Source: an uncultured Clostridia bacterium (GTDB taxonomy: Bacteria > Bacillota > Clostridia > Christensenellales > UBA1242). Taken from it: a stretch of 64,000 bases of DNA. The translations under genes and the position numbers were made by a program. The DNA is taken from positions 9,934-73,933 of the forward strand of contig CALWEM010000027.1 of assembly GCA_944377315.1 (NCBI GenBank), read 5' to 3'. Below are positions 1 to 64,000 of this stretch, in pieces (positions within the stretch are counted from its first letter, which is position 1; every line of letters begins with the position of its first letter). The notes under the pieces are model-generated. The model was not told where the DNA came from, searched no databases, and saw nothing but the letters and a program-made list of their open reading frames with translations.

Positions 1-89
1 TCTTCTTTGCCACTATTCTTAAGAATTTGACCGATGACCGCTGTGAGAATGCCAATCGCTGCAATTTTGAAAATGATGTCAACATCCAT
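1..89 (-). CDS. spoIIIAC: Stage III sporulation protein AC, N-terminal part (gene continues past left edge)
   Basis: Not in ORF track. Minus-strand ATG at 89 preceded by AAGGAG. Translates MDVDIIFKIAAIGILTAVIGQILKNSGKE, the conserved SpoIIIAC N-terminus. Follows spoIIIAA/AB in operon order. Confidence 0.75.
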   Translation of the reverse strand, partial: MDVDIIFKIAAIGILTAVIGQILKNSGKE

Positions 90-98
90 ACAAACTCC

Positions 99-590
99 TT
101 AAATGAGAAGAATTGTGAAAAAAAGACCTGCAACCACAGAAAGTTTCAATGAAAGAGAACCATATTTTTTGAATTCTTTTGTGGTTTCTTCTTTTTTCTC
201 ATCAAAGCGCGAAATATATGCCGAAATTTCTTTTGTTTGATTTTCCACATCACTTCGTCCAAGTGTTTTCAGAAAAAGTAGGATAAATTCTTTTTCATCT
301 TGTTTTAAGCAATTTGCTTTGGAAAACACCTGCAATGAGAGTTCGTCTTTCTTTTCAAGATAACTTATGAATCCTTCATCAACTCCCAAGAGATTTCTTC
401 TGACTCCAGCGTCAAAATTCTCCACCAAAATTTTCAATCTTTCGCGTGAAAAATTTATCTCCACTGAAAGTTTTTCAGCAAGCATAATAAGACTTGTGTA
501 AAATTTTTTACGTTTATTATATTTGGAATAAAAGAGAAAACCAACCAGAAGACAAATTGAAAAAATGCATATTATAAAAATAAATTTCAT
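99..590 (-). CDS. spoIIIAB: Stage III sporulation protein AB
   Basis: 163-aa ORF with N- and C-terminal TM helices and an LGRSD motif; positioned between spoIIIAA and spoIIIAC. Confidence 0.8.
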   Translation of the reverse strand: MKFIFIICIFSICLLVGFLFYSKYNKRKKFYTSLIMLAEKLSVEINFSRERLKILVENFDAGVRRNLLGVDEGFISYLEKKDELSLQVFSKANCLKQDEKEFILLFLKTLGRSDVENQTKEISAYISRFDEKKEETTKEFKKYGSLSLKLSVVAGLFFTILLI

Positions 591-735
591 TTTTTTCTCC
601 TTAAAATTTAAAAAAAATTGAAAAAAAGAGTGATTTTTCTTGATTTTTGTGTAAAATTATTTTTTCATTTTGATTTTTTCATCAATAATCGAGAAATTTT
701 TGCTTTTGATTTTCAAAAATTTTTCCTTTAAGTTT

Positions 736-1644
736 TCAAAATTTTGTCATCATTCTGGAGAAATTTTCATTATAAATCCCTTCAAGAGTGCCTGGACCAT
801 TTCGCTTTGAAAGAACAATATAGCGTTTAAAAACCTTCTCATCAATAAGTTTTTGAAAAAGCGGTTTGTGTGAAAAAGTTTCAATATTGTCCGAGTGTGT
901 TGTGGCAATCACCTTGACGCCCGAAGTTGAAGCATACAAAATTGCATCAATGTCTTCTTCTTGTCCAACTTCATCAGTGATGATTAAATCTGGAGAAAGT
1001 GAGCGTATGCCATTTTCAAACCCCACTTTTTTGGAAGCAAAACCAATTTTGTCAAAGAAATTGGAAGTTAGATTGTTGTCAAGTTCACCACGCTCGTCCA
1101 AAAGAAGGACATTGAGAGATTGTCTTTCTCCAAGTTGGTTAACAAAATCCTTCAAAAATGTGGTTTTGCCACAGCCCGGCGGAGAGATTATCAGCGTGTT
1201 AAAAACCCCTTCATCACTCACAATGAATGGAAAGGCAGAAAGTGAGCAATTTTTGACATTATGTGGCAAACGAATATTGCAACCACAAAAATTGGTCATC
1301 GTTTTGATAACGCCATTTTCTTCGACGATATTACCTGCGATGCCAATTCTCACTCCTTTTTCTGTCACAATAAAACCTTTTTTTATCTGCTCGTTGACAG
1401 AATAAATTGAACATTCGCTCGCGCGGAAAATGATATCTTCAATGATGGTTTTGGTGGAAAAAATTGCAGAGCCTAAATTGCTTGTTGCACCATTTTCACT
1501 CAAAAAATAGTTTTTACCACCAATGGCAATGATAATGGGTTTGTTCACCCTGAATCTTATTTCATTCACCATCTTCAAATTTACTTTTCGGTCAATTATC
1601 GTCCAAATTTTTTCTGGTAAAATCTTACTCAACATACACTTCAC
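736..1644 (-). CDS. spoIIIAA: Stage III sporulation protein AA (ATPase)
   Basis: 302 aa. Walker A SPPGCGKTT and Walker B-like LIITDEVG. Size and context match SpoIIIAA. Confidence 0.85.
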   Translation of the reverse strand: MKCMLSKILPEKIWTIIDRKVNLKMVNEIRFRVNKPIIIAIGGKNYFLSENGATSNLGSAIFSTKTIIEDIIFRASECSIYSVNEQIKKGFIVTEKGVRIGIAGNIVEENGVIKTMTNFCGCNIRLPHNVKNCSLSAFPFIVSDEGVFNTLIISPPGCGKTTFLKDFVNQLGERQSLNVLLLDERGELDNNLTSNFFDKIGFASKKVGFENGIRSLSPDLIITDEVGQEEDIDAILYASTSGVKVIATTHSDNIETFSHKPLFQKLIDEKVFKRYIVLSKRNGPGTLEGIYNENFSRMMTKF

Positions 1645-1739
1645 CTCTTAAAAAAAGTTATGCGAAGAAAAGGCAATAAAGTGGCAAGTTTATGCATAAA
1701 AATGTCGATTTTTGCAAAATCTAAAAATGGGAGGAAAGT

Positions 1740-1952
1740 ATGAAAGAATTTATGACAATAATCGGATTTGGCGCAGGACTTATCACTGGTGCATTAATTT
1801 ATAAACATTCACAAGAAGCAAAACAACTTGTGAACAAAAGTGAAAAAGCGGTCAAAAATGAAATTGAAATGATGAAAAACAAGGTTGAACCAAAAATTGA
1901 AAAAGCCAAAAAGGATATGAAAAAAGAAATGAAAAAAATGGCTGAAAATTAA
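1740..1952 (+). CDS. Small YtxH-like membrane-anchored K/E-rich protein
   Basis: 70 aa with one N-terminal TM helix and a charged helical tail; GGGAGGA RBS upstream. Confidence 0.55.
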   Translation: MKEFMTIIGFGAGLITGALIYKHSQEAKQLVNKSEKAVKNEIEMMKNKVEPKIEKAKKDMKKEMKKMAEN

Positions 1953-2063
1953 AAAATTCAAAAATTTTTGCCAATTTTTGCAAAAAAACTTGGATTTTAT
2001 GTCATTTTTTGCCATTTTTAATAAAATTTTCAGTTTAAAAAATTTGTAACTTAATATATAAAT

Positions 2064-2090
2064 CAAAAAAGCAAGGCATCATAACCTTGC
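2064..2090 (-). terminator. Rho-independent terminator of SRP RNA
   Basis: Minus strand reads GCAAGGTTATGATGCCTTGC followed by TTTTTT. Confidence 0.8.
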
Positions 2091-2099
2091 TTTAATGTT

Positions 2100-2368
2100 A
2101 ACCGAGAGAATGCTTCGAGATAAAAAGCCCGACTGTTTCAAGAATATCTAAACTCCACCAAAGCAACCTTATGGCACATCAATAGATCTCCTTAATGATG
2201 CTTCCGTCAGGACCTGACATAGTTCAGAGTTACCAATTGCATAAGACCTTGATTTCATCGCCCAGATATTAAGCACATCTTCGACCTTCCTACCCCTAGG
2301 CAAGCGTTCGACCCTGCTTTGGCGGATTGCAGGTCACAGGGCACCGCCAACTCCCCATCTATCTCGGT
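2100..2368 (-). ncRNA. ffs: Signal recognition particle RNA, long Bacillus type with Alu domain
   Basis: Minus strand contains GGCGGTGCCCTGTGACCTGCAATCCGCC (Alu domain) and TGTCAGGTCCTGACGGAAGCATCATTAAGG (domain IV), both close to B. subtilis scRNA. About 269 nt. The 5' CCGAGA pairs with the 3' TCTCGG. Confidence 0.9.
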
Positions 2369-2374
2369 AAATAT

Positions 2375-2403
2375 ATTATACGCAAAAATTTATATTATGT
2401 CAA
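2375..2403 (-). promoter_or_regulatory. Consensus sigma-A promoter of SRP RNA
   Basis: Minus strand TTGACA-17 nt-TATAAT, about 7 nt upstream of the predicted RNA 5' end. Confidence 0.8.
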
Positions 2404-2518
2404 TAAAAAATTTGATTTATTTTAAACTTAACCGTTTATTTTTCTTCATTTTAAACTTTTATAGTCAAAATGTTATTTCTTTAATAATCTCTTTGCAAAA
2501 ACAGTAAAACGCATTTTA

Positions 2519-2546
2519 AAATAAAAAGCACACATATTCGTGTGCT
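2519..2546 (-). terminator. Rho-independent terminator after the 2545..3501 gene
   Basis: Minus strand AGCACACGAATATGTGTGCT followed by a T run; overlaps the stop codon. Confidence 0.7.
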
Positions 2547-3501
2547 AAATTTTATATAAATCCAAAAGTTTCATAAGTCTTGTGTAGTCAATTTGAGCAT
2601 TTGAACTCAAAATCAATTTTTCTTTGAATATTGATTTGGTGTTGTCACAAATTGAGCGAATTGCCGAAGCGTCAGTCAGACGAATATAATTTGAAACATT
2701 GATGAAAGTTTGATACAAGTCTTTTGTGAAGAGAACATCAGGACAAGCACACACCAAACTTTCAATCAAAATTTGGTTTGGAATTTTGTTAAACGCCTTG
2801 GAAAAAAGACTGTTGTAAACTCGCACAATATCGATGAAATTCTCACCACAATTCTCAAATTTTTTATTGAGATTTTTGAAGCGTTGTTTCATATCAATTT
2901 CATAGAAACGATTTTTTTTCGAATTATAGAGTTTGTATATCTCGTTTGTTTCATCAAAAAGACAAACATAAATGTTGATTTTGACATTTGGACCAAAATC
3001 TTCACGACCAATTATTGACAAATGGTTGTCATAATCATAAATGATTGTGGATGGCATCAAAAAGTCGGCAAGGTTGAGAACGATATCTTTTTTTAGGTCA
3101 CCAATTGTGTATTTCGTTCTTCTTATCATTGTGTTTTCAGTTTGTATATCTTTTTTTCTTCGTCTTCTTGGCTTGTTTCTTGTCACACGCCACGCTTTCA
3201 CAAATCGATTCCACAAATTCTTAAAATAATTCTTTTTTTCAACAGAATTAAGTTCAATTTCTTTGTTTGGAATACCCAAAAAATATGTGTATTCACTGTT
3301 TGAGCAAAGTGCTCCCAAATAAACTTCATTGACCGGTTCAAATCTGATTTTTTCTGGTTGCAAAAAAGAGGATTTCAAACAAAGTTCATTGACCGCTTGA
3401 TTAACCAATTCATACACCAAATTATTCACATTTTGCACAAACTCATTGTTGACACTGTCACGCAATCCTTCAATGAGTTCCTTGTTCAAATCATATTTCA
3501 T
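2545..3501 (-). CDS. Hypothetical protein, possible diverged nucleotidyltransferase fold with an R/K-rich insert
   Basis: 318-aa ORF with no motif I can name firmly. Has an RRRRKK insert and a C-terminal ILIESLVCACPDVLF helix. Confidence 0.6.
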   Translation of the reverse strand: MKYDLNKELIEGLRDSVNNEFVQNVNNLVYELVNQAVNELCLKSSFLQPEKIRFEPVNEVYLGALCSNSEYTYFLGIPNKEIELNSVEKKNYFKNLWNRFVKAWRVTRNKPRRRRKKDIQTENTMIRRTKYTIGDLKKDIVLNLADFLMPSTIIYDYDNHLSIIGREDFGPNVKINIYVCLFDETNEIYKLYNSKKNRFYEIDMKQRFKNLNKKFENCGENFIDIVRVYNSLFSKAFNKIPNQILIESLVCACPDVLFTKDLYQTFINVSNYIRLTDASAIRSICDNTKSIFKEKLILSSNAQIDYTRLMKLLDLYKI

Positions 3502-3518
3502 TTTGTCTTCCTTTTATC

Positions 3519-3556
3519 TATATATAGTGTATTATGCAATGCATAGCACAATATAT
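3519..3556. repeat. Quasi-palindromic TATGCA-W-TGCATA element, copy a
   Basis: TATATATAGTGTATTATGCAATGCATAGCACAATATAT lies just 3' of the gap stop. Same motif as at 28204, 52531 and 13234. Confidence 0.7.
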
Positions 3557-3562
3557 TTTGTG

Positions 3563-4582
<1,020 letters not shown>

Positions 4583-5350
4583 TTAAATTATTTCTTCGGC
4601 TCGTCCAAATCTCAACCTGCCAACTGCGACCGTTCGTGCAAGGTTGAGAATGGCAACCAAAAAGAAAACAAAACCAAAAAGTGTTAACGCAAAGCTTAAC
4701 AAGACATTCACAATATTAACACCAAAACCGGTGCAAATTATCACAGAAACCAAAACGCATATTGCAAGCAAAAGAAAGAAACTCAAAAAATTCACTATGG
4801 CAGTAAACCGGTCGAAATCTTTTTTGGTGGATTTTTGTGTTGTCGAAACTTCGCCAATTGAAAGCCCAACAAAACGATTTATTCGTGAAATGTATGACAA
4901 ATTTGTCAATGATGAAATAAGGTTGAAATTCCTATCCTTAAAATATACCGCTGAAATGTCGTCAAAATAGAAGAATCCAAAAATCATACGCAACAATTTT
5001 TTCCAAATATCTTTCCACCATTTTGCAAACTTGTTCTTCTCACGATTTAGAATGACAATATCTTCGCTTGCTGAAGTCAATCGCTCAAATTCTTCGTCTG
5101 TTATTGGTCTTCGAACCACCATAATACTTCCAGCACTCTTTTTCAAGGTGTGTAGAGAATTGATGATTTCTTCCTTGGCACTTTTTGTTTTGTAATACTT
5201 TACAACCGCTTTCTTTACTTCCAGCTTTTCATCTTTAAATTTTTCATCAATGCCGAGATAAAGTGCGACACCCTTTCTTTTTGAAAGGCTTTCAACCATC
5301 TTCTTATATTCCTCAAATTTTTCAGTTATTGGAACTATAACATTTATCAT
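4583..5350 (-). CDS. Hypothetical membrane protein
   Basis: 255 aa with a soluble N-terminal half and two C-terminal TM helices. Start overlaps the rpiB stop by 4 nt (5347..5350). Confidence 0.6.
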   Translation of the reverse strand: MINVIVPITEKFEEYKKMVESLSKRKGVALYLGIDEKFKDEKLEVKKAVVKYYKTKSAKEEIINSLHTLKKSAGSIMVVRRPITDEEFERLTSASEDIVILNREKNKFAKWWKDIWKKLLRMIFGFFYFDDISAVYFKDRNFNLISSLTNLSYISRINRFVGLSIGEVSTTQKSTKKDFDRFTAIVNFLSFFLLLAICVLVSVIICTGFGVNIVNVLLSFALTLFGFVFFLVAILNLARTVAVGRLRFGRAEEII

Positions 5351-5781
5351 TTCATATCTCCTGAAATTTTTTTAACACGGCGAGCGTGTCTGCCTCCTTC
5401 AAATGATGTTGTTAAAAAGACTTTGATGATGGCAATTGCCTTTCTTCGTTTAATAAACCTTGCTGGCAAACAAAGGACATTCGCATCATTATCCTTTCTT
5501 GCAAGCATCGCCATTTCAGTGTTCAAACAAAGTGCTGCACGAATTTTTGGATTGCGATTTGCTGCCATACTCATTCCAATTCCAGAACCACAAATGAAAA
5601 TTCCGACATTGTTTTTGTTTTCCAAAACCTTTTCGACACCGCTTTTGCAAAAATCAGGATAATCAACCGGTTCTTTGCTGTATGTCCCCACATCAATTGT
5701 GATGATATTTTCTTCATTAAAAAAGGTTTTGAGTTGTTCCTTGAGTTCATAACCTCGGTGGTCACTTGCCATTATTATCAT
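5347..5781 (-). CDS. rpiB: Ribose-5-phosphate isomerase B
   Basis: 144 aa with SDHRGYELK and ICGSGIGMS motifs; GAGGTGA RBS. Confidence 0.92.
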   Translation of the reverse strand: MIIMASDHRGYELKEQLKTFFNEENIITIDVGTYSKEPVDYPDFCKSGVEKVLENKNNVGIFICGSGIGMSMAANRNPKIRAALCLNTEMAMLARKDNDANVLCLPARFIKRRKAIAIIKVFLTTSFEGGRHARRVKKISGDMK

Positions 5782-6200
5782 ATTTCACCTCTCATATTTT
5801 CAATTTTATCCAGCAAAACATCGACATTTTTTTCAATCATTTTCGCAGTTTTTTTGTATGTTTCTTCATCTTGTCCAAAAGGGTCGATAACTTCACCATA
5901 AAGGTCAGCAAAAGACAAACATTTTGGCGATGGAATCCGTGCTTTATGCTCTTTTGTCACCGCAACAAAAATGGTGTTTTTCTTGTCTTTATATTTCACA
6001 CTTTTTCTGTCACGAGCGTCATAGCCAAGTTCTTTCAAAACCTTTTTGGTGAAAGGTGTGATATTTTCCTTGTTCGCAAAAAGACCGCAAGAAGAAAATT
6101 TGATATCTTTCATCTTTCTCAATTTTGCCTTTTTTCTTGCAATCCGCTCTGCCATAACAGAGCGACAGGTGTTTCCTGTGCAAACAAAACAAATTTCCAT
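5778..6200 (-). CDS. Low-molecular-weight protein tyrosine/arginine phosphatase
   Basis: CTGNTCRS (CX5R) P-loop directly after the Met at 6200. The track ORF extends to 6239, but that ATG overlaps a TATAAT-like box. ywlE-rpiB-like pairing. Confidence 0.85.
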   Translation of the reverse strand: MEICFVCTGNTCRSVMAERIARKKAKLRKMKDIKFSSCGLFANKENITPFTKKVLKELGYDARDRKSVKYKDKKNTIFVAVTKEHKARIPSPKCLSFADLYGEVIDPFGQDEETYKKTAKMIEKNVDVLLDKIENMRGEI

Positions 6201-6293
6201 ATAACGCCTTTTTTCAAAGAAAAACTTTGATATAATCATTATAACCTAAAAATAAAAAAAAGCAAAATAATTTTTGCTTAATTTTTCAAAAAG

Positions 6294-6614
6294 TTATTTT
6301 TTGTTGATGCTATATTTCATCGGCTTATAAAGTTTGTCCAAATTATATTTTTCTCGCACTTTTGGCAAGAAGATATGCAAAGTTATGAAATTAAAATCAA
6401 AAACAATCCACTCGCCTTTGTTATACCCTTCAATTTTGTCTTGATAGTTATATTTTTCGCTTATAATATCCGCCACTTGCTTACTCTGCTGAACACCATT
6501 TGAAGATGCGATAATGATATACTTTTTATCTGCCAAACTGTCATAGTTATAGACAGATATATTTTTCAACTTATTATCTTCCAAAATTTTTATGAGTTCG
6601 TCAACACTTATCAT
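6294..6614 (-). CDS. rsfS: Ribosome silencing factor RsfS
   Basis: 106 aa; DYVIIASG-like IIIASS and WIVFDF...IHIF motifs typical of the RsfS/iojap family. Confidence 0.85.
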   Translation of the reverse strand: MISVDELIKILEDNKLKNISVYNYDSLADKKYIIIASSNGVQQSKQVADIISEKYNYQDKIEGYNKGEWIVFDFNFITLHIFLPKVREKYNLDKLYKPMKYSINKK

Positions 6615-6703
6615 ATTAAAATTTTAGCAACATTTTTCCGTTTTGTCAAGAAAAAGGTGAAAAATATATGACTAAAACCAAAAATCTTGTCAAAAATTAA
6701 GAT

Positions 6704-7507
6704 ATGAGAAAAATAAATTTTGTCTTTCAAGAAATTTTAAAATTTTTCTTAATCTTTTTGATTTCTTTCGTTTGGATAAGATATTTTTTGAGAAAACTCT
6801 GGCTCGCAGTTCTTATAAGTATGATTGTGAGCACTGTTTTATATCTTATTTTTCTTCTTTTGAAAAGAAAAAAGAAAATTAAAAACGGCTTGAAACTCAA
6901 AGAAAAGGAAGATGCTGAAAATATGTTTTTGAGTTTAGCGTGCGACAAAAAAAGGATGGATTTTTTTTATGATTTGGCATCGTCAAAACACAAAAATATC
7001 GAAAAAAACAGCAAATTTCTTGTTATTTCACACGAAAATGGCACAAAAACCATACTTTTTCCAAAAATCGACTATGAAATTCTCTCAATATCCAATTTGG
7101 TTGAAATATACAAAATTGTCAAAGGAAAGGCAGAAAAAGTGGTTATTCTTTGTCACTCATACGATAACGAAGCCAAAGCTTTTGCCAGCCATTTTGAAAT
7201 TGAATTTCTTGTTTTTGATAGATTTGAAACATATGAGAGATTATATAAATATTACAACATTTTTCCAACAATCAAAGAAAAATTTAAGGTTAATAAAAAA
7301 TTGACTTTCAAAGATTTTGTCAGTTTTTCCTTCAACAAAAAAAGAGCAAAAGGTTATCTCTTTTCTGCCTTTTTGCTCGCCTTTTCTGCAATTTTTGTGA
7401 GAACGACAATCTATTACGCCATTGTTGCCACAATTTTGGTGCTTTTTGCCGTTATCTCGCAATTCAACACCACTTTTAATATCAAAGAAAACAAAGAAGT
7501 TTTATAA
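6704..7507 (+). CDS. Hypothetical membrane protein
   Basis: 267 aa with two N-terminal and two C-terminal TM helices around a soluble core; no recognisable motif. Confidence 0.55.
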   Translation: MRKINFVFQEILKFFLIFLISFVWIRYFLRKLWLAVLISMIVSTVLYLIFLLLKRKKKIKNGLKLKEKEDAENMFLSLACDKKRMDFFYDLASSKHKNIEKNSKFLVISHENGTKTILFPKIDYEILSISNLVEIYKIVKGKAEKVVILCHSYDNEAKAFASHFEIEFLVFDRFETYERLYKYYNIFPTIKEKFKVNKKLTFKDFVSFSFNKKRAKGYLFSAFLLAFSAIFVRTTIYYAIVATILVLFAVISQFNTTFNIKENKEVL

Positions 7508-7807
7508 TCAAAGTGGCAATTCGATATGTTTAAAATTCTTCTTTGTCGACTTTTTATATAAAATGATTATCGTGCCAATCACCTGCACAATATCAGCACC
7601 CAACATTGTCGATAAATTTTCTGCAATCTCTTTTGCCGGCATTTCACAATTTTTGAGCACCTTGACTTTGACAAGTTCGCGTGCTTGCAAAAGTAGTTGA
7701 GCGGAAGTTATCACATTTTCATTAAGTCCATCTTTTCCAATTTGCATAACTGGGTCAAGTGCATTGCCAAGCCCACGCAAATATGCTCTTTGTTTGGTTG
7801 TTATCAT
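7508..7807 (-). CDS. yhbY: Ribosome assembly RNA-binding protein YhbY (CRM domain)
   Basis: [11 protein letters not shown]...IGKDGL motif. Start moved to the ATG at 7807, which has an AAAGGAGAAA RBS. Confidence 0.85.
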
Positions 7808-7863
7808 TTTTTTCTCCTTTTTTGCAGTTTTTTTTGAAATTTTCAAGAATTTTTTATGATTTT

Positions 7864-9135
7864 TCATTCTGTGTATTCAAAAGTTATATCTTTGATTATC
7901 ACAGTGTCGCCGTCTTTCATACCCTTTTCAAGAAGCATATCAATGACGCCCATCTCTTTCAATCTTGTTTGAAAATATGCAAAAGACCTTGGGTCAGAAA
8001 TGATTACTCCGCGTGCCAAGTTCTCAATTCTTCCACCAGAAACTTCAAAACTGCCATCGTCTGTTCTTCTGATTTCAATGTTTTGAACATCCTTTTTGTC
8101 AAAATCGAAATCTTCCACTTCAAGTGGTGGCTTTTTTGGTATTTTTTTCAAATTCTCAAGAATTTTTTTCTTCAACTCCTCAACACCGCGATATGAAATC
8201 GATGAAAGCAAAATATAGTCCTTTATTTTAAATTTTTCTTCAAATTTTTCGAGTTTTTCTTTCAATTCTTCATCATCAATTAAATCACACTTTGAAAAAA
8301 CAGCAATTTGTTTGACATCTTTCAAAGTTTCGCGATATTTTTTGAGTTCATCATTAATGACAATGTAATCATTGAGAAAATCACGCCCTTCACTTTCGGA
8401 AATATCGATGAGATGAACAAGAAGTCGCACTCGTTCCACGTGTTTGAGAAAATAGTGCCCAAGCCCAAGTCCTTCACTTGCTCCTTCGATAAGCCCCGGG
8501 ATGTCGGCAACCACATATGTTTCTCCCAAAACTTCCACAACACCCAAATTTGGATATATGGTTGTGAATGGATAGTTTGCAATTTTTGGATTGGCGTTTG
8601 ATATCACTGAAAGAAGTGTGCTTTTGCCAACATTTGGAAAACCAATAAGTCCAACATCAGCAATCGTTTTGAGTTCCAATATAACTTCTTTTCCTTTCAC
8701 TGTTTCGCCTGTTTGTGAAAAGGATGGTGCTTGCTTGATGGAAGATTTGAAATAGTTGTTGCCGTGTCCACCCGCTCCACCTTTGAGCGCTCTGAATTCT
8801 TTGCCATTTTCACTCAAATCTGCGATGATTTTGTCGTTCTCTGGATTTATCAAAACAGTGCCAGTTGGAACCAATATGATTTCATTTTTTCCACTTTTTC
8901 CTGTTTGATTTTTGCTTGAACCATCACTGCCATTCTCTGCCACAAATTTTTTCTTGAAGCGGAAAGAATACAATGTGTTAAGTTCGTCTGTCGCTTTGAA
9001 AATGATGTCGCCACCTTTCCCGCCGTCACCACCATCTGGTCCGCCATTTGCCGTTTGTGCATTACGCAAAAAAGACACGGCTCCTTTCCCGCCGTTTCCT
9101 GCTTTTATGGAAATTTTGACTCTATCTAAAAACAT
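7864..9135 (-). CDS. obg: GTPase Obg
   Basis: [23 protein letters not shown]-terminus, G1 GFPNVGKST, and a C-terminal TGS-like domain. Start set to the ATG at 9135 with a GGAGAG RBS. Confidence 0.95.
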
Positions 9136-9163
9136 ATCTCTCCTTTTTATATTTTGCTCGGTT

Positions 9164-9276
9164 GTGCGAGAAAACGCACGCACACCTTATAAACTTTAAC
9201 CAAAAAACACTCTTTTTTGTGCGTGCTGAAAACTTCGTTTTCAAATTTTTGCTCGCAAAAATTTATTTTCTCGCAC
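9164..9276. repeat. Three-hairpin closed-stem element E1
   Basis: Outer stem GTGCGAGAAAA (9164-9174) pairs with TTTTCTCGCAC (9266-9276). It encloses hairpins GCACGCACA..TGTGCGTGC, TGAAAAC-TTC-GTTTTCA and AATTTTTGC-TC-GCAAAAATT. Confidence 0.65.
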
Positions 9277-9910
9277 CCTTACGATACTTTTCTTTTTTCT
9301 CCAAACAAAAATCCAAAAATGGACAATTTTCACACTCGGGTTTTTGAGCCTTACACTTATATCTTCCAAATAAAACCATTCTTTTATGTAATTGTGACCA
9401 AAATTTTTTTGGAAAAATTTTTTCCAATTTTTTCTCACAAAGTTCTGGATTTTGCGTTTTGACCAATCCCAAACGATTGGAAACACGAAGAACGTGCGTG
9501 TCAACTGGAATGGCATCACCGCCAAAAGCTTCAATCATCACAACATTTGCCGTCTTCACTCCAACACCGGACAATGTCAACAAGTCTTCAAATTTTGACG
9601 GCACTTCGCCGTTAAATCTCTCCAAAATATCTTTGCTGGCTTTTTTAATCGCCAAAGCCTTGTTGTGATAAAATCCGCAAGAATGTATCAAATTTTCCAG
9701 TTGTTCAATCGGCATATTTGCAAAATCTTCCGGCTTGTTGTATTTTTGAAACATCACACTTGTCACTTCGTTCACCCGCTTGTCTGTGCATTGAGCGGAC
9801 AAAATGACAGCAACCAAAGTTTCAAACGGCGTGTGAAAATTAAGTTCCGACTTGGCACTTGGGAAAAATTTTTCCAATTCCCGAACGATAATTTCCGATT
9901 TTTTATTCAT
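9263..9910 (-). CDS. nth: Endonuclease III
   Basis: 215 aa with an HhH-GPD region LPGVG-like LSGVGVKTA and a C-terminal 4Fe-4S motif CKAQKPECENCPFLDFC. Confidence 0.93.
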   Translation of the reverse strand: MNKKSEIIVRELEKFFPSAKSELNFHTPFETLVAVILSAQCTDKRVNEVTSVMFQKYNKPEDFANMPIEQLENLIHSCGFYHNKALAIKKASKDILERFNGEVPSKFEDLLTLSGVGVKTANVVMIEAFGGDAIPVDTHVLRVSNRLGLVKTQNPELCEKKLEKIFPKKFWSQLHKRMVLFGRYKCKAQKPECENCPFLDFCLEKKEKYRKGARK

Positions 9911-9919
9911 AATATCCCT

Positions 9920-11374
9920 CTATTTCATCAATGGGAAAAGAACGGTGTCACGAATATTGTCAGTGTCAAAAATAAACATCAAAAATCTGTCAATACCAAA
10001 GCCGAGCCCAGAGATTGGTGGCATACCGTGTTCCATTGCAAGAAGGAAATCTTCATCGACATCCATTGTTTCTTCATCACCTTGAGCCTTTTCTTTGAGT
10101 TGGTCTTCAAGGGTTTTTCTTTGAGTTATTGGATTCACAAGTTCGGAATATGCCTTCACAAGTTCTGCTCCACCAGCAACAATTTGGAAGACATCAATAA
10201 TCCTGTCGTCCTTGTCATTGCGTCTTGCGAGTGGAATCAAAACTGCTGGATAGTTATATAAAATTGTTGGATTCACAATATCAGCGCGAATTTTTCTTTT
10301 GTAAATATAGTCCACCAAAGTTCTCACGGTTTTGCATTCTTCAAGTTCAGCGAGTGAGAAAAGTTTTTTGTCAACAACAATTTTCTTCAATTCGTCAACA
10401 TCATCAATTGAAAGAAAATCACAACCCAAAATTTCACGCATTTTGGCAACATAGTCAATTCTCTCCCAATCTGAATCAAATTCCACTTCTTTGCCTTGAT
10501 AATTAATTTTTGTTGTGCCCAAACAACTTTTAAGCATTTTCACCACAAAATCTTTGAAAAATTTGAGATTGTCTTCAAAATTCCAATATGATGCATACCA
10601 TTCAACTTGTGTGAATTCTTGAAGATGCGATGGGTCCATACCTTCATTACGGAAATCCTTGCCCAGTTCAAAAACTCTGTCAATTCCAGCACCAATGCAT
10701 TGTTTCAAATAGCACTCTGTGGCAATGCGAAGATTACACTCAATGTCAAGAGCGTTATGATGAGTGAAAAATGGTTTTGCACTTGCACCTGAAATACTTG
10801 TTTGAAGAATTGGTGTTTCCACTTCAATGAAACCATTATCTTCAAGATATCGGCGAATGAAAGAAACCATCTTACTTCTCGTCAAAAAGATTTTTCGGCT
10901 GTCTTCATTTGTGATAAGGTCAAGATAGCGTTGGCGATATTTGATTTCCGTGTCTTGCACGCCGTGGAATTTTTCTGGAAGTGGACGAAGGGTTTTGGAA
11001 AGAAGAGTCACCTTTTCTGCTTTCACAGTCACTTCCCCGGTTTGGGTTTGATAAACTTCACCTTCAACGCCAATAAAATCACCAAGGTCAATCATTTTTT
11101 TATAAAAATTATAGTCTTCTTCAGAAAGTTCATTTCTGCCAACAGAAATTTGAATATGCGAAAAAACATCGCGAATTTGGCAAAAACCGAATTTTCCCAT
11201 AACGCGACGAAAAACCATACGCCCGGCAATCTTGACTTTTTCACCAAGTTTTGAGCGTGCTTCTTCAATTGTGCAAGTTCTTTCAAACTTTTCTTTATAT
11301 GGAATTTCCCCCATTTTCAAAAGTTCTTCAATCTTTTGTTTTCTGACATCAAATTCGGTTGATAATTGTTCCAT
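9920..11374 (-). CDS. lysS: Lysine--tRNA ligase, class II
   Basis: 484 aa with an OB-fold N-domain and class II motifs (FRNEG, GGLGIDR-like GLGFGIDR). Confidence 0.96.
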   Translation of the reverse strand: MEQLSTEFDVRKQKIEELLKMGEIPYKEKFERTCTIEEARSKLGEKVKIAGRMVFRRVMGKFGFCQIRDVFSHIQISVGRNELSEEDYNFYKKMIDLGDFIGVEGEVYQTQTGEVTVKAEKVTLLSKTLRPLPEKFHGVQDTEIKYRQRYLDLITNEDSRKIFLTRSKMVSFIRRYLEDNGFIEVETPILQTSISGASAKPFFTHHNALDIECNLRIATECYLKQCIGAGIDRVFELGKDFRNEGMDPSHLQEFTQVEWYASYWNFEDNLKFFKDFVVKMLKSCLGTTKINYQGKEVEFDSDWERIDYVAKMREILGCDFLSIDDVDELKKIVVDKKLFSLAELEECKTVRTLVDYIYKRKIRADIVNPTILYNYPAVLIPLARRNDKDDRIIDVFQIVAGGAELVKAYSELVNPITQRKTLEDQLKEKAQGDEETMDVDEDFLLAMEHGMPPISGLGFGIDRFLMFIFDTDNIRDTVLFPLMK

Positions 11375-11522
11375 TTTAGCCCCCTAGGTATATTAGAATA
11401 AAATATTCTTATTAAGAATAACACAAAAATAAACATCTGTCAAATGTTTTGAAAAATCTGTTGTTTTAACTTGCCTAAAAGATTTAGAAGTGGTAAAATT
11501 ATGAAGATTAAAGGAGAAAAAT

Positions 11523-12257
11523 ATGGTGAGAAAAACAGTTATAATAACCGGTGCATCTGGAGATATTGGAAAAGGAATCGCCGAAAAATTTGCCAGCGAG
11601 AAATATAACCTTGCACTTTGCTCAAACGCTCATAATGTTCAATATGATGATGAATTAAAAGAAAAATATGGCGTGGAAATAAGAAACTATAAAATGGACA
11701 TTGCAGACTTCTCACAAGTGGAGAGTGTGTTTGAAAAAATATTCAAAGATTTTGAAAGTGTGGAAGTTCTTGTCGCAAACGCTGGCATAAGCCAAAAGCG
11801 AAAACTCATTATCGATGTCAAAAATGAAGAAATTGATGACCTTGTTGATGTCAATTTGAAAGGCACAATCACCTGCACACGCGAATTTGTCAAAAAGAGA
11901 ATGGATAAAGGTGGAAAAATTGTCCTTATGAGTTCTTTTGTTGCAAACTATGGCTGTGCGTGCGAAAGTGTGTATAGTGCCACAAAAGGCGGACTTAACG
12001 CCTTCACAAAATCCTTGGCAAACGAACTTGGAAATTTTGAGTTTACTGTCAATGCCGTCTGTCCCGGTTTTATTGACACAAAAATGAACAATAACCTTTC
12101 TCCTGCCGAGAAAGAAGATATTGAAAGTATGACCCCACTTCAACGCCTTGGCAGTGTGGAAGATGTGGCGGAAGCGGTATTCTTCCTTTCAAGTGACAGC
12201 GGAAATTTCATCACCGGTCAAATGATTAATGTGGATGGCGGATATATACCATTATGA
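11523..12257 (+). CDS. SDR family oxidoreductase (FabG-like 3-oxoacyl-ACP reductase)
   Basis: TGASGDIG, NAG and YSATKGG motifs; GGAG RBS. Confidence 0.85.
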   Translation: MVRKTVIITGASGDIGKGIAEKFASEKYNLALCSNAHNVQYDDELKEKYGVEIRNYKMDIADFSQVESVFEKIFKDFESVEVLVANAGISQKRKLIIDVKNEEIDDLVDVNLKGTITCTREFVKKRMDKGGKIVLMSSFVANYGCACESVYSATKGGLNAFTKSLANELGNFEFTVNAVCPGFIDTKMNNNLSPAEKEDIESMTPLQRLGSVEDVAEAVFFLSSDSGNFITGQMINVDGGYIPL

Positions 12258-12315
12258 TGACAAAAAATCAAATAATTGACAATATTTCGCAATAAAATTT
12301 GCAGTTAGACAAAGT

Positions 12316-12366
12316 AAAAAAATGGTTTAAAATTAACACAAAGTTAAAATCAAACCATTTTTTTTA
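12316..12366. terminator. Bidirectional hairpin terminator
   Basis: An A run, then AATGGTTT...AAACCATT, then a T run; between the SDR gene and the minus-strand remnant. Confidence 0.5.
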
Positions 12367-12522
12367 TTCAACACAAACAAATTCACTAACTTCGATTGAC
12401 AATCTCATTCCAAGAGTGGATGGCGGACGCTGATAAACAAGATTGCCACTTGTTGTGTATGTCTTGATGTTGTTGAGATTATTGCCTAAATCGCGAGTGT
12501 AATAAAATAAATCATCACCCGC
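12364..12522 (-). pseudogene. C-terminal remnant of a fourth giant-surface-protein paralog
   Basis: Start-less frame translating GDDLFYYTRDLGNNLNNIKTYTTSGNLVYQRPPSTLGMRLSIEVSEFVCVE*. It aligns with the last ~50 aa of the 38588..42064 protein (LLYYTRDVGSNLGN...LGVRITVCVETFVCLE*). Confidence 0.75.
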
Positions 12523-13153
12523 TGTCAGAACATTTTTTCAAAACAAAAGAATAGGCTTTGATTTTTTGTTGCAAAAGTTTATGATTTGGACAATATTTTT
12601 CCACTTCTTTCCAAAATTGCGGTTTGTGATTCATATGTTTTGTGTGGCAAAGTTCGTGAATAATGACATAATCGATAATCTCTTCCGGCAAAATGATAAG
12701 TTTGTAATTTAAGCGAATTTCAGCATTACTGGTGCAACTTCCCCATTTGCAAGTAGACGTGCAAGAGCGAACATCTTTGAATGTTATGCCAAACTTTTTG
12801 CCAAATTCTTGTGTTTTTTCTTTCAACAAATCAAACATTGAAAGATATTGCTGTTTGATGATTTTGTTCTTCTTTGTTGAAGTAAACTTGTTGAAGTCAA
12901 TACTCAAATTTTCAGTCTTAAGAATTGGCTTCCCAAATTTATATATGTATTTTGAAAAGTCAAAATTATTGGCAAATTCCTTCAGCTCTTCCATTTTCTT
13001 GACTTTGTTTTTCACCCATTTTTCCTTGGACGAAATAAAGTTTTGAATTTTGTCGTCACCAAGTTTTTGTGGTGCTTTCACCAAAATTTCATTTGTTGAA
13101 ACAATTTTGAGAAGAAGAGTCTTTCGTTTTTCTTTCACAATTTTGATTTTCAC
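12515..13153 (-). CDS. YgjP/DUF45-type metal-dependent hydrolase (M48-like)
   Basis: 212 aa with HELCHTKHMNH zinc motif. Confidence 0.8.
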   Translation of the reverse strand: MKIKIVKEKRKTLLLKIVSTNEILVKAPQKLGDDKIQNFISSKEKWVKNKVKKMEELKEFANNFDFSKYIYKFGKPILKTENLSIDFNKFTSTKKNKIIKQQYLSMFDLLKEKTQEFGKKFGITFKDVRSCTSTCKWGSCTSNAEIRLNYKLIILPEEIIDYVIIHELCHTKHMNHKPQFWKEVEKYCPNHKLLQQKIKAYSFVLKKCSDSG

Positions 13154-13233
13154 AATTTCATAATATCACTTAAAAAATCAAATGTCAAATGAATTTTGGC
13201 ATTTTTAGATATTTTTCACTTTCCACTGTTGGT

Positions 13234-13290
13234 CACAATATATTGTTTTAAAATATGCATACCACACAATATGTTGTTGTGTTATGCAAT
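13234..13290. repeat. TATGCA motif element, permuted copy d
   Basis: CACAATATATTG...ATATGCATACCACACAATATGTTGTTGTGTTATGCAAT in the divergent region between the hydrolase and the PadR gene. The half-sites are in swapped order. Confidence 0.6.
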
Positions 13291-13380
13291 CAAAAGTTTT
13301 TTGCATAATACTGTGAAATTTGTTTGACATTTATTATTTTTAGTTTTATAATTTATTTATAAGAGAGTAGGAGGAGTTTT

Positions 13381-14973
13381 ATGGCGTTTAATTCAAATGG
13401 TCAAGTGCAATATCTCATTCTTGACTCCTTGCAAGAAAGTTCAAAATATGGTTTGGAAATTATTGAATATATCTCCAAAAAAACAAATGGTGGTTACATA
13501 CTCAAAAAGCCAACTTTGTATTCTTGCTTGACTCGCCTTGAAAAGAAAGGGCTTGTGTCTTCTTCCTTTTGGGGTGAAAGCGAATTTGGTGGCAAGCGTC
13601 ATTATTATGCTCTCACTGACGCTGGCAAGGAAAGTTTGAAAATGCTGGCAAAAGAATTTGAAAATGTCACCTTCACTTCTGACGAAAACAATGAAGTGGA
13701 AATCGAAGAAAAAGAAGACAAGCCAGTTTTCCTTGAACAAAAAAACTTGTTTGATTTTGACACGCCAAAAAGTGAAACAGCACCTATCAAAGAAGAGAAG
13801 GTAGAAAAGGAAGATATTGCTGAAAATCAAATTGATTTTTTCTCCTTCGAGCCACCAAAAGAAGTTAAGGACGATGCTGTTTTTCTGTCGGAAGATGAAA
13901 CTTTGCTCCCAAAGAAAGAAACTTTGACGCAATCGCAGATTGAGCAAAACAAAAAAATATATGACACATCAAGCGAACTGAAGAAGTATCGCAATCGAAA
14001 AAGTTTCTCCGACAATCAAATCGGAATGCCGATGGAATATGAAGAAAAAGAGTCGGAAGAAGATTTCAAGTCAAAAATTGAAAGTTTGAAGCAATCAATT
14101 TTGCAAACAAAACAAAACAATTTTGACAAAAATGCATACGCCAATCTTTTCAAGCGTGATGAGCCAAAAGAAGAAGAGAAAAAGGAAATTATCACCGAAA
14201 AGGTCGAGCCGGTGAAAGATGATGCCGTTTTGATTACTTCGCCAAAATTTGACGAAGATAATATTCCATATCAAAAACGAATCACCCCGCCAAATCTTGA
14301 TATCAATGTTTCGGACGACAATCTCCCAGCGCCTATTCGTGATGCAAACTTGGAACCGACCTACACTGATATGATGAGCAAAATCCAAGAAAAAAAGAAA
14401 GAAAAGGAAATTTTGAAGCAAGAAGAACCGGTTGAAACCGAAATCATCAAAGAAGTGTCACGAAACGCCACTTTTGCTGACTATAACTCCCTCAAGGAAT
14501 ATTACAAAAACTATGGCATTGAGTTTAAGGAATACAAAAAATCTTCAGTCGAGAGAGCCCACAACACAAACCTTCTCAATCTTATCGTTTCTGCAATTTT
14601 GTTGCTTTTCGCTGGCATTGGTTCGGCAGTTATTTTTGGAATAGTTAGTGCCACAAACTTGCTTATGCCGTCATCGAATTTCTTATACTACACAATCCCT
14701 GCCCTTTTTGCGGTTTATCTTGTTTTCTGCGGAATCAAGTTCAAAGTGATGGCAAGTCGCAAAGCATCAATTCGATATAACGCTGTCACCTGTTGGGCGG
14801 TCTTCATTTTGGCAACAGTTGTCGTTTTTGTCATCAATGTTTGCTGTGGAATGCAAGCGGAAACAATGCAAAACTATCTCACTTCACTCCTTGTTCCAAT
14901 TTGGGCAATTTTCCTTATTCTGCCATTCAACTTCCACATCACAAAATTTACTTACAAAAAATTTGCAAAATAA
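13381..14973 (+). CDS. PadR-family winged-helix regulator fused to an E/K-rich linker and a C-terminal 4-TM domain
   Basis: N-terminus YLILDSLQESSKYGLEIIEYI...LYSCLTRLEKKGLV is PadR-like. The last ~130 aa contain four hydrophobic helices. Confidence 0.8.
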   Translation: MAFNSNGQVQYLILDSLQESSKYGLEIIEYISKKTNGGYILKKPTLYSCLTRLEKKGLVSSSFWGESEFGGKRHYYALTDAGKESLKMLAKEFENVTFTSDENNEVEIEEKEDKPVFLEQKNLFDFDTPKSETAPIKEEKVEKEDIAENQIDFFSFEPPKEVKDDAVFLSEDETLLPKKETLTQSQIEQNKKIYDTSSELKKYRNRKSFSDNQIGMPMEYEEKESEEDFKSKIESLKQSILQTKQNNFDKNAYANLFKRDEPKEEEKKEIITEKVEPVKDDAVLITSPKFDEDNIPYQKRITPPNLDINVSDDNLPAPIRDANLEPTYTDMMSKIQEKKKEKEILKQEEPVETEIIKEVSRNATFADYNSLKEYYKNYGIEFKEYKKSSVERAHNTNLLNLIVSAILLLFAGIGSAVIFGIVSATNLLMPSSNFLYYTIPALFAVYLVFCGIKFKVMASRKASIRYNAVTCWAVFILATVVVFVINVCCGMQAETMQNYLTSLLVPIWAIFLILPFNFHITKFTYKKFAK

Positions 14974-15098
14974 AAGAGATTTTCGCATAATCTTCTGCAG
15001 TTTGCATAAAATAAAAACAAGTCAACAGAACTTGTTGACCTATATAGGAAAAGAGATTTTTAATTCATTGTAATCATCTAATCTCTTTTCTTTTTTTA

Positions 15099-15743
15099 TC
15101 ACTTTTCAAAATCGAAATTGCAAACATCATCTTCGTGTATTTCCAGCACTTTTTTATTATGTCGCTTTTTTATTAATGTGAAAACCAAATCAAAGAGAAG
15201 GAACAAAACAACAAGCACGAGCGAAAACAGCAAAATATAACCGACAGAATTTTCAAATATCGTGCAAAGAAGGAAAACAACAAGACAAGATATCAATTCG
15301 CCAATCGCGATAGCAACAAAGGATTGCCAAATTTTGAGATTGCTTAACCCTGCAAGCAAACTGCCTGTGTAAACACCCGTAAGAGGCAATGGCACAGCAA
15401 CAAAAAATGCCAGAAGTGAAAGTTTATAGAAATTTCCACTCTTTCCGCCCAATATTGCCAATTTTTTATGATATTTTTCCTTGACGCGTGACAAAAATTT
15501 GTCTTGCACAAAACCGCTTGTTTTTTTCTTTATTTTGCGAACCACAAGAAGCACCAAGATGCACGGCAACATACTGCCAAAATAAGCACAAAGAAAAGAG
15601 AGAAATGGTGACAGTGTTGCATCTCCCCAAACAGCATATGAAAGCCCCAATGGAAGAGCAATCTTGCTTTCCAAAGTTGGTGTCATTGCCACCAAAATGA
15701 CAGCCAAAAAAACAGGAAAATTGTCAACGATAAATTCTAACAT
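15099..15743 (-). CDS. Polytopic membrane protein, possibly small multidrug export family (COG2426-like)
   Basis: 214 aa with 5-6 TM helices; the family assignment is by eye only. Confidence 0.45.
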   Translation of the reverse strand: MLEFIVDNFPVFLAVILVAMTPTLESKIALPLGLSYAVWGDATLSPFLSFLCAYFGSMLPCILVLLVVRKIKKKTSGFVQDKFLSRVKEKYHKKLAILGGKSGNFYKLSLLAFFVAVPLPLTGVYTGSLLAGLSNLKIWQSFVAIAIGELISCLVVFLLCTIFENSVGYILLFSLVLVVLFLLFDLVFTLIKKRHNKKVLEIHEDDVCNFDFEK

Positions 15744-15794
15744 ACTTCATTTTATTCAAAATTTTTGAAAATATGTCTTGATTTATATAAATAA

Positions 15795-15819
15795 TGAAAA
15801 ATGCAAGCAAACGCTTGCA
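15795..15819 (-). terminator. Rho-independent terminator of the 1625-aa surface protein gene
   Basis: Minus strand TGCAAGC-GTT-TGCTTGCA followed by TTTTT. Confidence 0.7.
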
Positions 15820-15836
15820 CTCTCATTTTTGAACAA

Positions 15837-18800
15837 TTACCAATTAAATTTTTCATTGCAATCATCGCAACTTGAAGGGTCAAACACATTGTCAGCTGAT
15901 GAAGAATGACAACAAGTTAATGTTGTTTCATTGCTTCCGCCATTGAATGTGTAACTTGTGGTGTAGCAATAACTGATTGACGCATTTTCAACAAACCCCA
16001 CAAAACCAGCAATCATTCTCGCTGACTCATCAAGTGTTTGGTCAGTTTCCAAATCGCCAGTTTCATCGCCAGTTTCATCGCCAGTTTCATTTTGTGTTTC
16101 AGGCAAATATTCTTTTCCAATAATTTCTGAACGCGAACTTGAGACAGTCACATTTCCGCCTTCAATATAACCTGCAAATCCAGCAATATAGTATGGCAAA
16201 TTTTTTGTCGAATAAGCAATATGGATACCACTATCACTTGAATTTGAATTATTTGTGAAATCATTACCAGGCACTCCACTAGACACTTCGAATTTGTATG
16301 TCAAATTATTATTGTATGCGTCCAAGTTATATCTCAACAATAATTCCTTGTTATATCCAACATCACCACTACTTGCATCACCACTACTTACAGGCTTAAT
16401 TACTACGGTTGGTTGAGTGGTCGTTGTTTGTTGTGTGTCTTCACCATCTCCATTGTTTTCACCGCCTTCTTCACAAATGACAAAAATGTGATTTTCTGTG
16501 AATCCATTTTTATTGTAATTCACACTGCAACTATAATTATTCACATTTTTAAAAGTGGAATTAACTGCGTTCCCAACAACACCGCCAACCTTGCTGAACC
16601 CCGACACTGAACCACTGACCAAGTTGAGATTTTTTATGGTCGCGCCGTTAACACAGCCAAAAAGACCGATATTTTCCAAATTTTCAGCGGAAATACTCAA
16701 ATCGTATATTGAATAATATTGTCCGTCATAAATCCCATCAAAAGGAATTAGTTTTGTGCCAATAGGGACAAATTCTTTTGTTAGATATATGTCACAGGTT
16801 TGTTTGAATCTCATATTTTTAATATTATATCCTTCACCGCCATCAGTTTTTGTTTGCATCAATTGCATTGCCAGCCAATATAAATTTTCTTCACTCTTGA
16901 TTTCATAATAACCATTTTTGAATTCAGGCACACAAACAGTATAATTTCCTATTTCCATATAATTAGCCGTAAAAGTAAGAGTTATTTCTTGCTCATTTGA
17001 TGCAATGTCGTTAATAAGTTGGAAATCAAATTTTTCTCTATAAGTTAAAACTGGGTCCTTGTTTGAATCTGTGTCATCAGTTAAAACTGTGACATTGCTT
17101 GAATCTGTGTCATTGCTTGAAACTGTGATTTTATAACTTACACTTCCCAATTTGTGAAAGGAAATCTGGGTTTCATTACTACCATTACTATTTTCAACAT
17201 ATGCGTAACCCAAAAAATCAAAACTGATATGAGAATACGACTTAACAATAAAGGTTTTATTGCCTGTGCTTTCATCACCATTATTGACATTATTATTATA
17301 ATTCTCTCCATTAATATTGATTGAACCAACCAAACCGACACCACCGTCAGTCGTAAATTCCAACTTAATTGTTTTCAATGAGTAATAGGAAAGAAGATAG
17401 GCGGTTTTTTCTGTTCCATATATTATTATCGAATTTTCATCAGATTTAGTTCCACCATTTATAAGATAAATAAGTGGAGTTGAATCTGTCTTGCTATCTT
17501 CAATTTTGCTATTAATTGAGTCAACACTTATACTTTCATCAATTTCGTCACTTTTTGCAAAAACAAACTGATCTGATGAATCTCCATTTGCATAATAACC
17601 CTTTTGAGGAGTTTTGGTTATGTTCACAATATCTGTCAATTTTTTTTCAACATAATCGTCAAGACTTGAATTTATCTCATACTCATTCTCGCATCGCTTA
17701 CTATCATCAACCGAATCGCCATATTCAAACTTATTTGGCAAGAACACTCGAATGACGATTGTTTTGTTAGTTTCATCAATATAGGCATAAAACATTGAAA
17801 TCTCTTCATTATCAGTTACATTATCACTTTTGACTGCTATAATTGTTTCTCCGCCCAAATCATCTTTCGTATAACAATTAGAAGTCTTCACAGAAGCATC
17901 GTATATATCAACGATTTTAAAGGTGTAAGTCATAATTTTGCCACCAAAACTGTCATCTTTGTTGTCAGGATTTTCATAGCCCGGATCTACACTCTTTAGA
18001 TATTCTTTATCAACACTGATTGGAAATTTTTTGATGGTAACATTGATTTCACAATCATATTTATAATTGTCATTAAATAGTTTTTCAAGGTTCAATGAAA
18101 AATCTGTAACTTTTGTATTCTTGTCTAGAGTATAATAGAAAATTTGATTTCCACTTATACCCACTGGTGCATTAGAAAAAGTAATATCCACATAATTTTG
18201 ACCATCCATAGGGAAATTAGTTCCACCACCCCAATAGAAAGAAGCTTCATTATCTTTCCCTTTGTTCAAAAGTGATACCCCGTCAGTCTTAATATCACAC
18301 ACAAAATATGAATAATAAACTTCAAAGAAGTCGGCTTGCGTGTCGCTATCAGGAATTAAACTGACTTCTGGTATTGATACTTTCTTCTTTTCTCCTTCAA
18401 TATTTTCCCACAAATCTAGATTTCCATTGTTACTGGTTCTTGCATACTGCCTACTTTCATAGCCATAAGTTACAAACTTTGTTGTATTATTTTCTCCATC
18501 CACTCCATCCACAATTGTTGTCAAATTGGTGGTGATTTTATATTGATAACGCGAGAACAAAAGAATAAATTTATTTTCATTAAAAGGTGTTGTATTAAAG
18601 TAGCTAAAATCAATTGTGTAAGTCATTGTCGCATCACTATTAATACTACTATGATTAAAGACTCCACTTCCTTCATATAAAACATCAACAATTTTGTTTC
18701 CGTCTATTTTGTTTCCGACTATATTATCTTCTCTAAACACTCCAAAAAGTTCATAATTTTCATTCATTTTAATCGTCAGAACAATTTTCGAATTTGCTGA

Positions 18801-20714
18801 CACATTTTCAATTTTTAATTCTCCTGACTCGGAATTTACACTGTAAGTTGCACCGTCAACTTGACAATTTAAAATATAGCCACCCGCATTACCATATTCC
18901 CAATCATTTCCATCTAATATAAAATCATCCATATAAGCATTTTTAAAAACATAGTCTTTTTTTGCTAATCCACATTTAGCAACATATGTTGCATTATTAT
19001 TGTAACAAGTGGAAACATTTAAACCATTACTATCAGTAATCCGATCAGCAGTTTCTTCTTCACCATTATAAATACCTAAATATGTATATTTTCCGCTGTT
19101 ATTACTTGACACTTTAAATAACTCATTGGCAAATGGGTCTTTCGTAAAATGATATGTGTTTAATTTATTTGCATCATTGCCTTTCACATCACTATATGAG
19201 TTATCACTGGTTTTGACACTAACATAGTAACCATCATTATAATATTCAAATTTATAGTCAGTTGAACCATTCTCATTCACTTCATTCATAAGCCCAATAT
19301 CAATGGATGCAACAAAATATGACAATGTTATCATATCATCGCCATCAAAATTATTATAAGTTGAACAAATCGACATTGTTGTCCAATTCTTATCTAAATT
19401 GGAACCATATTTGTCACCCCAATTTATGTCTCCCAAACTACTTGTTATGTTGGTTTTTGATAAAATACTGTTTGAAGATGCTACTATTAATCCACTTGTT
19501 TCAGCATTCCCGTTATACAAAGGAAGATTTTTGTAGTTTGTTCGAATACAATCAGAAATTGTTAAAGATGAAAATGTTTCTACATTTCCAGCATAACAAC
19601 CAACTTGACCATTATTTATATTATTTTGAGTATAATTTGAATTGGCACTTACACAGCTTATTATTTTGTCATCATTACTGTTTAATCCAATTCCTCTACG
19701 AACAACATAACCTATGATTCCACCAACATATTTACTTGTGTTGTTTGTCCCTAATTGTCCATAGTTAACGCACCTAGTAATCTCTAAATCAGAATTCCTA
19801 ACAAGAACTAAACCAGATTCTACTGATGTTTCACCAACAATCCCGCCAACGTGTCCATTTCCATTTATTGAGCCATAATTGACACAATCAATAACTTTTG
19901 TATAAAAATCAGCAGCAGCTACAATAGAACTATCACCAATTGTAACTTCACCGACAATTCCGCCTTGCCCATTGTCATCGGTTGGTTCTAGATTAACCAT
20001 ATTAACACAACCTTCAATTGTGACCCCACCATAACTTGTAACCAAAATGCCAGCATTCGCTGCTGAAGCAACTCCGTCTGGTGCAACAAAAGCACAATTT
20101 TTGATTTCTGATGCTTTTGCTGTGCAAATAAAGCCACCTCTTTTCTCATCATTTTTAACTATTGGTGCTTCAAACACGATGTCATATATTTTTGCATCTG
20201 AAATATGTTCAAAAAGATAACCCCATTCCTCTAAATTGATTCCTCTGATTCCTGCCACATTTCCGTCTGCTTCGATAGTGCCATTCCCAATCAAACAGCC
20301 AGTGAAAGTTGTATCTTTTGAAAGATCCCAATAGTGTGCAGACATATCAAGATCGGCATTAACCAAAAAGACGCCATCTGGGTCTTTAATGATATATGCC
20401 AACTCTTCTGGCTTTGTCACAATATACGGACTATCTTGTGTGCCTTTACCTACATCAGGCTTTTTTGCATTACTTGACCATTTCCCGCTTGGCGTGGCGG
20501 TTGATGTCATATCGTCAGAGCCTTCACTTGATGTTTCACCACTCTCACTGTCACCACTCTCGGTTTGATTTTCATCTTCAACCGTGTAACTTGGATTTGT
20601 GTCCAAACTGTATGCATTAATTAAATTTGCACCGCACAAAGAAAAAACTGCCGTGAACAAAACGCACATTAAAGATATCAGAAATTTTTTTGATAAATTT
20701 TTCCCTAATCTCAT
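15837..20714 (-). CDS. Giant secreted protein with GLUG-type repeats at both ends
   Basis: 1625 aa with a signal peptide (MRLGKNLSKKFLISLMCVLFTAVFSLCGA). Repeated GG[IV][IV]G...C[VI]N.G motifs at N- and C-termini, an N/S/T/D-rich centre, and a Cys-rich tail CCHSSS...CDDCNEKFNW. Confidence 0.85.
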   Translation of the reverse strand: MRLGKNLSKKFLISLMCVLFTAVFSLCGANLINAYSLDTNPSYTVEDENQTESGDSESGETSSEGSDDMTSTATPSGKWSSNAKKPDVGKGTQDSPYIVTKPEELAYIIKDPDGVFLVNADLDMSAHYWDLSKDTTFTGCLIGNGTIEADGNVAGIRGINLEEWGYLFEHISDAKIYDIVFEAPIVKNDEKRGGFICTAKASEIKNCAFVAPDGVASAANAGILVTSYGGVTIEGCVNMVNLEPTDDNGQGGIVGEVTIGDSSIVAAADFYTKVIDCVNYGSINGNGHVGGIVGETSVESGLVLVRNSDLEITRCVNYGQLGTNNTSKYVGGIIGYVVRRGIGLNSNDDKIISCVSANSNYTQNNINNGQVGCYAGNVETFSSLTISDCIRTNYKNLPLYNGNAETSGLIVASSNSILSKTNITSSLGDINWGDKYGSNLDKNWTTMSICSTYNNFDGDDMITLSYFVASIDIGLMNEVNENGSTDYKFEYYNDGYYVSVKTSDNSYSDVKGNDANKLNTYHFTKDPFANELFKVSSNNSGKYTYLGIYNGEEETADRITDSNGLNVSTCYNNNATYVAKCGLAKKDYVFKNAYMDDFILDGNDWEYGNAGGYILNCQVDGATYSVNSESGELKIENVSANSKIVLTIKMNENYELFGVFREDNIVGNKIDGNKIVDVLYEGSGVFNHSSINSDATMTYTIDFSYFNTTPFNENKFILLFSRYQYKITTNLTTIVDGVDGENNTTKFVTYGYESRQYARTSNNGNLDLWENIEGEKKKVSIPEVSLIPDSDTQADFFEVYYSYFVCDIKTDGVSLLNKGKDNEASFYWGGGTNFPMDGQNYVDITFSNAPVGISGNQIFYYTLDKNTKVTDFSLNLEKLFNDNYKYDCEINVTIKKFPISVDKEYLKSVDPGYENPDNKDDSFGGKIMTYTFKIVDIYDASVKTSNCYTKDDLGGETIIAVKSDNVTDNEEISMFYAYIDETNKTIVIRVFLPNKFEYGDSVDDSKRCENEYEINSSLDDYVEKKLTDIVNITKTPQKGYYANGDSSDQFVFAKSDEIDESISVDSINSKIEDSKTDSTPLIYLINGGTKSDENSIIIYGTEKTAYLLSYYSLKTIKLEFTTDGGVGLVGSININGENYNNNVNNGDESTGNKTFIVKSYSHISFDFLGYAYVENSNGSNETQISFHKLGSVSYKITVSSNDTDSSNVTVLTDDTDSNKDPVLTYREKFDFQLINDIASNEQEITLTFTANYMEIGNYTVCVPEFKNGYYEIKSEENLYWLAMQLMQTKTDGGEGYNIKNMRFKQTCDIYLTKEFVPIGTKLIPFDGIYDGQYYSIYDLSISAENLENIGLFGCVNGATIKNLNLVSGSVSGFSKVGGVVGNAVNSTFKNVNNYSCSVNYNKNGFTENHIFVICEEGGENNGDGEDTQQTTTTQPTVVIKPVSSGDASSGDVGYNKELLLRYNLDAYNNNLTYKFEVSSGVPGNDFTNNSNSSDSGIHIAYSTKNLPYYIAGFAGYIEGGNVTVSSSRSEIIGKEYLPETQNETGDETGDETGDLETDQTLDESARMIAGFVGFVENASISYCYTTSYTFNGGSNETTLTCCHSSSADNVFDPSSCDDCNEKFNW
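16053..16088 (-). repeat. In-frame 12-nt tandem repeat (3 copies) encoding GDET
   Basis: ATCGCCAGTTTC x3 on the plus strand, giving GDETGDETGDETGD in the protein. Confidence 0.9.
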
Positions 20715-20723
20715 CTTGTTATT

Positions 20724-20753
20724 ATTTTAACTATTTTTGCAAAAAAATGTCAA
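20724..20753 (-). promoter_or_regulatory. Sigma-A-like promoter of the 1625-aa protein gene
   Basis: Minus strand TTGACA-18 nt-TAAAAT. The -10 box ends 9 nt before the ATG and no SD is present. Confidence 0.6.
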
Positions 20754-20871
20754 ATTATTTTAATAATTTTTTAATTTATTTTTATTTTATTAATATTTAT
20801 ATTAATATCTATTTTTTCACTAATTATTTTCTTATATTTTTTGGGTTTTTAAGCATTTTTTATATAAAAGT

Positions 20872-20968
20872 GGCGAAGAAGTTGCGTGCGTGTATATCAC
20901 GCACGCGGAAGCACTTTAAAGTGCTTCAAAATTTTAAAACACGCGTTTTAAAATTTTACTTCTTCGCC
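20872..20968. repeat. Three-hairpin closed-stem element E4
   Basis: Outer stem GGCGAAGAAGT/ACTTCTTCGCC encloses GCGTGCGTG-TATAT-CACGCACGC, GAAGCACTTTAAAGTGCTTC and AAAATTTTAAAAC-ACGC-GTTTTAAAATTTT. It abuts the recN stop. Confidence 0.75.
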
Positions 20969-22623
20969 TATCTTTTCAACAACTGTTTGGAATGTTCAAT
21001 TGCGGTGTCGGACACCACTTCGCCACCATCAATAAGTCTGGCAATCTCCAAAACGACATCATCGCCGTCAATAATTTCAGATTGAGATATTGTTTCGCCA
21101 TTTTCAGTCATTTTGGAAACCAAAATAAACTCATCCCCTTTGCTTGCCACAACCGGTGTGTGAGTTATGCAAATCACTTGGACAAAGTCGCTTATTTTCT
21201 CCAACTTTTGAGCCACTTTGCCAGCAGTCTGTCCACTGATACCAGAGTCAATTTCATCAAAGACAACCGTGGCAACATTTTCCTTGTCAAGCATAATTGA
21301 TTTGAATGCAAGGAGCAACCTTGATAATTCTCCGCCCGAAGCGGTTTTTGACAAGTCTTTCATATCTTGACCGACATTGGCAGAAAAGACAAATTTGACA
21401 ACATCAAAACCTTTTCTTCCAATCTCGCCTTTTTCAAAATTAACTTTAAAATTTGTGCCTTTCATTTGAAGATCGCAAAGTTCATTTTTAACTTTTTCTT
21501 CCAAAATTTTGGCTTTTTCTTGACGCAAAGACGAGAGTTGTCTGCACATCTCTTCCAAAGTTTTGAGAATGGCGTTTTTTTCATTCGTGAGTTTTGTCAG
21601 CAAAAATTCGCTGTTTTCAAGATTGCTCAACTTTTCCTTTGTTTCGTCAAGAAATTTCAAAACTTCTTCGACAGAATTACCATATTTTCTTTTCAAACCT
21701 TTGATTTCATCAAGACGCTTGTCAATTCGTTCAAGTTCGTTTTCATCAAAATCGGTGTTTTTGACAATATTATCCAAAATTTCAGCGACATCTTTAATTT
21801 CATAATAGCAAGAGTTCAATCGTTCCTGACAATCGGCAATATCTTGAAAATCAGCAAAAGAAGAGAGAAGATTTTTTGCTTCAAAAAGTTGCGTTGTCAC
21901 TGCTTCCACGCCGTCATCAAGTTTATTGACAGCACTTCCCACCTTTTCACAAATATTCTCACTTGAAGAAATAAATTTGAAACGCTCTTTGAGCTCTTCT
22001 TCTTCCCCAACAACAAGATTAGCACTTTCGATTTCTCTGATTTGAAATTCCAAAATTTCTTTCAGACGATTTCTTTCAGCATCATCACCGCCAAGCGACT
22101 TAATTTTTCCATTAATCTCACTCAACTTGTCGCATTCAATGTTTATCTTTTCCAAAATTGAAAAGGCATCTTTGCCAATAAACTTGTCCAAAATTGAGAG
22201 ATGATTATTTTCATTGACAAGTCCGACATTGTCGTGCTGACCACAAAAATCCATCAAATTTGAAGTTATTTCCTTCAAGGTTTTCAAAACCACCAAAACA
22301 CCATTGACGCGTATTGTCGATTTTCCGTCAGTGTTTAGCGTGCGAGATATGATGAGTTCATCTTCGAAATCAATGTCTTGCTCTTTCAAAATTTTTTTTG
22401 TTTCCAAAGATAAGTTTTCAAAAACAGCCTCCACCCGCATCATATTTTCCTTGGTGCGAATAAGTGTTCGGTCTTGTTTTGCCCCCAAAACAAAACTCAA
22501 GGCATCAATCAAAATACTTTTTCCAGCACCTGACTGACCCAAAATCACATTGAAGCCTTTTTTGAAATTTATCTCACTTTTTTTGATGAGAGCAAGATTT
22601 GAAATAGAAAGAGAAGAAAGCAT
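20968..22623 (-). CDS. recN: DNA repair protein RecN
   Basis: 551 aa with Walker A GQSGAGKS, coiled-coil middle, signature SGGELSR and Walker B VVFDEID. Confidence 0.96.
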   Translation of the reverse strand: MLSSLSISNLALIKKSEINFKKGFNVILGQSGAGKSILIDALSFVLGAKQDRTLIRTKENMMRVEAVFENLSLETKKILKEQDIDFEDELIISRTLNTDGKSTIRVNGVLVVLKTLKEITSNLMDFCGQHDNVGLVNENNHLSILDKFIGKDAFSILEKINIECDKLSEINGKIKSLGGDDAERNRLKEILEFQIREIESANLVVGEEEELKERFKFISSSENICEKVGSAVNKLDDGVEAVTTQLFEAKNLLSSFADFQDIADCQERLNSCYYEIKDVAEILDNIVKNTDFDENELERIDKRLDEIKGLKRKYGNSVEEVLKFLDETKEKLSNLENSEFLLTKLTNEKNAILKTLEEMCRQLSSLRQEKAKILEEKVKNELCDLQMKGTNFKVNFEKGEIGRKGFDVVKFVFSANVGQDMKDLSKTASGGELSRLLLAFKSIMLDKENVATVVFDEIDSGISGQTAGKVAQKLEKISDFVQVICITHTPVVASKGDEFILVSKMTENGETISQSEIIDGDDVVLEIARLIDGGEVVSDTAIEHSKQLLKR

Positions 22624-22632
22624 TTTCCCTCC

Positions 22633-23085
22633 TTATGACAAAATGTTTGACAATGTTGCCACCGCTTCGCTTGACAAAGCTGTGGACGGAAAAACCAACA
22701 AGACGGTGTCATCGCCATATGTTGTTCCCATAAGTTCAATGAGATTGAGTTTGTCAACAAAAGACGCCACACTTCCACCCATTCCTTTAATGGTCTTGAT
22801 GACAGCAAGGTTCAAGGCGTTTTTCACTGAAATGACAGACTCTTTGAAAATTGTTATGTAACGATTGGAAATTTGTTGCTGTTCATTTCCCAAAATGGCA
22901 TATTTATATTTTCCAGAAGAAGACAAAATCTTGGTAAGACCCAACTCTTTGATATCACGCGAAATGGTTGCTTGAGTGATTTCAAAATTGGCATTTTTAA
23001 GTTCTTTTGCAAGTTCATCTTGTGTTTCGATTTCCTTGATTGAGATAAGTTCAAGAATTTTTGATTGTCTTGTGCTCCTTGCCAT
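22633..23085 (-). CDS. argR: Arginine repressor
   Basis: RQSKILELI...TQATISRDIKELGL wHTH and a C-terminal GTxxGDDT motif. Start set to the ATG at 23085 after AAGGAG. Confidence 0.93.
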   Translation of the reverse strand: MARSTRQSKILELISIKEIETQDELAKELKNANFEITQATISRDIKELGLTKILSSSGKYKYAILGNEQQQISNRYITIFKESVISVKNALNLAVIKTIKGMGGSVASFVDKLNLIELMGTTYGDDTVLLVFPSTALSSEAVATLSNILS

Positions 23086-23180
23086 ATCCAAACTCCTTAA
23101 AGCCTAAACACCGCAAGATTTGGGCGTTGTGGCGATTTTTGCATAAATATAAATTTATAAATATTTACGCTGTTTTCATT

Positions 23181-23231
23181 ATTATACAATAAAATTTATA
23201 ATTATGCAAGTGATTTATGCATAATTATTCA
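23181..23231 (-). promoter_or_regulatory. argR promoter with two overlapping ARG-box-like sites
   Basis: Minus strand TTGCAT-17-TATAAT. TGAATAATTATGCA (23218-23231) has one mismatch to the TGAAT-W4-ATTCA core. A weaker TGCATAATTATAAA (23195-23208) overlaps the -35 box. Confidence 0.55.
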
Positions 23232-23370
23232 AGGAATTTTTATAAAAATTTGAAAAGATGAAAAAATATAAATTTGAAAAGTATAAATATTTTCCTTTAT
23301 GCAACAAAATAAAACCGCTTTACATTATATAAAGCAAAAATAAGTCATCGCTTTTATCTCTTAAAAAATC

Positions 23371-24528
23371 TCAATCTCTTTTAAGAATTATCTCCTCTTT
23401 TGAAGCCAATGCTTCCTTAACCAAAAGTTCAATATCCAAAAATTTCTCTTGATATTCTGCTCTTTTGATTGTTGGTTTGATGACTGGAAATTTTGGCAAA
23501 AAGACGGTGCAACAATCTTCATATGGCAAAATTGAAGTTTCAAATGTGCCAATTTTTTGAGAAATCTCCACAATATCTTCTTTGTCAAATGCAATGAGTG
23601 GTCGAAAAACTGGAAGAGAAACAACGCTGTTTGTGACATTGATGCTTTGCATTGTTTGACTTGCAACTTGTCCCAAACTTTCGCCAGTGATAATCGCTCC
23701 CAGTTCGTTCTCTTGACAAATTTTTTCGGCAATACGCATCATAATACGGCGCATTATGGTTATCATATATTCCGAGTCGCAATTCATATGTATTTGTTCT
23801 TGAATTTTGGTGAAAGAAACAATGTGAAGTTTTATCTCATCACAAAACTTGGTGAGTTCCTTGGCAAGTGTTATCACTTTGTCTTTGGCTTTGTCGCTTG
23901 TGTATGGATAAGAATGAAAGTGCACTGCCTCAATTTTAAGCCCACGCTTTGCCATTAAGTATCCGGCAACCGGGCTGTCAATTCCGCCTGACAAAAGAAG
24001 GAGTGCTCTCCCGCCCGAGCCAAGTGGCAATCCGCCTGCACATTTTATGGTTTCATAATATATGTAAGTTTTATTGTTAAAGCGAACTTCGACATTCACC
24101 GAATGCTCTGGATTGTTCAAATCAACTTTGGCGTTTGGATTATTTTCCAAAACAACTTCACCAAGTTCTCTTTCCAACTCCACAGATGTCATTGGGAAAT
24201 TTTTGTCCGCTCGTTTTGCGTTAACTCTGAAAGAACCTTCAATTTCAATGGTTGAAACAAATTGAAAAATATTTTCCTTTGAAGTTTCAATTTCTGTTGC
24301 TTTGGAAACACCGATAAGACCAAAAACTGTTGTCAAGTTTTGAATGATGGCATTTTCTTCAGTTTCGTCATAGTTTGAGATTATATATCGCCCAACCACC
24401 TGTTCAAAGGAAAATGAAAAAGAAGAAAGTTTTTTCTTGATGTTTGATATTAACAATCTTTCAAAATCTTTCTTGTTTTTTCCTTTAAGGAAAAGTTCAC
24501 CAAATTTTAGAAGTAAAACTTTTTTCAT
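23371..24528 (-). CDS. thiI: tRNA 4-thiouridine synthase ThiI
   Basis: 385 aa with a THUMP N-domain and PP-loop SGGIDSPVA. Confidence 0.94.
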   Translation of the reverse strand: MKKVLLLKFGELFLKGKNKKDFERLLISNIKKKLSSFSFSFEQVVGRYIISNYDETEENAIIQNLTTVFGLIGVSKATEIETSKENIFQFVSTIEIEGSFRVNAKRADKNFPMTSVELERELGEVVLENNPNAKVDLNNPEHSVNVEVRFNNKTYIYYETIKCAGGLPLGSGGRALLLLSGGIDSPVAGYLMAKRGLKIEAVHFHSYPYTSDKAKDKVITLAKELTKFCDEIKLHIVSFTKIQEQIHMNCDSEYMITIMRRIMMRIAEKICQENELGAIITGESLGQVASQTMQSINVTNSVVSLPVFRPLIAFDKEDIVEISQKIGTFETSILPYEDCCTVFLPKFPVIKPTIKRAEYQEKFLDIELLVKEALASKEEIILKRD

Positions 24529-25650
24529 CTAACTCACCCGCTTTTTGATATCATTATACACTTCAATGATGATTTCTCCTGCTCGCACAACTTCTTCTTC
24601 GGTCATATACGCATTGAAACTCACCCGACAACTCGAAACAATATCTTCTTTTTTTATGCCAATCTCTTCCAAAACACGATTACCCTGTTTTTTTGATGAG
24701 CAAGCACTGCCCAGCCCAACAATAACACCATTCTCTTCAAGTGCGTGAAGGATTGTTTCGCCTTTGACACCTTTGAATATTAAACTTTCAATATATGGCG
24801 ACCCCTTGAAATCCAAAACTTCAATTCCACTTTCTTCAAGAAGTGTTTGGTTAAACTTTTCTTTTAGTTTGGTCACATTTTCAAAATTCTTTTTCACATC
24901 AATTTTTTCAAGTGCGGTTTTAAGTGCCATAATGGCTGGCACATTTTCCGTGCCTGAACGAAGTCCATACTCTTGACCACCACCATCAACAATATTTTTA
25001 AGGATGGACAATTTGCGAACATAAAGCCCACCCACCCCTTTTGGTCCGTGAAATTTGTGTGCACTGAAAGTTAGCATATCAATTTTCAAATCTTCCACTT
25101 GAAAAGGTATTTTCATAAACGCTTGAACAGCATCAATATGAAGAAGAGCGCGTGGAGCAAACTTATCTCTTATTGCCGATATTTTCTTTATGTCATTCAC
25201 TGCACCTGTTTCATTGCTGACAAAAATTATGCTTATAAGCCTTGTCTTCTCATTGAGTTTACTCTTCAAATCTTCCAAGTCCACTCGTCCATCTTTGCCA
25301 AGCTTCGCAAAATGCACATTTTTCCCTTGTTGTGCCAAATTCTTGGCAACATTCAAAACAGACGGATGTTCACCAGAAGAAAAAACATATTCATTATCTC
25401 CACCACGCATTGAACCTTTGATGGCAAGATTATTACTTTCAGTTGCACCACCAGTGAAGATAATTGTTCCTTCACAAGCACCCAATTTTTTCAAAATATA
25501 ATTTCTGGTTTCGTTTAAAGCAGAAAACACCTGTGTGCTCTTTCTTGTGACAGCAGACGGATTGAAATATTCTTGACACGCATAAAAAGAATATGTTTTC
25601 ACACATTCTTCAAACATTTTGGTTGTTCCAGCATTGTCAAGAAATATCAT
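24529..25650 (-). CDS. Cysteine desulfurase (NifS/IscS/NifZ family), paired with thiI
   Basis: PLP lysine motif SAHKFHGPKG and C-terminal active-site loop GSACSS. Start set to the ATG at 25650 after GAAGGAG. Confidence 0.92.
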   Translation of the reverse strand: MIFLDNAGTTKMFEECVKTYSFYACQEYFNPSAVTRKSTQVFSALNETRNYILKKLGACEGTIIFTGGATESNNLAIKGSMRGGDNEYVFSSGEHPSVLNVAKNLAQQGKNVHFAKLGKDGRVDLEDLKSKLNEKTRLISIIFVSNETGAVNDIKKISAIRDKFAPRALLHIDAVQAFMKIPFQVEDLKIDMLTFSAHKFHGPKGVGGLYVRKLSILKNIVDGGGQEYGLRSGTENVPAIMALKTALEKIDVKKNFENVTKLKEKFNQTLLEESGIEVLDFKGSPYIESLIFKGVKGETILHALEENGVIVGLGSACSSKKQGNRVLEEIGIKKEDIVSSCRVSFNAYMTEEEVVRAGEIIIEVYNDIKKRVS

Positions 25651-25680
25651 ATTTTCTCCTTCTGTTTGTTGCTTGGACAC

Positions 25681-25776
25681 GCGGACTTATGAAAAATTTT
25701 GCACCCAGCAAAATTTTTTCGGGTTTCGCAGGAGCGAAATCCGCTCGCACCGCGATGGGTGCGAGAATAAGTCCGC
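25681..25776. repeat. Three-hairpin closed-stem element E2
   Basis: Outer stem GCGGACTTAT/ATAAGTCCGC encloses GAAAAATTTTGC-ACCCA-GCAAAATTTTTTC, GGGTTTCGC-AGGA-GCGAAATCC and CTCGCACC-GCGATG-GGTGCGAG. It lies 2 nt after the pheT stop. Confidence 0.75.
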
Positions 25777-25778
25777 CC

Positions 25779-28178
25779 CTACACTCTTAATTTTGCTCCA
25801 AATCTAAATTCCAAACTCTTCAAAACTTTTTTAATAATACCATTAATTTCATCGGCAGTCAAGGTTTTATCTTCGCTAACCAAGCGAATTTTGTATGCAA
25901 AACTTTTCTTATCAGCACCGAGCGCTTCACTTCGATAGACATCGAAAAGTTCGACTTCCGAGAAATGTTTTCCGCAGGCAGATTTAATGGCAGAGATAAG
26001 TTCTCCATTTGTCACCTTTTCATCAACGACAACAGCAATATCTCTTTCCACAGTTGGAAATTTGGAAAGTTCCTTTGTGGCGTATTTCTTTTCAGGCAAT
26101 TTCGAGAGATAATCGGTGTCAAGTTCAGCATAGTAAACATCATCTTGAATATCATAGTTTTTTAAAACCTTCTTATGAATTTTGCCAAACCAGCCAATTT
26201 TTGTGCCGTCACTTGCAATGATATCAGCGCTCACACCAGAGTGAAGATATGGTTCTTTCGACCTTTCAAGTTTATATTCAATTGGCAAACTCACAAGCAA
26301 ATTTTCAATGACATTTTTAAGCATAAAGAAATCATAGCCATTTTCACAAACAGCGATAGAAAGACGGTTATTTTCAAGCGGAAGTTCTTTGAGTGGCAAC
26401 GATTTTGGAAGATAAACACGGCCGGTTTCAAAAAATTTCAAATTTTTGTTGCCAACAGACAAATTGTAATGAATATCCAAAAGCAAGGCGTGAGCCATCA
26501 CCGTTCTCACAGTTGACAAATCATCGCTTATTGGATTGGCAAGCCTTATAATATTCTTTCGCTCATCGTCAATCATAAGTTTACTGATGGCAGTCGGCGA
26601 ATAAAGCGAATAGTTCAAAGTTTCATAGAAACCATAGTCGACAAGAGAATTTTTCATCTTGTTCTCCAACACAAGTCTTGGTTCATATGCACCAATGGTC
26701 ACCGAAGAATGCTCAAACGCTCCCCCTTCAACATTGTTATAAACTTCATAACCATAAATGCGAATCAACTCTTCTGCCAAATCATTTTCGTTTTCAATAT
26801 CTTCACGATAATATGGAAGAAGGCAAGTGAGAATGTCATCATTTAATGTCGATTTAATTCCCAGCCCATTCAAAATTTGCAAAACTCTTTTTCTGTCAAT
26901 CTCGACACCCAAAATTTTGTCAATCTTTGACATTGAAGCCGTGATTTTTCTTTCCACCACTTCTTTTTGGTTGCAAATGTCAATAATTCCGTCCACAATC
27001 TTTCCGCAACCCAAAGTCGACACAAGATTGAGTGCTCTTTTGAGTGCCTTGACAGGGCTTGAAAGATAAATCCCTTTTGAATATCGAAGAGATGAGTCAG
27101 TCATAACCCCAATCTTACGGCTGGTCAAACGGACGCTTTTAAGGTCAAAAACAGCACACTCGAAAATAGTTTCAGTGGTATCTTTTTCCACGCAAGAATT
27201 AACTCCACCAATGATACCAGCAATCACCACAGGCTTCACGCTGTCAGCAATCACCATATCATCAGCATTAAGAGTGTAGGTATTGCCATTCAAAACTGCA
27301 ATCTTTTCATTCTCTTTGGCATCACGCACAACAATCTTACTTCCAGCAAGATGTTTATAGTCAAAAGCGTGCATTGGCTGTCCTTGTTCGACAAGAACAT
27401 AGTTTGTGATATCAACAATGGTGTTAATCGGCTTGATACCAACAGCAAAAAGCCTTGAACGAAGCCAAAGTGGTGAACGAGTGAGTTTCAAATCTTTGAC
27501 ATATGAAGCCATATATCTTGGACATTTTTTGGTCTTGACATCAACTGAAATATAATTTTTGACATCATCACCAATGGTTTTATATGAATAATCAACATCT
27601 TTGAAAGGTTTGTTATATATCGCACAGATTTCGCGAGCAATTCCAATCACGCTGTTACAATCTGGTCTGTTTGGTGTCACATTGATATCCAAAACAACAT
27701 CATTAAGAAGAAGAGCGTCATCAATTTTTGCTCCCACCTTTGTGTCGTTTGGCAAAATCAAAATGCCATTGACTCCACCACCTTCAATATAATTTTCATC
27801 AATTCCAAGTTCTTCGCCAGAGCAGAACATACCATCACTCTTAACACCGCGAAAATTTGTCGGCTTTATCTTGACGCCATTGACAAGGTCAGCCCCTTCA
27901 AGAGCAACTGGAACAACAGCGCCTTCAAAAACATTGGTGGCAGAAGTGATTATCTGCACAGACTTCTCTCCAACATCAACTTGACAAACTTGAAGACGGT
28001 CGGCTTCTTTGTGTTTCTCGATTTTGGTTATTTTCCCAACATAAACATCGTGAAGATGCTCGTTTTGGAAAGAATATTCTTCAACTTCAAATCCAGAAGT
28101 TGAAAGTTTTTCGCAGAGTTCGCTGACAGGAATATCAATATCAACAAAATCTTTAAGCCAGTTATATGATACTTTCAT
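25779..28178 (-). CDS. pheT: Phenylalanine--tRNA ligase beta subunit
   Basis: 799 aa with MKVSYNWLKDFV N-terminus and tRNA-binding, B3/4, B5 and FDX-ACB domain order. Confidence 0.96.
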   Translation of the reverse strand: MKVSYNWLKDFVDIDIPVSELCEKLSTSGFEVEEYSFQNEHLHDVYVGKITKIEKHKEADRLQVCQVDVGEKSVQIITSATNVFEGAVVPVALEGADLVNGVKIKPTNFRGVKSDGMFCSGEELGIDENYIEGGGVNGILILPNDTKVGAKIDDALLLNDVVLDINVTPNRPDCNSVIGIAREICAIYNKPFKDVDYSYKTIGDDVKNYISVDVKTKKCPRYMASYVKDLKLTRSPLWLRSRLFAVGIKPINTIVDITNYVLVEQGQPMHAFDYKHLAGSKIVVRDAKENEKIAVLNGNTYTLNADDMVIADSVKPVVIAGIIGGVNSCVEKDTTETIFECAVFDLKSVRLTSRKIGVMTDSSLRYSKGIYLSSPVKALKRALNLVSTLGCGKIVDGIIDICNQKEVVERKITASMSKIDKILGVEIDRKRVLQILNGLGIKSTLNDDILTCLLPYYREDIENENDLAEELIRIYGYEVYNNVEGGAFEHSSVTIGAYEPRLVLENKMKNSLVDYGFYETLNYSLYSPTAISKLMIDDERKNIIRLANPISDDLSTVRTVMAHALLLDIHYNLSVGNKNLKFFETGRVYLPKSLPLKELPLENNRLSIAVCENGYDFFMLKNVIENLLVSLPIEYKLERSKEPYLHSGVSADIIASDGTKIGWFGKIHKKVLKNYDIQDDVYYAELDTDYLSKLPEKKYATKELSKFPTVERDIAVVVDEKVTNGELISAIKSACGKHFSEVELFDVYRSEALGADKKSFAYKIRLVSEDKTLTADEINGIIKKVLKSLEFRFGAKLRV

Positions 28179-28203
28179 CTTTTTCTCCTTTTATTATCAA
28201 AAC

Positions 28204-28240
28204 CACAATATATGGTGTGTTATGCATTGCATACCACAAC
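28204..28240. repeat. Quasi-palindromic TATGCA-W-TGCATA element, copy b
   Basis: CACAATATATGGTGTGTTATGCATTGCATACCACAAC between pheS and pheT. Confidence 0.7.
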
Positions 28241-28243
28241 AAA

Positions 28244-29263
28244 TTAACGCATTTGCTTCAAAAATCTCATATCATTTCTGAAAAGATATTTAATGTTTGG
28301 AATTTTGTTTAAAACCATAACACTTCTGTCAATTCCAGGGCCAAATGCAAAGCCAGAATATTTTTTGCTGTCAATTCCAGACATTTCCAAAACTTTTGGG
28401 TTGACAACTCCTGCACCAAACACTTCAGAAAAACCAGAACCTTTGCAAAGCGAACAACCTTTTCCACCGCACATCTGACAAGTGGCATCAATTTCAATTG
28501 ATGGCTCGGTGAATGGAAAGTATGACGGACGAACACGCATTTTCACATCTTCACCAAACAAGCGTTTCAAGATGGTGTCAATCATTTTCATCAAATCTTT
28601 CAGTCCAACATTTTCATCAACAACAAGTGCTTCAAATTGGTTAAAGATTGGTGAGTGAGAACTGTCATCATCGTTACGATACACTCTCCCCGGACAAACA
28701 ATCTTGAAAGGTGGTTTCAAGGTTTCCATTGCGTGAACTTGCATATTTGAAGTTTGTGTTCGAAGCACGATGTTGTCGGTGATATACAATGAGTCTTGCA
28801 TATCTCTCGCTGGGTGATTTTTTGGAACATTGAGTGCTTCAAAGTTATAATAATCGGTGTCGATTTCTGGGCCTTGAATGACAGTGAAGCCCATTTCCAC
28901 GCATATTTCCATAAACTTATTATTAAAACGAGTCAAAGGATGAAGTGAACCTTTTTTTGTTCCCTTGCTTGGCAAAGTGATGTCCACCCTCTCCTTTTCC
29001 ATTTCGCTTATGAGATTTTCTTCTTCCAACTTCTCCTGCTTTGAAGATATGGCATTCTCCAATTTCTCTCGAACAACATTGGCTTGCATACCAACACTCT
29101 TACGCTCTTCTGGCGGTATTTCTTTCATATTGCGAAGGATGGAAGTGAGTTCACCTTGTTTGCCAAGGAACTTAACTCTTGCATCATCCAAACTTTTAAG
29201 GTCATTTGCCTTTTCAATTTCGTCCAAGCCATTTTTCAAAATCAAATCCAATTTTTCTTTCAC
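28244..29263 (-). CDS. pheS: Phenylalanine--tRNA ligase alpha subunit
   Basis: 339 aa with class II motifs (FRNDDDSSHSP-like, GFAFGPGIDR). Confidence 0.96.
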   Translation of the reverse strand: MKEKLDLILKNGLDEIEKANDLKSLDDARVKFLGKQGELTSILRNMKEIPPEERKSVGMQANVVREKLENAISSKQEKLEEENLISEMEKERVDITLPSKGTKKGSLHPLTRFNNKFMEICVEMGFTVIQGPEIDTDYYNFEALNVPKNHPARDMQDSLYITDNIVLRTQTSNMQVHAMETLKPPFKIVCPGRVYRNDDDSSHSPIFNQFEALVVDENVGLKDLMKMIDTILKRLFGEDVKMRVRPSYFPFTEPSIEIDATCQMCGGKGCSLCKGSGFSEVFGAGVVNPKVLEMSGIDSKKYSGFAFGPGIDRSVMVLNKIPNIKYLFRNDMRFLKQMR

Positions 29264-29280
29264 ATTTTTCTCCTTTTAAC

Positions 29281-29516
29281 AAAAAATGCCGTCCCATATT
29301 ATTAGGACGACAAAGCCGTGATACCACCTAATTTCGTGCCGAAAAGCACCTCAATTTTGACATTTTACGCCTGCCAACGCGACAATCCCTACGCAATTTC
29401 TCTTCAAGATTGCAACTAGAAAGTGAATTCAACGGAGCAATTCTGTCTTTTTTCAGCAACCAAGACTCTCTGTGAGAACAGCCACCCGCCTACTACTCTT
29501 TCATCATCGTTTTTAC
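29281..29516 (-). promoter_or_regulatory. T-box riboswitch leader, Phe (UUC specifier)
   Basis: Minus strand has AGAGAG, distal GGTTGCTGAAA, specifier GAATTCA, T-box AAATTAGGTGGTATCACGG, and terminator CGTCCTAATAATATGGGACGG plus a T run. Confidence 0.88.
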
Positions 29517-29522
29517 ATTGAA

Positions 29523-29551
29523 ATTATAATCATTTGAAAAAGATTTGTCAA
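29523..29551 (-). promoter_or_regulatory. Consensus sigma-A promoter of the pheST leader
   Basis: Minus strand TTGACA-17 nt-TATAAT. Confidence 0.8.
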
Positions 29552-29612
29552 GCAAAAAATATAAAGTTGTCAAGATTTTGAAATTTCTGATGATTTGTGC
29601 TAGAATAGTGTT

Positions 29613-30491
29613 ATGGAAAAAAGTCGTTATTTTCAAATTGAAGTGAAAAATATTGTCGAAAAAGTCAATGTTTATCTTTTCTTACGCAAAAACGGATTTT
29701 CGGAACATTATCTTAAAAATTTACGCCATAAAAGTGACGCGATAAGAGTGAACTATGTGACAGCAAACGCAAAAACCGTGCTTAAAAATGGCGATATCTT
29801 GGAAATTGACAAAAACCCAAGCCCTTCAACCAGCATAAAAAAAGTGGAAAAAGAAATTGAAGTTGTCTTTGAAGACGAAAACTACCTTTTGGTTAACAAA
29901 CCACCACTTCTTGCCACAATGCCGACAAAATCGCATTTTGATGACAATCTTGCTGGTCGTGTGGTGAATTATGTTGATGACGAAAATTTCACTTTGCGAG
30001 TGTTTAATCGCCTTGACAAAGATGCTTCAGGGCTTGTGCTTATCTCAAAAGATGCCATCACTCCACAATTTACTGAAATTTTGGAAAAGGAATATTATGC
30101 CATTTGTAACGGCGTTTTGAAAGAAGAAGTGGTGGTCGAAAAGCCCATACTCACACGAATGGAAAATGGTGTTAACATACTAAAACGCGTCATTTCTATC
30201 TTTGGTCAATACGCCAAAACTCGATTTGTTCCCATCAAAAATTGGAAGAACTATACTCTTGTGAAAGCAGAAATCACCAAAGGTCGAACTCACCAAATTC
30301 GCCTTCATTCTGCTTCAATTTCACACTCACTCATCGGCGACAAAGTGTATGGCATTGAAGATGAGTTCTCTCACGCATATCTTCATCTCAAAAAAATTTC
30401 TTTTAGGCATAATTTAACTGGCAAAACTTTTGAATTTGAAGTTGATTTTCCAGATGATTTCAAAAAATTTTTCAATGAAAAAAGACCATAA
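29613..30491 (+). CDS. RluA-family pseudouridine synthase with N-terminal S4-like domain
   Basis: 292 aa with RLDKDASGLVL catalytic Asp motif and GRTHQIRLH. Confidence 0.88.
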   Translation: MEKSRYFQIEVKNIVEKVNVYLFLRKNGFSEHYLKNLRHKSDAIRVNYVTANAKTVLKNGDILEIDKNPSPSTSIKKVEKEIEVVFEDENYLLVNKPPLLATMPTKSHFDDNLAGRVVNYVDDENFTLRVFNRLDKDASGLVLISKDAITPQFTEILEKEYYAICNGVLKEEVVVEKPILTRMENGVNILKRVISIFGQYAKTRFVPIKNWKNYTLVKAEITKGRTHQIRLHSASISHSLIGDKVYGIEDEFSHAYLHLKKISFRHNLTGKTFEFEVDFPDDFKKFFNEKRP

Positions 30492-30505
30492 CGGTCTTTT
30501 TCCTT
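30476..30505. terminator. Bidirectional terminator
   Basis: AAAGACC-ATAAC-GGTCTTT flanked by an A run and a T run; lies between convergent genes. Confidence 0.65.
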
Positions 30506-30512
30506 TTGGGAA

Positions 30513-30665
30513 CTATTTAGATTTTCTTGAAGACGATTTTCTTGATGCTTCCTTCCCTGCTTCACAATTTCTTGTTGAAGACTTTGCGGATTTTGTGGAA
30601 GCCTCTCTCCCTGCTTCAGTGTTGGAGCAGTTTTTGCACGCCTTCTCTTTCTTTTTACCAAACAT
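30513..30665 (-). CDS. 50-aa K/S-rich peptide with duplicated NC..EAG[RK]EAS.KS module
   Basis: Strong RBS GGGAGGTAACT before the ATG at 30665. Translates MFGKKKEKACKNCSNTEAGREASTKSAKSSTRNCEAGKEASRKSSSRKSK. The track shows it as the tail of a longer spurious ORF. Confidence 0.55.
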   Translation of the reverse strand: MFGKKKEKACKNCSNTEAGREASTKSAKSSTRNCEAGKEASRKSSSRKSK

Positions 30666-30756
30666 AGTTACCTCCCATTTTTCAAGGAATAATTCCTTGT
30701 TAATTATATTGTTGATAAAATTTTGATTTTTATTCATCAAAAGTGCAAATAAAAAA

Positions 30757-30842
30757 GTGCGAGCAAAAAGTGGACAAAGGATTTGTCCACCCGCCACAAA
30801 AGTGGCACTCACGCAAAAATTTGCGTGAGATTTTGCTCGCAC
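30757..30842. repeat. Three-hairpin closed-stem element E3
   Basis: Outer stem GTGCGAGCAAAA/TTTTGCTCGCAC encloses GTGGACAAA-GGA-TTTGTCCAC, GCCAC-AAAA-GTGGC and CTCACGCAAA-AA-TTTGCGTGAG. On the minus strand it is followed by TTTTTTATTT. Confidence 0.75.
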
Positions 30843-30859
30843 AAATATTCAAAAAAAAC

Positions 30860-31282
30860 TTATTTTTTTGCTTTCTTTTTCTTTTCAGCTTGTTGTTTTT
30901 TGTAAGCTTCTTCGTTTTCAATCTGCTTGTTTGCTTCTTCAACAAGATTATAATACTCATCAAAAATTTTGACAGCAATTTCTTGATCGCTTTCTGGTCT
31001 TAAGGTTGTTGGCTTTGTTGTTTCATCGCAAAGGAAAACGATGGCTTCGTCTTCTTTCACGCCTTGGATTTTGTCAACAGGCTTCAAAACGACATAAATT
31101 TTTCCGTCATAAGGAACAACTGCAACTTGTTCAAAAGTGATTTTTTTGCCTTGGTCGTCTTGCAACACGATTGGGTCAGAATTTTCTGGGTCCAAAAGGA
31201 TATCCAAGACATCAAAATCAGCCATTTCTTTTTCAACTTGTGCAGATATTTCTTCAAGTTTTTTAATTTTGTTTTTATCCAT
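30860..31282 (-). CDS. DUF1292-family protein (YrzB-like) with K-rich tail
   Basis: 140 aa with DDQGKKITFEQVAVVPYDGKIYVVLKP core; located after ruvX as in Bacillus yrrK-yrzB. Confidence 0.8.
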   Translation of the reverse strand: MDKNKIKKLEEISAQVEKEMADFDVLDILLDPENSDPIVLQDDQGKKITFEQVAVVPYDGKIYVVLKPVDKIQGVKEDEAIVFLCDETTKPTTLRPESDQEIAVKIFDEYYNLVEEANKQIENEEAYKKQQAEKKKKAKK

Positions 31283-31300
31283 AATAAATCCCCTTTTCTT

Positions 31301-31720
31301 TTATTTCTTTTCATCAAGATAATTTTGCAAGATGATTTGAGCAGAAACCTTGTCAAGAAGTTTTTTTCTTTCTTCCCACTTCAACCCTGCTTCTTTGAGA
31401 TACTCTTCCGCTTCAAAAGAAGTATATCTCTCATCTTGATAAAAAACATCAATGTGTGAAAGGTCTTGAAGTGATGAGCCAAAATTTTGAACTCGTCTAG
31501 ACATTTCACTTTCAGTGCCATCTGCATTAAGTGGCAAGCCCAAAACGATTGCAGAAATTTCATTTTCTTTTGCAAGACGAACAAGATATTTCAAATCTTC
31601 ACTGTCGCCCTTGCACTTATACACACTGTCAGCAGTTGCGATTGTGCCAGTGTTATCAGAAAACGCAATTCCGATTCTTGAGTTGCCATAGTCAAGCCCC
31701 ATAAATTTTTTGTTTTGCAT
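31301..31720 (-). CDS. ruvX: Holliday junction resolvase-like nuclease RuvX/YqgF
   Basis: 139 aa with GLDYGNSRIGIA N-terminus and DERYTS motif. Confidence 0.93.
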   Translation of the reverse strand: MQNKKFMGLDYGNSRIGIAFSDNTGTIATADSVYKCKGDSEDLKYLVRLAKENEISAIVLGLPLNADGTESEMSRRVQNFGSSLQDLSHIDVFYQDERYTSFEAEEYLKEAGLKWEERKKLLDKVSAQIILQNYLDEKK

Positions 31721-31792
31721 ATATCACCAATATCATTGTAAACTAAAGAAGCGAAATTGTCAAACAAAAATCACAAATATATAAAAATCTTT

Positions 31793-34700
31793 TTATTTGC
31801 ACGCCAAGGTGTTGATATTGATGGTCACGCGAACACCCAAGATTTCTTGCATCTTCATTTGCGTGCCAGTTATGCCACCCGCTGAAATGGTTTGAGCATT
31901 GTTTAGATTCGAGCCGACATCGCGTGTCCAATAGAATAGATAACCACCCAAGATATCAGCAACAAGGTCGGAGAACTCGGCTGACAAGTCGCCAAACACG
32001 CTTTGAATTTCACTTTCATTTGACACTATTGCCTGTGTCGGAACATCGGAAGTGGATGTTGTGCCGTTTGCCATTTTGAAATTGGTGACAGTATATGTTT
32101 TTGAATTCAAATAACTCAACTCATCCGACCCCATATATTCTTCACTTGCAATTCCACTGACATTGGTGCTGATTTGAGCATATGCATAACCCTTGCCCAA
32201 GCAATCATTTGCTGTCCAACCGGTTTGAAAGACGCTTGCAAAGACGATTTTTTCACTCACCGCTGTCACATTGCCACTTTCAGTCGCGTAGTTTGATGAA
32301 TAATCCCCAGCAAGAACATATTTCACCGGCTCAACTTTGAACCAACTTCCATTATAGCGAACATATTCATCATTTTTATATGTGTATGCATCATAAGGTT
32401 TTGTTCCATACGCTTCTTGACCATCTAACTTAAAACTAAAATTCGAAAATGTAAAGTCATATGTAATGTCTTCGATATACCACGTATTAAAAACAATATA
32501 AAGTTCTTCATAATTTCCAGAATTAAAAGTAAAACTATTGTCTTGATCAAGGTTATCAAAATATAATTGAGTTTCAGAGTTCTTATCTTGCGTTGGTTTT
32601 TCATATAAAACTTGTAATCTTAACCATTTTGCCATTTCATTACTATATGAACAATTGAAACTAATGGTATAACATTTGTTCGGTTGAACTTGAACTTTTG
32701 TGCCAAAAATACACCCACCGCCCATTTCTATTAAATGAACTCTGTTTACCTTTTCTTCATTGTCATATTCAATAGTCAATGTGCTCTTATCTCCACGATT
32801 TGTATACCTATAGACTTCCCATTGTGTCATATTTTCTTCAAGTTGCTTGGTTGGAAGAGTGTATACATTTCCATTTGTTTCTTCTGCATCTTTCAAACTT
32901 TCAAGTTCACTGATATCACTCTCATTTGTCACCTTACTTTGTGGAAAATAGCCCATTTCAACATACCAGTAGTCATTTTCTTTGTCATATATTGCTTCAT
33001 TTTTTGGAATCCAATGGGCGTGCCAAGAAACACCATCAGTGTATATTTGAATGTTGCTAGCATTTATTGAACCATCCGAAGCAATTGCGGTTGCACCCTC
33101 GCCGTTTTCTTTTTCAAAATAGCCCGCAAAAATGTAGCCAGTTTTGGTTGGCGGTGTCACAGTTTCAATTTTGTTTTGACAATTTTGATCATTATACCAC
33201 GCGTCACCATATTTTAGATAAATATATTTTGGAGATTCATTGTTGTGACTCTCTAAAGTAACTTTATATGTGTTTGGCTCCCATTGAGCATACAATGTCG
33301 TCCTTGAAGTGATGACAATAGTGTTACCTTCGTAATAATGTGTGCCAGTGCCAGAAGATGAAGTTGTCCAGCCGTCTGGCGAATATCCTTGGCGGTCAAT
33401 ATCATTTTTTGCCACTTTGACAGAAGTGTTGTGCAGAACATTTTGTGGTGCAGGATAGTCACTTGACGAGCCATATGAACTGTAGTAATCAAAAACATAC
33501 ACTTCGCTTATGAAAACAAGAATTGTTTTATTTGTTGTTGGCGTCCACTCGACCGTGTATGTGTCATTCTTGCTTCTGAAAATCATATCATAATCAGTCA
33601 AGGTTGGTGTCAAGCCAATTTTCATATAATACACAACATTAAACGAGCCGGTTGACGAAGCACCATTATATAAACTCAAAACCACATTTTTTGTTGATGA
33701 ACTTTGAGATTGATTGACTTGCGCAGATTTTCCCGCATCAATAATGTTGTATGCAATGCTGGAAATAAACGGAAAAGCAACTTTAAGCCCCACCGAATTT
33801 GTGGCATTCAAAGCCTGAAATCTGGCGGTGAATGTGTATGAATTCATTTGCCAATTTGCTTTTAGTGTGACCGTGCTTCCCATTTTGAGTCCCAAGTCTT
33901 TGAAATATTGGGAAGTTATTTTGGTGTCACCATTTGACCAAGATGACAACTGATTTGGCATTGGTCCTTGCTTTGCAAGTGCTGTGCCGAGATTTGTCGC
34001 AGTCCAACCAGTGAAAGAATAGCCAGACCTTGTTGGATTTGGAATATATAATACCGAACCAAAACAAGCATAATTTGTTTGAATTGAAAGCGAGCCAGAA
34101 TTCAATGAATAAGCAATATAGTAAATTAAATCTGCCAAAACGGGTAAACTATGTGAACCAATCATTCGCCAATCAGTTGATGTGCCAGTCGAAATATCCC
34201 AACTTCCATACACATCTGAATCCACATCATAAAATGCTGATGTGTTCCCATTAAGATAAGTGCAACCATCATTACTTGAAGGTCCGTTGCCATATCCAGT
34301 GCTTGAATGTGAAAAATAGCAATTGCTCACACCGCCACAATATCCACCCACAATTGCTCCACCATAAAGTGTGAAATTGCCAGAATTAAAGCAATTGGTA
34401 ATATAGCCACTATCACTATTGCCACAAATACCACCCGCTCGATAGCCAGAAAATGTTCCTGTGTTATAGCAGTTTGAAACCATTCCTTGACTTTCACCAC
34501 AAATTCCACCCATAATTGAGTAACCAGAAATTGCTCCAGTGTTGTAACAATCGTGTATCATCGGTGCGTAAGCACCTGTGGCAGTTGCTCGCCCAACAAT
34601 TCCACCCAGATATTGCAATGTTCCACCATAAATTGTTGCCGTTATCGTGCTTGAGTTGTAACAATGATGTATATATCCAGAGCTGCGGTTTGGAGAATCA

Positions 34701-35317
34701 ATCAAACCACAAATTCCACCAGCAGTCGGCGAATTTGGTTCAGTGACAGTCACACTTCCGCCAGCATTAAAACAGTTATATATTGTTGTCGCAAAATAAT
34801 CTTGACTACCTGCATACCCAACAATCCCACCAACATATCCAAAGCCACTAAAATGACAATCAACAAGTCCAAGGTCGTGAATTGTTGCACCAACGGTATA
34901 GCCAAAAAGTCCGACATTTGAATAACTAACTGTTAAATTTATGCCGGAAATAATATATCCATCTCCGTCATAATAACCAGAAAACGGATTTGTGCTGTTC
35001 CCAATTGGAACATTGAAACTTGAAACGGCAATATTTGCAGTTTGTCTATAATAAGACCTATTGCCAATGCCATTATTAATATTACTTGCAAGTGTGTTTA
35101 AATCACTTGAATTTTGGATTAAATATGGTGAAGAAGATGTGCCAGAACCGGAAAATTGAGAACTTAAATCTTCATTTTCATTTTGCGAATTGTCAAATCC
35201 CACCCCCGATTCAGTTATGGAGATTTGATTGTATATGTCGCCCAACAAAACACCGCCAGTCACCAAAGCGGACACGATGAAAACTATGAAAAACACAACA
35301 ACAAAAAGTTTTTTCAT
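31793..35317 (-). CDS. Giant surface protein A: N-terminal anchor, GLUG-type repeats, Listeria-Bacteroides-type repeats, shared C-terminal module
   Basis: MKKLFVVVFFIVFIVSALV anchor; repeated GGI[VC]G...CYN.G motifs; PTRSGYSFTGWT and PTKTGYIFAGYF repeats; C-terminus paralogous to the 38588..42064 protein. The track N-extension uses TTG and overlaps the -10 box. Confidence 0.85.
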   Translation of the reverse strand: MKKLFVVVFFIVFIVSALVTGGVLLGDIYNQISITESGVGFDNSQNENEDLSSQFSGSGTSSSPYLIQNSSDLNTLASNINNGIGNRSYYRQTANIAVSSFNVPIGNSTNPFSGYYDGDGYIISGINLTVSYSNVGLFGYTVGATIHDLGLVDCHFSGFGYVGGIVGYAGSQDYFATTIYNCFNAGGSVTVTEPNSPTAGGICGLIDSPNRSSGYIHHCYNSSTITATIYGGTLQYLGGIVGRATATGAYAPMIHDCYNTGAISGYSIMGGICGESQGMVSNCYNTGTFSGYRAGGICGNSDSGYITNCFNSGNFTLYGGAIVGGYCGGVSNCYFSHSSTGYGNGPSSNDGCTYLNGNTSAFYDVDSDVYGSWDISTGTSTDWRMIGSHSLPVLADLIYYIAYSLNSGSLSIQTNYACFGSVLYIPNPTRSGYSFTGWTATNLGTALAKQGPMPNQLSSWSNGDTKITSQYFKDLGLKMGSTVTLKANWQMNSYTFTARFQALNATNSVGLKVAFPFISSIAYNIIDAGKSAQVNQSQSSSTKNVVLSLYNGASSTGSFNVVYYMKIGLTPTLTDYDMIFRSKNDTYTVEWTPTTNKTILVFISEVYVFDYYSSYGSSSDYPAPQNVLHNTSVKVAKNDIDRQGYSPDGWTTSSSGTGTHYYEGNTIVITSRTTLYAQWEPNTYKVTLESHNNESPKYIYLKYGDAWYNDQNCQNKIETVTPPTKTGYIFAGYFEKENGEGATAIASDGSINASNIQIYTDGVSWHAHWIPKNEAIYDKENDYWYVEMGYFPQSKVTNESDISELESLKDAEETNGNVYTLPTKQLEENMTQWEVYRYTNRGDKSTLTIEYDNEEKVNRVHLIEMGGGCIFGTKVQVQPNKCYTISFNCSYSNEMAKWLRLQVLYEKPTQDKNSETQLYFDNLDQDNSFTFNSGNYEELYIVFNTWYIEDITYDFTFSNFSFKLDGQEAYGTKPYDAYTYKNDEYVRYNGSWFKVEPVKYVLAGDYSSNYATESGNVTAVSEKIVFASVFQTGWTANDCLGKGYAYAQISTNVSGIASEEYMGSDELSYLNSKTYTVTNFKMANGTTSTSDVPTQAIVSNESEIQSVFGDLSAEFSDLVADILGGYLFYWTRDVGSNLNNAQTISAGGITGTQMKMQEILGVRVTININTLACK

Positions 35318-35404
35318 ATTGATATTATAAATTATTATACAATTTTTTTGCAAACAAATTTATATATATTATCACAAAATTTTTCATAGAGATAACTTTT
35401 ATGC

Positions 35405-35860
35405 CTATTTATTATACTTTTTGCCTGAAATTATGGTGAAAGCACGATAAATTTGCTCCAAAAGCATAATTCGAAAAAGATTGTGCGGAAAAGTCATTTT
35501 GGAAAAAGATATCTTTTTTTGGCACGCCGATTTCACTTCTGCACTCACACCATATGAGCCACCAACAACAAAGGTTATTTTTGAGTTCTCTTGTGCCAAT
35601 TTTTCAAGTTCAGCACTGAAATTTTCACTGGAAAACTCCTTTCCTTCAAGGTCGCAAAGATATGTCATTGGAGTGATGTTTTTCAAAATCTCTTCTCCTT
35701 CCTTTTTCTTGATGAGTTCAATGTTTTCAAACTTGTTTTGTTCCTTGAGTTCGATGATATTGACTTTGCAAAAGCTCGATAAACGCTTTAAGTATTCACT
35801 TTGAGCATCACGCGAAAACTTTTCTTTCAAGTTGCCAACACAGACAAGGTTAATCGTCAT
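35405..35860 (-). CDS. rlmH: 23S rRNA (pseudouridine1915-N3)-methyltransferase RlmH
   Basis: SPOUT fold with VVGGSYG motif. Start at ATG 35860 (MTINLVCVGNLK) overlaps the upstream stop as ATGA. Confidence 0.9.
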   Translation of the reverse strand: MTINLVCVGNLKEKFSRDAQSEYLKRLSSFCKVNIIELKEQNKFENIELIKKKEGEEILKNITPMTYLCDLEGKEFSSENFSAELEKLAQENSKITFVVGGSYGVSAEVKSACQKKISFSKMTFPHNLFRIMLLEQIYRAFTIISGKKYNK

Positions 35861-37029
35861 CATAAAAGCCCCCAAATGAGAGTGAAGATTGTCACAGCGG
35901 ACATCAAAACAATTGAGCTTATGGTAAGAATTTTGGTACGAGTTTCCATTTTCTCTTTTTTGGGAATCAAATTGTCCAAATTTTTGCCATATTCTTTAAG
36001 TTCCGACTGGCTCATCTCCCCTAAATCTTCAAAAGAGATGATTTTAAACTCCTTCATTTTTTCCGGCTCTTTGTCAAGGTCGCCACTCTTTATTCTTTCA
36101 ATATCATTAAAGAAATTCACGCGTGTGGTTAAATCTTTGACATATTTTTGCTTTTCTTTTATGCTGTCTTCAAAACTATATTTTAAGAGCAGTTTGACAA
36201 GATAGAAAAGAAGAAAAATAAGCACCAAAACAATGATGAGAATTGTCACAAAGCCCAAAATAGTGTTCTCCATTGTCAAGGCGTTCAGTTTGGAGAAAAT
36301 CCCGCCAGAGATGATTTTGGCGTTGGTCAAATATGAGAGCGTGACACCAATTGCGTTATTCAGAAAGTGGATTATCATTGTCGGATACACGCTTTCGGTG
36401 ACATACAAAATAAAGTTAAGGAAAATGCCGATGAGTGTGGCATAGAAAAATTGCTCAATATTCATATGAAGAAGCCCAAACATCAGCCCGGTCAAAAGAA
36501 TATTGTTTTTGAAGCCGATGTTTTCATTTCCAAAAAGGAGCATTCCGCGATGCAAATTTTCTTCGCAAATTGCTGGAAGTATTGCTGTGAAAATAAGTCC
36601 CAGAATAAGCGTCCAAATGTTCACCGATGAAGACGAAGATGAAGAAAACTCATAGCCAACGCTTTTCAATATTACATTGAAAAAACTTGCCACAAAGATA
36701 TTCAAAAAATACACCACGATGCCCAGCCCAACCGAGATGAGAATAACACGCCACGAGATTTTTTTGTAGGAAAAGCAAAAGAATACTTTTTTCAAACTTT
36801 TTTTCGTTAAAAACTTGAACATAAAAATGGAAAAGAAAAAGAGTAAGCCAACTTGCAAAACGCCGTTGACGATATATTTCCCATACTCACCCAAAAATGA
36901 CAATAAACCAAAATGGTTCAGCATTCTTATTGTCACAAAAACGCAAACCACAATAAAGTATATTAAACTTGAAGCAAATGCATATTTTTTACTCACAATC
37001 AAACCTCTATATATTCTATTATTAAGCAA
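35860..37029 (-). CDS. CPBP-family intramembrane glutamic endopeptidase, long form
   Basis: Motifs CEENLHRG, FGLLHMN and IHFLNNA with multiple TM helices; C-terminal charged extension and a final TM. Confidence 0.85.
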   Translation of the reverse strand: MLNNRIYRGLIVSKKYAFASSLIYFIVVCVFVTIRMLNHFGLLSFLGEYGKYIVNGVLQVGLLFFFSIFMFKFLTKKSLKKVFFCFSYKKISWRVILISVGLGIVVYFLNIFVASFFNVILKSVGYEFSSSSSSSVNIWTLILGLIFTAILPAICEENLHRGMLLFGNENIGFKNNILLTGLMFGLLHMNIEQFFYATLIGIFLNFILYVTESVYPTMIIHFLNNAIGVTLSYLTNAKIISGGIFSKLNALTMENTILGFVTILIIVLVLIFLLFYLVKLLLKYSFEDSIKEKQKYVKDLTTRVNFFNDIERIKSGDLDKEPEKMKEFKIISFEDLGEMSQSELKEYGKNLDNLIPKKEKMETRTKILTISSIVLMSAVTIFTLIWGLL

Positions 37030-38053
37030 TGATATTTATCACAAGAAAGACAAGTGCAAGTGCCATCCCCGCATACATTGTGAGCGGAAGTTTGCCCACA
37101 AACACCGGTTCTTCACCGACATATTCTTCTTCGTCTTCCTTTTTTGAAGAAAAATCTTTTTTGCGAAGAAAGAAGAAATAGAAAAGGAAGAAAAGTCCAC
37201 CCACAACAAGTGCCAAAACAAGAGAAACCACCACATACACCCAATTTATAGGCAAATTCAAGTTGATAGCACCGATATTTATTAGATATTGAATGGTCAC
37301 TGTGGTGAAATTGTTGAAGAAATGGAAAAGTATGGTGTATAAAAGATTGTTGGTTTTGTTCATAATGATGGCAAACACCATACCCATAATGAAAGGATAA
37401 ATGAATTGGTTAAGATTTTGGTGAATAAGTGCAAAAAGCAAACTCGACAAAACAATTGCCCAAACACTGCCAATTCCCCTTTTCAAACCGCTGAAAATGA
37501 CACCACGGAAGATTAATTCTTCACAAATTGCCGGCAAAACTGCAAAAAAGACAACATAAAAGACATACCAACCAAAATTGTTGAGTGGAATTGGATTTTC
37601 TTGTGACGAAATTCCCCACATATCAAAAAGCGTGCCAAAGCAACCTTCCACGAGTCCAAAAAGCCCAATCACAAAAATAATCCCAAAAAGACAGCAGAAA
37701 ACTGTGGTCAATGGGTCAACTTTTTTGAATTTCACTTTGACAGCAGAAAGAGTTATGTGATTTATCTTGTTATATATGAAAAACAAAGAAATGAAAGTGA
37801 TTTCTGCAAGCAAAGTGTATGGAATCGAAAACCAAAGATAGTTGTCATACAAAGTCCGAATCCAACTCTCTCCTTCCACAAAAGTTATGCCAGCACCCTT
37901 TGCAATTGCGAACCCCAAATATGAAAAAATGAGCGAAAGGACAAAGGGAATGATTAAAGCATACAAAAACACCTTTCCTGCATCATTAAGATTATAGAAA
38001 TTTCGTTTTGCCACAACATTTTTAAATTCTTTTTCATTAACAATTTTTGCCAT
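37022..38053 (-). CDS. CPBP-family intramembrane glutamic endopeptidase
   Basis: Motifs CEELIFRG, FALIHQN and FHFFNNF with multiple TM helices. Confidence 0.85.
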   Translation of the reverse strand: MAKIVNEKEFKNVVAKRNFYNLNDAGKVFLYALIIPFVLSLIFSYLGFAIAKGAGITFVEGESWIRTLYDNYLWFSIPYTLLAEITFISLFFIYNKINHITLSAVKVKFKKVDPLTTVFCCLFGIIFVIGLFGLVEGCFGTLFDMWGISSQENPIPLNNFGWYVFYVVFFAVLPAICEELIFRGVIFSGLKRGIGSVWAIVLSSLLFALIHQNLNQFIYPFIMGMVFAIIMNKTNNLLYTILFHFFNNFTTVTIQYLINIGAINLNLPINWVYVVVSLVLALVVGGLFFLFYFFFLRKKDFSSKKEDEEEYVGEEPVFVGKLPLTMYAGMALALVFLVINIIA

Positions 38054-38132
38054 AACTAAAATATATCACAATTTTAAGAAAAAAACAACAATATTAGTGG
38101 ACATACAAAAATTTTTGCGGTAAAATAATGAA

Positions 38133-38585
38133 ATGAAAAATGAAAAGGATTTTATGGCTGTTGCCATTAATGAAGCAAAAAGGGCTCTCAAAAAAGGTGA
38201 AGTGCCGATTGGTGCGTGTGTTGTCAAAAATGGAAAAGTGATTGCAAAAGGCTTTAATTGTCGCGAAAAAACAAAAAATGCCACCAAACACGCCGAAATT
38301 GTTGCCATCACAAAAGCCTGCCGAAAACTTCACGACTGGCGTCTTGCCGATTGTGAAATATATGTCACTTTGAAGCCTTGCCCAATGTGTGCTGGTGCAA
38401 TTGTCAATGCCCGCATAAAAACTTGCCACTATGGCGCGGATGAAACAAATTCCACTGACAACTTGTGTGAGCAGATTTTTTCCAGCAACCGCCTTAATCA
38501 TAAAACAGAGATAAGAAAAGACGAGAACGCGTCCGAAACTTGTTCTCATCTTCTTTCAACATTCTTTAAGCAAAAAAGGAAATGA
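38133..38585 (+). CDS. tadA: tRNA adenosine(34) deaminase TadA
   Basis: HAEIVAI and PCPMCAGA zinc motifs. Confidence 0.93.
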   Translation: MKNEKDFMAVAINEAKRALKKGEVPIGACVVKNGKVIAKGFNCREKTKNATKHAEIVAITKACRKLHDWRLADCEIYVTLKPCPMCAGAIVNARIKTCHYGADETNSTDNLCEQIFSSNRLNHKTEIRKDENASETCSHLLSTFFKQKRK

Positions 38586-38587
38586 TT

Positions 38588-41500
38588 TTATTCCAAGCAA
38601 ACAAAAGTTTCCACGCAAACAGTGATTCGAACACCCAAAATTTCTGTCATTTTTGCTTGTAGCCCGGTTTTCCCGCCTGCCGATATGCATTCCGCATTAC
38701 CCAAATTTGAGCCAACATCGCGTGTGTAGTAAAGTAAATTTCCGCCCAAAAGGTCAGTGACAAGGTCGGAAAACTTCACTGCATAGTTTCCATCTCCAAA
38801 CACTTCATCCATATCTTCTTTTGATGATAACACACAGCTCAAATCCTTTGGATTTTCCACCACATTTTCTCCATCCGCCGTTTTGAAGTTTTTGATATTC
38901 AAATCCCAATCTATTGTTGTTAAATAATAATCTTCAAGAAAAAGACTAAAATCAACTTCGACATAAAAATCAAGATCCCCATATAAATCTGAATCCAAAT
39001 ATCCTTGTCCAAGCCCCAGTGAATTTTCTGTGACATACATCCAAGGAAGCATATAGACAATGTCTTCGGTGATTGCCATAATTTTTTCATCGTCAACTGC
39101 ATTACCTTCGGTATAATCACCCGAAAGAATGAATCGCACCGGCTCAACAAGATAATATCTTCCTATCTCTTCAACGCTGTCATCTTCCATTACTTCTTCA
39201 CTATTTAATATTATATAAGCATACTCTTCATTATCTAATAAATAAGTATCATATGTGATATTAAAACCAAAAAATAATGACGAATTATATATATCGAAAT
39301 TTGCTCTCTTTTCATCAAGTTCGGCAATTTTAACTTCGTCTTCAAGGCGGGTTTGTGGAATACTTCCCATTTCAAGATACCAATAGCCTTTTTCTTCATC
39401 GAATTTGGCTTCATTCTTGACTTCCCAATGTGCGTATATTGTGGTGTCAGTCGTGGTGAACTCATCACGATTTGTTTGCACCATTCCATATTTGTCCATA
39501 ATCAAAATACCATCTTCTGTGTAATACCCTTCAAAAGTGTAGCCAGTGCGTTTCGGCAATGATGACACATTGAGTGCGGTAAACTTGGTGCCTTCAGTGC
39601 AGTTTTGTGAGAGATAGAAGCCGTCACTATACTTCAAATAAACAACACCAACGCTACTTGTACCGCCACCCATCTCCAAGGTGATTGTGAGAATATCGCT
39701 CTCCCAAACAGCAAACATTGTGACGCTTGCCGGCTCGTTATAGGCACTTGTGAATGTGAAAGATGCTCCCGAAGTGTAAGTTGGCTCGGTGGCAGAACTG
39801 TCCGCTGACCAGCCTTTGAAAACATAGCCCGGACGAGTTGGCACAGTGGAAGTTATTGTCATTGCAGATGATTGCAACGCATTGCCATATTGATTCCAGC
39901 GTTGCAAGCCAGTGGTGTCTTCGCCTGAATATGTCCCGCCATTTCCGTCATATGAAACTGTGACATCACGATTTGAAATGGCGAATAAACTCGCATTCGA
40001 TGATGACGAAATTGATTGACCTGGCAAACTCCCCGTGACTGCCGATCGAGTTCTTCCCCAAGAATAAAACACCCATCCATTTTGGTCATACATATCATCG
40101 ACTTCATCAGCACCCAGAATGACAAACGAACCAGAATGTGGTTGTGAAAAACCGCTTGTTGAGCCATCGTTTTTGCGATAGTAATATTTAGTTTCATATA
40201 TATGTTCATCGGCTTGAATGGCAATAAACATATCGGTGTTCACAGTGATTGTGGTTGTTATGTCAGTTGAAATTGTGACCGGATTTGACAATTGTGAACC
40301 TGCAAAAAGCCTTCCCCATCCACTAAAATAGCCATTTTCGTTCACTTCGCCAGTGAGAGTCACTTGTGTGCCCGCGTCCACCTTGACTTCTTTATATCTT
40401 CCCCGCTCATCTTCCTGCCAAACAGCACTTTCAAAATCGACATCTGGTGAAGAAAACATAAACCACTCATTTTCGTAAACCCGAAGGCTGAATTCTGGCG
40501 GTTGCAAATGTGGAAGCCCATAATTTATGTTTTCATCAATCGCCCAAACACTCTCAAAATCCCAAGGATAAGTCGTGTCCCAATTATCAGCATTTGTATA
40601 CCAACTTTCATCAAATAATGTTTCCTTGGAAAGTGAAATAGTTTTAAACGCGGAATTAATAGATCCTTGTTCTTCAACTGAATAATAATAAAACGTTCTG
40701 TTGTATGGATTCATTGAACCAAATAACGAATCATTAAAAAAATCATATGGTGAAAGATAAATATAGTTAATATGCTGAATTGCTGGCACAAAACAGCAAT
40801 ATACTGTGCCAATTCCCATAGCCCCGTAACCTCCTCCATCCGGGGTGTTTTTTCTCCCAACAAACGCATACGAAAAAGAATTTTTTGCAAAAGGTGTCAC
40901 TCCACAAAGACCACCATTTGTGGTAGCAGTTTCAGCATATGAAACATATACATACAAATTTCCAATATTATAGCAGTTTTGTATTCCACCAATTCTAAAA
41001 TCATCACGAGTAGGATCATAACTGGAATTTACAAATCCAACTATTCCGCCACCATAATAGCCATAGATATGTATATTGCCAATATTATAACAATTTACAA
41101 TAAAGAAAGTGCAACCAGTGCTTGTATTAGCAATAAAACGCCCAGCAATCCCTCCAACATATTCGCTTGCGAAAATTTCACCTTCATTATAGCATTCTAA
41201 AACTAAATCAGCAGTTAAAGAAAAACCAGTACTACTTGTCTTAACATATCCAACAATTCCGCCAACATTTAAGTGTTGACTTTCATAACTCACATCCAAA
41301 TAACTATCATCATTTATACTTCCGTGATTTGAACAATAAGATATTGAACGTTCACGTCTAGATGGAATAAATTTCCCCACAATACCACCAGTGCAAGAAA
41401 GTTCGTCAGCAGCAAAACCAGATTGTGGACCAATTATATCGCAATAGTTATGGCAATTATAAATCGTTGTGCTTGATGCATAGCCAACAACTGCTCCAAA

Positions 41501-42064
41501 ATAACCAACACCCCCACCTAGCAACGGCGAAGTGTTGTTGTCATCCTTTATCACCACATTCTTTATTGTTGCACCCACCGTATAGCCAAAAAGACCTTTA
41601 TATGTTCCTTGGAATTGATAACCGCCTAACCCAGAAATTGCGAAACCACCGCCATCATATGTCCCACGAAAAGGATTTCCCGGCGTTTCTGATTGAGATG
41701 AGCCAATCGGCTCCCACATATGTGCCGACAAATCAAGGTCAGCAGTTTGAATGAAAGTTGCTTTTTGCCACCACACATTCGCGTCATCACCATTTTCAGA
41801 ATTTACTCTGTATGAAAGCCACGCCAAATGCTGTGGAGTTTCAATGTATGCATAATATGTCGTCCCAATCATTGTCCTTTTGGTTGGCACTGCCCAATTT
41901 CCAGTGTCTGTCCAAAAGCCCGTTGCAGTCGAAGTGATTTCATTGTTTTGGAATTGGTCTTTTTTGTCATCATCAAAAAGAAAGAATGAGCCAAAAATTA
42001 ACAAGGCAATCAATATTGCTGAAAAAACACATATAGAAAGGATTTTCGATAATTTTTTTGTCAT
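38588..42064 (-). CDS. Giant surface protein B, paralog of 31793..35317
   Basis: 1158 aa with MTKKLSKILSICVFSAILIALLIF anchor, GLUG-type repeats, PTRPGYVFKGWS and PKRTGYTFEGYY repeats, and C-terminus YYTRDVGSNLGN...LGVRITV. GGAGAGAG RBS. Confidence 0.88.
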   Translation of the reverse strand: MTKKLSKILSICVFSAILIALLIFGSFFLFDDDKKDQFQNNEITSTATGFWTDTGNWAVPTKRTMIGTTYYAYIETPQHLAWLSYRVNSENGDDANVWWQKATFIQTADLDLSAHMWEPIGSSQSETPGNPFRGTYDGGGFAISGLGGYQFQGTYKGLFGYTVGATIKNVVIKDDNNTSPLLGGGVGYFGAVVGYASSTTIYNCHNYCDIIGPQSGFAADELSCTGGIVGKFIPSRRERSISYCSNHGSINDDSYLDVSYESQHLNVGGIVGYVKTSSTGFSLTADLVLECYNEGEIFASEYVGGIAGRFIANTSTGCTFFIVNCYNIGNIHIYGYYGGGIVGFVNSSYDPTRDDFRIGGIQNCYNIGNLYVYVSYAETATTNGGLCGVTPFAKNSFSYAFVGRKNTPDGGGYGAMGIGTVYCCFVPAIQHINYIYLSPYDFFNDSLFGSMNPYNRTFYYYSVEEQGSINSAFKTISLSKETLFDESWYTNADNWDTTYPWDFESVWAIDENINYGLPHLQPPEFSLRVYENEWFMFSSPDVDFESAVWQEDERGRYKEVKVDAGTQVTLTGEVNENGYFSGWGRLFAGSQLSNPVTISTDITTTITVNTDMFIAIQADEHIYETKYYYRKNDGSTSGFSQPHSGSFVILGADEVDDMYDQNGWVFYSWGRTRSAVTGSLPGQSISSSSNASLFAISNRDVTVSYDGNGGTYSGEDTTGLQRWNQYGNALQSSAMTITSTVPTRPGYVFKGWSADSSATEPTYTSGASFTFTSAYNEPASVTMFAVWESDILTITLEMGGGTSSVGVVYLKYSDGFYLSQNCTEGTKFTALNVSSLPKRTGYTFEGYYTEDGILIMDKYGMVQTNRDEFTTTDTTIYAHWEVKNEAKFDEEKGYWYLEMGSIPQTRLEDEVKIAELDEKRANFDIYNSSLFFGFNITYDTYLLDNEEYAYIILNSEEVMEDDSVEEIGRYYLVEPVRFILSGDYTEGNAVDDEKIMAITEDIVYMLPWMYVTENSLGLGQGYLDSDLYGDLDFYVEVDFSLFLEDYYLTTIDWDLNIKNFKTADGENVVENPKDLSCVLSSKEDMDEVFGDGNYAVKFSDLVTDLLGGNLLYYTRDVGSNLGNAECISAGGKTGLQAKMTEILGVRITVCVETFVCLE

Positions 42065-42115
42065 TCACTCTCTCCATTTTTTTATTTGTTAAAGAATTAA
42101 CATTTTTCATTTTTG

Positions 42116-42143
42116 ATTTTATCAAATACCCCCCCCGTGTCAA
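42116..42143 (-). promoter_or_regulatory. Promoter of surface protein B with a G8 tract in the spacer
   Basis: Minus strand TTGACA-cGGGGGGGGtatttga-TAAAAT: 16-nt spacer, TGn extended -10. The homopolymer is at 42129-42136. Confidence 0.7.
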
Positions 42144-42275
42144 CTTTTTTGTGGTAGTTTTGAAAAATTTTTAAAGAAAAATTTAATAAAAAAAGAGAGA
42201 AAGTTTTTGCCTAAAAACCACTTCTTATTCTCTCTCAAAAATATATTTTTATGAATAGCAATTTTTTAATAACAC

Positions 42276-42306
42276 AAAAAGAAAAAAGATAGGAATTTTC
42301 CTATCT
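42276..42306 (-). terminator. Rho-independent terminator of the SHOCT gene
   Basis: Minus strand AGATAGGAA-AA-TTCCTATCT followed by TTTTTTCTTTTT. Confidence 0.7.
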
Positions 42307-42809
42307 CACAAGAGTTCCATCAATTTTTGATTGAATTCTTCTTCGGTGATAACACCATCTTCTTTCATTTTTCTCAATTCTTCAATCTTACGCTTTTTCT
42401 CTTCTTCGCGTCTGTCTTCCATTCGCTCTTCACGGCGTATTTCACTTGGCGAATTGATGATGATTATGTCCGGAATGAACATTGAAATCAAAAGCAAAAT
42501 CCAAGGAATCCAGCCACCTGCCAAGATGATTATAATGAGCCCAGCAATGTAATATCCTTGCGAACGGCGGAAATATTTCCCCTTGTTTCTCACTGCATAG
42601 AGAAGACAAACGCTTCCGATTATTCCTGCCACAACTTCCACAAAAACAAAATATATGCTGTAATATGAAATCATCACAAGATAAACACCCAAGTTCGCAT
42701 AAAGTTCTGGGTCAACGCAGTATATTATGGCAATGACAAGATTTGCCACCATATTGATAAGATTGATTATTGCAGAACTTAAAATCAAATTTCGTTTTGT
42801 TTTGTTCAT
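42306..42809 (-). CDS. SHOCT-domain membrane protein
   Basis: 4 TM helices, then C-terminal EDGVITEEEFNQKLMELL (SHOCT). Start set to the ATG at 42809. Confidence 0.8.
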   Translation of the reverse strand: MNKTKRNLILSSAIINLINMVANLVIAIIYCVDPELYANLGVYLVMISYYSIYFVFVEVVAGIIGSVCLLYAVRNKGKYFRRSQGYYIAGLIIIILAGGWIPWILLLISMFIPDIIIINSPSEIRREERMEDRREEEKKRKIEELRKMKEDGVITEEEFNQKLMELL

Positions 42810-42991
42810 ATTTTTCCCTTTTATTATCAACTTTGAAGTTATTATTCCCCCAATTCGCTGATAATTAACATTATGCTAACATTTTTTTGAAATATTTGTC
42901 AAATCATTTTGAAAAAAAACGATTTTGTGCTAAAAATATCTAGTAAGCAAATTTTGAAAAATTTTTTTATATAATGAAAAGGGGCAAAATT

Positions 42992-43777
42992 ATGAGAATT
43001 GAAAAAAGATTGGTGGTTATCACTGGCGCTTCAAGTGGAATCGGCTTGGGGCTTAAAAAAATGTTTGAAAAAAAAGGCGACAAAGTCATTGATATCTCCC
43101 TTGACGGCGCGGATTATAAATGCGATGTCGGAAATGACGCCGAACTCAAAAAATGTTTTGACGATATCTATCTCAACAATGGCGAGATTGACATTTTGGT
43201 GACCTGTGCTGGCTATGGACTTTCAGGTGCTGTGGAACTTCTCCCAGAATCTTCCGCTCGCAAACAATTTGATGTCAACTTCTTTGGCACAAGCAATGCC
43301 TGCAAATATGCCATTCCAATGATGAAGAAAAAATCAAAAATTGTCATCATCTCTTCTGCTACTGCACTCTTCCCTGTGCCTTTCAAAACCTATTATTCAG
43401 CAAGCAAAGCCGCTGTCAACAGTTTTGCACAAGGACTCAAAATGGAACTTTCCAAAACCGGCATTGATGTGACTTCCATCTGCCCTGGTGATATCAAAAC
43501 AAACTTCTCGAAAAACCGCGACAAACACTATGACACAAACGAAAGATATGGCAAATCAATTGAACTTTCCACAAAACCGACTGAAAAAACGGAAAAAAGA
43601 AGAATGTCGCCAGAATACGCCGTCAAAAAAATTATGAAAGTGATTGAAAAAAGGAAATTTAAGCCACAATATGTCATCGGCAAGCAATATCACATCTTCT
43701 ATGCTTTCAAACGCACGGTGACCACAAATTTCTTGAATAAATGCATCACCAAAATTTTCTATAAAACTGAAAAATAA
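42992..43777 (+). CDS. SDR family oxidoreductase
   Basis: TGASSGIG, CAG and YSASKAA motifs. Start at ATG 42992 after AAAGGGG. Confidence 0.85.
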   Translation: MRIEKRLVVITGASSGIGLGLKKMFEKKGDKVIDISLDGADYKCDVGNDAELKKCFDDIYLNNGEIDILVTCAGYGLSGAVELLPESSARKQFDVNFFGTSNACKYAIPMMKKKSKIVIISSATALFPVPFKTYYSASKAAVNSFAQGLKMELSKTGIDVTSICPGDIKTNFSKNRDKHYDTNERYGKSIELSTKPTEKTEKRRMSPEYAVKKIMKVIEKRKFKPQYVIGKQYHIFYAFKRTVTTNFLNKCITKIFYKTEK

Positions 43778-43835
43778 CATAAAAGTTTGTCACACTTTCC
43801 CTGTTTTCAAATATGATGATAATGGAGGGACAAAA

Positions 43836-43997
43836 ATGATTTATCAAAACAAATACTGTCAAGGTCATTGCGTAAATCTTCGTCCTTGCCACACACCACC
43901 ATTTCCACCTTGCTTTGATGTGTGTCCAAATTGTCAAAATTCTGATGAAATTTTGATGTTCCTTATTGGTTACACAATTGGTAGATGTTGTAAATAA
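43836..43997 (+). CDS. Unannotated 53-aa cysteine-rich small protein
   Basis: Below the track size cut-off. ATGGAGGG RBS 6 nt before the ATG. Translates MIYQNKYCQGHCVNLRPCHTPPFPPCFDVCPNCQNSDEILMFLIGYTIGRCCK (9 Cys). A terminator follows at 44043. Confidence 0.55.
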   Translation: MIYQNKYCQGHCVNLRPCHTPPFPPCFDVCPNCQNSDEILMFLIGYTIGRCCK

Positions 43998-44042
43998 TTG
44001 ATAGTATCCCCTTCAAAAACAAAAGAAAAAAATAATGGTGGC

Positions 44043-44078
44043 AAAAAAGGTGTCGATTTTGACACCTTTTTTCTTTTT
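44043..44078. terminator. Bidirectional terminator
   Basis: An A run, then AAGGTGTC-GATTTT-GACACCTT, then a T run. Confidence 0.75.
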
Positions 44079-44113
44079 TGAAAAATTATTCATCTTTTTG
44101 TATATTTATTATA

Positions 44114-44136
44114 GTAGTATGCAATGTAGTATGCAA
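44114..44136. repeat. Direct repeat of the TATGCA half-site
   Basis: GTAGTATGCAA-T-GTAGTATGCAA, 18 nt after the pepF stop. Confidence 0.7.
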
Positions 44137-44153
44137 GGAAAATTTGATAAAAT

Positions 44154-45944
44154 TTATTTCAAAATTTCCTGCCATTTTTTGATATATTCACGACAAACCG
44201 CAAAAACATCATCATAAATTTTTTCATTTTCCAAATCGCAATCGCACTCTTTCAAAAGGTCAATCGGACCTTTTGTGCAACCTGACGACAGGAATTTCTT
44301 ATACTTTGAAACCATATTTTCGCTGTCAGAAAGAAGTTTGTTTGAAATATTAATGGCACTAATAAGTCCTGTTGCATATTTATACACATAAAATGGTCGA
44401 TAGAAATGCGGAATTCGAGCCCATTCATATTTGATTTCATCAATCATTTTCACTTTTTTGCCATAATAGAACTTGTTGAGTTCCATATATTTCGAACACA
44501 AAACTTCCTTTGTCACTGGTTCGCCCTTTTCATATGTTTCATATGCAAACTCTTCAAACTCGGCAAACATCGTCTGTCTGAATATTGTCGAACGCACCTG
44601 CACCATCATTTGATTATATAAAAACATTCTCTCCTTGTCAGTTTTTGCTTTGGACAAAAGATAGTTGAGAAGCAACATTTCATTTGTTGTGCTGGCAACT
44701 TCGGCAACAAAAATGGTGTAGCCAGCATTTTGAACTGGCTGATTTGTGTCAGAATAATAGGAGTGCATTGCGTGTCCCAATTCGTGTGCCAGCGTGAAAA
44801 CGCTTTCCAAATTCCCTTCAAAATTGGTCAAAACAACCGGCGTTGCTCCATATGTGCTTGTGGAAAATGCCCCGCTGTCTTTGTTTTTGTTTGAAAGAAC
44901 ATCAATCCAGCGTTCATTCTTGGCTCGGTCAATGAGTTCGACATAATCATCGCCTAACACGCTGACCGCTTTTTTGATGAGTTCAATTGCTTCGTCATAT
45001 GTGAATTTATACTTAATTTCCTTAACAGTTGGTGCAAAAGTGTCGTATATGGCGATATCTTTGAGATTGAGCATCTTTCTCTTTATTTCAAAGAAATCAG
45101 CAACAATATCAACATTTTCTCTGACCTTTTTGATTAACAATTTATACGCTTTTTCGCTTGCATTTTCGTTATAAATCGACTTGGAAAGACTGGATTTATA
45201 CTTTCTCAACTTGGCAATTGTTGCCGTCACTTTGATGTCACCGAGATAGTTGTTTGTCAGCGTGTTGATAAACTCGCCATATTTTCCATTCATCTTCACA
45301 AAAGCATTTTTGCGAAGCGTTCTGTCCTCACTTTCGACATACAGAGAATATTTTGAATGGTCAAGCGGATGCTTTTTGCCATTAGAGTCCTTTATTTCGC
45401 CAAAATTTAGGTCAACATCACTGAATTTGTCAAAGTTTTCAGCATAGCCATTCGTGAATCTATTGATATTTGCCAACAATCTTTCTTCTTTTGGCGACAA
45501 CTTATGCATCTTTCTTCTGATTGTTTCCTTGAACATTCGATGATAATTTTTGAACTTCTCATCATTTATCAATTCTTTCAATTTCTTGACAGAAAATTTG
45601 AAAATTTCAATTTCAATAAAAACCAAATCAACATTGAATTTGTTTGCCAAAAAGGCAATTTTTTCAAACATTTTGTTGCTTTCTTCACAAGCATTGTCGC
45701 CCGCTTTGGTTAAATGAGCATAGATGCACAAAAAACCAAACTCAATGTCAAATTTTGTGTTCATTTCAAGGCATTCAAACAAAATTTCATTGGAAGCGTT
45801 GAGTTTACCCTTAAATTTTTTCAACTCTTCAACATCGCCTTGCACTTTTTCCAAACGCGTGTAAAAATCTTCATTATTTTTGCAAAATTTGCTTAAATCC
45901 CACTTATATTTTTCTTCAATTTCTTCTCGTTTTTTCATTTTCAC
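44154..45944 (-). CDS. pepF: Oligoendopeptidase F (M3B)
   Basis: 596 aa with HELGHAMH zinc motif. Confidence 0.93.
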   Translation of the reverse strand: MKMKKREEIEEKYKWDLSKFCKNNEDFYTRLEKVQGDVEELKKFKGKLNASNEILFECLEMNTKFDIEFGFLCIYAHLTKAGDNACEESNKMFEKIAFLANKFNVDLVFIEIEIFKFSVKKLKELINDEKFKNYHRMFKETIRRKMHKLSPKEERLLANINRFTNGYAENFDKFSDVDLNFGEIKDSNGKKHPLDHSKYSLYVESEDRTLRKNAFVKMNGKYGEFINTLTNNYLGDIKVTATIAKLRKYKSSLSKSIYNENASEKAYKLLIKKVRENVDIVADFFEIKRKMLNLKDIAIYDTFAPTVKEIKYKFTYDEAIELIKKAVSVLGDDYVELIDRAKNERWIDVLSNKNKDSGAFSTSTYGATPVVLTNFEGNLESVFTLAHELGHAMHSYYSDTNQPVQNAGYTIFVAEVASTTNEMLLLNYLLSKAKTDKERMFLYNQMMVQVRSTIFRQTMFAEFEEFAYETYEKGEPVTKEVLCSKYMELNKFYYGKKVKMIDEIKYEWARIPHFYRPFYVYKYATGLISAINISNKLLSDSENMVSKYKKFLSSGCTKGPIDLLKECDCDLENEKIYDDVFAVCREYIKKWQEILK

Positions 45945-46639
45945 CTCACAAAATACTTTTCAATTTTAAAATTTTTCCAAGGTTCTTTTGTGGTATCTGG
46001 CGGATTTATGAACACCATTTTTTCTTTTGTGGTTGGATGAATAAAGGAAAGTTTGCCAGCCCAAAGAGCAAGATTGGAAGTTGTCTTACTTTTATTCTTC
46101 CCATATTTATTGTCGCCAAACAATGGGCATCCAATATTGGCAAGTTGCACGCGTATTTGATGGCTTCGCCCAGTCAAAATTTCAATTTCCAAAAGACTAT
46201 GCTTCCCGTCATTTTCAAGTTCTCGATACTTCAATTCTGCTTTCTTTGCACCCGTTTCACTCATTGGCACAACTTTGACAATATTTTCTTTTTCATCTTT
46301 TTTGAGATAATTGACAAGAGTGTTTTCTCGATATTTCACCAAATTTTCAGTGACTGCATAATAAATTTTTTCAGTGGTGTGTTCCTGAAATTGTTTGGAT
46401 AAGCGATTTGCTGATTTTGAGTTGCGAGCAAAGACCATTATTCCACCGGTTGGTCTGTCCAATCTGTGCACAAGACCGATGAAGGCTTCTCCCTGCTTAT
46501 TGTATTTTTCTTTGACATAATTTTTGACCATTGAAAGCAAATCCATATCACGACTGTTATCACTTTGCGTAGGAACATTTTGAGGTTTTAGAACCACAAT
46601 GATTTGGTTGTCTTCATATAAAACATCTAATTTTTCCAT
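45941..46639 (-). CDS. RluA-family pseudouridine synthase
   Basis: HRLDRPTGG catalytic motif and GRSHQIRVQ. Start set to the ATG at 46639 (MEKLDVLYED). Confidence 0.88.
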   Translation of the reverse strand: MEKLDVLYEDNQIIVVLKPQNVPTQSDNSRDMDLLSMVKNYVKEKYNKQGEAFIGLVHRLDRPTGGIMVFARNSKSANRLSKQFQEHTTEKIYYAVTENLVKYRENTLVNYLKKDEKENIVKVVPMSETGAKKAELKYRELENDGKHSLLEIEILTGRSHQIRVQLANIGCPLFGDNKYGKNKSKTTSNLALWAGKLSFIHPTTKEKMVFINPPDTTKEPWKNFKIEKYFVR

Positions 46640-47475
46640 ATCTTCACTCCTGTTGCACCGCACGGAAGAATCAAACCTTCTTCTGTCGGAAGACCAATTT
46701 CATCTGCTTCAACATTCTCTTTCCCAAACACGCATTTCAATATGTTTGATATCACGGTTGGCTGAAGCCCGGTTGTGTAGGAATTGATTAAAACAAAAAG
46801 TGGATTTTCACTCAAAACTTTTTTTGTGAGAGCCACAAAGTCAGCAAGATTATCTTCAAGTTTCCACATCTCACCGCTTGGACCTCTGCCATAACTTGGT
46901 GGGTCCATAATGATGGCGTCATAAAAGTTCCCGCGTCTAATTTCTCTTTCAATAAACTTTTGGCAGTCGTCAACAATGAAGCGTATGTTGGTGATACCAT
47001 TCAAACGAGCATTTTCTTTTGCTCTTTCCACCATTCCTTTTGAAGCATCAATATGAGTGACCTCTGCTCCCGCTTGGCTCAATGCAATTGACGCTCCACC
47101 AGTGTATGCAAAAAGGTTCAAGACTTTGATTTTGCGGTTTGATTTTTTCACAAGATTTTGCATAAATTCCCAATTAACTGCCTGTTCTGGAAAAATTCCA
47201 GTGTGCTTGAATCCCATTGGCTTGACGACAAATTTAAGCCCTTTCCACAAAATTTGCCACTCATCAGGAATTTTTTTGTGGAAATGCCACATTCCGCCAC
47301 CTTCACGCTTTTCATAGAAAGCATCAACATCTTTACGCTTGAAAAGATTTTCTTTTGCGTGCCAAATAACTTGCGGATCAGGTCGAAGAAGTTTCACTCC
47401 CGCCCAGTCTTCAAGTTTATATCCATCGCCGGTGGCTATGACTTTATAGTCTTTCCAACTTTCACAAACTCTCAT
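46627..47475 (-). CDS. Class I SAM-dependent methyltransferase (COG1092/RlmI-like)
   Basis: 282 aa with VLNLFAYTGGAS SAM motif and IIMDPPSYG motif. Confidence 0.8.
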   Translation of the reverse strand: MRVCESWKDYKVIATGDGYKLEDWAGVKLLRPDPQVIWHAKENLFKRKDVDAFYEKREGGGMWHFHKKIPDEWQILWKGLKFVVKPMGFKHTGIFPEQAVNWEFMQNLVKKSNRKIKVLNLFAYTGGASIALSQAGAEVTHIDASKGMVERAKENARLNGITNIRFIVDDCQKFIEREIRRGNFYDAIIMDPPSYGRGPSGEMWKLEDNLADFVALTKKVLSENPLFVLINSYTTGLQPTVISNILKCVFGKENVEADEIGLPTEEGLILPCGATGVKIWKN

Positions 47476-47485
47476 AAAGCTCCTT

Positions 47486-50400
47486 TTATTTGGAAAGTTT
47501 TGAAGTTATATATCCTTCTCCAACTTCAATGTCTTTTGAAATATCAAATTTTTCCAAATCTTCTTTTATTTCTTTAATTAACACTTCTTGTTTGATTTTT
47601 GCCTCAAATTTCTTCAACATTTTGATTAAATCTTTGTTTTCCGTCTTGAAAGATGCAGAAATTCGGTCATCAATCGAAAAATCCGCTTCCTTTCTCAAAA
47701 CTTGCAAACTTCTGACAAATTCTCGATATAACCCCTCTTCAATAAGACCTTCATCAAGAGTGATATCCAAAACAATGGTTTTTCCATTCTCGTGAGCAAT
47801 CACAAAATCTTTCTTTGGCTTCTTTTCAAGGTTGAATAACTCGCTGTCAAGCCCTTTAAATTCACCAACATCAACTTTACCATTTTTGAATCCTTCAACC
47901 GCCATTTTTATTTCTTCATTCGTCAAAACTTGCAAAGTGGTTTTAAGTTTTTGAACATCACCTTTCAAAACTTGCCCTGCTTTTTTGAAATTAACTGACA
48001 AAAACTCATCATTAAACTTGCTGTCATCTTTGACAACTTCAATTTCTTTGATGTTAAGTTCGTCTTTGATGATATCTTTGAGAGCATCAACCGCTTTTTT
48101 AACGGCATTGTCGCCTGCAACATAAAGTTTCTTGAGTGGCTGTTTCACTTTGATTTGATTTTCATTTCGAAGCATTTGTGCTGTCGACATAATCTCTCTT
48201 GCAATCTCCACATTTGCCAAAACATCTTCAAAACTCTTGTTGTATATTTTTGTTGGATAGCCGTGAAGCATAACGCAAAGAGCTTCTTCTTTTTCAACTT
48301 CACGCACCATATTCTGCCAGATATGTTCTGTCAAAAACGGAATGATTGGTGTCATAACACAAATAAGTGATTTGATGGCGTTATATAAACACCAATAGGC
48401 AGTCATTTGGTCATTTTTGTTTTCACTCTTCCAAAATCTTTTTCTGTTTGAACGAATATAGAAATTGGAAATATCATCCACAAGTTTTTCGAAATCGCGA
48501 ACCACCAAATAATTTTTGTCATCAGCATAATTTTTGTCGCTGTTTTCAATGAAGTTATTAATGCTTTCAATAAGCCACTTGTCCGCCACAGTCAAATCTT
48601 CAAGTTTTGGTGTGAAATGAGCAATATCAGGATTATCAATGCAAGCGTATGTGTTGAAGAAAGTGTATATACTCCAAAAACTTAACAATTTTCTTCTTGC
48701 TTCGTCTGTCAAGGTGTAGCCAAAACGCATATCATTCATTGGGCTTGAAGAAGAATAAAGATATCTCACAGTGTCAGCGCCCACTTTGTCTGCAACAACA
48801 TCAGCATCAAGCGTGTTTCCGCCACTCTTATGAAATTCTCCGCCATTTTCATCTTTGACATATTGATATGTGACAATTTTTTTGTATGGTGCTTTTCCAG
48901 TCAAAACCACACTCATTATGAGAATGGAATAGAACCAAAGCTTGATTTGTTCAATCATTTCGCAAACATAATCACTTGGAAAATTGTTGTTAAAAAATTC
49001 CTTGTCGGTGAAATACTTTTTGGTGCTGAATGGTGTGATTCCAGCATCCAACCAAACATCGCCGACATCGGTTATCCTTGAAACTTCTTCACCGCAATCA
49101 CATTTAATTTTGATTTCATCAATCCAAGGACGATGAATATTTGGAAGTTTGTCCACCAAAGTTGGATTAACCGCTTTTTCTCGCAACTCTTCTTTACTGC
49201 CAATAATATGAAGTTTGCCACATTTTGGACAAACATAGAATGGAAGCGGAAGTCCATAGAATCTGCTTCTTGAAATGTTCCAGTCACCCATATTATTCAG
49301 CCAGTCAATCATTCTTTTCTTGGCATATTCCGGCTTGAATTCAACTTCTTCAATTGCTTTGAGAGCAAGTGGTCTTATTTCATCCATTTTGATGAACCAA
49401 CCAGAGATGAGTTTATACACAATGTCGGTTTTGCAACGCCAACAATGAACATAACTGTGCTTGTATTTGTGTGAATACAAAAGTTTTCCGTCTTCTTTTA
49501 GACGATTGACAACAAGGTCAACGACATCTGTTGTCTTCTTGCTTGCAAGAAAACCAGTGTTTTCAAGCATCACACCTTGTTCATTGATTGGACAAATTTC
49601 TGGAAGATTTAATGTCTGTCCAAGTTCAAAGTCTTCAACACCGCATCCTGGAGCAATATGCACAACACAAGTTCCTTCAGCATTGTCCACCATATTCCAA
49701 GCCACAATTTTGTGTGGGAATTGTTGTTCTTTGAGTTCTGGAAAGCAGGTTTCATATGTAAGCCCAACAAGCTCACTCCCCTTGATTTCCTTCAATATCT
49801 CCACTTTTTCTTTCAAAATGGAAAGTCTGTCTTTTCCAAGAACAAGTTTTTCGCCGTGGAAATTGACAATAACATAGGTGAAATCTGGATTGACAGCAAG
49901 TGCCACATTGGCAGAAAGTGTCCAAGGTGTTGTTGTCCACGCCACAATCTTGAAATCCTTGTCTTTGACTGGAAATTTGGCAAATATGGCAGTGTGTTCC
50001 ACTTCGTGATATGAACCCGATGTTTCGTGGTCACTCAATGATGTTCCACATCTTGGACACCAAGCCATAGGTCGATTTTTCTTGACAATCCAACCTTTCT
50101 CATTGCAAACTTTCAAAAAGTGCCAAATTGCAGTGATGTTTTCATCGGTGTTGGTGAAATATGAATTATCCCAATCCATCCACTGTCCCATACGCACACT
50201 TTGCTTTGTGATTTCGCCGGCAAAATAATTCACTCTTTCCATACACTTGTTCGTGAATTTGTCAATGCCATATTTCTCAATTTCTGGCTTACCATTAAGT
50301 CCAAGTTCTTTTTCCACATTAACTTCCACCCAAAGACCTTGTCCGTCAAAGCCATTTTGATATTGACAATCCTTTCCTTTCAAGGCGTTATATCTTATGG

Positions 50401-50599
50401 TCAAATCCTTGAGAATTCTTCCCCAAAAATGATGAATACCTGCTCTATTATTTGCAGTTATTGGTCCATCAAGAAAACGAAATCTCTCGTTTGAAGAATT
50501 TTTCTTCACAAGTTTATGGAAGCAATCATTCTTTTCCCAAAATTTCAAAATGTCTTTTTCAAGTTCAACAAAATCCGGCACAACTTGTTCTTTTTTCAT
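47486..50599 (-). CDS. ileS: Isoleucine--tRNA ligase, long (type 2-like) form with divergent signature motifs
   Basis: 1037 aa with class I editing-type architecture and WCPRCGTSLSDHE. Preceded by a T-box leader with an AUC specifier. The HIGH region reads GIHHFWGR and the KMSKS region reads FHKSGG. Confidence 0.88.
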   Translation of the reverse strand: MKKEQVVPDFVELEKDILKFWEKNDCFHKLVKKNSSNERFRFLDGPITANNRAGIHHFWGRILKDLTIRYNALKGKDCQYQNGFDGQGLWVEVNVEKELGLNGKPEIEKYGIDKFTNKCMERVNYFAGEITKQSVRMGQWMDWDNSYFTNTDENITAIWHFLKVCNEKGWIVKKNRPMAWCPRCGTSLSDHETSGSYHEVEHTAIFAKFPVKDKDFKIVAWTTTPWTLSANVALAVNPDFTYVIVNFHGEKLVLGKDRLSILKEKVEILKEIKGSELVGLTYETCFPELKEQQFPHKIVAWNMVDNAEGTCVVHIAPGCGVEDFELGQTLNLPEICPINEQGVMLENTGFLASKKTTDVVDLVVNRLKEDGKLLYSHKYKHSYVHCWRCKTDIVYKLISGWFIKMDEIRPLALKAIEEVEFKPEYAKKRMIDWLNNMGDWNISRSRFYGLPLPFYVCPKCGKLHIIGSKEELREKAVNPTLVDKLPNIHRPWIDEIKIKCDCGEEVSRITDVGDVWLDAGITPFSTKKYFTDKEFFNNNFPSDYVCEMIEQIKLWFYSILIMSVVLTGKAPYKKIVTYQYVKDENGGEFHKSGGNTLDADVVADKVGADTVRYLYSSSSPMNDMRFGYTLTDEARRKLLSFWSIYTFFNTYACIDNPDIAHFTPKLEDLTVADKWLIESINNFIENSDKNYADDKNYLVVRDFEKLVDDISNFYIRSNRKRFWKSENKNDQMTAYWCLYNAIKSLICVMTPIIPFLTEHIWQNMVREVEKEEALCVMLHGYPTKIYNKSFEDVLANVEIAREIMSTAQMLRNENQIKVKQPLKKLYVAGDNAVKKAVDALKDIIKDELNIKEIEVVKDDSKFNDEFLSVNFKKAGQVLKGDVQKLKTTLQVLTNEEIKMAVEGFKNGKVDVGEFKGLDSELFNLEKKPKKDFVIAHENGKTIVLDITLDEGLIEEGLYREFVRSLQVLRKEADFSIDDRISASFKTENKDLIKMLKKFEAKIKQEVLIKEIKEDLEKFDISKDIEVGEGYITSKLSK

Positions 50600-50870
50600 T
50601 TTTTCCTCCTAAACAAAAAAACTTTCCCAGTAAAACAAGACTCTTCCCGGAAAAGTTTGAGTTAACCACTTGTTTCACTAATGGGCTATCACCCACGCCT
50701 TCTATTACGGGAAGTCCCGTCCAAACTTACTCTTTTTTTCAGCCGGAAGCTTGAAAAGTGATAATTTCCCTGGCTTCATATTGCGTTCCACCAACCCGCA
50801 ACTCTCTGTCAATCCCCCAAAAAAATCTTGTCTTTTCTCCAAACGCCTTTACAGTGAAATATAAATTTCA
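50600..50870 (-). promoter_or_regulatory. T-box riboswitch leader, Ile (AUC specifier)
   Basis: Minus strand has AGAGAG, GGTTGGTGGAA, specifier AAATTATCA, degenerate T-box AAACAAGTGGTTAAC, and a terminator stem CUUUUCC/GGGAAAG plus a U run. Confidence 0.65.
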
Positions 50871-50876
50871 AAAGTT

Positions 50877-50905
50877 ATTATAATAATTCAAAATGGTTTT
50901 GTCAA
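50877..50905 (-). promoter_or_regulatory. Consensus sigma-A promoter of the ileS leader
   Basis: Minus strand TTGACA-17 nt-TATAAT. Confidence 0.8.
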
Positions 50906-50911
50906 TAAATT

Positions 50912-51643
50912 TTAGTAATTTTCAAGAACAGTGTTCATTTTGAGAACATCAGTTCCGGTGATAATTCCAAGCGGTTTTTCTTTCGCTCCGCCATTTTTTG
51001 TGACAATAATTGCCAAAAGTTTGGAATTTTGGTGAAAATGGTCAAGCGCTTCTTCCACCGTCAAATCTTTGTTGGCAAAAACATAATAATTGCTGTTTTC
51101 AAGTTTTGAAAGCATATCTTCAATCTTCACATTATCCAAAAAGGTTTTGCAAGCCCCACCTGACAAAAGGTATTTTCCAAACGAATCCAAAATTTTTTGC
51201 CCATTTGCAATGCCAATTATCTCACCAACTTTGTTATAGACTGGAATGTTTGAATATGAAGAAGATGCCATAAGCATTATTGCTTCTCTCATCGACTTTG
51301 AAGAATCAATTGTCAAAACATCACGACGACAAACAGTTTCAAGGGCTTTTGGTGGAGCAGTCAATAATCTTTCAATTTTTTCGATTTGTTCCACAACTTC
51401 AAAATGTGGTTCTGCCATCACATATTCTTCATTGCCGTGCACAATGGCGTTTCGAAGTCGTCCATAATCAATCAAGTCATCTTCATACTTTCTCACAATA
51501 TAATTTAACGCCACGCTTTTTCTTATTAATTCCGAAAATCCCATACTGCGATTGAGATTGTATCTTGTTCGTATGGTGTAGTCAATATTATTGTATGACT
51601 GAATAAACCTTTGCGCATTTGATAAATTTTTCTTCTCTTCCAT
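50912..51643 (-). CDS. CBS-domain pair protein with N-terminal helical domain
   Basis: 243 aa; two CBS-like repeats in the C-terminal half (VPVYNKVGEIIGI, LGIITGTDV). Confidence 0.7.
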   Translation of the reverse strand: MEEKKNLSNAQRFIQSYNNIDYTIRTRYNLNRSMGFSELIRKSVALNYIVRKYEDDLIDYGRLRNAIVHGNEEYVMAEPHFEVVEQIEKIERLLTAPPKALETVCRRDVLTIDSSKSMREAIMLMASSSYSNIPVYNKVGEIIGIANGQKILDSFGKYLLSGGACKTFLDNVKIEDMLSKLENSNYYVFANKDLTVEEALDHFHQNSKLLAIIVTKNGGAKEKPLGIITGTDVLKMNTVLENY

Positions 51644-51769
51644 TTTTCCCCCAGTGTCTAACTTGTTTTGTCACGCTTTAACTTTCAACATTCATAGTAT
51701 AGCAAAAAAAGAAAGAAAAAGAAAAACAAAATGAACAAAAAAAATTAAAAATAGCCAAATTTTCAACAT

Positions 51770-52441
51770 TTATGCCGAAGGAGCAAGGTGAATTGTGTTG
51801 TTTGAGCCTAGATATACATCCGGCACTTCGCCCTTAATCACACTCTCTGCCACCAAAAATTCAGTGACACTGTCGACTGTTGAAGAATATGCTGGCAAAA
51901 GTAAACTCACAGTCGCATTCATTGAAATATATAAAGAATGATTTGTTTGGTTAATTCCAGCACTTTCAAACGAACTTGTGAAAGTCGCCGTCATCGCTCC
52001 CACAGAAACAAGTTTGATGTTGATTTTTGGACCAATGCCCACCAAAAATGGTAAGCCTGTGAATGTGCCCAAAGCGATATCAATTCCATTTTCGCCCATT
52101 CTGTCAAGATAGATTTGCCCGACTTGATAAAATCTTCTTGCAAGCTCATTGACAAGAACGGTGTTAATGGAAATTAGTGATATATTGTCACTTGCATCTT
52201 TTTCAATATTGACTAGGTCGTCATAAGTCAAATCGTATTCTTTGATGACATCATAAACAGCATCACTCACCGCCGAAGTCGAAAGCGAATATATCATCGA
52301 CCAAGTGGCTTCTGTCACAACAGGATTCACAACGAAAAAGATATAAAAAAAGATGAAAAGGACAAAAATAAGAAAAAGCGAAAACGCCACAATTCTTTTC
52401 CGTTTTTTGGTTTTGCGTTGGAGATAGCATAACTTCTTCAT
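51770..52441 (-). CDS. yunB: Sporulation protein YunB
   Basis: MKKLCYLQRKTKKRKR basic N-terminus plus a TM helix; conserved GINQTNHSLYISMN and VIKGEVPDVY regions. The track start is a TTG extension. Confidence 0.75.
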   Translation of the reverse strand: MKKLCYLQRKTKKRKRIVAFSLFLIFVLFIFFYIFFVVNPVVTEATWSMIYSLSTSAVSDAVYDVIKEYDLTYDDLVNIEKDASDNISLISINTVLVNELARRFYQVGQIYLDRMGENGIDIALGTFTGLPFLVGIGPKINIKLVSVGAMTATFTSSFESAGINQTNHSLYISMNATVSLLLPAYSSTVDSVTEFLVAESVIKGEVPDVYLGSNNTIHLAPSA

Positions 52442-52530
52442 TATAAAAATGTATATGCAATCTCTTGTCAAATCTTGTCAAAAATTGAAAATTTGTCGTT
52501 TCTTTAACTATTATGCAAACTGCTGATTTT

Positions 52531-52570
52531 CAATATTTTGTGTAGTATGCATTGCATAACACACCATATA
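52531..52570. repeat. Quasi-palindromic TATGCA-W-TGCATA element, copy c
   Basis: CAATATTTTGTGTAGTATGCATTGCATAACACACCATATAT abutting the spoVAE stop. Confidence 0.7.
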
Positions 52571-52939
52571 TCATTTTTTGGTTCGCGAATGGCACATCAA
52601 AGCAAAAAGAAAACCGAAAATAATTGCCGCCGCAATTCCGCCTGATGTCGAAGTCAACGAACCTGTGAAAACACCCAAAAGTCCTTGTGACTCCACTGCA
52701 CTTATCGCTCCTTTTGTGAGAGATGCACCAAAACCAATTATTGGCACATTTATTCCTGCTTTTGCAAAAGAAGAAATGTAATCAAAAACACCAACCGCTT
52801 CAAGAAAAACACCAAATATAACAAATGAAACCAATATTCTTGCCGGTGTCAAATTCGTGGTGATAATCAAAACTTCACCAATCATACAAATAAATCCACC
52901 AATCAAAAACACAATCAAATAATCCAAAAAAATTTCCAT
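52571..52939 (-). CDS. spoVAE: Stage V sporulation protein AE
   Basis: 122-aa polytopic membrane protein in spoVAC-AD-AE order. Confidence 0.88.
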   Translation of the reverse strand: MEIFLDYLIVFLIGGFICMIGEVLIITTNLTPARILVSFVIFGVFLEAVGVFDYISSFAKAGINVPIIGFGASLTKGAISAVESQGLLGVFTGSLTSTSGGIAAAIIFGFLFALMCHSRTKK

Positions 52940-52947
52940 TTTTCACC

Positions 52948-53940
52948 CTACCCTTCAATCACAATAGCGTGACAAACGCCCGGCACACTTTCGCCTTGTT
53001 GTGTGGCAGTTGTGGAAAGTAAAGCCCCAGTTGGCATAAAAAGAACTTTTTTTAATTCTCCTTTTTTCAGTTTGTTTATGATGTATGAATTAAAAACTGT
53101 TGCTGAACATCCACAACCAGAACCACCGCACAAAGTCTTTTGGTCACGGCGATAATACATCTGTCCGCAATCGCCATAATTAAGCCCAAGTTTAATCCCC
53201 TTCTCTTCCATCAAGTCAATGAGAATCTCGCTTCCAAGTTTACCCAAATCTCCTGTGACAATAAGGTCATAATCATCAGGCGTTGTGGAAGTGTTCTCAA
53301 AGTGGGCAAGCATTGTTTCCATCGCCGATGGTGCCATTGCTGCGCCCATATTGTTGACATCGACAATACCCCAGTCAACAACCTTTCCAAAAGTCGCCAT
53401 TGTCACTTTGGGACCTTCTCCTTTAAGCGACAAAACACACGCTCCCGCTCCGGTGACCGTCCACTGCGAAACCGGCGGTCGCTGGTTGCCAAATTCAAGC
53501 GGAAACCGATATTGCCTTTCTGCCGTTGAAAAGTGTGATGTGGTGCAACAAACCACATTGTCATAATATCCGCCATCAACAATAATCGCTCCAACTGCCA
53601 TCGACTCCGCCATTGTGGAACAAGCACCATACACTCCCAAATATGGAAAATCAAACGCCCGTGCTGCATATGAAGAAGAAATAATTTGGTTGAGAAGGTC
53701 ACCTGCCACCAAAAGATTGACATCTTTCACTTCAAGTTTTGCTTTTGCGATCGCTCCAATAATGGCATTTTCCACCATTTTACGCTCGGCTTTTTCAAAA
53801 GTTTTTTCGCCAAAAAAGTCGTTTTTCATAATATAGTCAAAATAATCCTTAAAATTACCTTCTCCTTCCTTTGGCCCAACAATGGAATACGAGCCGACAA
53901 TTTTGGGTTGTTTTTTAAACTTAATTGTTTGACATTTCAT
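52948..53940 (-). CDS. spoVAD: Stage V sporulation protein AD
   Basis: Thiolase-like fold. Begins MKCQTIKFKKQPKIVGSYSIVGPKEGEG at ATG 53940; the longer track ORF overlaps spoVAC. Confidence 0.9.
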   Translation of the reverse strand: MKCQTIKFKKQPKIVGSYSIVGPKEGEGNFKDYFDYIMKNDFFGEKTFEKAERKMVENAIIGAIAKAKLEVKDVNLLVAGDLLNQIISSSYAARAFDFPYLGVYGACSTMAESMAVGAIIVDGGYYDNVVCCTTSHFSTAERQYRFPLEFGNQRPPVSQWTVTGAGACVLSLKGEGPKVTMATFGKVVDWGIVDVNNMGAAMAPSAMETMLAHFENTSTTPDDYDLIVTGDLGKLGSEILIDLMEEKGIKLGLNYGDCGQMYYRRDQKTLCGGSGCGCSATVFNSYIINKLKKGELKKVLFMPTGALLSTTATQQGESVPGVCHAIVIEG

Positions 53941-53992
53941 ACTTACCTCACCATTTTCACTGTTAACTAAAAAATTTCGTCCGATAAAATTA

Positions 53993-54451
53993 CTACACAA
54001 AAAGCCCAACGATATAGTAGATAAGTCCAACAAACGCACTTGAAACCACACCAAAAACAATGATTGGACCTGCGATTGTGAACATTTTGACGCAAATTCC
54101 ATAAACTATGCCCTCACATTTATACTCAATTGAAGGACTCGTGATTGAATTTGAAAAGCCAGTGATTGGCACAATTGTTCCGCCACCAGCAAATTTTCCG
54201 AGTTTGTCATAAACACCAATTCCAGTCAAAAGTGCAGCAAGAAAGATGAGGATGATGAGTGTGTATGCCCACGCCGACTGCTCTGATAAATTTGGCATCA
54301 AAAAAAGAAGCAAGTCGTTGATGCCTTGTCCGATAACACAAATCAATCCGCCCACCCAAAAAGAATTGAAAAGTGATGGAAATGGTCGCGTTTTTGGAAT
54401 TTTTGCGTTGACATATTTGTTATATGCTTTCATTCTTTCTTTTTCATTCAT
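53993..54451 (-). CDS. spoVAC: Stage V sporulation protein AC
   Basis: 152-aa membrane protein with FWVGGLICVIGQ and TGFSNSITSP motifs. Confidence 0.9.
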   Translation of the reverse strand: MNEKERMKAYNKYVNAKIPKTRPFPSLFNSFWVGGLICVIGQGINDLLLFLMPNLSEQSAWAYTLIILIFLAALLTGIGVYDKLGKFAGGGTIVPITGFSNSITSPSIEYKCEGIVYGICVKMFTIAGPIIVFGVVSSAFVGLIYYIVGLFV

Positions 54452-54569
54452 ATATAGCCTCTAAAACAATTTTATCCAACAAACAAAAAAATAAACTTTT
54501 GCAAGCAAAAAAAGAATAAAACCAAAAAATAATAACAAACTAAAAATAAAGAAATTTTAAGGAGGCAAT

Positions 54570-55877
54570 ATGAAAAATCGAATAATACTTGGAAGTATCG
54601 CCGTTTTGCTTATGGCAACAACATTGGCTGGTTGTAACAGCGGAAAAGACGCCACAATGACAAATCTTGCAAACCAACTCGACAAGACGAATAATTCCAT
54701 TCAAAATGTGAAAACTCTCTCTGACACCGATTTGGATGTGACAGAAGAACTTTTGGACAAACTTGCAACGCAAAACCAAAGTGAAAATGTCCAAAAAAAC
54801 ATCAATATTGCAAAAAACACTTTAAATTGTGAGCGTAATTGCAAGAATGAAGTTTTGAGAAAAACCGCAAAAATCAAAAATTATCTCTCAAAAAATGACC
54901 TAAAACTTGCAAAAAATCAAATTTCAGCATTAAAATCGCTTTCAAAAAATTTGTCAAAATATAACAACAGCATTTCATATTCTGAAAAGGAGTTTAACAC
55001 CGCGATAAATCACTACAACAATATGAAAAAATCAATCAACAAAAATCCAGAAAGAGCAAACGCCAAATTGAACAGTATCACCTGCAACTCAAATGCACGC
55101 TGTGCCTACTATGAAAATATTTTGAACACCTTGGACCAAGTGGAAAATGTTTTGAACATCGAAAACTATAATCCATATCAAGACGACAACTATAACTATT
55201 TCCCACTTGAAGAAAAATTAGATGACGGAAATGAAAATCTCATTGAAAGTGATGAAAATATTGGCGAAGAGTATGAAACTGCAGAAAAGCCAAAGAAAAA
55301 ACGCTTCAAGAAAAACATCGACACCTATCTAAATGATGAAGACAAAGAGAAAAAAGAATTTGAAAAAGAATTTGGCGATAAGAATTTTAGGGACTATAAT
55401 CTTGACACATATGCACCAACCAAACGAAATATTGACACCTATCGCCCATATTATCCATATGGAAACAACTACCGAAATGGCTATATGGGAATGTATGGAC
55501 AATACGGACAAACTCCATATATGCCATATGGCACCCCGTATAATGCTCCAATAAACAATGGTTCACCATATGGATATAATGCAAACAATTTTAATCGTGT
55601 GGCACAATTTGTCGATACCGAAGAAGTTGAAAAGGTTAATGAAAAAGATGATGAAAAATTAAACGAAAAGGAAAAAACACAAAATTTTGATGAAAAAATT
55701 TCAAAAAACTTGAAAAAAAGTGAAAAAATCGAGAAAAATGCTCCAAAAAAGGATATGAGAGAAATTGAGAAAGAACCACGACTTGAAGAATTTGAAAACA
55801 AAAATGAGCAAGAAGTAAGCGGTCTTGATGTTGAAATAATTGGCAATGACGAAGAAAAAGTTGTGGCACATAATTAA
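54570..55877 (+). CDS. Lipoprotein with coiled N/K-rich region and a Tyr/Pro/Asn/Gly-rich segment
   Basis: Lipobox LLMATTLAGC. Internal PYYPYGNNYRNGYMGMYGQYGQTPYMPYGTPYNAPINNGSPYGYNANNF. Confidence 0.8.
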   Translation: MKNRIILGSIAVLLMATTLAGCNSGKDATMTNLANQLDKTNNSIQNVKTLSDTDLDVTEELLDKLATQNQSENVQKNINIAKNTLNCERNCKNEVLRKTAKIKNYLSKNDLKLAKNQISALKSLSKNLSKYNNSISYSEKEFNTAINHYNNMKKSINKNPERANAKLNSITCNSNARCAYYENILNTLDQVENVLNIENYNPYQDDNYNYFPLEEKLDDGNENLIESDENIGEEYETAEKPKKKRFKKNIDTYLNDEDKEKKEFEKEFGDKNFRDYNLDTYAPTKRNIDTYRPYYPYGNNYRNGYMGMYGQYGQTPYMPYGTPYNAPINNGSPYGYNANNFNRVAQFVDTEEVEKVNEKDDEKLNEKEKTQNFDEKISKNLKKSEKIEKNAPKKDMREIEKEPRLEEFENKNEQEVSGLDVEIIGNDEEKVVAHN

Positions 55878-55884
55878 AGACAAG

Positions 55885-55921
55885 AAAAAATCAGCGACCA
55901 AACAAATCGCCGATTTTTTTT
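55885..55921. terminator. Bidirectional terminator
   Basis: An A run, then AATCAGCGA...TCGCCGATT (one mismatch), then a T run; lies between the lipoprotein gene and the tRNA operon. Confidence 0.6.
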
Positions 55922-55964
55922 ACGACCTTTTCAAAATCTCAATAAGGTTCGTTTTATTCTTCTT

Positions 55965-56039
55965 TGGTGCACCCAGAAGGACTCGAACCCTCCATAATGG
56001 TTCCGAAGACCATTGTGATATCCACTTCACTATGGGTGC
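55965..56039 (-). tRNA. tRNA-Arg (anticodon UCG), CCA encoded
   Basis: Manual fold of 75 nt: acceptor GCACCCA/TGGGTGC, D arm GTGA..TCAC, anticodon stem ATGGT/ACCAT with loop CTTCGGA, T arm GAGGG-TTCGAGT-CCTTC, 3' ACCA. Confidence 0.92.
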
Positions 56040-56202
56040 ATAAATTATTATTAAGTTGAGAAAAAGTTGTTGCAATCAAGGAACCATTATGGATACTTTC
56101 GGGGACCCCAAAAATATTGATTTTTTTTGGGGAGCGGAGCCGTCAATTGTTTAGCGGAAGATGTTGCAAACATCGGAGCGATTAAATTGACAAGGCGGAG
56201 CC

Positions 56203-56243
56203 GGTTCCGAAGACCATTGTGATATCCACTTCACTATGGGTGC
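56203..56243 (-). pseudogene. tRNA-Arg(UCG) 5'-half copy 2 (positions 1-41 only)
   Basis: Identical to the first 41 nt of the intact tRNA. Identity stops 3 nt into the 3' anticodon-stem strand. Confidence 0.9.
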
Positions 56244-56403
56244 ATAAATTGTTATTAAGTTGAGAAAGAGTTGTTGCAATCAAGGAACCATTATGGACAC
56301 TTTCGGGGACCCCAAAAATATTGATTTTTTGGGAGCGAAGCCGTCAATTGTTTAGCGGAAGATGTTGCAAACATCGAAGCGATTAAATTGACAAGGCGGA
56401 GCC

Positions 56404-56444
56404 GGTTCCGAAGACCATTGTGATATCCACTTCACTATGGGTGC
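56404..56444 (-). pseudogene. tRNA-Arg(UCG) 5'-half copy 3
   Basis: As copy 2. Confidence 0.9.
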
Positions 56445-56604
56445 ATAAATGTTATTAAGTTGAGAAAGAGTTGTTGTAATCAAGGAACCATTATGGAGAC
56501 TTTCGGGGACCCCAAAAATATTGATTTTTTGGGGAGCGGAGCCGTCAATTGTTTAGCGGAAGATGTTACAAACATCGGAGCGATTAAATTGACAAGGCGG
56601 AGCC

Positions 56605-56645
56605 GGTTCCGAAGACCATTGTGATATCCACTTCACTATGGGTGC
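56605..56645 (-). pseudogene. tRNA-Arg(UCG) 5'-half copy 4
   Basis: As copy 2; the sequence upstream of it (toward tRNA-Ser, on the minus strand) diverges after GTTGAGAAAG. Confidence 0.9.
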
Positions 56646-56659
56646 AAAAATGTTATTAA

Positions 56660-56798
56660 GTTGAGAAAGGCATTCGCTCCGCGGTCTGTCCGTCTTTGGT
56701 GGTTGGTCCGCTTTCACGCCGGGGCGGAGAAAACTTGCACACAGGCAACTTTTCTATTTCCGCCCGTTCGAATCCCTAAAAGTTTCGTCTCAACTTAT
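56660..56798 (-). other. Unassigned GC-rich structured segment between tRNA-Ser and the repeat array
   Basis: Closing stem GTTGAGA/TCTCAAC and strong hairpin GGCGGAGAAAACTTGC..GCAACTTTTCTATTTCCGCC. GC content is far above the local background. Confidence 0.4.
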
Positions 56799-56888
56799 TG
56801 GCGCAGAGAAAGGGATTCGAACCCTTGGTGCGATTTCTCGCACACAGCCTTTCCAGGGCTGCACCTTAAACCGCTCGGACATCTCTGC
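56799..56888 (-). tRNA. tRNA-Ser (anticodon GGA), CCA encoded
   Basis: Manual fold of 90 nt: acceptor GCAGAGA/TCTCTGC, anticodon stem CAGCC/GGCTG with loop CTGGAAA, long variable arm, T arm AAGGG-TTCGAAT-CCCTT. Confidence 0.92.
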
Positions 56889-56938
56889 ATTTAGGTTTAA
56901 TACTTAAAAATATTAAGTTGATTTCCTTGACCAAGGTT

Positions 56939-56968
56939 ATTATATCAAACCGAGTGGTTTAAGGTCAA
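56939..56968 (-). promoter_or_regulatory. Sigma-A promoter of the tRNA-Ser / tRNA-Arg locus
   Basis: Minus strand TTGACC-18 nt-TATAAT, about 50 nt upstream of tRNA-Ser. Confidence 0.7.
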
Positions 56969-57194
56969 GGGTTCAATAAAAATATTTCATAATTAAAATC
57001 TTTAAACCACTCAATTATTATAACAAAACCAAATTAAAAAAACAATCAATTATGGCATTTTTTTCATTATTTAGTATCAAAAAATCTCAATTTCTTGCCG
57101 TATTCTTAATCTTAAAAATTATTTTCGCATCTTGCATCATCATAATTCACTCTTTATCATCAATTGCTTGAAGCGAGATTAAAACAATCTCCTA

Positions 57195-58265
57195 TCACCA
57201 CTTCTTATCAATAATCCCGCCACCATAGCAGACACCATTTTTATCATACAAAACAACAAATTGCCCTTCAGTTATTGCTCTTTGTTTTTCTTTGAAATCA
57301 ACTTTTATCTTCTTATCTTCCAAAACAGTCACCTTGACCGCTTGGTCTGGTTGACGATATCGAAATTTAGCAAAGCATTCAAACTCTTTTTCCTTCGGTT
57401 CTTCTGGAATCCAATTAAAATCTGTGGCAAACAAACCATTTGAGAAAAGTTCTGGGCACTCGCCTTGGCTGACATACAACACATTTTTTTCCAAATCTTT
57501 TTTGAGAACAAACCATCTTTCACCATTTCCATCGTGCGTTCCACCAAGATTTAGTCCGCGTCTTTGTCCGATGGTGTAATACATAAGCCCATCGTGATAT
57601 CCAACCACCTTTTCGTCAAGCGTTCGAATTTCACCACGCTTTGCTGGCAAATATTCTTTCAAAAACTTTTTGAAATTACGCTCACCAATGAAGCAAATGC
57701 CTGTCGAATCTTTCTTTTCAGCCGTGGAAAGTCCAAGTTCTTTGGCAATTTCTCTCACTTCCTTTTTGGTTATGTCAGCAAGTGGGAAAATCACCGAAGA
57801 AAGTTGCGACTGTGAAAGTTGATTGAGAAAATACGACTGGTCTTTCGTCAAATCGCTGGCTTTGCAAAGATAAGTTTTTCCATCTTTTTGAAAAGTTTTG
57901 GCATAGTGTCCTGTGGCTATCATATCCGCGCCCAATTGTTTTGCTTTTTCAAGAAAAGGTCCAAATTTGATTTCGCGATTACATAAAACATCTGGGTTTG
58001 GCGTTCTGCCTTTCTTATATTCGTCCAAAAAATATGTGAAAACCCGGTCATAATACTCCTTGGCATAGTTGACGCTAAAATATGGTATGCCAATTTTGTC
58101 ACACACCCTTTTCACATCTTCATAATCTTCCATTGCAGTGCATTGACCGTCATCAGCGTCCCAGTTAATCATAAAAAGCCCGACAACATCATATCCCTGT
58201 TTTTTCAAGAGATATGCCGCCACACTCGAATCAACACCGCCACTTATTCCAACAACAACTCTCAT
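57195..58265 (-). CDS. mnmA: tRNA 2-thiouridine(34) synthase MnmA
   Basis: 356 aa with PP-loop [12 protein letters not shown] and conserved catalytic Cys residues. Confidence 0.96.
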
Positions 58266-58273
58266 CTTCCCCT

Positions 58274-58756
58274 CTAAACTTTGAAACCGCCAGTTTCGGT
58301 CATTTCGATTGACACTGGCACTTTAAATCTTTTGCAGATGACATACATACAACTCACCATCCACGACAAAACACCGACACCCATTGGAATGTACAAAATT
58401 GTCAGATAGTCAACAAGCAAAGAGTTGAAAATCACACAAAAAATCCCATATGTAAACATCAGCGTCATCAAAACACCTTTGACATATTTTCCAACATAAT
58501 AGTATTGGCCACCCATCAAGCCCAACAAAAGCGTGTATAAAAGTAATTTCAAATAGCTGATATCTTTTGGCAGAGTGCTGACCATAAGGATGTAATCTCT
58601 GTCGCCTTTTTTGAGTTTTTCTTTTGCCGCCTGATTTGTGGCATAGTCAAGACGCGAAAAAATCAAGCCACACTCATCGCACTTTTGTGCTGAAGCCAGC
58701 ATTTTTCTGTCACACCTTGGACAATGTTTAAATAATTTCTGCTTTCTTTCTCTCAC
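58274..58756 (-). CDS. TM2-domain membrane protein with N-terminal zinc ribbon
   Basis: CPRCDRK...CDECG ribbon, then TM2-like helices ([10 protein letters not shown]). Confidence 0.7.
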
Positions 58757-58804
58757 CTTATTATTTTAAAATAATAATTGCAAAAAGTCAAGAAGAATGA
58801 AAAC

Positions 58805-60238
58805 TTAACCATTCTTATCTTTTAATTTTTCACTTGCCTTGTTGAAATAGACAAATGAAGCCTTGTCATCTTTCACGCCGTGAAGAACAAATTCAAAACG
58901 CTCTTTTGCTTCCTTAAACTTCTTCTCGTCATACAATCGAACACCATCTTCAAATTGATTTTTAAACTTCAAGAGTTTGTCCCTTTTCGACTTTTTGAAA
59001 GCATCAAGCCCTTCAAAAAGTTCAATCTTTTCTTTTTCAACAGTCAATTTGCCGATATATCGATATTTAAAATCATATTTTGGCGGTAAACTTTCAAGCA
59101 CCTTTTTTGAAATCAAAAATTTGGCATCGACAAAAGATGAAAGTTCTTGCATTTTCCCCATAACAGAAAAAACATCATTTTCAATTGATGGAATTTTTCT
59201 TTCTTCATCACCAGAAATTGAAAAGGTGAAGATGTCATTAAAAAGACAAATGTTTGGCTCGAATTTAGATTTTTTGTTTTTCTCTCCCAGTCCTTTAAGT
59301 ATGGCATTTGAGCATTCAATGGCGTTTTTCGAATTTCCAAAACAAGCCAAAACACATTCGCCTGAAAACTTATCAATGAATCCGTCAAAGCGTTTGATGA
59401 GTGGAGCGACAAACTTAAAATATGAATTAATGTAGTTAAAATTTTCTTCAAGAGTCAAAATCTTTTTCGAATCATTTTTCAAGTTACAAAACAAAATTGT
59501 CGCATTTTTTTGAATTTTTTTGCCTAATTCAAGTTCTTTTATATCATTTTTCTCAAAAAATTTTAAAATTTGCTTTGGCATATATTTTTGACTCTCGAAA
59601 TTTGCCACCTTGATTTTATTCTCTTTTTCTTTATATATGTGATTAATTTTGTTCAACGAATGTTCAATATTTTGAAACTGCTTGTTTCCACCAACTTTAA
59701 AGTCGTCCATTTTGACTCGCCCATCGCCCAACTTTGCTGTGACGCGTTCCACTTTCTTCAGTGGCAAGCAACTAAACAAAATCAAAATGAAAAGAAGAAC
59801 AACATACATAAGAATTGCCACAACAATCCACAAAATTGCATTGCTATTAAAAGCGTTGTCAATATTAAGAGCATTTCGCACCGATTGAGAAGTCAAATCT
59901 TCAAGATTATTTATATTGGAAATGTAAACAACAAAAAATCCAAAATTGACAGTTAATGGAAGTATTGAGAAAAAGAGTTGATTTTGAAGAGAAAGACTTT
60001 TCAGAAAAATAATATACAAAATTGTGGAAACAATTGTGAAAGCAACAAAAACACCCAGTGCCACATATGACCAAGTCGAGAAGTTAAACACAAACCCTTG
60101 CGGTGTTGGAACTATGGCATCAAATAAATGCCTAAAAAGAAAAATGTTTGGAATTAACAAAATAATTGTTAAAATTATCAAAATTTTTGTTGATTTTTTC
60201 ATATTTTTAGTTTGAGATAAAAGTTTTTTTATATGCAA
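58805..60238 (-). CDS. Multi-TM protein with a degenerate class III nucleotidyl cyclase-like domain
   Basis: 6 TM helices, then ATILFCNLKN...DKFSGECVLACFG resembling the cyclase homology domain. The true start may be the ATG at 60202. Confidence 0.6.
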   Translation of the reverse strand: MHIKKLLSQTKNMKKSTKILIILTIILLIPNIFLFRHLFDAIVPTPQGFVFNFSTWSYVALGVFVAFTIVSTILYIIFLKSLSLQNQLFFSILPLTVNFGFFVVYISNINNLEDLTSQSVRNALNIDNAFNSNAILWIVVAILMYVVLLFILILFSCLPLKKVERVTAKLGDGRVKMDDFKVGGNKQFQNIEHSLNKINHIYKEKENKIKVANFESQKYMPKQILKFFEKNDIKELELGKKIQKNATILFCNLKNDSKKILTLEENFNYINSYFKFVAPLIKRFDGFIDKFSGECVLACFGNSKNAIECSNAILKGLGEKNKKSKFEPNICLFNDIFTFSISGDEERKIPSIENDVFSVMGKMQELSSFVDAKFLISKKVLESLPPKYDFKYRYIGKLTVEKEKIELFEGLDAFKKSKRDKLLKFKNQFEDGVRLYDEKKFKEAKERFEFVLHGVKDDKASFVYFNKASEKLKDKNG

Positions 60239-60296
60239 AGAAATTTTGCATAATATGTCAAATTATGTCGATAATAAAAATATGGGAGAAAAAGTT

Positions 60297-60749
60297 ATGA
60301 ATGAAAATGAAAAAATTACAAAATATTTGAATGCCATATATCAAAACATAAGAACAGCAATACAGTCGATTGACGAAATCATCAAAAAAGCAAAAAGTGA
60401 AGAACTCATCAGCGAATTAAGCAATGAAGAAGATGCTTACAGTATTCTTGCAAAAGAATGTGAAAGTTTTGCCAAGGCAGAAAAAATCGATGGCATCAAA
60501 GACAACAACATAATTGAAAAAGCACGCCTTTGGACAAGCATCAATATGTCGACACTCATTGACGACTCAACAAGAAAAATTGCGGAACTAATGCTTTTTG
60601 GAACTTTTATGGGAGTTGTCACTTGTGTAAAAGACAAAGATGACCACAAAAATATTTCCAACGAATTGGATGAAATTTTGGATAAACTTTTGGAACTTGA
60701 AAGACAAAATATTCATAAACTTATACCATTTTTGCAAGAAAATCACTAA
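60297..60749 (+). CDS. Hypothetical helical protein
   Basis: Start set to the ATG at 60297 after GGGAGAAAAAG; no recognisable motif. Confidence 0.55.
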   Translation: MNENEKITKYLNAIYQNIRTAIQSIDEIIKKAKSEELISELSNEEDAYSILAKECESFAKAEKIDGIKDNNIIEKARLWTSINMSTLIDDSTRKIAELMLFGTFMGVVTCVKDKDDHKNISNELDEILDKLLELERQNIHKLIPFLQENH

Positions 60750-61651
60750 AAATTTAAGTTTTTTATCAAATTTTCATAATTTTTATTACAATTTTTAAAG
60801 TCAAACAAAATTTTTCCAATCTCTTCATTCAAATCAAATTTCAATGTCAACTCCAAAATCTCTTTGTCAGAAAGCATCTTTGTTTCGCCGTTTAAAATAA
60901 CAATAAACAAACTTGTTTTATTTGCCTGTATTTTTTTAAGAAGATTTTTAAGTTGCGTGGAAGGATGAACAACAAAAATATTCGGCTTTGACAAATCCTT
61001 GAAATCTTTATTGAAAATATTGATTTTGTCATATTTACTTATGAAGTTTAAGTCAAGAACACCCATAATCAAAAAAACGCCGAAGAGCAGATATGTCGGA
61101 TTGAAATTCACAAAGCAAAATATGATAAAAAGCAAAAAACACAAAAAAATAAGCAAAAAATTGATTAAAAATGTGATTTTATATGCAATTTTTGGGTTTG
61201 TCGACCTTGAAGTCAGTGCAATAAAAATTCTGCCACCATCAAGTGGATAGGCTGGAAGTAGATTTGACAAGCCAACAATCAAACTTATTTCAACGAATTG
61301 ATATGTCAAAAAATATGATGCTGGAAACAGCCACCAAACTGCAAACATTATGACGGAAGAAAAAATATTTACAAGTGGACCACTCAAAGCAATCCAAGTT
61401 TCATCTTTTTCATCAATTGATTGTCCATAATATGACAAACCAACGCCATATGGAGAAAGAGAAAATTTTGAAAGTTTATATCCACACCATTTGGCAACAA
61501 AATAGTGTCCTAGCTCATGCAAAAGTGTCACAATAAAATAGTTTAGAGCCACAAAAGAACTTGTGGCAAAAACAAGCCATAAAAATATAATCAAAAAAGC
61601 AGGATTGATTTGCACCTTACTTTTCTTTATTTTCACACCACCAAAATTCAT
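60746..61651 (-). CDS. M50 site-2 protease, SpoIVFB-like
   Basis: HELGHYFVAK and NLLPAYPLDGGRIF motifs; C-terminal CBS-like domain. Confidence 0.85.
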   Translation of the reverse strand: MNFGGVKIKKSKVQINPAFLIIFLWLVFATSSFVALNYFIVTLLHELGHYFVAKWCGYKLSKFSLSPYGVGLSYYGQSIDEKDETWIALSGPLVNIFSSVIMFAVWWLFPASYFLTYQFVEISLIVGLSNLLPAYPLDGGRIFIALTSRSTNPKIAYKITFLINFLLIFLCFLLFIIFCFVNFNPTYLLFGVFLIMGVLDLNFISKYDKINIFNKDFKDLSKPNIFVVHPSTQLKNLLKKIQANKTSLFIVILNGETKMLSDKEILELTLKFDLNEEIGKILFDFKNCNKNYENLIKNLNF

Positions 61652-61874
61652 ACTCTCCTAACTTAAAAACAAATTTGAAAAAATCCCAACAAGAAAAACA
61701 ACAAGGAAAAACAATGGCAAAACAATTCCCAATTTTATGCGATAACCTTTTCTTATATTCTCATAGTTTTCGCCATAAGATTTTTGCTTTTCCATACTTT
61801 AATATATGTTTGTCGATTTGACAAAAGAATAATATATAAAAAAAGAATGACACCTCGCCATTCTTTCTTATTTT

Positions 61875-62540
61875 TTATGACACATTGCCGTCAACCTTAC
61901 TCAATCCATCTTCATCTTTGAGAAAATCCGGCAATTCTTCAGTTTTAAGTTCGAATTCGTTATATAAACTGTCGCTTTGAGGTTCTTCCTTCTCTTCTTC
62001 GTTTATCACTCTTATGCGTTCCAAAAGTTGCTCATAGTCTGGAAGTTGCCCCAAATCTTCAAGATTAAATCTTTTCAAAAAGTTCTCCGTTGTTGCAAAA
62101 AGAAGAGGTTTTCCAACAGCATCTTTTCTTCCAACAACTTCAATCATATTTTGATCCACCAAAATTTGCACGGCATAATCACAATTCACCCTTCTTATAT
62201 CTTCAATTTCAAGTTTGGTGATGGGTTGTTTGTAGGCAATAATCGCCAAGGTTTCAAGAGCGGCGCGCGTCAAAGACTTTTCACGCACTGGATTCAAAAC
62301 TTCACTGATATAGTCTGCATAAAGCGGATTTGAAGTGAGTTGGACTTTGTTTTTATATTTTATGATGTGAATTCCTTTCTCTTCATTGTATTCTTTGCAC
62401 AATTCGTCAATGGCATTTTCAAGTTCTTTTGGCGTGATTTCAAGTTTTTGCAAAATAAAATCTTTGTCAAGCCCATCTCCTGCAACGAAGAGAATTGACA
62501 AAATAATTTCTTTCAGTTCCTTTTTGTTTTCAATTTTCAT
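61875..62540 (-). CDS. scpB: Segregation and condensation protein B
   Basis: Two wHTH repeats (ILFVAGDGL, ALETLAIIAYKQPITKLEIEDIRRV). Start at ATG 62540 after GAGGTG. Confidence 0.92.
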   Translation of the reverse strand: MKIENKKELKEIILSILFVAGDGLDKDFILQKLEITPKELENAIDELCKEYNEEKGIHIIKYKNKVQLTSNPLYADYISEVLNPVREKSLTRAALETLAIIAYKQPITKLEIEDIRRVNCDYAVQILVDQNMIEVVGRKDAVGKPLLFATTENFLKRFNLEDLGQLPDYEQLLERIRVINEEEKEEPQSDSLYNEFELKTEELPDFLKDEDGLSKVDGNVS

Positions 62541-62541
62541 T

Positions 62542-63324
62542 TCACACCTCATTTGCGGTTATCACAATATGCCCAAATATTTCGCTTTGCAAAACTTTCA
62601 CTGTCTGCAATTTAAGAAGTTCCAAAAGCGCCAAAAAGACATTGATAAGTTCACTCTTTGTCATATCGCCTTCAAAAAGCTCTTCAAATTCAAATCGCTT
62701 TCGTTCTTTGGCAAAGTTGCGTATGGCGATTATTTTTTCGGCAACTGTGAAACGGTCTTTAACAATCTTTTTCGGTTCATCATTTTTCACTGCTTTTTTC
62801 AATTCTTCACGCGTTAATAACTTTGCAAAAGCATCGAGAAGTTGATCCAAGACCAAATCCTTGATGACCACCTTGACCTTTTCGGTTTCCTTGCCCGGCT
62901 CACGATAAAGTTTGTTTATATCTTCAATTTGCTTCAAACTCTGTCCAGCTTTTTTGAACAATTCATATTCCTTCAATCGGCGAAGAAGGATTTGTTCGTC
63001 ATCTTCTTCATCAACTTCGGTTGGATCTTGTTCGACAGGCAAAAGTTTTTTGGATTTGATTTCAATCAAGGTCGCCGCCACTGTGATAAATTCACTTGCT
63101 CTGTCCATATCCACATTTTTAAGGTCTTGCATATAATTGAGATATTGCTCTGTGATATCTGCAAGTTTGACGGTGGCAATATCCAATTTTGCTTCTTTAA
63201 TTAGATGAAGTAAAAGGTCGAGCGGGCCTTCAAAATTATCAAGTTTAAAGCGATATGTGTCGGATGACAAAAGCATATCTTCTTGTTTTTCATTCTCATT
63301 TACGCGTGCTTCGACTTCTTCCAT
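62542..63324 (-). CDS. scpA: Segregation and condensation protein A
   Basis: FEGPLDLLLHLI kleisin N-terminus. Start at ATG 63324 after AAAGGGGAAAG. Confidence 0.92.
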   Translation of the reverse strand: MEEVEARVNENEKQEDMLLSSDTYRFKLDNFEGPLDLLLHLIKEAKLDIATVKLADITEQYLNYMQDLKNVDMDRASEFITVAATLIEIKSKKLLPVEQDPTEVDEEDDEQILLRRLKEYELFKKAGQSLKQIEDINKLYREPGKETEKVKVVIKDLVLDQLLDAFAKLLTREELKKAVKNDEPKKIVKDRFTVAEKIIAIRNFAKERKRFEFEELFEGDMTKSELINVFLALLELLKLQTVKVLQSEIFGHIVITANEV

Positions 63325-63441
63325 CGCTTTCCCCTTTATAATCTTCACTTAATTATACAAAAAAATAAAGAAAAAATCAACAAAAAACGCCCTTGAAAGC
63401 AAAAATAAAAATCTGCATTTGCAGATCTCTATTTTTTTCTC

Positions 63442-64000
63442 TTACCAATTTTCAATCACTTTTTTCGCACTATCAAAATATGAGATATGTCCGATATCAT
63501 CTTTGACAATCAAATCAATTTCCTTGACAACCACGCCGTCTTTTACAACCTTGACACTTCCCACCTTGTCACCAACTTCGAGTGGTGCTTTAAGGTCTTT
63601 TGGCAAGTCCAGCGAAGTTGTGTAGGTCGACTCATCGCCTTTTTTCAAAATCGCAACAAAACTTTCTTTGGCAAACACATCACAACTCTCCGTTTTTCCC
63701 TTCTTAACATTCAAATTGGCGATTGGGCTCAAAATGTCCACCAAAAATTTGTTTTCAAAATTTGCAAAGCCATAATTTAGCAAAAGCGAACTCTCATTAA
63801 AACGCATTTTACTGTTTTCCGCACCGATGACAACCGAAATAAGTCGCATATCACCACGCTTTGCACTTGCTGTCAAACAGCAACCTGCTTCATTTGTCGA
63901 GCCAGTTTTTCCGCCGTCACAACCTTCAAAATATCGAATAAGTTTGTTGGTGTTGACAAGTTCGGTTTTTCTGCCAGAAGGATGAATGAGTTCATCCATC
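63442..64000 (-). CDS. D-alanyl-D-alanine carboxypeptidase (S11), C-terminal part; gene continues past right edge
   Basis: KTG triad in GGKTGSTNEAG plus a C-terminal beta-sandwich domain. Confidence 0.85.
   Translation of the reverse strand, partial: MDELIHPSGRKTELVNTNKLIRYFEGCDGGKTGSTNEAGCCLTASAKRGDMRLISVVIGAENSKMRFNESSLLLNYGFANFENKFLVDILSPIANLNVKKGKTESCDVFAKESFVAILKKGDESTYTTSLDLPKDLKAPLEVGDKVGSVKVVKDGVVVKEIDLIVKDDIGHISYFDSAKKVIENW

Follow-up and report, generated by a model that had tools for sequence, protein, structure and literature searches.

REP sequences affect mRNA stability, and Liang, Rudd and Deutscher reportedly found in 2015 that REPs located within ~15 nt of a stop codon stall ribosomes. 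In integrons, the larger attC sites can have branched central parts. An individual REP is a 20-40-nt imperfect palindrome with a 5' GTAG-type tetranucleotide, and REPs have been reported to affect termination (PMC2817692). In C. cellulolyticum, cistrons are protected by single intergenic stem-loops at their 3' ends, which fold with -14 to -24 kcal/mol and set the operon transcript ratios in proportion to that energy (PMC4423207), and orthologous clostridial stem-loops are conserved between species (PMC4423207, PMC9045158).

The window analysed here, a stretch of 64 kb taken in its entirety, covers a housekeeping region, with a GC content of 35.7%, in the genome of an uncultured spore-former of the Clostridia. 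Sporulation genes are present, as are a large SRP RNA and a T-box leader (both detected with Rfam), and among named relatives Candidatus Caccovivens is the nearest (66% identity for RecN and 78% for Obg). Nearly all of the genes in the window are found on the minus strand. Four elements, E1 to E4, fall in its first 31 kb; the genes that adjoin them are nth, recN, pheT and a DUF1292-like gene, as identified in the initial annotation, and the other neighbours are obg and iscS. Each copy contains three palindromic hairpins inside a 10-12-bp inverted repeat, and would fold, as a single strand, into a compact four-way junction. We would put the chances at about even that E1-E4 are lineage-specific REP/BIME- or MITE-like dispersed nested palindromes which, once transcribed, would form a very stable 3'-end or intercistronic structure.

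The distances between the elements and the neighbouring stop codons are as previously described, with E1 lying over the last nth codons and E2, E3 and E4 beginning 0, 2 and 17 nt from the stop. E2 (20872-20968, 97 nt, family polarity +) is antisense to recN (20968-22623, minus strand; NCBIfam TIGR00634, E 4e-138), whose stop codon it abuts, sharing the G of the TAG. Its outer stem of 11 bp (20872-20882 and 20958-20968) encloses a GC-rich hairpin (20883-20907), a middle hairpin that is a perfect 20-nt palindrome (20908-20927) and an AT-rich hairpin (20928-20957). E1 (9164-9276, 113 nt, family polarity +) lies in the spacer between nth and obg, with an outer stem, GTGCGAGAAAA, that extends over the last four nth codons and a 33-nt loop in its third hairpin. 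E3 (25681-25776, 96 nt, family polarity -, sense to the genes) fills the pheT-iscS spacer inside an operon. Finally, E4 (30757-30842, 86 nt, family polarity +), which follows the DUF1292-like gene, has a 12-bp outer stem, GTGCGAGCAAAA. Public gene calls run through the elements (7864-9183, 24529-25680 and 30513-30842, all on the minus strand): a GTG within E1 is taken as the start of a 439-aa obg, a GTG at the E3 edge as that of a 383-aa iscS, and E4 is covered by a called ORF of 109 aa. The extended obg and iscS calls and the 109-aa ORF are likely artefacts of stop-free GC-rich palindromes, which mislead gene callers, and terminator predictors miss the elements altogether.

When the elements were refolded, all four adopted the one fold originally proposed for them, in which an outer stem of 10-12 bp surrounds exactly three hairpins with 0-3 unpaired junction bases. 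Both strands of E1-E4 fold alike, and DNA parameters reproduce the RNA folds. The RNA minimum free energies (MFEs) of E1-E4 range from -35.7 to -55.2 kcal/mol, with z = -5 to -12 against 200 dinucleotide shuffles, none of which equalled the fold energy of the elements. When 110-nt segments were folded blindly along the whole window (mean -16, sd 5.8), the first three ranks in stability were taken by E3, E2 and E4, at -52 to -56 kcal/mol, and an unbiased inverted-repeat and fold scan has E4, E3 and E2 at the top, followed by the tRNA-Ser region and then by E1. A combinatorial descriptor, consisting of a perfect outer stem of at least 8 bp and three adjacent perfect hairpins, has two matches in the window (E2 and E4) and two in 247 kb from close relatives, and none in 20 window shuffles or in 828 kb of distant pheT loci; E1 and E3 are missed only because of the large (33-nt) loop and G.U pairs. 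Since an energy-threshold scan of all loci was swamped by high-GC distant loci, this descriptor and covariance models were used instead. Neither the folds nor their frequency are reproduced by shuffled sequences, whether as dinucleotide shuffles or with the descriptor.

The low copy number seen would suit a reading of the elements as chance palindromes or as an assembly artefact. However, this reading is refuted by the fold statistics, by independent samples and by orthologues, and has next to no probability. E2 is identical in two independent metagenome samples (L087 and L090), and is therefore not an assembly artefact. A 4-nt deletion is found in L088 (2300-2392, corresponding to 20872-20968 in the window), where it affects the 3' arm of the GC-rich hairpin of E2 and shortens this hairpin from 9 to 6 bp with no compensation. 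Coverage of that contig is only 2.9x, and the deletion may be an error or a real polymorphism.

The elements are related in sequence as well as in shape. The word GTGCGAG/CTCGCAC, previously named as one that recurs among them, is indeed enriched in the window, with 11 occurrences compared to ~2.3 expected, and 6 of the 11 are inside E1, E3 and E4. The four copies share 26 7-mers, compared to 4.6 in structure- and composition-preserving shuffles, and five 7-mers are present in at least three copies (0.03 expected). A covariance model (R1) was trained only on the pheT-iscS elements of three other species (L001, L100 and L004) and used to scan 437 kb, comprising the window and 21 related loci. 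It detected E2 (46.8 bits, E 2e-7), E3 (30.5 bits), E1 (29.5 bits), the L102 orthologue of E1 (25.3 bits) and E4 (22.0 bits), and at E<10 it found nothing beyond those five and its own training elements, the latter on both strands; a model from other species thus finds exactly E1-E4 and one orthologue. The reciprocal model (R2), built from the five R1 matches, recovers the elements of the other species and scores E4 at 55.8 bits. With filters off, its only matches in the window are E1-E4, and a search of 828 kb of distant loci gave none. In a filters-off covariance search, the 11 known members all reach at least 23.9 bits, and the next match scores 17.7. MAFFT alignments of the window copies and orthologues were out of register, and alignment based on the covariance models and a helix-by-helix reading were used instead. 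The earlier suggestion of a structured dispersed repeat is supported by the 7-mers and the reciprocal covariance models. The models also give the family a polarity, from the GC-rich hairpin through the middle hairpin to the AT-rich hairpin, which is sense to the genes at the E3 site and antisense at E1, E2, E4 and an extra copy in L102, i.e., at four of five sites.

These comparisons bear on an alternative that we regard as rather unlikely, in which the elements are not repeat copies at all, but dedicated RNA cis-elements, each having evolved at its own site into a compound terminator or an intercistronic stabiliser. The shared words would then represent convergence, with GC-rich stems present for stability and AAAATTTT-type palindromes derived from an AT-rich genome. 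However, the sequence relatedness between sites is far above that in structure-matched shuffles, models trained at one site in other species find the other sites, and the polarity at E3 is inverted compared to E1, E2, E4 and the extra L102 copy.

Synteny around recN and pheT is conserved in the relatives, whose loci are designated by L numbers. The E3 site (pheT-iscS) has an element in the window, L001/L091, L093, L100 and L004. The same site contains an unstructured 75-nt spacer in L002-type loci, 30 nt in L005, a single plain hairpin in L007-L010 and L012, and overlapping genes in L013-L016. At the E4 site, elements are found in the window, in L091/L093 (L091 1589-1679) and in L100 (1602-1696), and plain hairpin and U-tract terminators in L002, L004 and L005. 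The E1 site (nth-obg) has an element in the window and in the sister species L102 (8490-8603), with spacers of 52 and 18 nt in L103 and L104, respectively. After recN, at the E2 site, only the window species has an element; L001, L002, L003, L005 and L006 have plain terminators. Finally, the extra copy is found only in L102 (178-252), and the window has a plain terminator alone after the homologous SHOCT-domain gene. This site-by-site presence and absence indicates that the family has been gained and lost on a species time scale within one genus-level group, which is a group of uncultured gut Clostridia related to Candidatus Caccovivens. The location of the elements at sites where relatives have ordinary terminators or hairpins is a point in favour of evolution in place.

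Relatives of recN were sought in order to date the origin of E2, and none was found between 100% and 77% identity. The locus is rearranged in the closest sister, L102 (obg 92%), which therefore provides no E2 orthologue for comparison. The idea that the outer stem of E2 is homologous to the recN terminator stem of L001, AAGAAG/CTTCTT, was dropped, as the positions differ and it is unprovable. The rearrangement in L102 is local (L102 1-400, compared to 20700-20968 and 42230-42830 in the window): the gene for a 1625-aa surface protein, together with its conserved promoter, is located after the SHOCT-domain gene, not after recN, and L102 lacks four genes that separate the 1625-aa and SDR genes in the window. 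The 1625-aa gene (15837-20714) is one of three very large minus-strand genes in the window, along with those at 31793-35353 and 38588-42064 (1186 and 1158 aa), all highly variable among relatives and probably encoding surface proteins. GLUG motifs and/or the Listeria-Bacteroides repeat (Flg_new) are found in the 1186- and 1158-aa genes. The 1625-aa product has weak alignments to large proteins of the relatives, which match the 1186-aa product too. A phage-like cluster (P22-type portal, holins) is located a few kb after recN in L091 (14627-21656), L094, L098 and L100, and is absent from the matching part of the window.

Where orthologues exist, base pairs have changed on both sides. In an alignment of E3 orthologues from three species this applies to 6 of 36 pairs, compared to 1.9 in shuffles, of which 1 in 500 gave as many as 6, and to 0-1 in slid controls. 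When the window is compared to L102, a U-A pair in the outer stem of E1 is replaced by C-G; the 5' change is a synonymous GGT to GGC substitution in the nth frame, matched by an A to G substitution in the far arm, and the hairpins also have paired changes. To judge from these alignments, pairing is preserved through compensatory substitutions. Orthologues that persist and co-vary would be expected of RNA elements that evolved in place. REP palindromes likewise keep their pairing via complementary mutations (PMC2817692). Moreover, template switching between the arms of a palindrome can yield such paired changes without RNA-level selection.

On the minus strand, the base of the E4 closing stem, GCUCGCAC, is directly followed on its 3' side by a U tract, UUUUUUAUUU (30747-30756), and the base of the E2 closing stem, CUUCGCC, by a weaker U-rich tail, ACUUUUAUAU (20862-20871). 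E1 and E3 have no U tract, with 0-2 U in the next 10 nt on the transcribed strand. The initial annotation assigned the only clear U tract to E3, but on the minus strand it is clear at E4, weaker at E2 and absent at E1 and E3. Promoter-like sites follow E2 and E4, which take the place of plain terminators in relatives. E1 and E3 lie inside operons, with the RBS of obg or iscS ~20 nt further on, as would be anticipated for elements that are read through. The promoter-like site after E2 (TTGACA-18-TAAAAT, 20724-20753, minus strand), assigned to the 1625-aa gene and conserved in L005 and L102, places E2 at the end of the argR-recN transcription unit, and no further hairpin separates E2 from this promoter. 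Ordinary hairpin and U-tract terminators are also in use in this genome, for example at 15824-15797, 15043-15017 and 42307-42286.

The previous statement that the elements are not ordinary terminators is therefore too strong. E4, and less clearly E2, combine a GC-rich closing stem with a U tract at the terminator positions of relatives, and look like terminators in which the loop has been replaced by three hairpins. Their closing stems, like those of E1 and E3, enclose 64-91 nt forming three hairpins, compared to 3-8 nt in a terminator loop, and the whole elements were not called in a terminator consensus scan. The restriction of U tracts to the ends of transcription units again favours evolution in place. 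In L091 and L100, however, the element immediately follows an ordinary and working-looking hairpin and U-tract terminator, which argues against it, and the extra L102 copy precedes such a terminator. The element is thus not always the terminator, and may be little transcribed at those sites.

Every copy is within or adjoins a transcription unit, and from their positions inside or at the end of such units we infer that the working form is the transcript. With folding energies of -36 to -55 kcal/mol, the elements are about two to three times as stable as the intercistronic stem-loops of C. cellulolyticum, and a junction of this kind would be a block to 3'->5' exonucleases and an obstacle to ribosomes and RNases. 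A role as an mRNA 3' stabiliser is plausible. E4, and more weakly E2, would act through closing stem and U tract as an intrinsic terminator with a branched "loop", while E1 and E3, which have no U tract, would be a read-through barrier or a processing boundary, by which the amounts of the upstream and downstream cistrons are uncoupled. The elements are probably extra-strong barriers at transcript ends or between genes.

The cloverleaf-like topology and the location between cistrons would suit the earlier suggestion of tRNA-like processing or punctuation signals, or a reading of the elements as independently made small RNAs, cut in either case by RNase P/Z or another RNase. This is very unlikely. 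ARAGORN and the Rfam tRNA model find nothing at the elements, even at E<=10, and in the whole window ARAGORN and Rfam detect only the two real tRNAs. The helices are perfect and 8-13 bp in length, compared to the 7/4/5/5-bp arms with D and T loops of a tRNA; no loop resembles a D- or T-loop, no other tRNA motifs are present and the loop sequences are not conserved. No promoter is located ahead of the elements, their orientation is not fixed (antisense polarity at four of five sites), and in L091 and L100 the element comes after an ordinary terminator.

Two other structured features were observed in the window. Between tRNA-Arg (55965-56039) and tRNA-Ser (56799-56888), the region at 55999-56669 (minus strand) consists of ~3.3 tandem copies of a ~201-bp unit that are 83-98% identical. 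Each unit contains the first ~41 nt of the tRNA-Arg(TCG) gene followed by ~160 nt with an inverted repeat and a terminator-like hairpin, CCCCAAAAAATCAATATTTTTGGGG, and the whole tRNA is present only in the last copy. It is possible that these units are integration scars or expressed tRNA-half-like RNAs. In addition, a CAAGGAA(N2-4)TTCCTTG hairpin at 30662-30700 is located just upstream of the RBS of a small ORF (30383-30661). This hairpin and a TATAAT-like box are conserved in several species (window, L002, L004 and L005), and it may represent a conserved leader or operator.

Other findings argue against a role in RNA alone. MFEs differ little between the sense and antisense strands, the latter giving the better fold for E3, and the G.U pairs in 11 elements number 7 sense and 3 antisense; neither G.U counts nor MFEs show a strand preference among these 11. 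Self-complementary even-length loops are found in 5 of 17 cases (1.07 expected; 4 when the L091 and L100 hairpins, which are orthologous, are taken as one case), and perfect DNA palindromes account for four of the hairpins, which points to DNA-level genesis or maintenance of the palindromes. The working form might accordingly be DNA itself, a single-stranded or cruciform site for a structure-specific protein (a Y1/RAYT-like transposase, a recombinase or a junction-binding protein) or for template switching between the arms, with any RNA effects incidental. Besides the palindromes, equal folding of the strands under RNA and DNA parameters, the occurrence of both orientations, gain and loss between close species, the location of some copies outside an obvious transcript and the precedent of REP/BIME (PMC2817692) all suit this proposal. 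Nevertheless, we consider it fairly improbable. No such enzyme is encoded in the 64 kb or in the flanks of the relatives, where transposase, integrase and reverse transcriptase genes were all absent; a conserved end motif such as GTAG is missing, and inspection by eye of the 15-nt flanks of 11 elements revealed no target-site duplication. Furthermore, pairing of the outer stem requires a single strand, and all copies lie within a transcription unit or adjoin one.

The outer arms provide some indication of how copies may arise. In the extra L102 copy, the 5' outer arm is the conserved coding end CTCTTGTGA, which is present in the window without an element, and the 3' arm, TCATCACAAG, is its exact complement. 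The nth coding end in relatives lacking E1 is similar to the 5' arm of E1, differing at several positions. Arms on host coding ends fit in-situ recruitment, or copying that templates the closing arm on the flank, and do not fit a classical transposon with fixed ends. A 5' arm derived from pre-existing coding sequence in L102 178-252, and an E1 arm that covers the nth end, are also what evolution in place would produce. The L102 copy further suggests a more speculative and quite doubtful possibility, namely a self-renewing four-way-junction module whose three-hairpin core is planted at a gene 3' end, locked by a newly made arm complementary to the upstream host sequence, whatever that is, and read as operon punctuation. 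The arm would be made via fold-back or template-switch copying or by a structure-specific enzyme, and the junction would be read by a structure-specific factor, either RNase III-type or junction-binding.

If the reading of E1-E4 as dispersed, transcribed nested palindromes is confirmed, they would constitute a topologically distinct class of small structured bacterial repeat, the closed three-hairpin four-way junction, from a gut Clostridia group about which little is known. Single loci provide a natural series that extends from no spacer through a plain hairpin or terminator to a branched junction, and this series could be used to test the effect of extra transcript-end structure on termination, on the decay of mRNA and on the relative expression of adjacent genes.

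Searches of existing collections gave no described equivalent. E1-E4 match no Rfam 15 family at the gathering threshold, and a permissive Rfam scan of E2 and E3 gave nothing below E 0.5. A blastn search with E2 found no match in plasmid and phage collections, and a full-text literature search for a four-way-junction or cloverleaf intergenic repeat found no described equivalent. The initial annotation had set the elements apart from BOX, REP, ERIC and attC. For attC this holds, as core motifs and bulges are absent by eye against the consensus; BOX, REP and ERIC were compared through their described features. Like the elements, attC sites follow a gene and are defined more by structure than by sequence. 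However, the elements have neither R''/R' core sites (RYYYAAC/GTTRRRY, judged by eye) nor extrahelical bases, no integrase or cassette array is present, and core housekeeping genes flank the elements. Organellar hairpin repeats, including mitochondrial GC clusters, double-hairpin elements and the repetitive hairpin-forming elements of sponges, are also GC-enriched, structure-conserved and sequence-variable palindromic islands that invade AT-rich spacers (PMC2800124). They belong to a different genetic system, and have one or two hairpins with no closed three-hairpin junction.

MITEs such as Correia/NEMIS, ERIC, RUP and BOX resemble the elements in their length (~80-115 bp) and terminal inverted repeat, in their location in intergenic regions and sometimes over gene ends, in their presence or absence among relatives and in the stable fold of their transcripts (PMC2229807, PMC10969869). 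MITEs form one long hairpin, whereas the elements form a four-way junction with one or two outer arms that are host coding sequence, and have no target-site duplication and no cognate IS. The copies are not near-identical; their relatedness is significant only for words and covariance models, and no IS was seen. The REP/BIME sequences of the Proteobacteria, which are mobilised by RAYT, are likewise short GC-enriched extragenic palindromes at gene 3' ends, occur in both orientations, are species-specific and dynamic, and keep their palindromes through complementary mutations. The proximity of REPs to stop codons also has a parallel in E1-E3, which are 0-2 nt from the stop or over it. However, a REP is one imperfect hairpin and a BIME an open string of alternating REPs with no outer-stem lock, while the elements have a Clostridia host, three different hairpins and much lower sequence conservation between copies. 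The GTAG motif is absent, the outer arms starting with GTGCGAG, GGCGAAG or GCGGAC. REPs number more than 100 copies per genome and have a cognate RAYT gene; the 64-kb window contains four copies of the elements, and no RAYT/Y1 transposase is found among the annotated genes of the window and the flanks.

Clostridial terminators and intercistronic stem-loops, finally, which serve in selective RNA processing and stabilisation or as internal terminators, are similar in being located right after a stop codon, in the GC-rich closing stem, in the U tract at E4 and E2, and in occupying the same sites, which in relatives have plain terminators or hairpins. They are, however, single hairpins of about -14 to -24 kcal/mol with loops of 3-8 nt, whereas the copies described here are related in sequence across unrelated operons and are sometimes located beside an ordinary terminator. 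The elements are best described as resembling REP/BIME and MITEs in lifestyle, and terminators or intercistronic stabilisers in position and likely effect. What sets the family apart from all of these is its closed three-hairpin four-way junction, maintained with low sequence conservation.

Follow-up and report, generated by a model that had tools for sequence, protein, structure and literature searches.

An uninterrupted run of eight G residues (G8) lies between the TTGACA and TAAAAT hexamers of a promoter in front of a gene for a large surface protein in an uncultured Clostridia bacterium. It raises the question of whether the length of the run serves as a phase-variation switch, as a first-pass annotation of this DNA had proposed. 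We examined the locus in its window, that is, the whole 64,000-nucleotide stretch of DNA that was analyzed, and in related strains and species. On the minus strand, positions 42143–42116 read TTGACA-C-GGGGGGGG-TATTTGA-TAAAAT, exactly as annotated, with a spacer of 16 nt and a TGn-extended −10 element whose TG occupies −15/−14 (42124–42123). Compared with the consensus, the −35 hexamer is a perfect match (6/6) and the −10 hexamer matches at five of six positions; in a consensus promoter scan of the region 38000–44200, the site has the joint top score, 11/12 with the TG. The transcription start site is a predicted rather than a mapped one, and the assignment of the promoter is backed by a footprint conserved across relatives. 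The ATG of the 1158-aa ORF lies 51 nt downstream of the promoter, behind a GGAGAGAG ribosome-binding site, and the first ~20 nt of the predicted 5′ UTR (CAAAAATGAAAAA) are common to the related cassette of L012/L018, which is described below. On the upstream side, a terminator-like hairpin ends the SHOCT gene and thus sets the promoter region apart as its own transcription unit.

Table 1. Window coordinates of the promoter, the gene it precedes and other features discussed in the text
Feature	Position	Strand	Description
Gene for the 1158-aa protein	38588..42064	-	N-terminal hydrophobic anchor, Flg_new (InlB B-repeat) domains, ~340-aa C-terminal domain common to the family
Predicted 5′ UTR, ~45 nt	42065..42109	-	GGAGAGAG ribosome-binding site at 42068-42075; predicted start site
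−10 hexamer TAAAAT	42116..42121	-	From sequence and promoter scan
TATTTGA, conserved 3′ part of the spacer with TGn	42122..42128	-	TATTTG[A/C/G] in all copies, partly demanded by the search pattern
C (42137) and G8 (42129-42136), length-variable part of the spacer	42129..42137	-	In relatives G8, G9, G4AG4, G6AG3, G8AG3, G2TG5
−35 hexamer TTGACA	42138..42143	-	TTGACT in relatives
Upstream block TACCAC-AAAAAAG, UP-like, directly 5′ of −35	42144..42156	-	ATACC[T/A]CAAAAAAG common to all related cassettes
Terminator-like hairpin closing the upstream SHOCT gene (42306-42830)	42286..42307	-	Separates the promoter region from the upstream gene
Segment deleted in L049 and L052	38888..42156		3,269 bp, between two copies of an 8-bp TTCAAAAC microhomology
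SRP RNA, T-box leader, two tRNAs	2102-2367, 29300-29516, 55968-56039, 56802-56888		Rfam features

Two other accounts of the site were discarded. The hexamers are canonical for sigma-A with a TGn element, which by eye rules out a sporulation or alternative sigma-factor promoter, and a G-quadruplex is ruled out by the presence of only one or two G runs. The Rfam search gave no RNA element at or near the promoter; the Rfam features found elsewhere in the window are ordinary, with the T-box leader placed upstream of pheS/pheT.

The 1158-aa protein carries two stretches of Flg_new repeats (InlB B-repeat, TIGR02543), with scores of 34.3 bits against PF09479 (cut-off 27) and 37.1 against TIGR02543 (cut-off 20.95), and has no wall-anchor motif. 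GGIVG/GGIAG repeats of a GLUG-like type are seen in it by eye only: PF07581 (GLUG) has no match in the protein, not even when its N-terminal 488 aa are searched at E ≤ 1, and is matched by homologues and by the paralogue encoded at 31793–35353 of the window. The N-terminal half and the C-terminal domain belong to no Pfam or NCBIfam family. Its homologues, at most 37% identical, are large proteins of the Flg_new/GLUG kind from uncultured Clostridia; the protein itself forms a singleton cluster in the protein collection, and its exact look-up returned zero contigs. With its anchor, its Flg_new/TIGR02543 repeats and the high nonsynonymous-to-synonymous counts given below, the product is of the surface-exposed, contingency type, and the family found around it bears out the annotation as a surface protein with paralogs. 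The neighboring genes are housekeeping ones (ileS, a methyltransferase gene, rluA, pepF, a gene for a short-chain dehydrogenase/reductase (SDR) and CAAX protease genes), and the sporulation genes spoVA and yunB are found near the locus in relatives.

Two further large ORFs of the window are worth recording. The paralogue at 31793–35353, a second Flg_new and GLUG protein of 1186 aa, is found on the same strand farther downstream, past two CAAX proteases and rlmH, and might be co-transcribed with the 38588–42064 gene, since no convincing terminator follows 38588. The other ORF, at 15837–20714, encodes 1625 aa with no Pfam match. Upstream of it (20715–20770) is found TTGACA-T7GCAAAAATAGT-TAAAAT, with an 18-nt spacer that contains a T7 run; this promoter-like site is only ~9 nt from the ATG, which casts doubt on one of the two, the start codon or the promoter call.

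How unusual is the G run itself? It is the sole G or C run of 6 nt or more in the 64-kb window, which has a G+C content of 35.7% and, on its plus strand, ten C5 runs and zero G5 runs. To this extent the run is as striking as had been annotated; however, at least one G8 or C8 is present in 20 of 100 dinucleotide shuffles of the window, so the occurrence of a G8 in 64 kb of sequence has no significance by itself. The full 28-nt motif, for its part, has no match in the shuffles, even when 3 mismatches are allowed. The run is not an assembly error, as four independent same-species assemblies also read G8. Among the strong promoter-like matches in the window, spacers of 17 nt number 19 against 8.1 expected and spacers of 16 nt number 8 against 8.2 expected.

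The survey of runs was extended to 483 kb of clade loci, a sample with some redundancy, where each G or C run of 6 nt or more sits in a −35/−10 spacer. One of these spacers holds a C tract: contig L026 of a sister species reads TTGACC-AACT-C9-GTGT-TAAAAT at 17738–17766, with a 17-nt spacer and a TGn element, and this promoter precedes the gene of a 364-aa HExxH protein without signal peptide that belongs to no Pfam or NCBIfam family. Its flanks differ from those of the G-tract promoters, so that it represents an independent, second homopolymer-in-spacer promoter, and it was found without pattern bias because L026 had been retrieved for its IleRS gene. The avoidance of G and C runs everywhere but in promoter spacers is a classic signature for the prediction of contingency loci.

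The promoter belongs to a family. A related ENA contig, reached via the IleRS cluster, carries AAAAAAGTTGACTC-GGGGAGGGG-TATTTGCTAAAAT upstream of a different Flg_new protein, a lipoprotein of 1539 aa that has only the ~340-aa C-terminal domain in common with the 1158-aa protein, at 31% identity. The conserved DNA is a block of ~45 nt that begins with TACC, near −50, and runs as far as the −10 hexamer; the sequence on either side is unrelated. A scan of one genome per GTDB species with the pattern AAAGTTGACNCN{6,12}TATTTGNTAAAAT returned 10 loci, eight of which are true copies of this cassette: six in E14__bin174 and two in E27__bin15, both metagenome-assembled genomes (MAGs) of uncultured Clostridia. 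Copies are also present on ENA and Logan contigs. The annotation had proposed to look for similar tracts at paralog promoters of relatives, and this is what the eight true copies of the two MAGs carry, in forms from G8 to G8AG3. In these MAGs, the cassette stands in front of no fewer than seven other genes for signal-peptide proteins or lipoproteins; a signal-peptide or lipobox ORF starts within 51–132 nt downstream of most true copies, the others being decayed. E14__bin174 has 5 tract forms among its 6 copies, and one copy is visible in the 64 kb of the window. The cassette-plus-gene units occupy different chromosomal sites in different species.

The remaining two GTDB hits, L013 (Bacilli) and L015 (Lewinellaceae), have no G tract and were rejected as chance matches, as were the JGI metagenome hits to the flank pattern, all six of them without a G tract. 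The scans of viral contigs gave nothing related, L057 being an unrelated GC-rich sequence. The ends of two Logan contigs, L030 and L031, fall inside the cassette, consistent with a multi-copy repeat that breaks k-mer assemblies. On contig L039, positions 1–35 are the 3′ end of a 16S rRNA gene (GGATCACCTCCTTT), ~320 nt upstream of the G9 cassette of a 1166-aa family member; a terminator-like hairpin comes next, without a 23S spacer, and several contigs break here.

Comparison of the copies reveals a series of spacer lengths. The G8 of the window and of L011 and the G2TG5 of L017 give spacers of 16 nt; G9 (L014 and L018) and G4AG4 (L003-type, L016 and L010) give 17 nt; G6AG3 (L019) gives 18 nt and G8AG3 (L012) 20 nt. 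The series thus passes through the 17-nt optimum, and all of the difference is due to the tract. As the annotation had calculated, one G added to the 16-nt spacer of the window makes 17 nt, the length that the G9 relatives have. Since the flanks were partly fixed by the pattern, the apparent restriction of variation to the tract is biased by the way in which the copies were found: the −35 and −10 hexamers and TATTTG were demanded, the upstream ATACCNCAAA and the G tract were not, and within the upstream block only AAAG was. Two cross-species orthologous pairs have a tract indel as their only or main difference. The orthologues L012 (G8AG3) and L018 (G9) are separated by a 3-nt tract indel and by ~4 substitutions across the ~170 flanking nt, which comprise promoter, UTR and coding sequence, and the orthologous site downstream of pepF has G4AG4 in L003/L016 versus G8 in L011.

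Within species, the tract length was compared between related strains, which were reached via the neighboring IleRS, then the paralogue proteins and then the SHOCT protein. The IleRS-based contigs for the window's own species (P0121 and P0134) ended short of the promoter; 13 contigs encode the SHOCT protein, and ten of them were compared. G8 is present, as in the window, in L047 and L048 (99.98% identity to the window) and in L050 and L051 (98.7–98.8%). In L053 and L055 (97.9% and 98.2%), the sequence is CGGGGGGGGGATTTGA, where a T>G substitution beside the run makes it G9 and leaves the spacer at 16 nt. The promoter has been lost by deletion in L049 and L052 (98.6–98.9%), and the contigs L054 and L056 (98.3% and 99.5%) end short of the site. 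In all, the spacer is 16 nt in each of the eight same-species assemblies that cover the site, from about four lineages with 0.02–2.1% divergence, at the level of a consensus that hides minority alleles and in a sample of few independent lineages. In the same strain alignments, indels are found at A/T runs of 4–6 nt and at a 9-bp repeat, and none at G8. Likewise, the G9 promoter of the sister species is constant in four assemblies that represent two lineages (L014, L039, L040 and L041, 98.6–98.9% identity), G8AG3 is constant in four near-clonal assemblies, and G4AG4 in seven, including a relative at 95–97%. The heterogeneity among strains that the first-pass annotation expected, with invariance named as the result that would speak against it, is therefore not what the consensus sequences of these assemblies display. 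The clade has genes for MutS and MutL.

Some of the strain polymorphisms lie close to the locus. One is an A4/A5 (T4/T5) difference at ~42985–42989, at the 5′ end of the short-chain dehydrogenase gene, which shifts the called start and gives 267 versus 261 aa. The others, in the pepF-adh intergenic region, are a 9-bp tandem duplication (TTATGTTAT) at ~43771–43783 and an A5/A6 run at ~44067–44072.

The gene itself does vary, by other routes. The deletion in L049 and L052 takes out the promoter cassette and ~1059 codons, and its upstream breakpoint abuts the first conserved base of the cassette (TACC). In L053, an A4>A3 frameshift at window position ~41793 (L053 ~1090) introduces a stop at codon 145; this change may mark a genuine pseudogene or be an error due to low coverage. 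The on/off changes observed at the gene are irreversible deletion and frameshift, without tract changes. Nonsynonymous and synonymous codon differences between strains number 17:13 and 9:7 in the gene, as compared with 1:22 in pepF (44154–45938), 3:12 in rluA (45941–46639) and 0:3–6 in the SHOCT gene (42306–42809); these counts point to relaxed or diversifying selection, either of which may act on the surface protein. In the sister genomes, the family member at L010 4039–7694 is broken into ORFs of 182, 258 and 780 aa, the ORF at L019 ~1524–1545 stops just past a T8 run beyond which coding-like sequence goes on, and at L011 3491–4222 an internal gene fragment has become joined to the G8 promoter, 23 nt downstream of it. 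These family members are decaying, and the whole looks like a fast-evolving, dispensable surface-antigen family.

Taken together, the G8 is a real and slippage-prone element of a strong promoter, of a known kind in a new lineage, and it looks like a slowly changing expression setting rather than a proven fast on/off switch. We give a probability of about one half to the reading that spacer length in a shared sigma-A promoter cassette is set by the G run, that slippage produced the series of lengths and that 16 nt has become fixed here. The cassette, composed of an A/T-rich TACCNC-A6G block, TTGAC[A/T], C, the G tract, TATTTGN and TAAAAT, would be used by sigma-A and would drive genes for large secreted, anchored or lipoprotein products with Flg_new repeats, a family specific to the lineage and found in a small clade of uncultured gut Clostridia that form spores. 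Over evolutionary time, slippage in the run would have yielded the spacers of 16, 17, 18 and 20 nt among members and species, and each gene would thereby have its own promoter setting. In the window's species, the setting would be 16 nt, one less than in the G9 and G4AG4 relatives, a difference that may affect output, and its fixation across the sampled strains suggests a slow microevolutionary rheostat, as opposed to a demonstrated fast switch. What stands of the phase-variation proposal is thus a slippage-prone, length-setting element, with family lengths of 16–20 nt and tract indels between orthologues; what falls short is the switching, the strain consensus being invariant. At extended −10 promoters, the effect of spacer length can be blunted, and the TGn element may leave the output of this promoter rather insensitive to it.

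A second reading, which we hold to be possible on a tentative footing, is a high-frequency phase-variation or expression-volume switch: slipped-strand gain and loss of G would keep minority subpopulations with 17-nt (high) or 15-nt (low) spacers, and selection or mutational bias would hold the 16-nt majority. A homopolymer in the spacer of a surface-protein promoter, the family-wide series from 16 to 20 nt and the tract indels between orthologues are all in keeping with it. So is the T>G change beside the run in L053 and L055, as a T>G next to a homopolymer is the change expected from transient misalignment. The confinement of G and C runs to promoter spacers, the independent C9 included, would be the signature of true contingency loci and may argue against the rheostat; that the clade uses such homopolymers as a contingency system, made up of the G-tract cassette family and the C9 promoter, with switching so infrequent, or under such strong selection, that a consensus does not reveal it, is conceivable though doubtful in our estimate. 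The closest precedent for a switch is the poly-G of Treponema pallidum tp0126, with its optimum at 17 nt (PMC7864442). Against a fast switch stands the constancy of the spacer, in the eight assemblies of the window's species and in the 4, 4 and 7 of the three sister promoters. Moreover, the loci hold distinct, locus-specific lengths, a poor fit to any mutational equilibrium common to them; an A or T breaks up the tract in about half of the distinct copies and stabilizes it; the genes for mismatch repair are present; and where strains have lost expression, the loss goes back to a deletion or a frameshift and not to the tract.

We consider it improbable that the G-rich spacer is instead an operator for a family-specific regulator, or a DNA geometry that tunes RNA polymerase, with the differences in length incidental. 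Such a role would account for the conservation of the ~45-nt block, from −50 to −7, between genomes that are 70–78% identical elsewhere and between paralogues with ~31% protein identity, and for the CGG...GGGTA ends kept in every copy; a weak putative dyad, TACCNC / GNGGTA, may also be read by eye around the −35 hexamer. However, a sequence-specific site should not bear tracts of 8–12 nt, the independent C9 promoter has other flanks, no regulator gene is linked to the locus in the window, and the conservation is partly an artefact of the pattern by which the copies were found. The weakest reading, a chance G8 without a role or a sequencing or assembly artefact, can draw on the shuffled windows and is effectively refuted by the tract at the same promoter position in at least eight further cassette copies, by the four independent assemblies that read G8 and by the absence of G or C runs of 6 nt or more outside promoter spacers in the 483 kb.

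Promoter-homopolymer phase variation is textbook knowledge for Neisseria, Bordetella, Treponema and mycoplasmas, and the switches known from gut Clostridia are mostly invertible elements; our search of the open-access literature found no description of promoter-homopolymer switches in Clostridia. If the contingency-system reading were true, this would be the first simple sequence repeat (SSR)-driven promoter phasome described for Clostridia. The G-tract family offers a concrete, testable candidate for surface diversification in uncultured gut Clostridia, and its tracts stand out because the genomes otherwise shun G and C runs. Caution is called for, as the classic sequence signature is present, yet the strain polymorphism expected with it is absent from the comparison; the surface diversity at the locus came instead from gene deletion, frameshift and amino-acid change.

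Among known systems, the vlp genes of Mycoplasma hyorhinis form a multigene family of surface lipoproteins with near-identical 5′ cassettes (promoter and signal peptide) and a poly-A tract in the −35/−10 spacer, in which 17 nt is the on state and which switches at high frequency in culture. The present family resembles vlp in its shared cassette and in the spacer homopolymer proper to each gene, and differs from it in that the tract is poly-G, often interrupted, and known from assemblies only. In Neisseria meningitidis, a spacer tract in front of porA (poly-G) and of opc and fetA (poly-C) grades the expression of outer-surface proteins, and as a rule these tracts vary in length between isolates. 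The likeness lies in a G/C homopolymer in the −35/−10 spacer of a surface-protein gene; unlike in Neisseria, variation in length between strains was looked for here and not found.

A parallel within the Firmicutes is offered by Streptococcus pyogenes M28, where a 1-nt indel in the intergenic homopolymer of Spy1336/R28-Spy1337 alters the transcript levels of a surface protein (PMC7098570); this is a single locus, polymorphic between strains, and not a cassette family. In Bordetella pertussis, the C7 tract of fimX is nearly fixed in 90 strains, the C7/C8 difference changes transcription 3.8-fold, and the longer fim tracts vary, which for fimX suggests microevolution more than a fast switch (PMC1891110). 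As in fim2, fim3 and fimX, where the tract length sets transcription, a paralogous family shares a promoter element with a G/C homopolymer. The Bordetella tract, however, is placed between the BvgA site and the −10 element and measures 10–18 nt in the variable members, whereas here the −35 is classical, the tracts are of 8–12 nt and there is no known activator.

The closest known case is that of T. pallidum. There, tp0126, which encodes an OmpW homologue, has a poly-G between −35 and −10 and is optimally transcribed with a 17-nt spacer, and the promoters of tprE, tprG, tprJ and tprL also bear poly-G tracts (PMC7864442). Both systems have a poly-G in the spacer of surface-protein promoters and several paralogous genes so equipped. 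In T. pallidum, heterogeneity of length among and within strains and effects on reporters are documented, whereas the family described here is known from sequence alone, with an invariant consensus; its host is a spore-forming, Gram-positive-type gut Clostridium, and its products are Flg_new-repeat proteins and not porins. The mechanism is thus known in kind, and what is new is the lineage, the uncultured spore-forming gut Clostridia, together with the gene family, the Flg_new-repeat surface proteins.

Follow-up and report, generated by a model that had tools for sequence, protein, structure and literature searches.

In a gut Clostridia bacterium, directly upstream of an intact tRNA-Arg gene, the 5' half of the same gene occurs three more times, each time fused to a stretch of other DNA, which raises the question of what could place such an arrangement in a tRNA gene and still leave the gene whole. 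In the window (the whole 64-kb stretch of DNA analysed here), positions 55999-56669 form a tandem array with a period of 201, 3.3 copies, and 96% matches (TRF), which sits in the tRNA-Ser/tRNA-Arg transcription unit with a strong promoter upstream. The 41-nt 5' half of tRNA-Arg is present in four copies (56645-56605, 56444-56404, 56243-56203, and 56039-55999) spaced by 201, 201, and 204, and every copy has a common leader of 24-25 nt in front, in agreement with the first-pass annotation, which had reported four 5' halves with periods of 204, 201, and 201 and a shared upstream stretch. The same annotation had placed the end of identity 3 nt into the 3' strand of the anticodon stem, and it is found exactly there, at ..CTTCGGAACC|. 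One unit (unit B) consists of tRNA-Arg nt 1-41 and the 24-nt leader, which contains weak promoter-like hexamers, a structured module of ~70 nt (module B), a hairpin (H), and a short segment (G). Read as a cassette on the tRNA strand, the order is the module (~70 nt), H, G, a 15-nt spacer (X) plus the 24-nt leader, and tRNA nt 1-41. The anatomy of the array, as read directly from the DNA, is as follows.

56445..56669, minus strand: unit 1, with leader 56669-56646, 5' half 56645-56605, module from 56604, H 56534-56503, G 56498-56484 (15 nt), X 56483-56469, and leader 56468-56445; covariance model match 56503-56556 (E = 5.7e-7); inverted repeat I3, 15/15 nt.
56244..56444, minus strand: unit 2, with 5' half 56444-56404, module from 56403, H 56333-56303, G 56297-56284, X 56283-56269, and leader 56268-56244; covariance model match 56303-56355 (E = 1.5e-4); inverted repeat I9, 14/14 nt.
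56040..56243, minus strand: unit 3, with displaced 5' half 56243-56203, module from 56202, H 56132-56099, G 56093-56080, spacer X 56079-56065, and leader 56064-56040; covariance model match 56099-56154 (E = 2e-7); inverted repeat I8, 14/14 nt.
55965..56039, minus strand: intact tRNA-Arg(UCG) (ARAGORN; Rfam tRNA, 60.5 bits), made up of a cassette-type 5' half (56039-55999) and the resident 3' half.

All four module features described in the first-pass annotation are present. The GGCTCCGC repeats occur in five copies versus 0.21 expected in the window, the stem GTCAATT/AATTGAC encloses the hairpin GATGTT-TGC-AACATC, the CCCCAAAAA..TTTTTGGGG hairpin is found in the module, and G (14-15 nt) is a perfect reverse complement of tRNA nt 36-50 (I3, I8, and I9). 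G is located 2-6 nt away from H and spans the junction, with 6 nt on the retained side and 8-9 nt beyond it. H in the units reads CCCCAAAA..TTTTGGGG-T-CCCCGA, with the tail (A/T)CCCCGA; in unit 2, one C of CCCC is missing, and the previously reported pair of identical changes in this unit is recovered as CTCCG>CTTCG, twice. The module begins immediately after tRNA nt 41, the sole inverted pair at the unit ends is the target-derived GGAACC/GGTTCC, and the duplication measures 65-72 nt. No ORF of at least 60 aa was found across the units, despite a period divisible by three, and within the 64 kb module B and H occur at this locus only.

Since the copy number of the array is read from short-read assemblies, whose contigs frequently end within the array (L002, L003, L004, and L006), a repeat made or inflated by the assembler had to be considered, as the first-pass annotation had cautioned. 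However, the array or parts of it are present in at least five further independent ENA/Logan assemblies (L003, L005, L006, L008, and L009), and a second contig (L005) has the identical three-unit structure. The units are distinguished by private SNPs, which recur in partial arrays from several samples, and analogous arrays are found in sister species; we regard an artefact as extremely improbable. Comparison of the tRNA-Ser/tRNA-Arg locus among relatives, which had been proposed earlier, revealed both presence and absence: a near-identical strain of the same species (L001) has essentially identical flanks and no module DNA at all, providing a directly observed empty allele. Because the 10-17 nt directly upstream of the tRNA differ between L001 and the window, and because of clustered SNPs, L001 may be a recombinant allele and not the direct ancestor.

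The explanation that we favour, to which we give somewhat less than even credence, is that the array represents three tandem, protein-less, non-autonomous cassettes of ~201 bp inserted in the anticodon stem of tRNA-Arg(UCG), with the gene regenerated. The cassettes look like an undescribed kind of tRNA-targeting mini-element. Insertion would set the 5' half of the cassette before the resident 3' half; as the cassette would bring its own 5' half, the tRNA gene would stay intact, and the old 5' half would be left upstream, joined to the module start. Because the target is regenerated, further copies could be added at the tRNA, and copies could also be gained or lost through unequal crossing-over between the 65-72-bp repeats. 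The units would then decay, unit 2 being short of motif bases and an older unit at tRNA-Ser being reduced to a promoter. The cassette would be moved by factors encoded elsewhere. The unit, we infer, arrived as one cassette, with G taking part in site choice and with an enzyme and a DNA or RNA intermediate involved. Against the cassette reading, the analysis identified no mobilising enzyme and detected neither excised nor circular forms. Of the three options offered by the first-pass annotation, that of att-flanked cis-mobilisable mini-elements fits best, because of the empty-site allele, the regenerated tRNA, and the same design elsewhere in relatives, and it is supported in part.

The array could also be neutral junk with no ongoing mobility, produced by one ancient rearrangement followed by ordinary tandem duplication, which we judge quite unlikely. 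The 96% identity of the units is compatible with unequal crossing-over, for which direct repeats of 65-72 bp are good substrates, unit 2 is decaying, and module B is found at this locus only. No activity of an element is required to go from one copy to three, a step that plain slippage, as suggested earlier, can explain, but slippage alone cannot explain the arrival of the module. Its entry into the gene is left unexplained by a single rearrangement as well; the empty allele has none of the module, the same architecture is found at four different tRNA positions and on an unrelated contig, and related modules show indel polymorphism in another species (L215 versus L216/L217).

The cassette reading is not confined to tRNA-Arg. 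The neighbouring tRNA-Ser(GGA) is the target of another element on its 3' side, and what had been annotated as a GC-rich spacer is itself this element, located in the tRNA-Ser T-loop (element A). On its 5' side, tRNA-Ser was probably the target of an older unit (56939..57012, minus strand), which is decayed and now probably supplies the tRNA-Ser promoter. The features of this region are as follows.

57012-57002, minus strand: sense-like D-arm remnant GAGTGGTTTAA.
56968-56939, minus strand: tRNA-Ser promoter TTGACC-18-TATAAT, 11/12 matches.
56965-56950, minus strand: promoter spacer antisense to the tRNA-Ser D-arm, ACCTTAAACCACTCGG.
56799..56888, minus strand: tRNA-Ser(GGA) (ARAGORN, Rfam).
56663..56798, minus strand: element A (the 'GC-rich spacer'), a mirror-image element in the tRNA-Ser T-loop.
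56797-56788, minus strand: TAAGTTGAGA motif of element A.
56777-56766, minus strand: antisense T-arm AGGGATTCGAAC of element A.
56684-56676, minus strand: CCGCGGAGC, the end of the structured body of element A.
56675-56663, minus strand: displaced tRNA-Ser 3'-end remnant GAATGCCTTTCTC of element A.

Element A folds with z = -3.05, contains the inverted repeat I19 (12/12 nt), and has a homologue in L090. In L001, the displaced tRNA-Ser fragment is a perfect 19-nt copy, GAATCCCTTTCTCTGCGCC; the tRNA-Ser copy beside element A ends with CCA, and the displaced original in L001 ends with CC-T. Element A and the reverse-complemented unit B have a common order, consisting of a tRNA part, TAAGTTGAGA, an antisense segment, and a body ending with GCGGAGC at the junction. 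The decayed unit on the other side of tRNA-Ser retains the inverted repeats I5 (15/16) and I20 (11/11), and intact, alignable counterparts with module and H are found in the same place in L087, L090, and L213.

The same architecture is present in relatives, including L087 (MnmA 93% identical), L090 (86%), and L213/L214 (88%), where the sites are a different tRNA-Arg and the tRNA-Ser D-loop, and G fits its own target each time. L087 possesses a different tRNA-Arg with at least two 5' halves, module, and H, whose G (GAACTAATGGTTCC) matches GGAACCATTAGTTC of that tRNA; a tRNA-Ser at this locus is accompanied by a 17-nt 5' fragment, a module, H, and CTTAAACCGCTCG. In L090, the tRNA-Ser D-loop contains two to three tandem units, with GCACCTTAAACCAC as G, and L213/L214 carry a further D-loop unit. 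In L087 and L213, the duplicated block takes in the spacer or the -35 region of the tRNA-Ser promoter. In the tRNA-Leu of an unrelated gut contig (L164), the junction is located in the T-loop, and the 15-nt G is divided 6+9, like that of the window. The junctions of related modules are found at D-loop positions 17 and 21, anticodon-stem position 41, and T-loop position 56/57, and the design, with matching G, is directly observed at three other tRNA positions in relatives. It had been missed earlier that the antisense stretch co-varies with its target in other species and that 5'-half duplication occurs at other loci too. The tRNA locus is absent from those relatives' loci that were reached via the 435-aa downstream ORF.

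Beyond this clade, H belongs to a widespread motif, which is defined by a pyrimidine tract ahead of the hairpin, the base CCCCAAAA/TTTYGGGG, a variable covarying top, and the 3' tail WCCCCRA; covariation is seen in the inner stem pairs. It is present at no fewer than 120 metagenome sites on contigs of 33-76% G+C, commonly as the end of a ~100-130-nt module whose opposite end adjoins a tRNA gene end exactly, and it also occurs within a 5S rRNA gene and an RNase P RNA gene, on the sense strand. A covariance model built solely from metagenome H sites (35) matched all three units, at E-values from 2e-7 to 1.5e-4, and had no further match in the 64 kb, a membership test that is partly circular because the search pattern came from this clade. 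The first-pass annotation had considered that the module might prove to be a common dispersed repeat; this applies to the CCCCAAAAA hairpin, which belongs to the metagenome-wide motif, but module B otherwise gave no match in the genome, virus, phage, and plasmid collections searched. Metagenome modules are ~100-130 nt long, start with (T)CGTCG, and have a closing stem (P1) before the pyrimidine tract, whereas unit B starts with GGCTCCGCC and has no P1. Outside H, no significant similarity between module B and metagenome modules was detected (nhmmer, Smith-Waterman versus shuffles). The presence of module B is demonstrated in this clade, and its putative link to the wider family is drawn from ~32 nt and the common architecture. 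The GUCCY-hairpin (Weinberg 2010), a short hairpin between GUC and CY, was compared in its published alignment (PMC2864571, supplement 91) and rejected for H, as sequence and flanks differ.

In all eight tRNA-adjacent metagenome copies, the module 5' end meets the tRNA end with zero gap. Three of the eight follow the tRNA 3' end on the same strand, right after CCA (L096 and L113) or without CCA (L157), and the other five adjoin tRNA nt +1 on the opposite strand (L116, L120, L150, L148, and L199). Both orientations relative to transcription are found in different genomes. On Bacteroidetes-like contigs, a reverse module separates the tRNA from a TAnnTTTG promoter motif. Of 123 metagenome H sites, 4 carried a complement of 11 nt or more, versus 2 in shuffled controls, L164 being the only convincing case; G-like complement is confined to junctions inside a tRNA.

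G is perfectly complementary over 12-15 nt, in every case lies across the junction, and varies with its target in seven independent elements. These observations may point to nucleic-acid-guided targeting, in which G, as RNA or single-stranded DNA, would pair across the future junction and position the module end for a trans-acting nuclease or recombinase. The logic would be analogous to IS110 bridge RNAs, the EBS/IBS pairing of group II introns, and omega-RNAs. The proximity of G to H would fit a scaffold-plus-guide layout, as would the presence of G only where the junction is inside a tRNA. However, bridge RNAs, omega-RNAs, and group II intron domains gave no Rfam match, no DEDD recombinase, TnpA/TnpB, IscB, or intron-encoded protein was detected in the window (Pfam), canonical modules at tRNA ends carry no G, and G equally could be a by-product of joining, e.g., by fold-back or priming. 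We assign this mechanism a low probability.

An RNA-mediated, bacterial-SINE-like origin is in our view unlikely. A reverse transcriptase would copy the module RNA from its 3' hairpin and jump at the module 5' end to the 3' end of a tRNA or tRNA fragment, and the chimeric cDNA would be fixed at the tRNA gene by homology. The zero-gap ends of the eight tRNA-adjacent copies are consistent with this origin, as such ends would, by analogy with the tRNA inserts of the Mauriceville retroplasmid and with U6/L1 chimeras, be defined at the RNA level only; internal junctions lie in or beside loops (D-loop, T-loop, and anticodon/variable region), the tRNA-Ser copy beside element A has the CCA that the displaced L001 original lacks, and H plus ACC seems to resemble an acceptor/T-arm minihelix. 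Yet no reverse transcriptase is present in the window, and no protein family, reverse transcriptase included, recurs beside the 123 metagenome H sites; the duplicated block in L087 and L213 holds promoter DNA, which is not expected in transcripts from that promoter, and G is not simply explained. A duplicated block starting at the transcription start, which would be an RNA signature, was rejected for tRNA-Ser, where the block includes promoter-spacer DNA.

The units might instead function as RNA, either as sRNAs that tRNA-processing enzymes would cut from the tRNA operon transcript or through an antisense segment modulating tRNA-Arg maturation, with the array raising dosage; we consider this very unlikely. 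A strong promoter does stand ahead of them in the tRNA-Ser/tRNA-Arg transcription unit, the module is more stably folded than its shuffled versions (z = -2.1 to -2.4), and the covarying H stem, the sense-strand H of the 5S rRNA and RNase P RNA, and the promoter-proximal Bacteroidetes-like modules would suit a transcribed role. On the other side, the z-scores are modest, the same-species strain L001 manages without the array, motif-breaking changes accumulate in the units, and both orientations relative to transcription occur, which favours a DNA-level role or tolerance of either strand.

Extending the cassette reading to the whole family, H modules could be previously unrecognised non-autonomous mobile elements at stable-RNA genes, placed at mature tRNA ends or in internal loops with a self-carried 12-15-nt guide, the gene being rebuilt on insertion by an RNA-templated or nucleic-acid-guided route; this broader proposal we hold to be rather unlikely. 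If the cassettes are mobile, essential tRNA genes would be invaded harmlessly by means of a replacement half-gene and an apparent address label, and a protein-less, possibly guide-using element would be added to tRNA-targeting mobile DNA. Mobility would likewise account for stray tRNA halves of bacterial genomes, and insertions would be recyclable into promoters, as seemingly happened upstream of tRNA-Ser. H is a conserved motif without an Rfam entry, found beside tRNAs and inside 5S rRNA and RNase P RNA genes, and its recogniser is likely widespread.

Database searches returned little beyond the tRNAs. Even when E-values as high as 10 were allowed, Rfam 15 reported tRNA only, for the region as well as for 17 related loci, in line with the earlier impression that no known RNA class is involved; likewise, no integrase, recombinase, reverse transcriptase, or transposase was found in ORFs of at least 200 aa throughout the 64-kb window (Pfam), which bears out the earlier statement that no integrase is nearby. 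Module B was not recovered when 185,579 GTDB representative genomes were scanned with an 18-mer of its start; the nine 18-mer matches are chance hits in unrelated taxa, and the match in a Christensenellaceae MAG stops after 20 nt. In IMG/VR, neither the module B core nor the tRNA-Arg 5' half yielded anything, and a generalised GCGGAG-spacing pattern gave 48 matches, all of them simple tandem repeats. BLAST of the unit against phages and plasmids gave chance or tRNA matches only, canonical modules searched against plasmids and phages gave nothing useful, and nothing relevant was found in the literature by sequence string or by concept.

Among known systems, tRNA-targeting integrative elements and CIMEs share several properties with the cassettes. 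The inserted DNA has a tRNA segment directly repeated on either side, and the tRNA gene is left complete, the last of the four 5'-half and leader copies being the complete tRNA and element A being bracketed by tRNA-Ser 3' sequence. Empty and filled alleles exist in one species, copies are stacked in tandem, and element A duplicates the 3' part from the T-loop, a classical integrase sublocation. By contrast, the element-specific DNA here amounts to only ~130 nt, the 64 kb encode no integrase, the duplication in unit B comprises the 5' portion plus leader and not the tRNA 3' portion, and related modules use four crossover positions (two in the D-loop, the anticodon stem, and the T-loop), compared with one crossover per integrase family. 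Every cassette also contains its target as an inverted copy, for which att sites have no known need. MITE/REP-type repeats (RPE, Correia, and BOX) are likewise short, non-coding, hairpin-rich, and tolerated in intergenic DNA, and H is dispersed at many loci, even in stable-RNA genes. However, unit B has no terminal inverted repeats or short fixed target duplication, its duplicated target is 65-72 nt long and functional, and H is conserved over contigs of 33-76% G+C, which differs from lineage-specific MITEs.

In guide-bearing elements (IS110/IS1111 bridge/seek RNAs, group II intron EBS-IBS, and IS200/605 omega-RNA), a target-complementary sequence also spans the insertion point, varies with the target, and lies beside a conserved structured scaffold, whereas the cassettes have no associated protein and no match to the corresponding RNA models, the guide is one contiguous 12-15-mer, and a long target copy is held in the cassette as well. 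Template-switch chimeric retro-copies include the tRNA inserts in the Neurospora Mauriceville retroplasmid, U6/L1 chimeras, and tRNA-derived SINEs; such elements are not known from bacteria. They resemble the H modules in that a non-coding module is joined exactly to the mature ends of small stable RNAs, and in the 3'-terminal hairpin followed by ACC, which has the appearance of a tRNA-like tag; they differ in that no reverse transcriptase was found here and the duplicated block can hold promoter DNA. Finally, in the split tRNA genes of Nanoarchaeum a 5' half is also followed by sequence complementary in relation to the other half, whereas the window has an intact gene with redundant halves, complementarity to the tRNA body, and a bacterial host.

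The array upstream of the tRNA-Arg gene, described in the first-pass annotation, proved real by ARAGORN, Rfam and Tandem Repeats Finder. The genes and promoter concerned are listed below.

55965-56039, minus strand: tRNA-Arg(UCG), called by ARAGORN and Rfam
56799-56888, minus strand: tRNA-Ser(GGA), called by ARAGORN and Rfam
56939-57012, minus strand: tRNA-Ser promoter, strong, TTGACC-18-TATAAT, together with a D-arm remnant upstream

Tandem Repeats Finder places a period-201 array of 3.3 copies with 96% matches at 55999-56669. As had been claimed, the first 41 nt of tRNA-Arg are present four times (from 56645, 56444, 56243 and 56039), each behind a shared leader of 24-25 nt, and the match to the tRNA breaks off after ..CTTCGGAACC, three bases inside the anticodon stem's 3' strand. 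In module B, the structured non-tRNA part of each unit, the stems, the GCGGAG-like (CTCCGC-type) motifs and the hairpin CCCCAAAAA/TTTTTGGGG were found as described; unit 2 carries the paired base change, and the reported antisense copy of the tRNA is a perfect reverse complement of 14-15 nt (tRNA nt 36-50). No known family was matched in Rfam 15 at gathering or permissive thresholds, in line with the earlier failure to recognise a known RNA class. The statement that no integrase lies near the array was also borne out, since the ORFs of at least 200 aa in the 64-kb window encode no integrase, reverse transcriptase or transposase.

Same-species contigs, independent of one another, were retrieved from public assemblies with two anchors, the MnmA protein of the flank and the 435-aa ORF downstream. 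A three-unit array identical in structure to that of the window is present in L005, and partial arrays with matching unit-specific SNPs are present in L003, L006, L008 and L009. In L001, the flanks are essentially identical and the module is absent entirely, with tRNA-Ser, spacer and intact tRNA-Arg directly consecutive. The comparison of this locus proposed in the first-pass annotation yielded both array-bearing and array-free alleles in the same species, and the array is thus a genuine polymorphism between strains. Relative to the window, the 10-17 nt immediately upstream of tRNA-Arg are replaced in L001, and SNPs are clustered in the last 40 nt of the spacer, here element A (window 56670-56700; L001 7560-7612). 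Together, these two features suggest that homologous recombination, not clean insertion or excision, exchanged the array-bearing and empty alleles; L001 may be a recombinant allele and not the literal ancestor.

The order of tRNA-Ser, GC-rich spacer, units and tRNA-Arg stands as first read, but the spacer itself (56663-56798, minus strand) is an element inserted in the tRNA-Ser T-loop. In L001, its last 19 nt repeat the tRNA-Ser 3' end from the T-loop on without a mismatch (GAATCCCTTTCTCTGCGCC), and thus the ~123-nt spacer is bracketed by tRNA-Ser sequence, resembling integrated elements in having target sequence on both sides. Within element A, AGGGATTCGAAC is antisense to the T-loop region spanning that junction, and the element's fold beats 200/200 shuffles (z = -3.05). 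Compared with the reverse complement of unit B, its parts follow an identical order: tRNA part, TAAGTTGAGA, a spacer of 10-18 nt, the junction-antisense segment, and a structured body whose terminal GCGGAGC directly meets the displaced tRNA fragment in both. The displaced tRNA-Ser 3' copy in L001 has CC-T at its end, and the intact gene has CCA; CCA on the element-side copy suggests, as one candidate, an RNA-templated mechanism in which the template would switch onto tRNA ends, although promoter DNA within the duplicated block weakens it.

Sister-species loci were reached through MnmA homologues. At 93% MnmA identity (L087), a different tRNA-Arg(UCG) sequence shows at least two 5' halves with a module after each, and the antisense segment GAACTAATGGTTCC matches this tRNA's own GGAACCATTAGTTC, so that segment and target co-vary. 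Ahead of tRNA-Ser in the same locus stand a 17-nt 5' fragment, then a module, then CTTAAACCGCTCG, which spans the tRNA-Ser D-loop junction. Two to three tandem units lie within the tRNA-Ser D-loop of L090 (86%), where the junction is 4 nt further along, the antisense segment is shifted to match, and an element A homologue is also present; another unit lies in the D-loop of L213/L214 (88%). Nucleic-acid-guided targeting via the antisense segment is a candidate explanation. A trans-acting site-specific recombinase working on minimal att-like DNA would be another candidate, the one with a classical analogue, weakened by the multiple crossover positions and the inverted target copy. In the 84% species, a reverse-oriented module of the canonical metagenome type sits 3 nt from tRNA-Ser +1 (L215 3590-3800; L216/L217 3590-3640). 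This module, directly upstream of tRNA-Ser, differs by a 167-nt indel between L215 and L216/L217, with the extra 167 nt in one strain flanked by a 31-nt direct repeat, and is a second presence/absence polymorphism for such modules.

The spacer of the window's tRNA-Ser promoter is antisense to the D-arm of tRNA-Ser itself (15/16 complementary), and 40 nt upstream there is a sense-like remnant of the D-arm. With the sister-species loci aligned, the promoter is most simply, and probably, a decayed older unit, which may have been co-opted for this role.

The units and the sister-species modules share a hairpin, H (CCCCAAAA-N-TTTYGGGG-W-CCCCRA), just ahead of the antisense segment. Its pattern gave zero matches in IMG/VR and at least 120 stretches in a metagenome collection, on contigs of 33-76% G+C. 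Base and tail do not vary, the upper stem shows covariation, and a conserved pair reads A.C on the module strand and would be G.U on the opposite strand. Most matches listed terminate a ~100-130-nt module with the canonical layout of (T)CGTCG, closing stem, variable hairpins, CUCCUCU-like tract, H and ACCCCGA. A covariance model built from the metagenome H sites alone picks out the three units of the window and nothing else there (E = 2e-7, 1.5e-4 and 5.7e-7) and finds no match in L001. Outside H, similarity between module B and the metagenome modules is not significant, and therefore the family link of module B rests on H and architecture. The probes used did not find module B in GTDB representatives, IMG/VR, phages or plasmids, and it seems confined to the window's clade. 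No protein family recurs beside the metagenome H sites listed. Searches of the literature for H or its modules, by sequence string and by concept, gave no match; the GUCCY-hairpin (Weinberg 2010) was rejected as a different motif.

Among the matches listed, the module 5' end touches the tRNA end with zero gap in all eight tRNA-adjacent copies. Three lie on the same strand after the tRNA 3' end, two directly after CCA and one (L157) without CCA; the other five lie on the opposite strand, abutting tRNA nucleotide +1. Such exact abutment on mature tRNA ends also suggests the RNA-templated candidate. In four Bacteroidetes-like contigs (L116, L121, L150, L199), a TAnnTTTG promoter motif lies just beyond the H end, oriented so as to read across the reverse module and on into the adjoining tRNA; the module reverse complement would there be a pre-tRNA 5' leader. 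H also occurs inside other RNA genes: a 5S rRNA gene (L094 360-516; Rfam 60 bits) owes its length of 157 nt to a ~40-nt insert with H on the sense strand, and a class-A RNase P RNA gene (L171 4296-4709, minus strand) carries H and a GGGGACCCC tail on the sense strand in the P12 region, as an insertion relative to the Rfam model. In L206 (~3690-3730), H stands alone, without a module, and has the direct repeat TGGATTTAATTT (12 nt) on either side, as would fit insertion of H by itself.

Only one of the 123 metagenome H sites among the matches listed (L164) has a convincing complement of nearby sequence after H; complements of at least 11 nt numbered four, versus two in shuffled controls. L164 is also the only listed site joined at an internal tRNA position, in a tRNA-Leu T-loop, and the junction divides its 15-mer 6+9, as it does the window's antisense segment. 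Thus, the antisense segment goes with internal tRNA junctions, not with tRNA-end modules. Two IMG/VR prophage ends (L075 13650-13745, L078 8287-8460) show a tRNA 3' fragment, an antisense T-arm copy and a second 3' fragment, and L078 has a third 3' copy whose T-loop is interrupted by a 20-nt hairpin. tRNA att sites may often carry inverted T-arm pieces, but the near-self-complementarity of the T-arm inflates such matches.

The best-supported reading, a tentative one, is that a non-autonomous cassette enters a tRNA gene and restores the gene in doing so. The B-type cassette would bring the tRNA 5' part and leader, the A-type element the 3' part, and the displaced old fragment would stay stranded beside the module. 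Further insertions into the regenerated target, or unequal crossing-over, would produce tandem copies, and aged units would decay. That H modules form a new class of element is a less likely but real possibility. The closest known counterparts are tRNA-targeted integrative elements with their cargo-less derivatives, MITE/REP-type repeats and, by logic only, guide-bearing elements; when tested, the defining features of each were only partly present.

Gene and RNA content (SpoVA, YunB and SpoIIIAA; a T-box; a large SRP RNA) marks the host as a sporulating gut Clostridia bacterium of low G+C, and the neighbours of the tRNA locus are housekeeping genes. The bacterial large SRP RNA (2102-2367, minus strand) and the T-box leader ahead of pheS/pheT (29300-29516, minus strand) are ordinary and only place the organism among Firmicutes. 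No Pfam domain was found in the large ORFs at 15837-20714 (minus, 1625 aa), 54570-55877 (plus, 435 aa) and 58805-60238 (minus, 477 aa). The 435-aa protein has homologues only among uncultured relatives in the gut Clostridia; of those with a name, Candidatus Caccovivens matches best (42% identity).

Follow-up and report, generated by a model that had tools for sequence, protein, structure and literature searches.

Putative self-restoring insertion modules at tRNA genes of uncultured Clostridia, each with a box complementary to its own junction

Why should a tRNA operon carry three halves of a tRNA gene in front of an intact copy of the same gene, each half accompanied by an inverted copy of the sequence at which the gene is broken? 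The question is raised by a locus in the window (i.e., the whole 64,000-nt stretch of DNA that was analyzed, from contig CALWEM010000027.1 of an uncultured Clostridia bacterium, assembly GCA_944377315.1), where the minus strand reads, in order, a tRNA-Ser(GGA) gene, a GC-rich block of ~130 nt and four 41-nt 5' parts of tRNA-Arg(UCG). Each of the first three 5' parts is followed by ~160 nt of other sequence, and the fourth continues into the 3' part to give an intact tRNA-Arg gene (Table 1). The unit is interpreted here, with a probability of roughly 0.5, as an insertion cassette that is non-autonomous, restores the gene it enters and finds its site by base pairing. Such modules make up a large family of small, protein-less insertions in the tRNA genes of this gut Clostridia lineage, apparently one not described before. 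The anatomy of the units, the covariation of their scaffold, a rule that links box and junction over many targets and the presence or absence of the array in different strains are documented below, together with the mechanism that they suggest.

Table 1. Features of the tRNA-Ser/tRNA-Arg locus in window coordinates. A caret marks the junction between j1 and j2.
Feature	Position	Strand	Basis or remark
Terminator-like hairpin and T run after tRNA-Arg	55885..55919	minus	
Intact tRNA-Arg(UCG)	55965..56039	minus	ARAGORN; Rfam tRNA, 60.5 bits; G1 at 56039, 5' part ends at 55999
Target junction in the intact gene, GGAACC^ATTATGGAG, tRNA positions 36-50	55990..56004	minus	
Junction in tRNA-Arg	between C41 (55999) and A42 (55998)	minus	
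Spacer of unit 1, with promoter-like TTGCAA (56075-56070) -17- AATAAT (56052-47) and conserved ACAACTTAATA	56040..56079	minus	9/12 match
Box of unit 1, (A)TCCATAATGGTTCC, 14 nt complementary to GGAACCATTATGGA	56080..56094	minus	
Scaffold EL1, unit 1: long hairpin, then CCCCAAAA..TTTTGGGG hairpin, end GGGGTCCCC	56101..56202	minus	R1, 78.3 bits
Displaced copy of tRNA-Arg 5' part (positions 1-41), third from upstream	56203..56243	minus	G1 at 56243, ends at 56203
Box of unit 2, (G)TCCATAATGGTTCC	56284..56298	minus	
Scaffold EL1, unit 2	56305..56403	minus	R1, 69.2 bits
Displaced copy of tRNA-Arg 5' part, second from upstream	56404..56444	minus	G1 at 56444, ends at 56404
Box of unit 3, CTCCATAATGGTTCC	56484..56498	minus	Full 15-nt complement
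Scaffold EL1, unit 3	56505..56604	minus	R1, 77.4 bits
Displaced copy of tRNA-Arg 5' part, most upstream	56605..56645	minus	G1 at 56645, ends at 56605
Degenerate partial copy of tRNA-Ser 3' part (GAGAAAGGCATTCG) before EL2	56663..56676	plus	Full 20-nt copy in strain L322
Scaffold EL2, GC-rich, CTCCGCGG...ATTTCCGCCC	56677..56765	plus	blastn
Box of EL2, GTTCGAATCCCT, reverse complement of AGGGATTCG^AAC in the tRNA-Ser T-arm (56811-56822)	56766..56777	plus	
Intact tRNA-Ser(GGA), target of the EL2 unit	56799..56888	minus	ARAGORN; Rfam
Strong promoter-like site TTGACC-18-TG-TATAAT upstream of tRNA-Ser	56939..56968	minus	Consensus scan, 11/12

The array has a period of 201 nt (3.3 copies, 96% matches; Tandem Repeats Finder) and its units measure 201–204 nt. 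Read on the minus strand, a unit is composed of the 5' part ending in GGAACC, GGCTCCGCC, a long hairpin, GGCTCCGCTCCCC-AAAA..TTTT-GGGGTCCCC, GAAAGT, the box (C/G/A)TCCATAATGGTTCC and the stretch TTGATTGCAACAAC...TAATAA, after which the next 5' part begins. The initial annotation had pointed to the inverted copy of the tRNA breakpoint in each unit, and this is borne out: GGAACCATTATGGA occurs at 55991-56004 on the minus strand, inside tRNA-Arg, and at 56080-56093, 56284-56297 and 56484-56497 on the plus strand, i.e., four matches in the window vs. 0.03 expected from shuffles. The base that follows the match was also read correctly as T, C and G in the three units, so that the full 15-mer is found solely in the unit at 56484-56498, and box and tRNA copy do form 14-bp inverted repeats around the last 5' half and the ~40 nt upstream of it. 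The units contain no gene and no recombinase open reading frame lies near the array. The gene directly upstream of the tRNA operon (57195-58265, minus strand) encodes an MnmA-type tRNA 2-thiouridylase according to its Pfam families and is probably unrelated to the modules.

Four promoter-like sites occur in the array region vs. 1.8 ± 1.5 in shuffles (consensus scan). By far the strongest is the near-consensus TTGACC-18-TGnTATAAT with an extended -10 element; since it precedes tRNA-Ser and the sole terminator follows tRNA-Arg, the whole array lies inside one tRNA operon, and this promoter is likely the driver of the entire Ser-modules-Arg transcript. A second promoter-like box, TTGCAA-17-AATAAT, had been ascribed to all three units and taken to mean that each half could be transcribed by itself. 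Unit 1 carries it (56075-56047, 9/12), units 2 and 3 read AATAAC or TAATAAC instead, and this modest match is not kept in the modules of other tRNA-Arg types. On the other hand, ACAACTTAATA(T/A) is found at a constant distance from G1 in related modules of four species (it is kept in G090, G141, and G160), which makes transcription of individual units plausible; a real element-borne promoter in each unit is thus a plausible but weak proposition on sequence grounds.

A pattern search for repeated tRNA-Arg 5' parts in the genomes of 151 species of the same genus retrieved ~15 species with two to four copies, spaced by 182–213 nt and sharing one layout (5' part 1-41, scaffold, box, spacer, intact tRNA-Arg(UCG)). 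The breakpoint copy is present in these arrays as well, altered in each species to match its own tRNA. Three types of tRNA-Arg were distinguished: GGAACCATTATGGAG paired with the box CTCCATAATGGTTCC in four species, GGAACCATTTGTTC with the box GAACAAATGGTTCC in three species, and GGAACCATTAGTTC with the box GAACTAATGGTTCC, (G)AACTAATGGTTCC or ACTAATGGTTCC in eight species. On either side of the box, linker and spacer diverge freely among these species, and the box itself stays perfect. Uninterrupted tRNA-Arg genes of the same types occur in many other species. Some displaced 5' halves (L029 of G027, L058 of G064, L059 of G131, and L061 of G097) have changed their D-arm from GGTGTAATGG to GGCGAGCATGG (or GCGAACA / GGCGACCA); the change breaks the D stem and creates a complement to TGCTCGCC after the half, and the resulting helix is part of the minimum-energy fold in G027. 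An insertion of another kind occupies the same tRNA-Arg position at five further loci (L034 of G168, L025 of G160, L040 of G145, L028, and L046), where CATATTTTGGGGTTCGATAATCCCCATAAAAAAATTATCA..TTTTG comes after the 5' part and leads into a complete tRNA-Arg(UCG) of different sequence (GCTCCACTAGCTC...). Elements of at least two kinds therefore share position 41/42 of tRNA-Arg as a hot spot.

The ~100-nt scaffold adjoining the box, named EL1, comprises two hairpins and displays very strong compensatory covariation. Across the 15 aligned species, 95% pairing is seen in the outer stem of the long hairpin, nine of whose 10 pairs are changed on both sides; the covariation score was reached by none of 500 shuffles, and all slid controls collapsed. 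A covariance model of the scaffold (R1), built without the box, served to align 79 distinct copies, in which 19 of 20 pairs show compensatory changes (322 cells), 86% of cells are paired and again 0/500 shuffles reach the observed value. The stems hold 1176 Watson-Crick cells vs. 24 G-T and 63 A-C. Most of the A-C cells (42 of 63, in 42 of the 79 copies) fall at one conserved position of hairpin 2 (alignment columns 121/143), inside the hairpin formed by CCCCAAAA and TTTTCGGGG; this conserved A opposite C, which would be G-U or G-T on the complementary strand, may mark the strand that folds, by analogy with the extrahelical bases of attC sites. When the last 14 nt of the target segment (T1) are included, the predicted minimum-energy folds pair its end, j1, with the 3' end of the box over 5–9 bp in most copies. 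The j1:box helix then closes a three-way junction with the two hairpins and the complement of j2 is single-stranded; in the window unit the predicted closing helix is GGAACC:GGUUCC and the free stretch CUCCAUAAU. The internal loops of hairpin 1 often hold CGCT, for which no complementarity to the target or to the ends was found, the putative guide being the linear 3' stretch. Rfam searches of 55850-57000, at gathering thresholds and at E≤10, gave only tRNA matches, with no ribozyme, intron or sRNA family on the scaffold.

R1 matches are present in 89 of the 151 genomes, a genome of ~1 Mb having up to 14 of them, and frequently lie at contig ends or form tandem pairs ~200 nt apart; outside the family only weak matches were obtained, a few of them with the same layout. 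Their locations include Phe, Gly, Thr, Glu, Leu, Ser, Lys, and Pro tRNA genes as well as three Arg tRNA genes. In element sense the order of parts is flank and T1 ending in j1, scaffold, 0–16 nt, box, spacer, and a second T1 joined to the remainder of the gene. The box is the reverse complement of j1 plus j2, that is, of the junction in the uninterrupted target, as in tRNA-Phe (GAAAATCCTTGTGTC, complementary to GACAC^AAGGATTTTC), tRNA-Thr (AATCGACAGGTCGCG, to CGCGAC^CTGTCGATT), tRNA-Arg(ACG) (AACAGAAGGTCGAGCG, to CGCTCGAC^CTTCTGTT) and tRNA-Ser(CGA) (GCACATTCGACCA, to TGGTCG^AATGTGC). When the 34 nt after the scaffold were compared with the next 330 nt in 60 further distinct copies, an exact complement of 11–17 nt was found in 29, vs. 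0/60 with a shuffled box and 0/60 with the first 34 nt of the scaffold. The initial annotation was thus right to regard the inverted copy as meaningful and a recombination-type role as possible, given that the box changes with the tRNA from species to species and over more than 10 tRNA targets.

Of 28 copies with a tRNA nearby, 24 are antisense and four sense to the tRNA (the latter orientation being that seen in the window), and the duplicated segment is the 3' part of the tRNA in the 24 and the 5' part in the four. Every box is antisense to the tRNA when read on the tRNA-sense strand, since complementarity within a strand survives reverse-complementing; a tRNA-sense box would be carried only by an element-sense transcript of the antisense-oriented copies. 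About half of the scaffold matches have no detectable box. At some loci (e.g., L113, G164:C26, and L124, G115:C10) the scaffold sits inside an otherwise full-length tRNA-Phe copy from which the 8-nt j2 is missing, with no box, and these interrupted copies (T1, scaffold, rest of the tRNA) stand in tandem beside an intact tRNA-Phe. At L138 and L139 (G033:C3 and C6) it belongs to a ~300-nt repeat away from tRNA genes, which is bounded by an 11-nt inverted repeat (CAGACTGTAGA and TCTACAGTCTG) and whose box region pairs with a nearby stretch with two mismatches, both of them G-U on the opposite strand.

The GC-rich block behind tRNA-Ser contains a second scaffold, EL2, which is unrelated to EL1 and yet obeys the same box rule. 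Contig C4 of the window's genome carries a copy of 88% identity, and blastn matches occur in 28 of the 151 genomes of the genus; other EL2 copies carry GTTCAAGTCCCA, GTTCGACTCCCA, or GTTCGATTCC, each beside a Leu, Ser or Glu tRNA that bears that T-loop. Together with a short form limited to hairpin 2, EL1 and EL2 amount to at least three types of scaffold with one logic. The genome from which the window derives (G000) harbors further units on C14 (~465), C19 (~63349), C20 (~15360) and C4 (~8200-8470), all on the minus strand. They comprise the short form in tRNA-Lys(CUU), two tandem short-form units in another tRNA, a full scaffold just upstream of the 5' end of the 16S rRNA and antisense to it, and an EL2 unit in tRNA-Leu(UAA), accompanied by a truncated older unit and an EL1-like copy next to rpsT.

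The locus was recovered from other samples by means of the neighboring MnmA-like protein. In strain L322, 98.8% identical over a stretch of 7 kb, tRNA-Arg is uninterrupted and exactly 606 nt are missing, i.e., the three units; the order is tRNA-Ser, an EL2 unit with the complete 20-nt copy of the tRNA-Ser end, TTAC, and tRNA-Arg. The array is present in strain L324 (99.95% identical), whose contig breaks off within the second unit. Window and empty site of L322 also differ in the upstream flank of the first 5' part (TGCGCCTTAC vs. AACTTAATAACATTTTT), hence the local history was not one clean insertion and involved more than one step. A possible alternative to transposition as the source of the difference between strains is homologous exchange of alleles.

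According to the preferred reading, a cassette would comprise, in element sense, the ~100-nt scaffold EL1, a box of 12–17 nt, a spacer, and a replacement copy of the target segment that it displaces; in the window the spacer would bring a promoter-like sequence and the replacement would be tRNA-Arg positions 1-41. Insertion would leave the old 5' part upstream and rebuild the intact gene from the cassette's own 5' part, and the array could have grown by repeated insertion or by unequal crossing over. Base pairing probably selects the insertion site, considering that each module carries the complement of its own junction and a replacement piece of the gene. In a single-stranded form, more likely of DNA than of RNA, the GGAACC of the displaced piece would pair with the 3' end of the box and close a three-way junction, leaving the rest of the box (CTCCATAAT) unpaired and able to anneal to ATTATGGAG in a tRNA gene without insert. 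GGAACC^scaffold of the element would next be aligned, by branch migration through GGAACC, with GGAACC^ATTATGGAG of the target, where strands might be exchanged, and movement would depend on a trans-acting enzyme or on host recombination. A process at the DNA level is argued for by the occurrence of modules in both orientations to the gene, by stems that are nearly purely Watson-Crick and by population features typical of mobile DNA.

Enzymes that might act in trans were sought in 18 genomes (that of the window, nine scaffold-rich and eight scaffold-free). The IS110 recombinase domain DEDD_Tnp_IS110 (PF01548) was found in none of the 18, with positive controls; TnpB (PF07282) gave nothing above cut-off in the same set, and the Y1 HUH transposase TnpA (PF01797) was represented by just one 63-aa fragment in one genome. 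Reverse transcriptase (PF00078), expected of a retroelement such as a group II intron, retron or DGR, is absent from the genome of the window and from eight of the nine other element-rich genomes, and is present in five of the 18, four of them element-free. Tyrosine recombinases (PF00589) occur in all 18 and do not track element load (e.g., G035 has eight scaffolds and one recombinase match). Blastn searches of the unit against phage and plasmid collections produced no match; the 16-mer GCTCCGCTCCCCAAAA was found in 17 IMG/VR contigs, none confirmed by R1, and its hits in genome_contigs were mostly chance matches in unrelated taxa, plus known relatives. No description of such elements was found in the literature searched; a language-model survey of non-coding space concerns bridge RNAs that adjoin IS110 recombinases.

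Several known systems share part of this logic. In the IS200/IS605 group the ends are rich in hairpins, a guide on the same strand at the foot of a hairpin pairs with target and cleavage sites, and the process is strand-specific; however, these guides measure 4 nt compared with 12–17 nt in the modules, no Y1 transposase or TnpB accompanies the modules in the genomes tested beyond the fragment mentioned, and only the modules hold a copy of the target segment. The bridge (seek) RNAs of IS110/IS1111 are likewise structured non-coding parts that set the target by pairing across the core and are reprogrammable among members, but they place their guides in two internal loops, whereas the modules have as putative guide one linear stretch after two hairpins, no identified donor-binding loop, and no DEDD/IS110 recombinase in the 18 genomes. 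Group I introns also use one contiguous guide (P1/P10), whose pairing bridges the end of the segment upstream and the beginning of that downstream, in the same 5'-to-3' order and at a tRNA site; the modules differ in that they contain no group I core or Intron_gpI match, have a scaffold of ~100 nt and occur in both orientations, and the unit is not an intron, because a further copy of the upstream segment separates the guide from the downstream one. Folded single-stranded sites (integron attC and the CTX-phage attP(+) used by XerCD) resemble the modules in conserving structure more than sequence, in tandem arrays, in a substrate that same-strand pairing could build and in a host recombinase that could be borrowed. 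Those sites nevertheless mimic one fixed site recognized by a protein, whereas the paired sequence of the modules differs for each target and no IntI-type integrase or dif-like site is involved.

The main competing explanation is a cis-acting RNA element co-transcribed with tRNA-Ser and tRNA-Arg, whose box would pair with positions 36-50 of the precursor or mature tRNA and thereby affect folding, processing or abundance, the scaffold and displaced half forming a stable leader or trailer RNA. It agrees with the placement of the array between one strong promoter and one terminator and with a box that is antisense to the tRNA on every tRNA-sense strand. Further points in its favor are an apparent compensatory change in the old upstream halves of G027 and G064 (D-arm GGCGAGCA, pairing with TGCUCGCC after the half), a scaffold with no half that has a TGTGCTATAAT promoter immediately in front of it (L091, G117), and the hairpin 2 A·C, equivalent to G·U on one strand, which hints at RNA or at a strand-specific fold. 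It is nonetheless rather unlikely: relative to the tRNA the scaffold would be transcribed as itself at four loci and as its reverse complement at 24, its stems are nearly devoid of G-U pairs, it also occurs at non-tRNA loci, in a repeat with terminal inverted repeats, and the family is multi-copy, patchy, polymorphic between strains, prone to form tandems and to break assemblies, all of which are marks of mobile DNA. For the first two of these reasons antisense control of mature tRNA-Arg, suggested in the initial annotation, is unlikely to be a general rule.

Three other explanations are less likely than the RNA-level one. Tandem accretion, insertion into a tRNA gene and an intact gene kept beside direct repeats of a tRNA segment, by virtue of the replacement that the element brings, are what tRNA-integrating islands, prophages and CIMEs have in common with the units, and partial direct repeats around an insert constitute the classic signature of tRNA-integrating elements; the units could accordingly be passive scars of integrase-mediated integration or accretion (copies of the attL/attR type, CIME-like), with the scaffold as an attP arm and the box as a by-product of core-site symmetry. 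Tyrosine recombinases in every genome tested, and the complete second tRNA-Arg brought by the other insertion at the same site (G168, G160, and G145), fit this explanation, which is quite improbable all the same. Unlike such islands, whole inserts of ~160–200 nt carry no gene and hence no integrase, one scaffold family serves more than 10 unrelated junctions, beyond the recognition of any single integrase, and the segment replaced may be the 5' or the 3' part; each module includes the reverse complement of its own junction, in a box ~100 nt from the crossover point that matches both sides and stays perfect while linkers and spacers diverge. Integrase counts are, as described above, unrelated to element load, and the phage, plasmid and IMG/VR searches gave no full-length relatives with an integrase between scaffold and tRNA repeat. 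A repair device would employ a transcript made of a spare tRNA piece and a splint, the box, that aligns it with the fragment of a tRNA cut at the junction (e.g., by a tRNA-cleaving toxin), the two being rejoined by a ligase or by the RNA itself. The layout of guide, structured core and replacement exon does recall trans-splicing, the box pairs with the last 5–9 nt on one side and 8–11 nt on the other in the order of a group I internal guide, and arrays would increase the dosage of halves. Such a device is very improbable, however, as no ribozyme family in Rfam matches the region, the scaffold would need to function in both orientations, and non-tRNA copies and plain interrupted copies would be left unexplained; moreover, no tRNA-Arg toxin is known to cut at 41/42, colicin D acting at 38/39. 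Almost no credence can be given to a site-specific inversion switch, also put forward earlier, in which the perfect 14-bp arms around the last 5' half and its upstream spacer would flip the half together with its promoter: none of the 29 loci with a detected box is flipped, as the complement is at most 17 nt long, there is no linked invertase gene, and flipping would destroy the sole tRNA-Arg(UCG) gene. Two simpler candidates were rejected, namely a MITE with j1 and its complement as terminal inverted repeats, since j1 is target sequence and different at every locus, and a remodeled tandem-inversion duplication, since the same conserved scaffolds recur in every case.

Beyond the cassette itself, it may tentatively be proposed that the modules represent a new class of mobile nucleic acid free of protein genes, in which a folded three-way junction with a programmable guide of 12–17 nt homes by toehold-style strand invasion into an essential conserved gene, a replacement piece makes the insertion harmless, and the chemistry is left to a universal host enzyme or to the nucleic acid itself; this wider proposal is clearly less probable than the cassette reading. 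Were the RNA-level explanation correct, a tRNA-derived leader pairing with its own tRNA would represent a novel form of control over tRNA operons. If the box truly selects the site, the modules would be a natural and very compact programmable insertion system (~120 nt of scaffold plus guide), aimed at unique sites in essential genes and able to mend the gene that receives it, of interest to the fields of mobile elements and genome engineering. They would also account for the half tRNA genes and pseudo-tRNAs found beside intact ones, a recurrent annotation puzzle in small genomes, and would constitute a major class of repeats in the reduced genomes of gut Clostridia (59% of genomes, up to 14 copies per megabase) and the source of many contig breaks in these assemblies.
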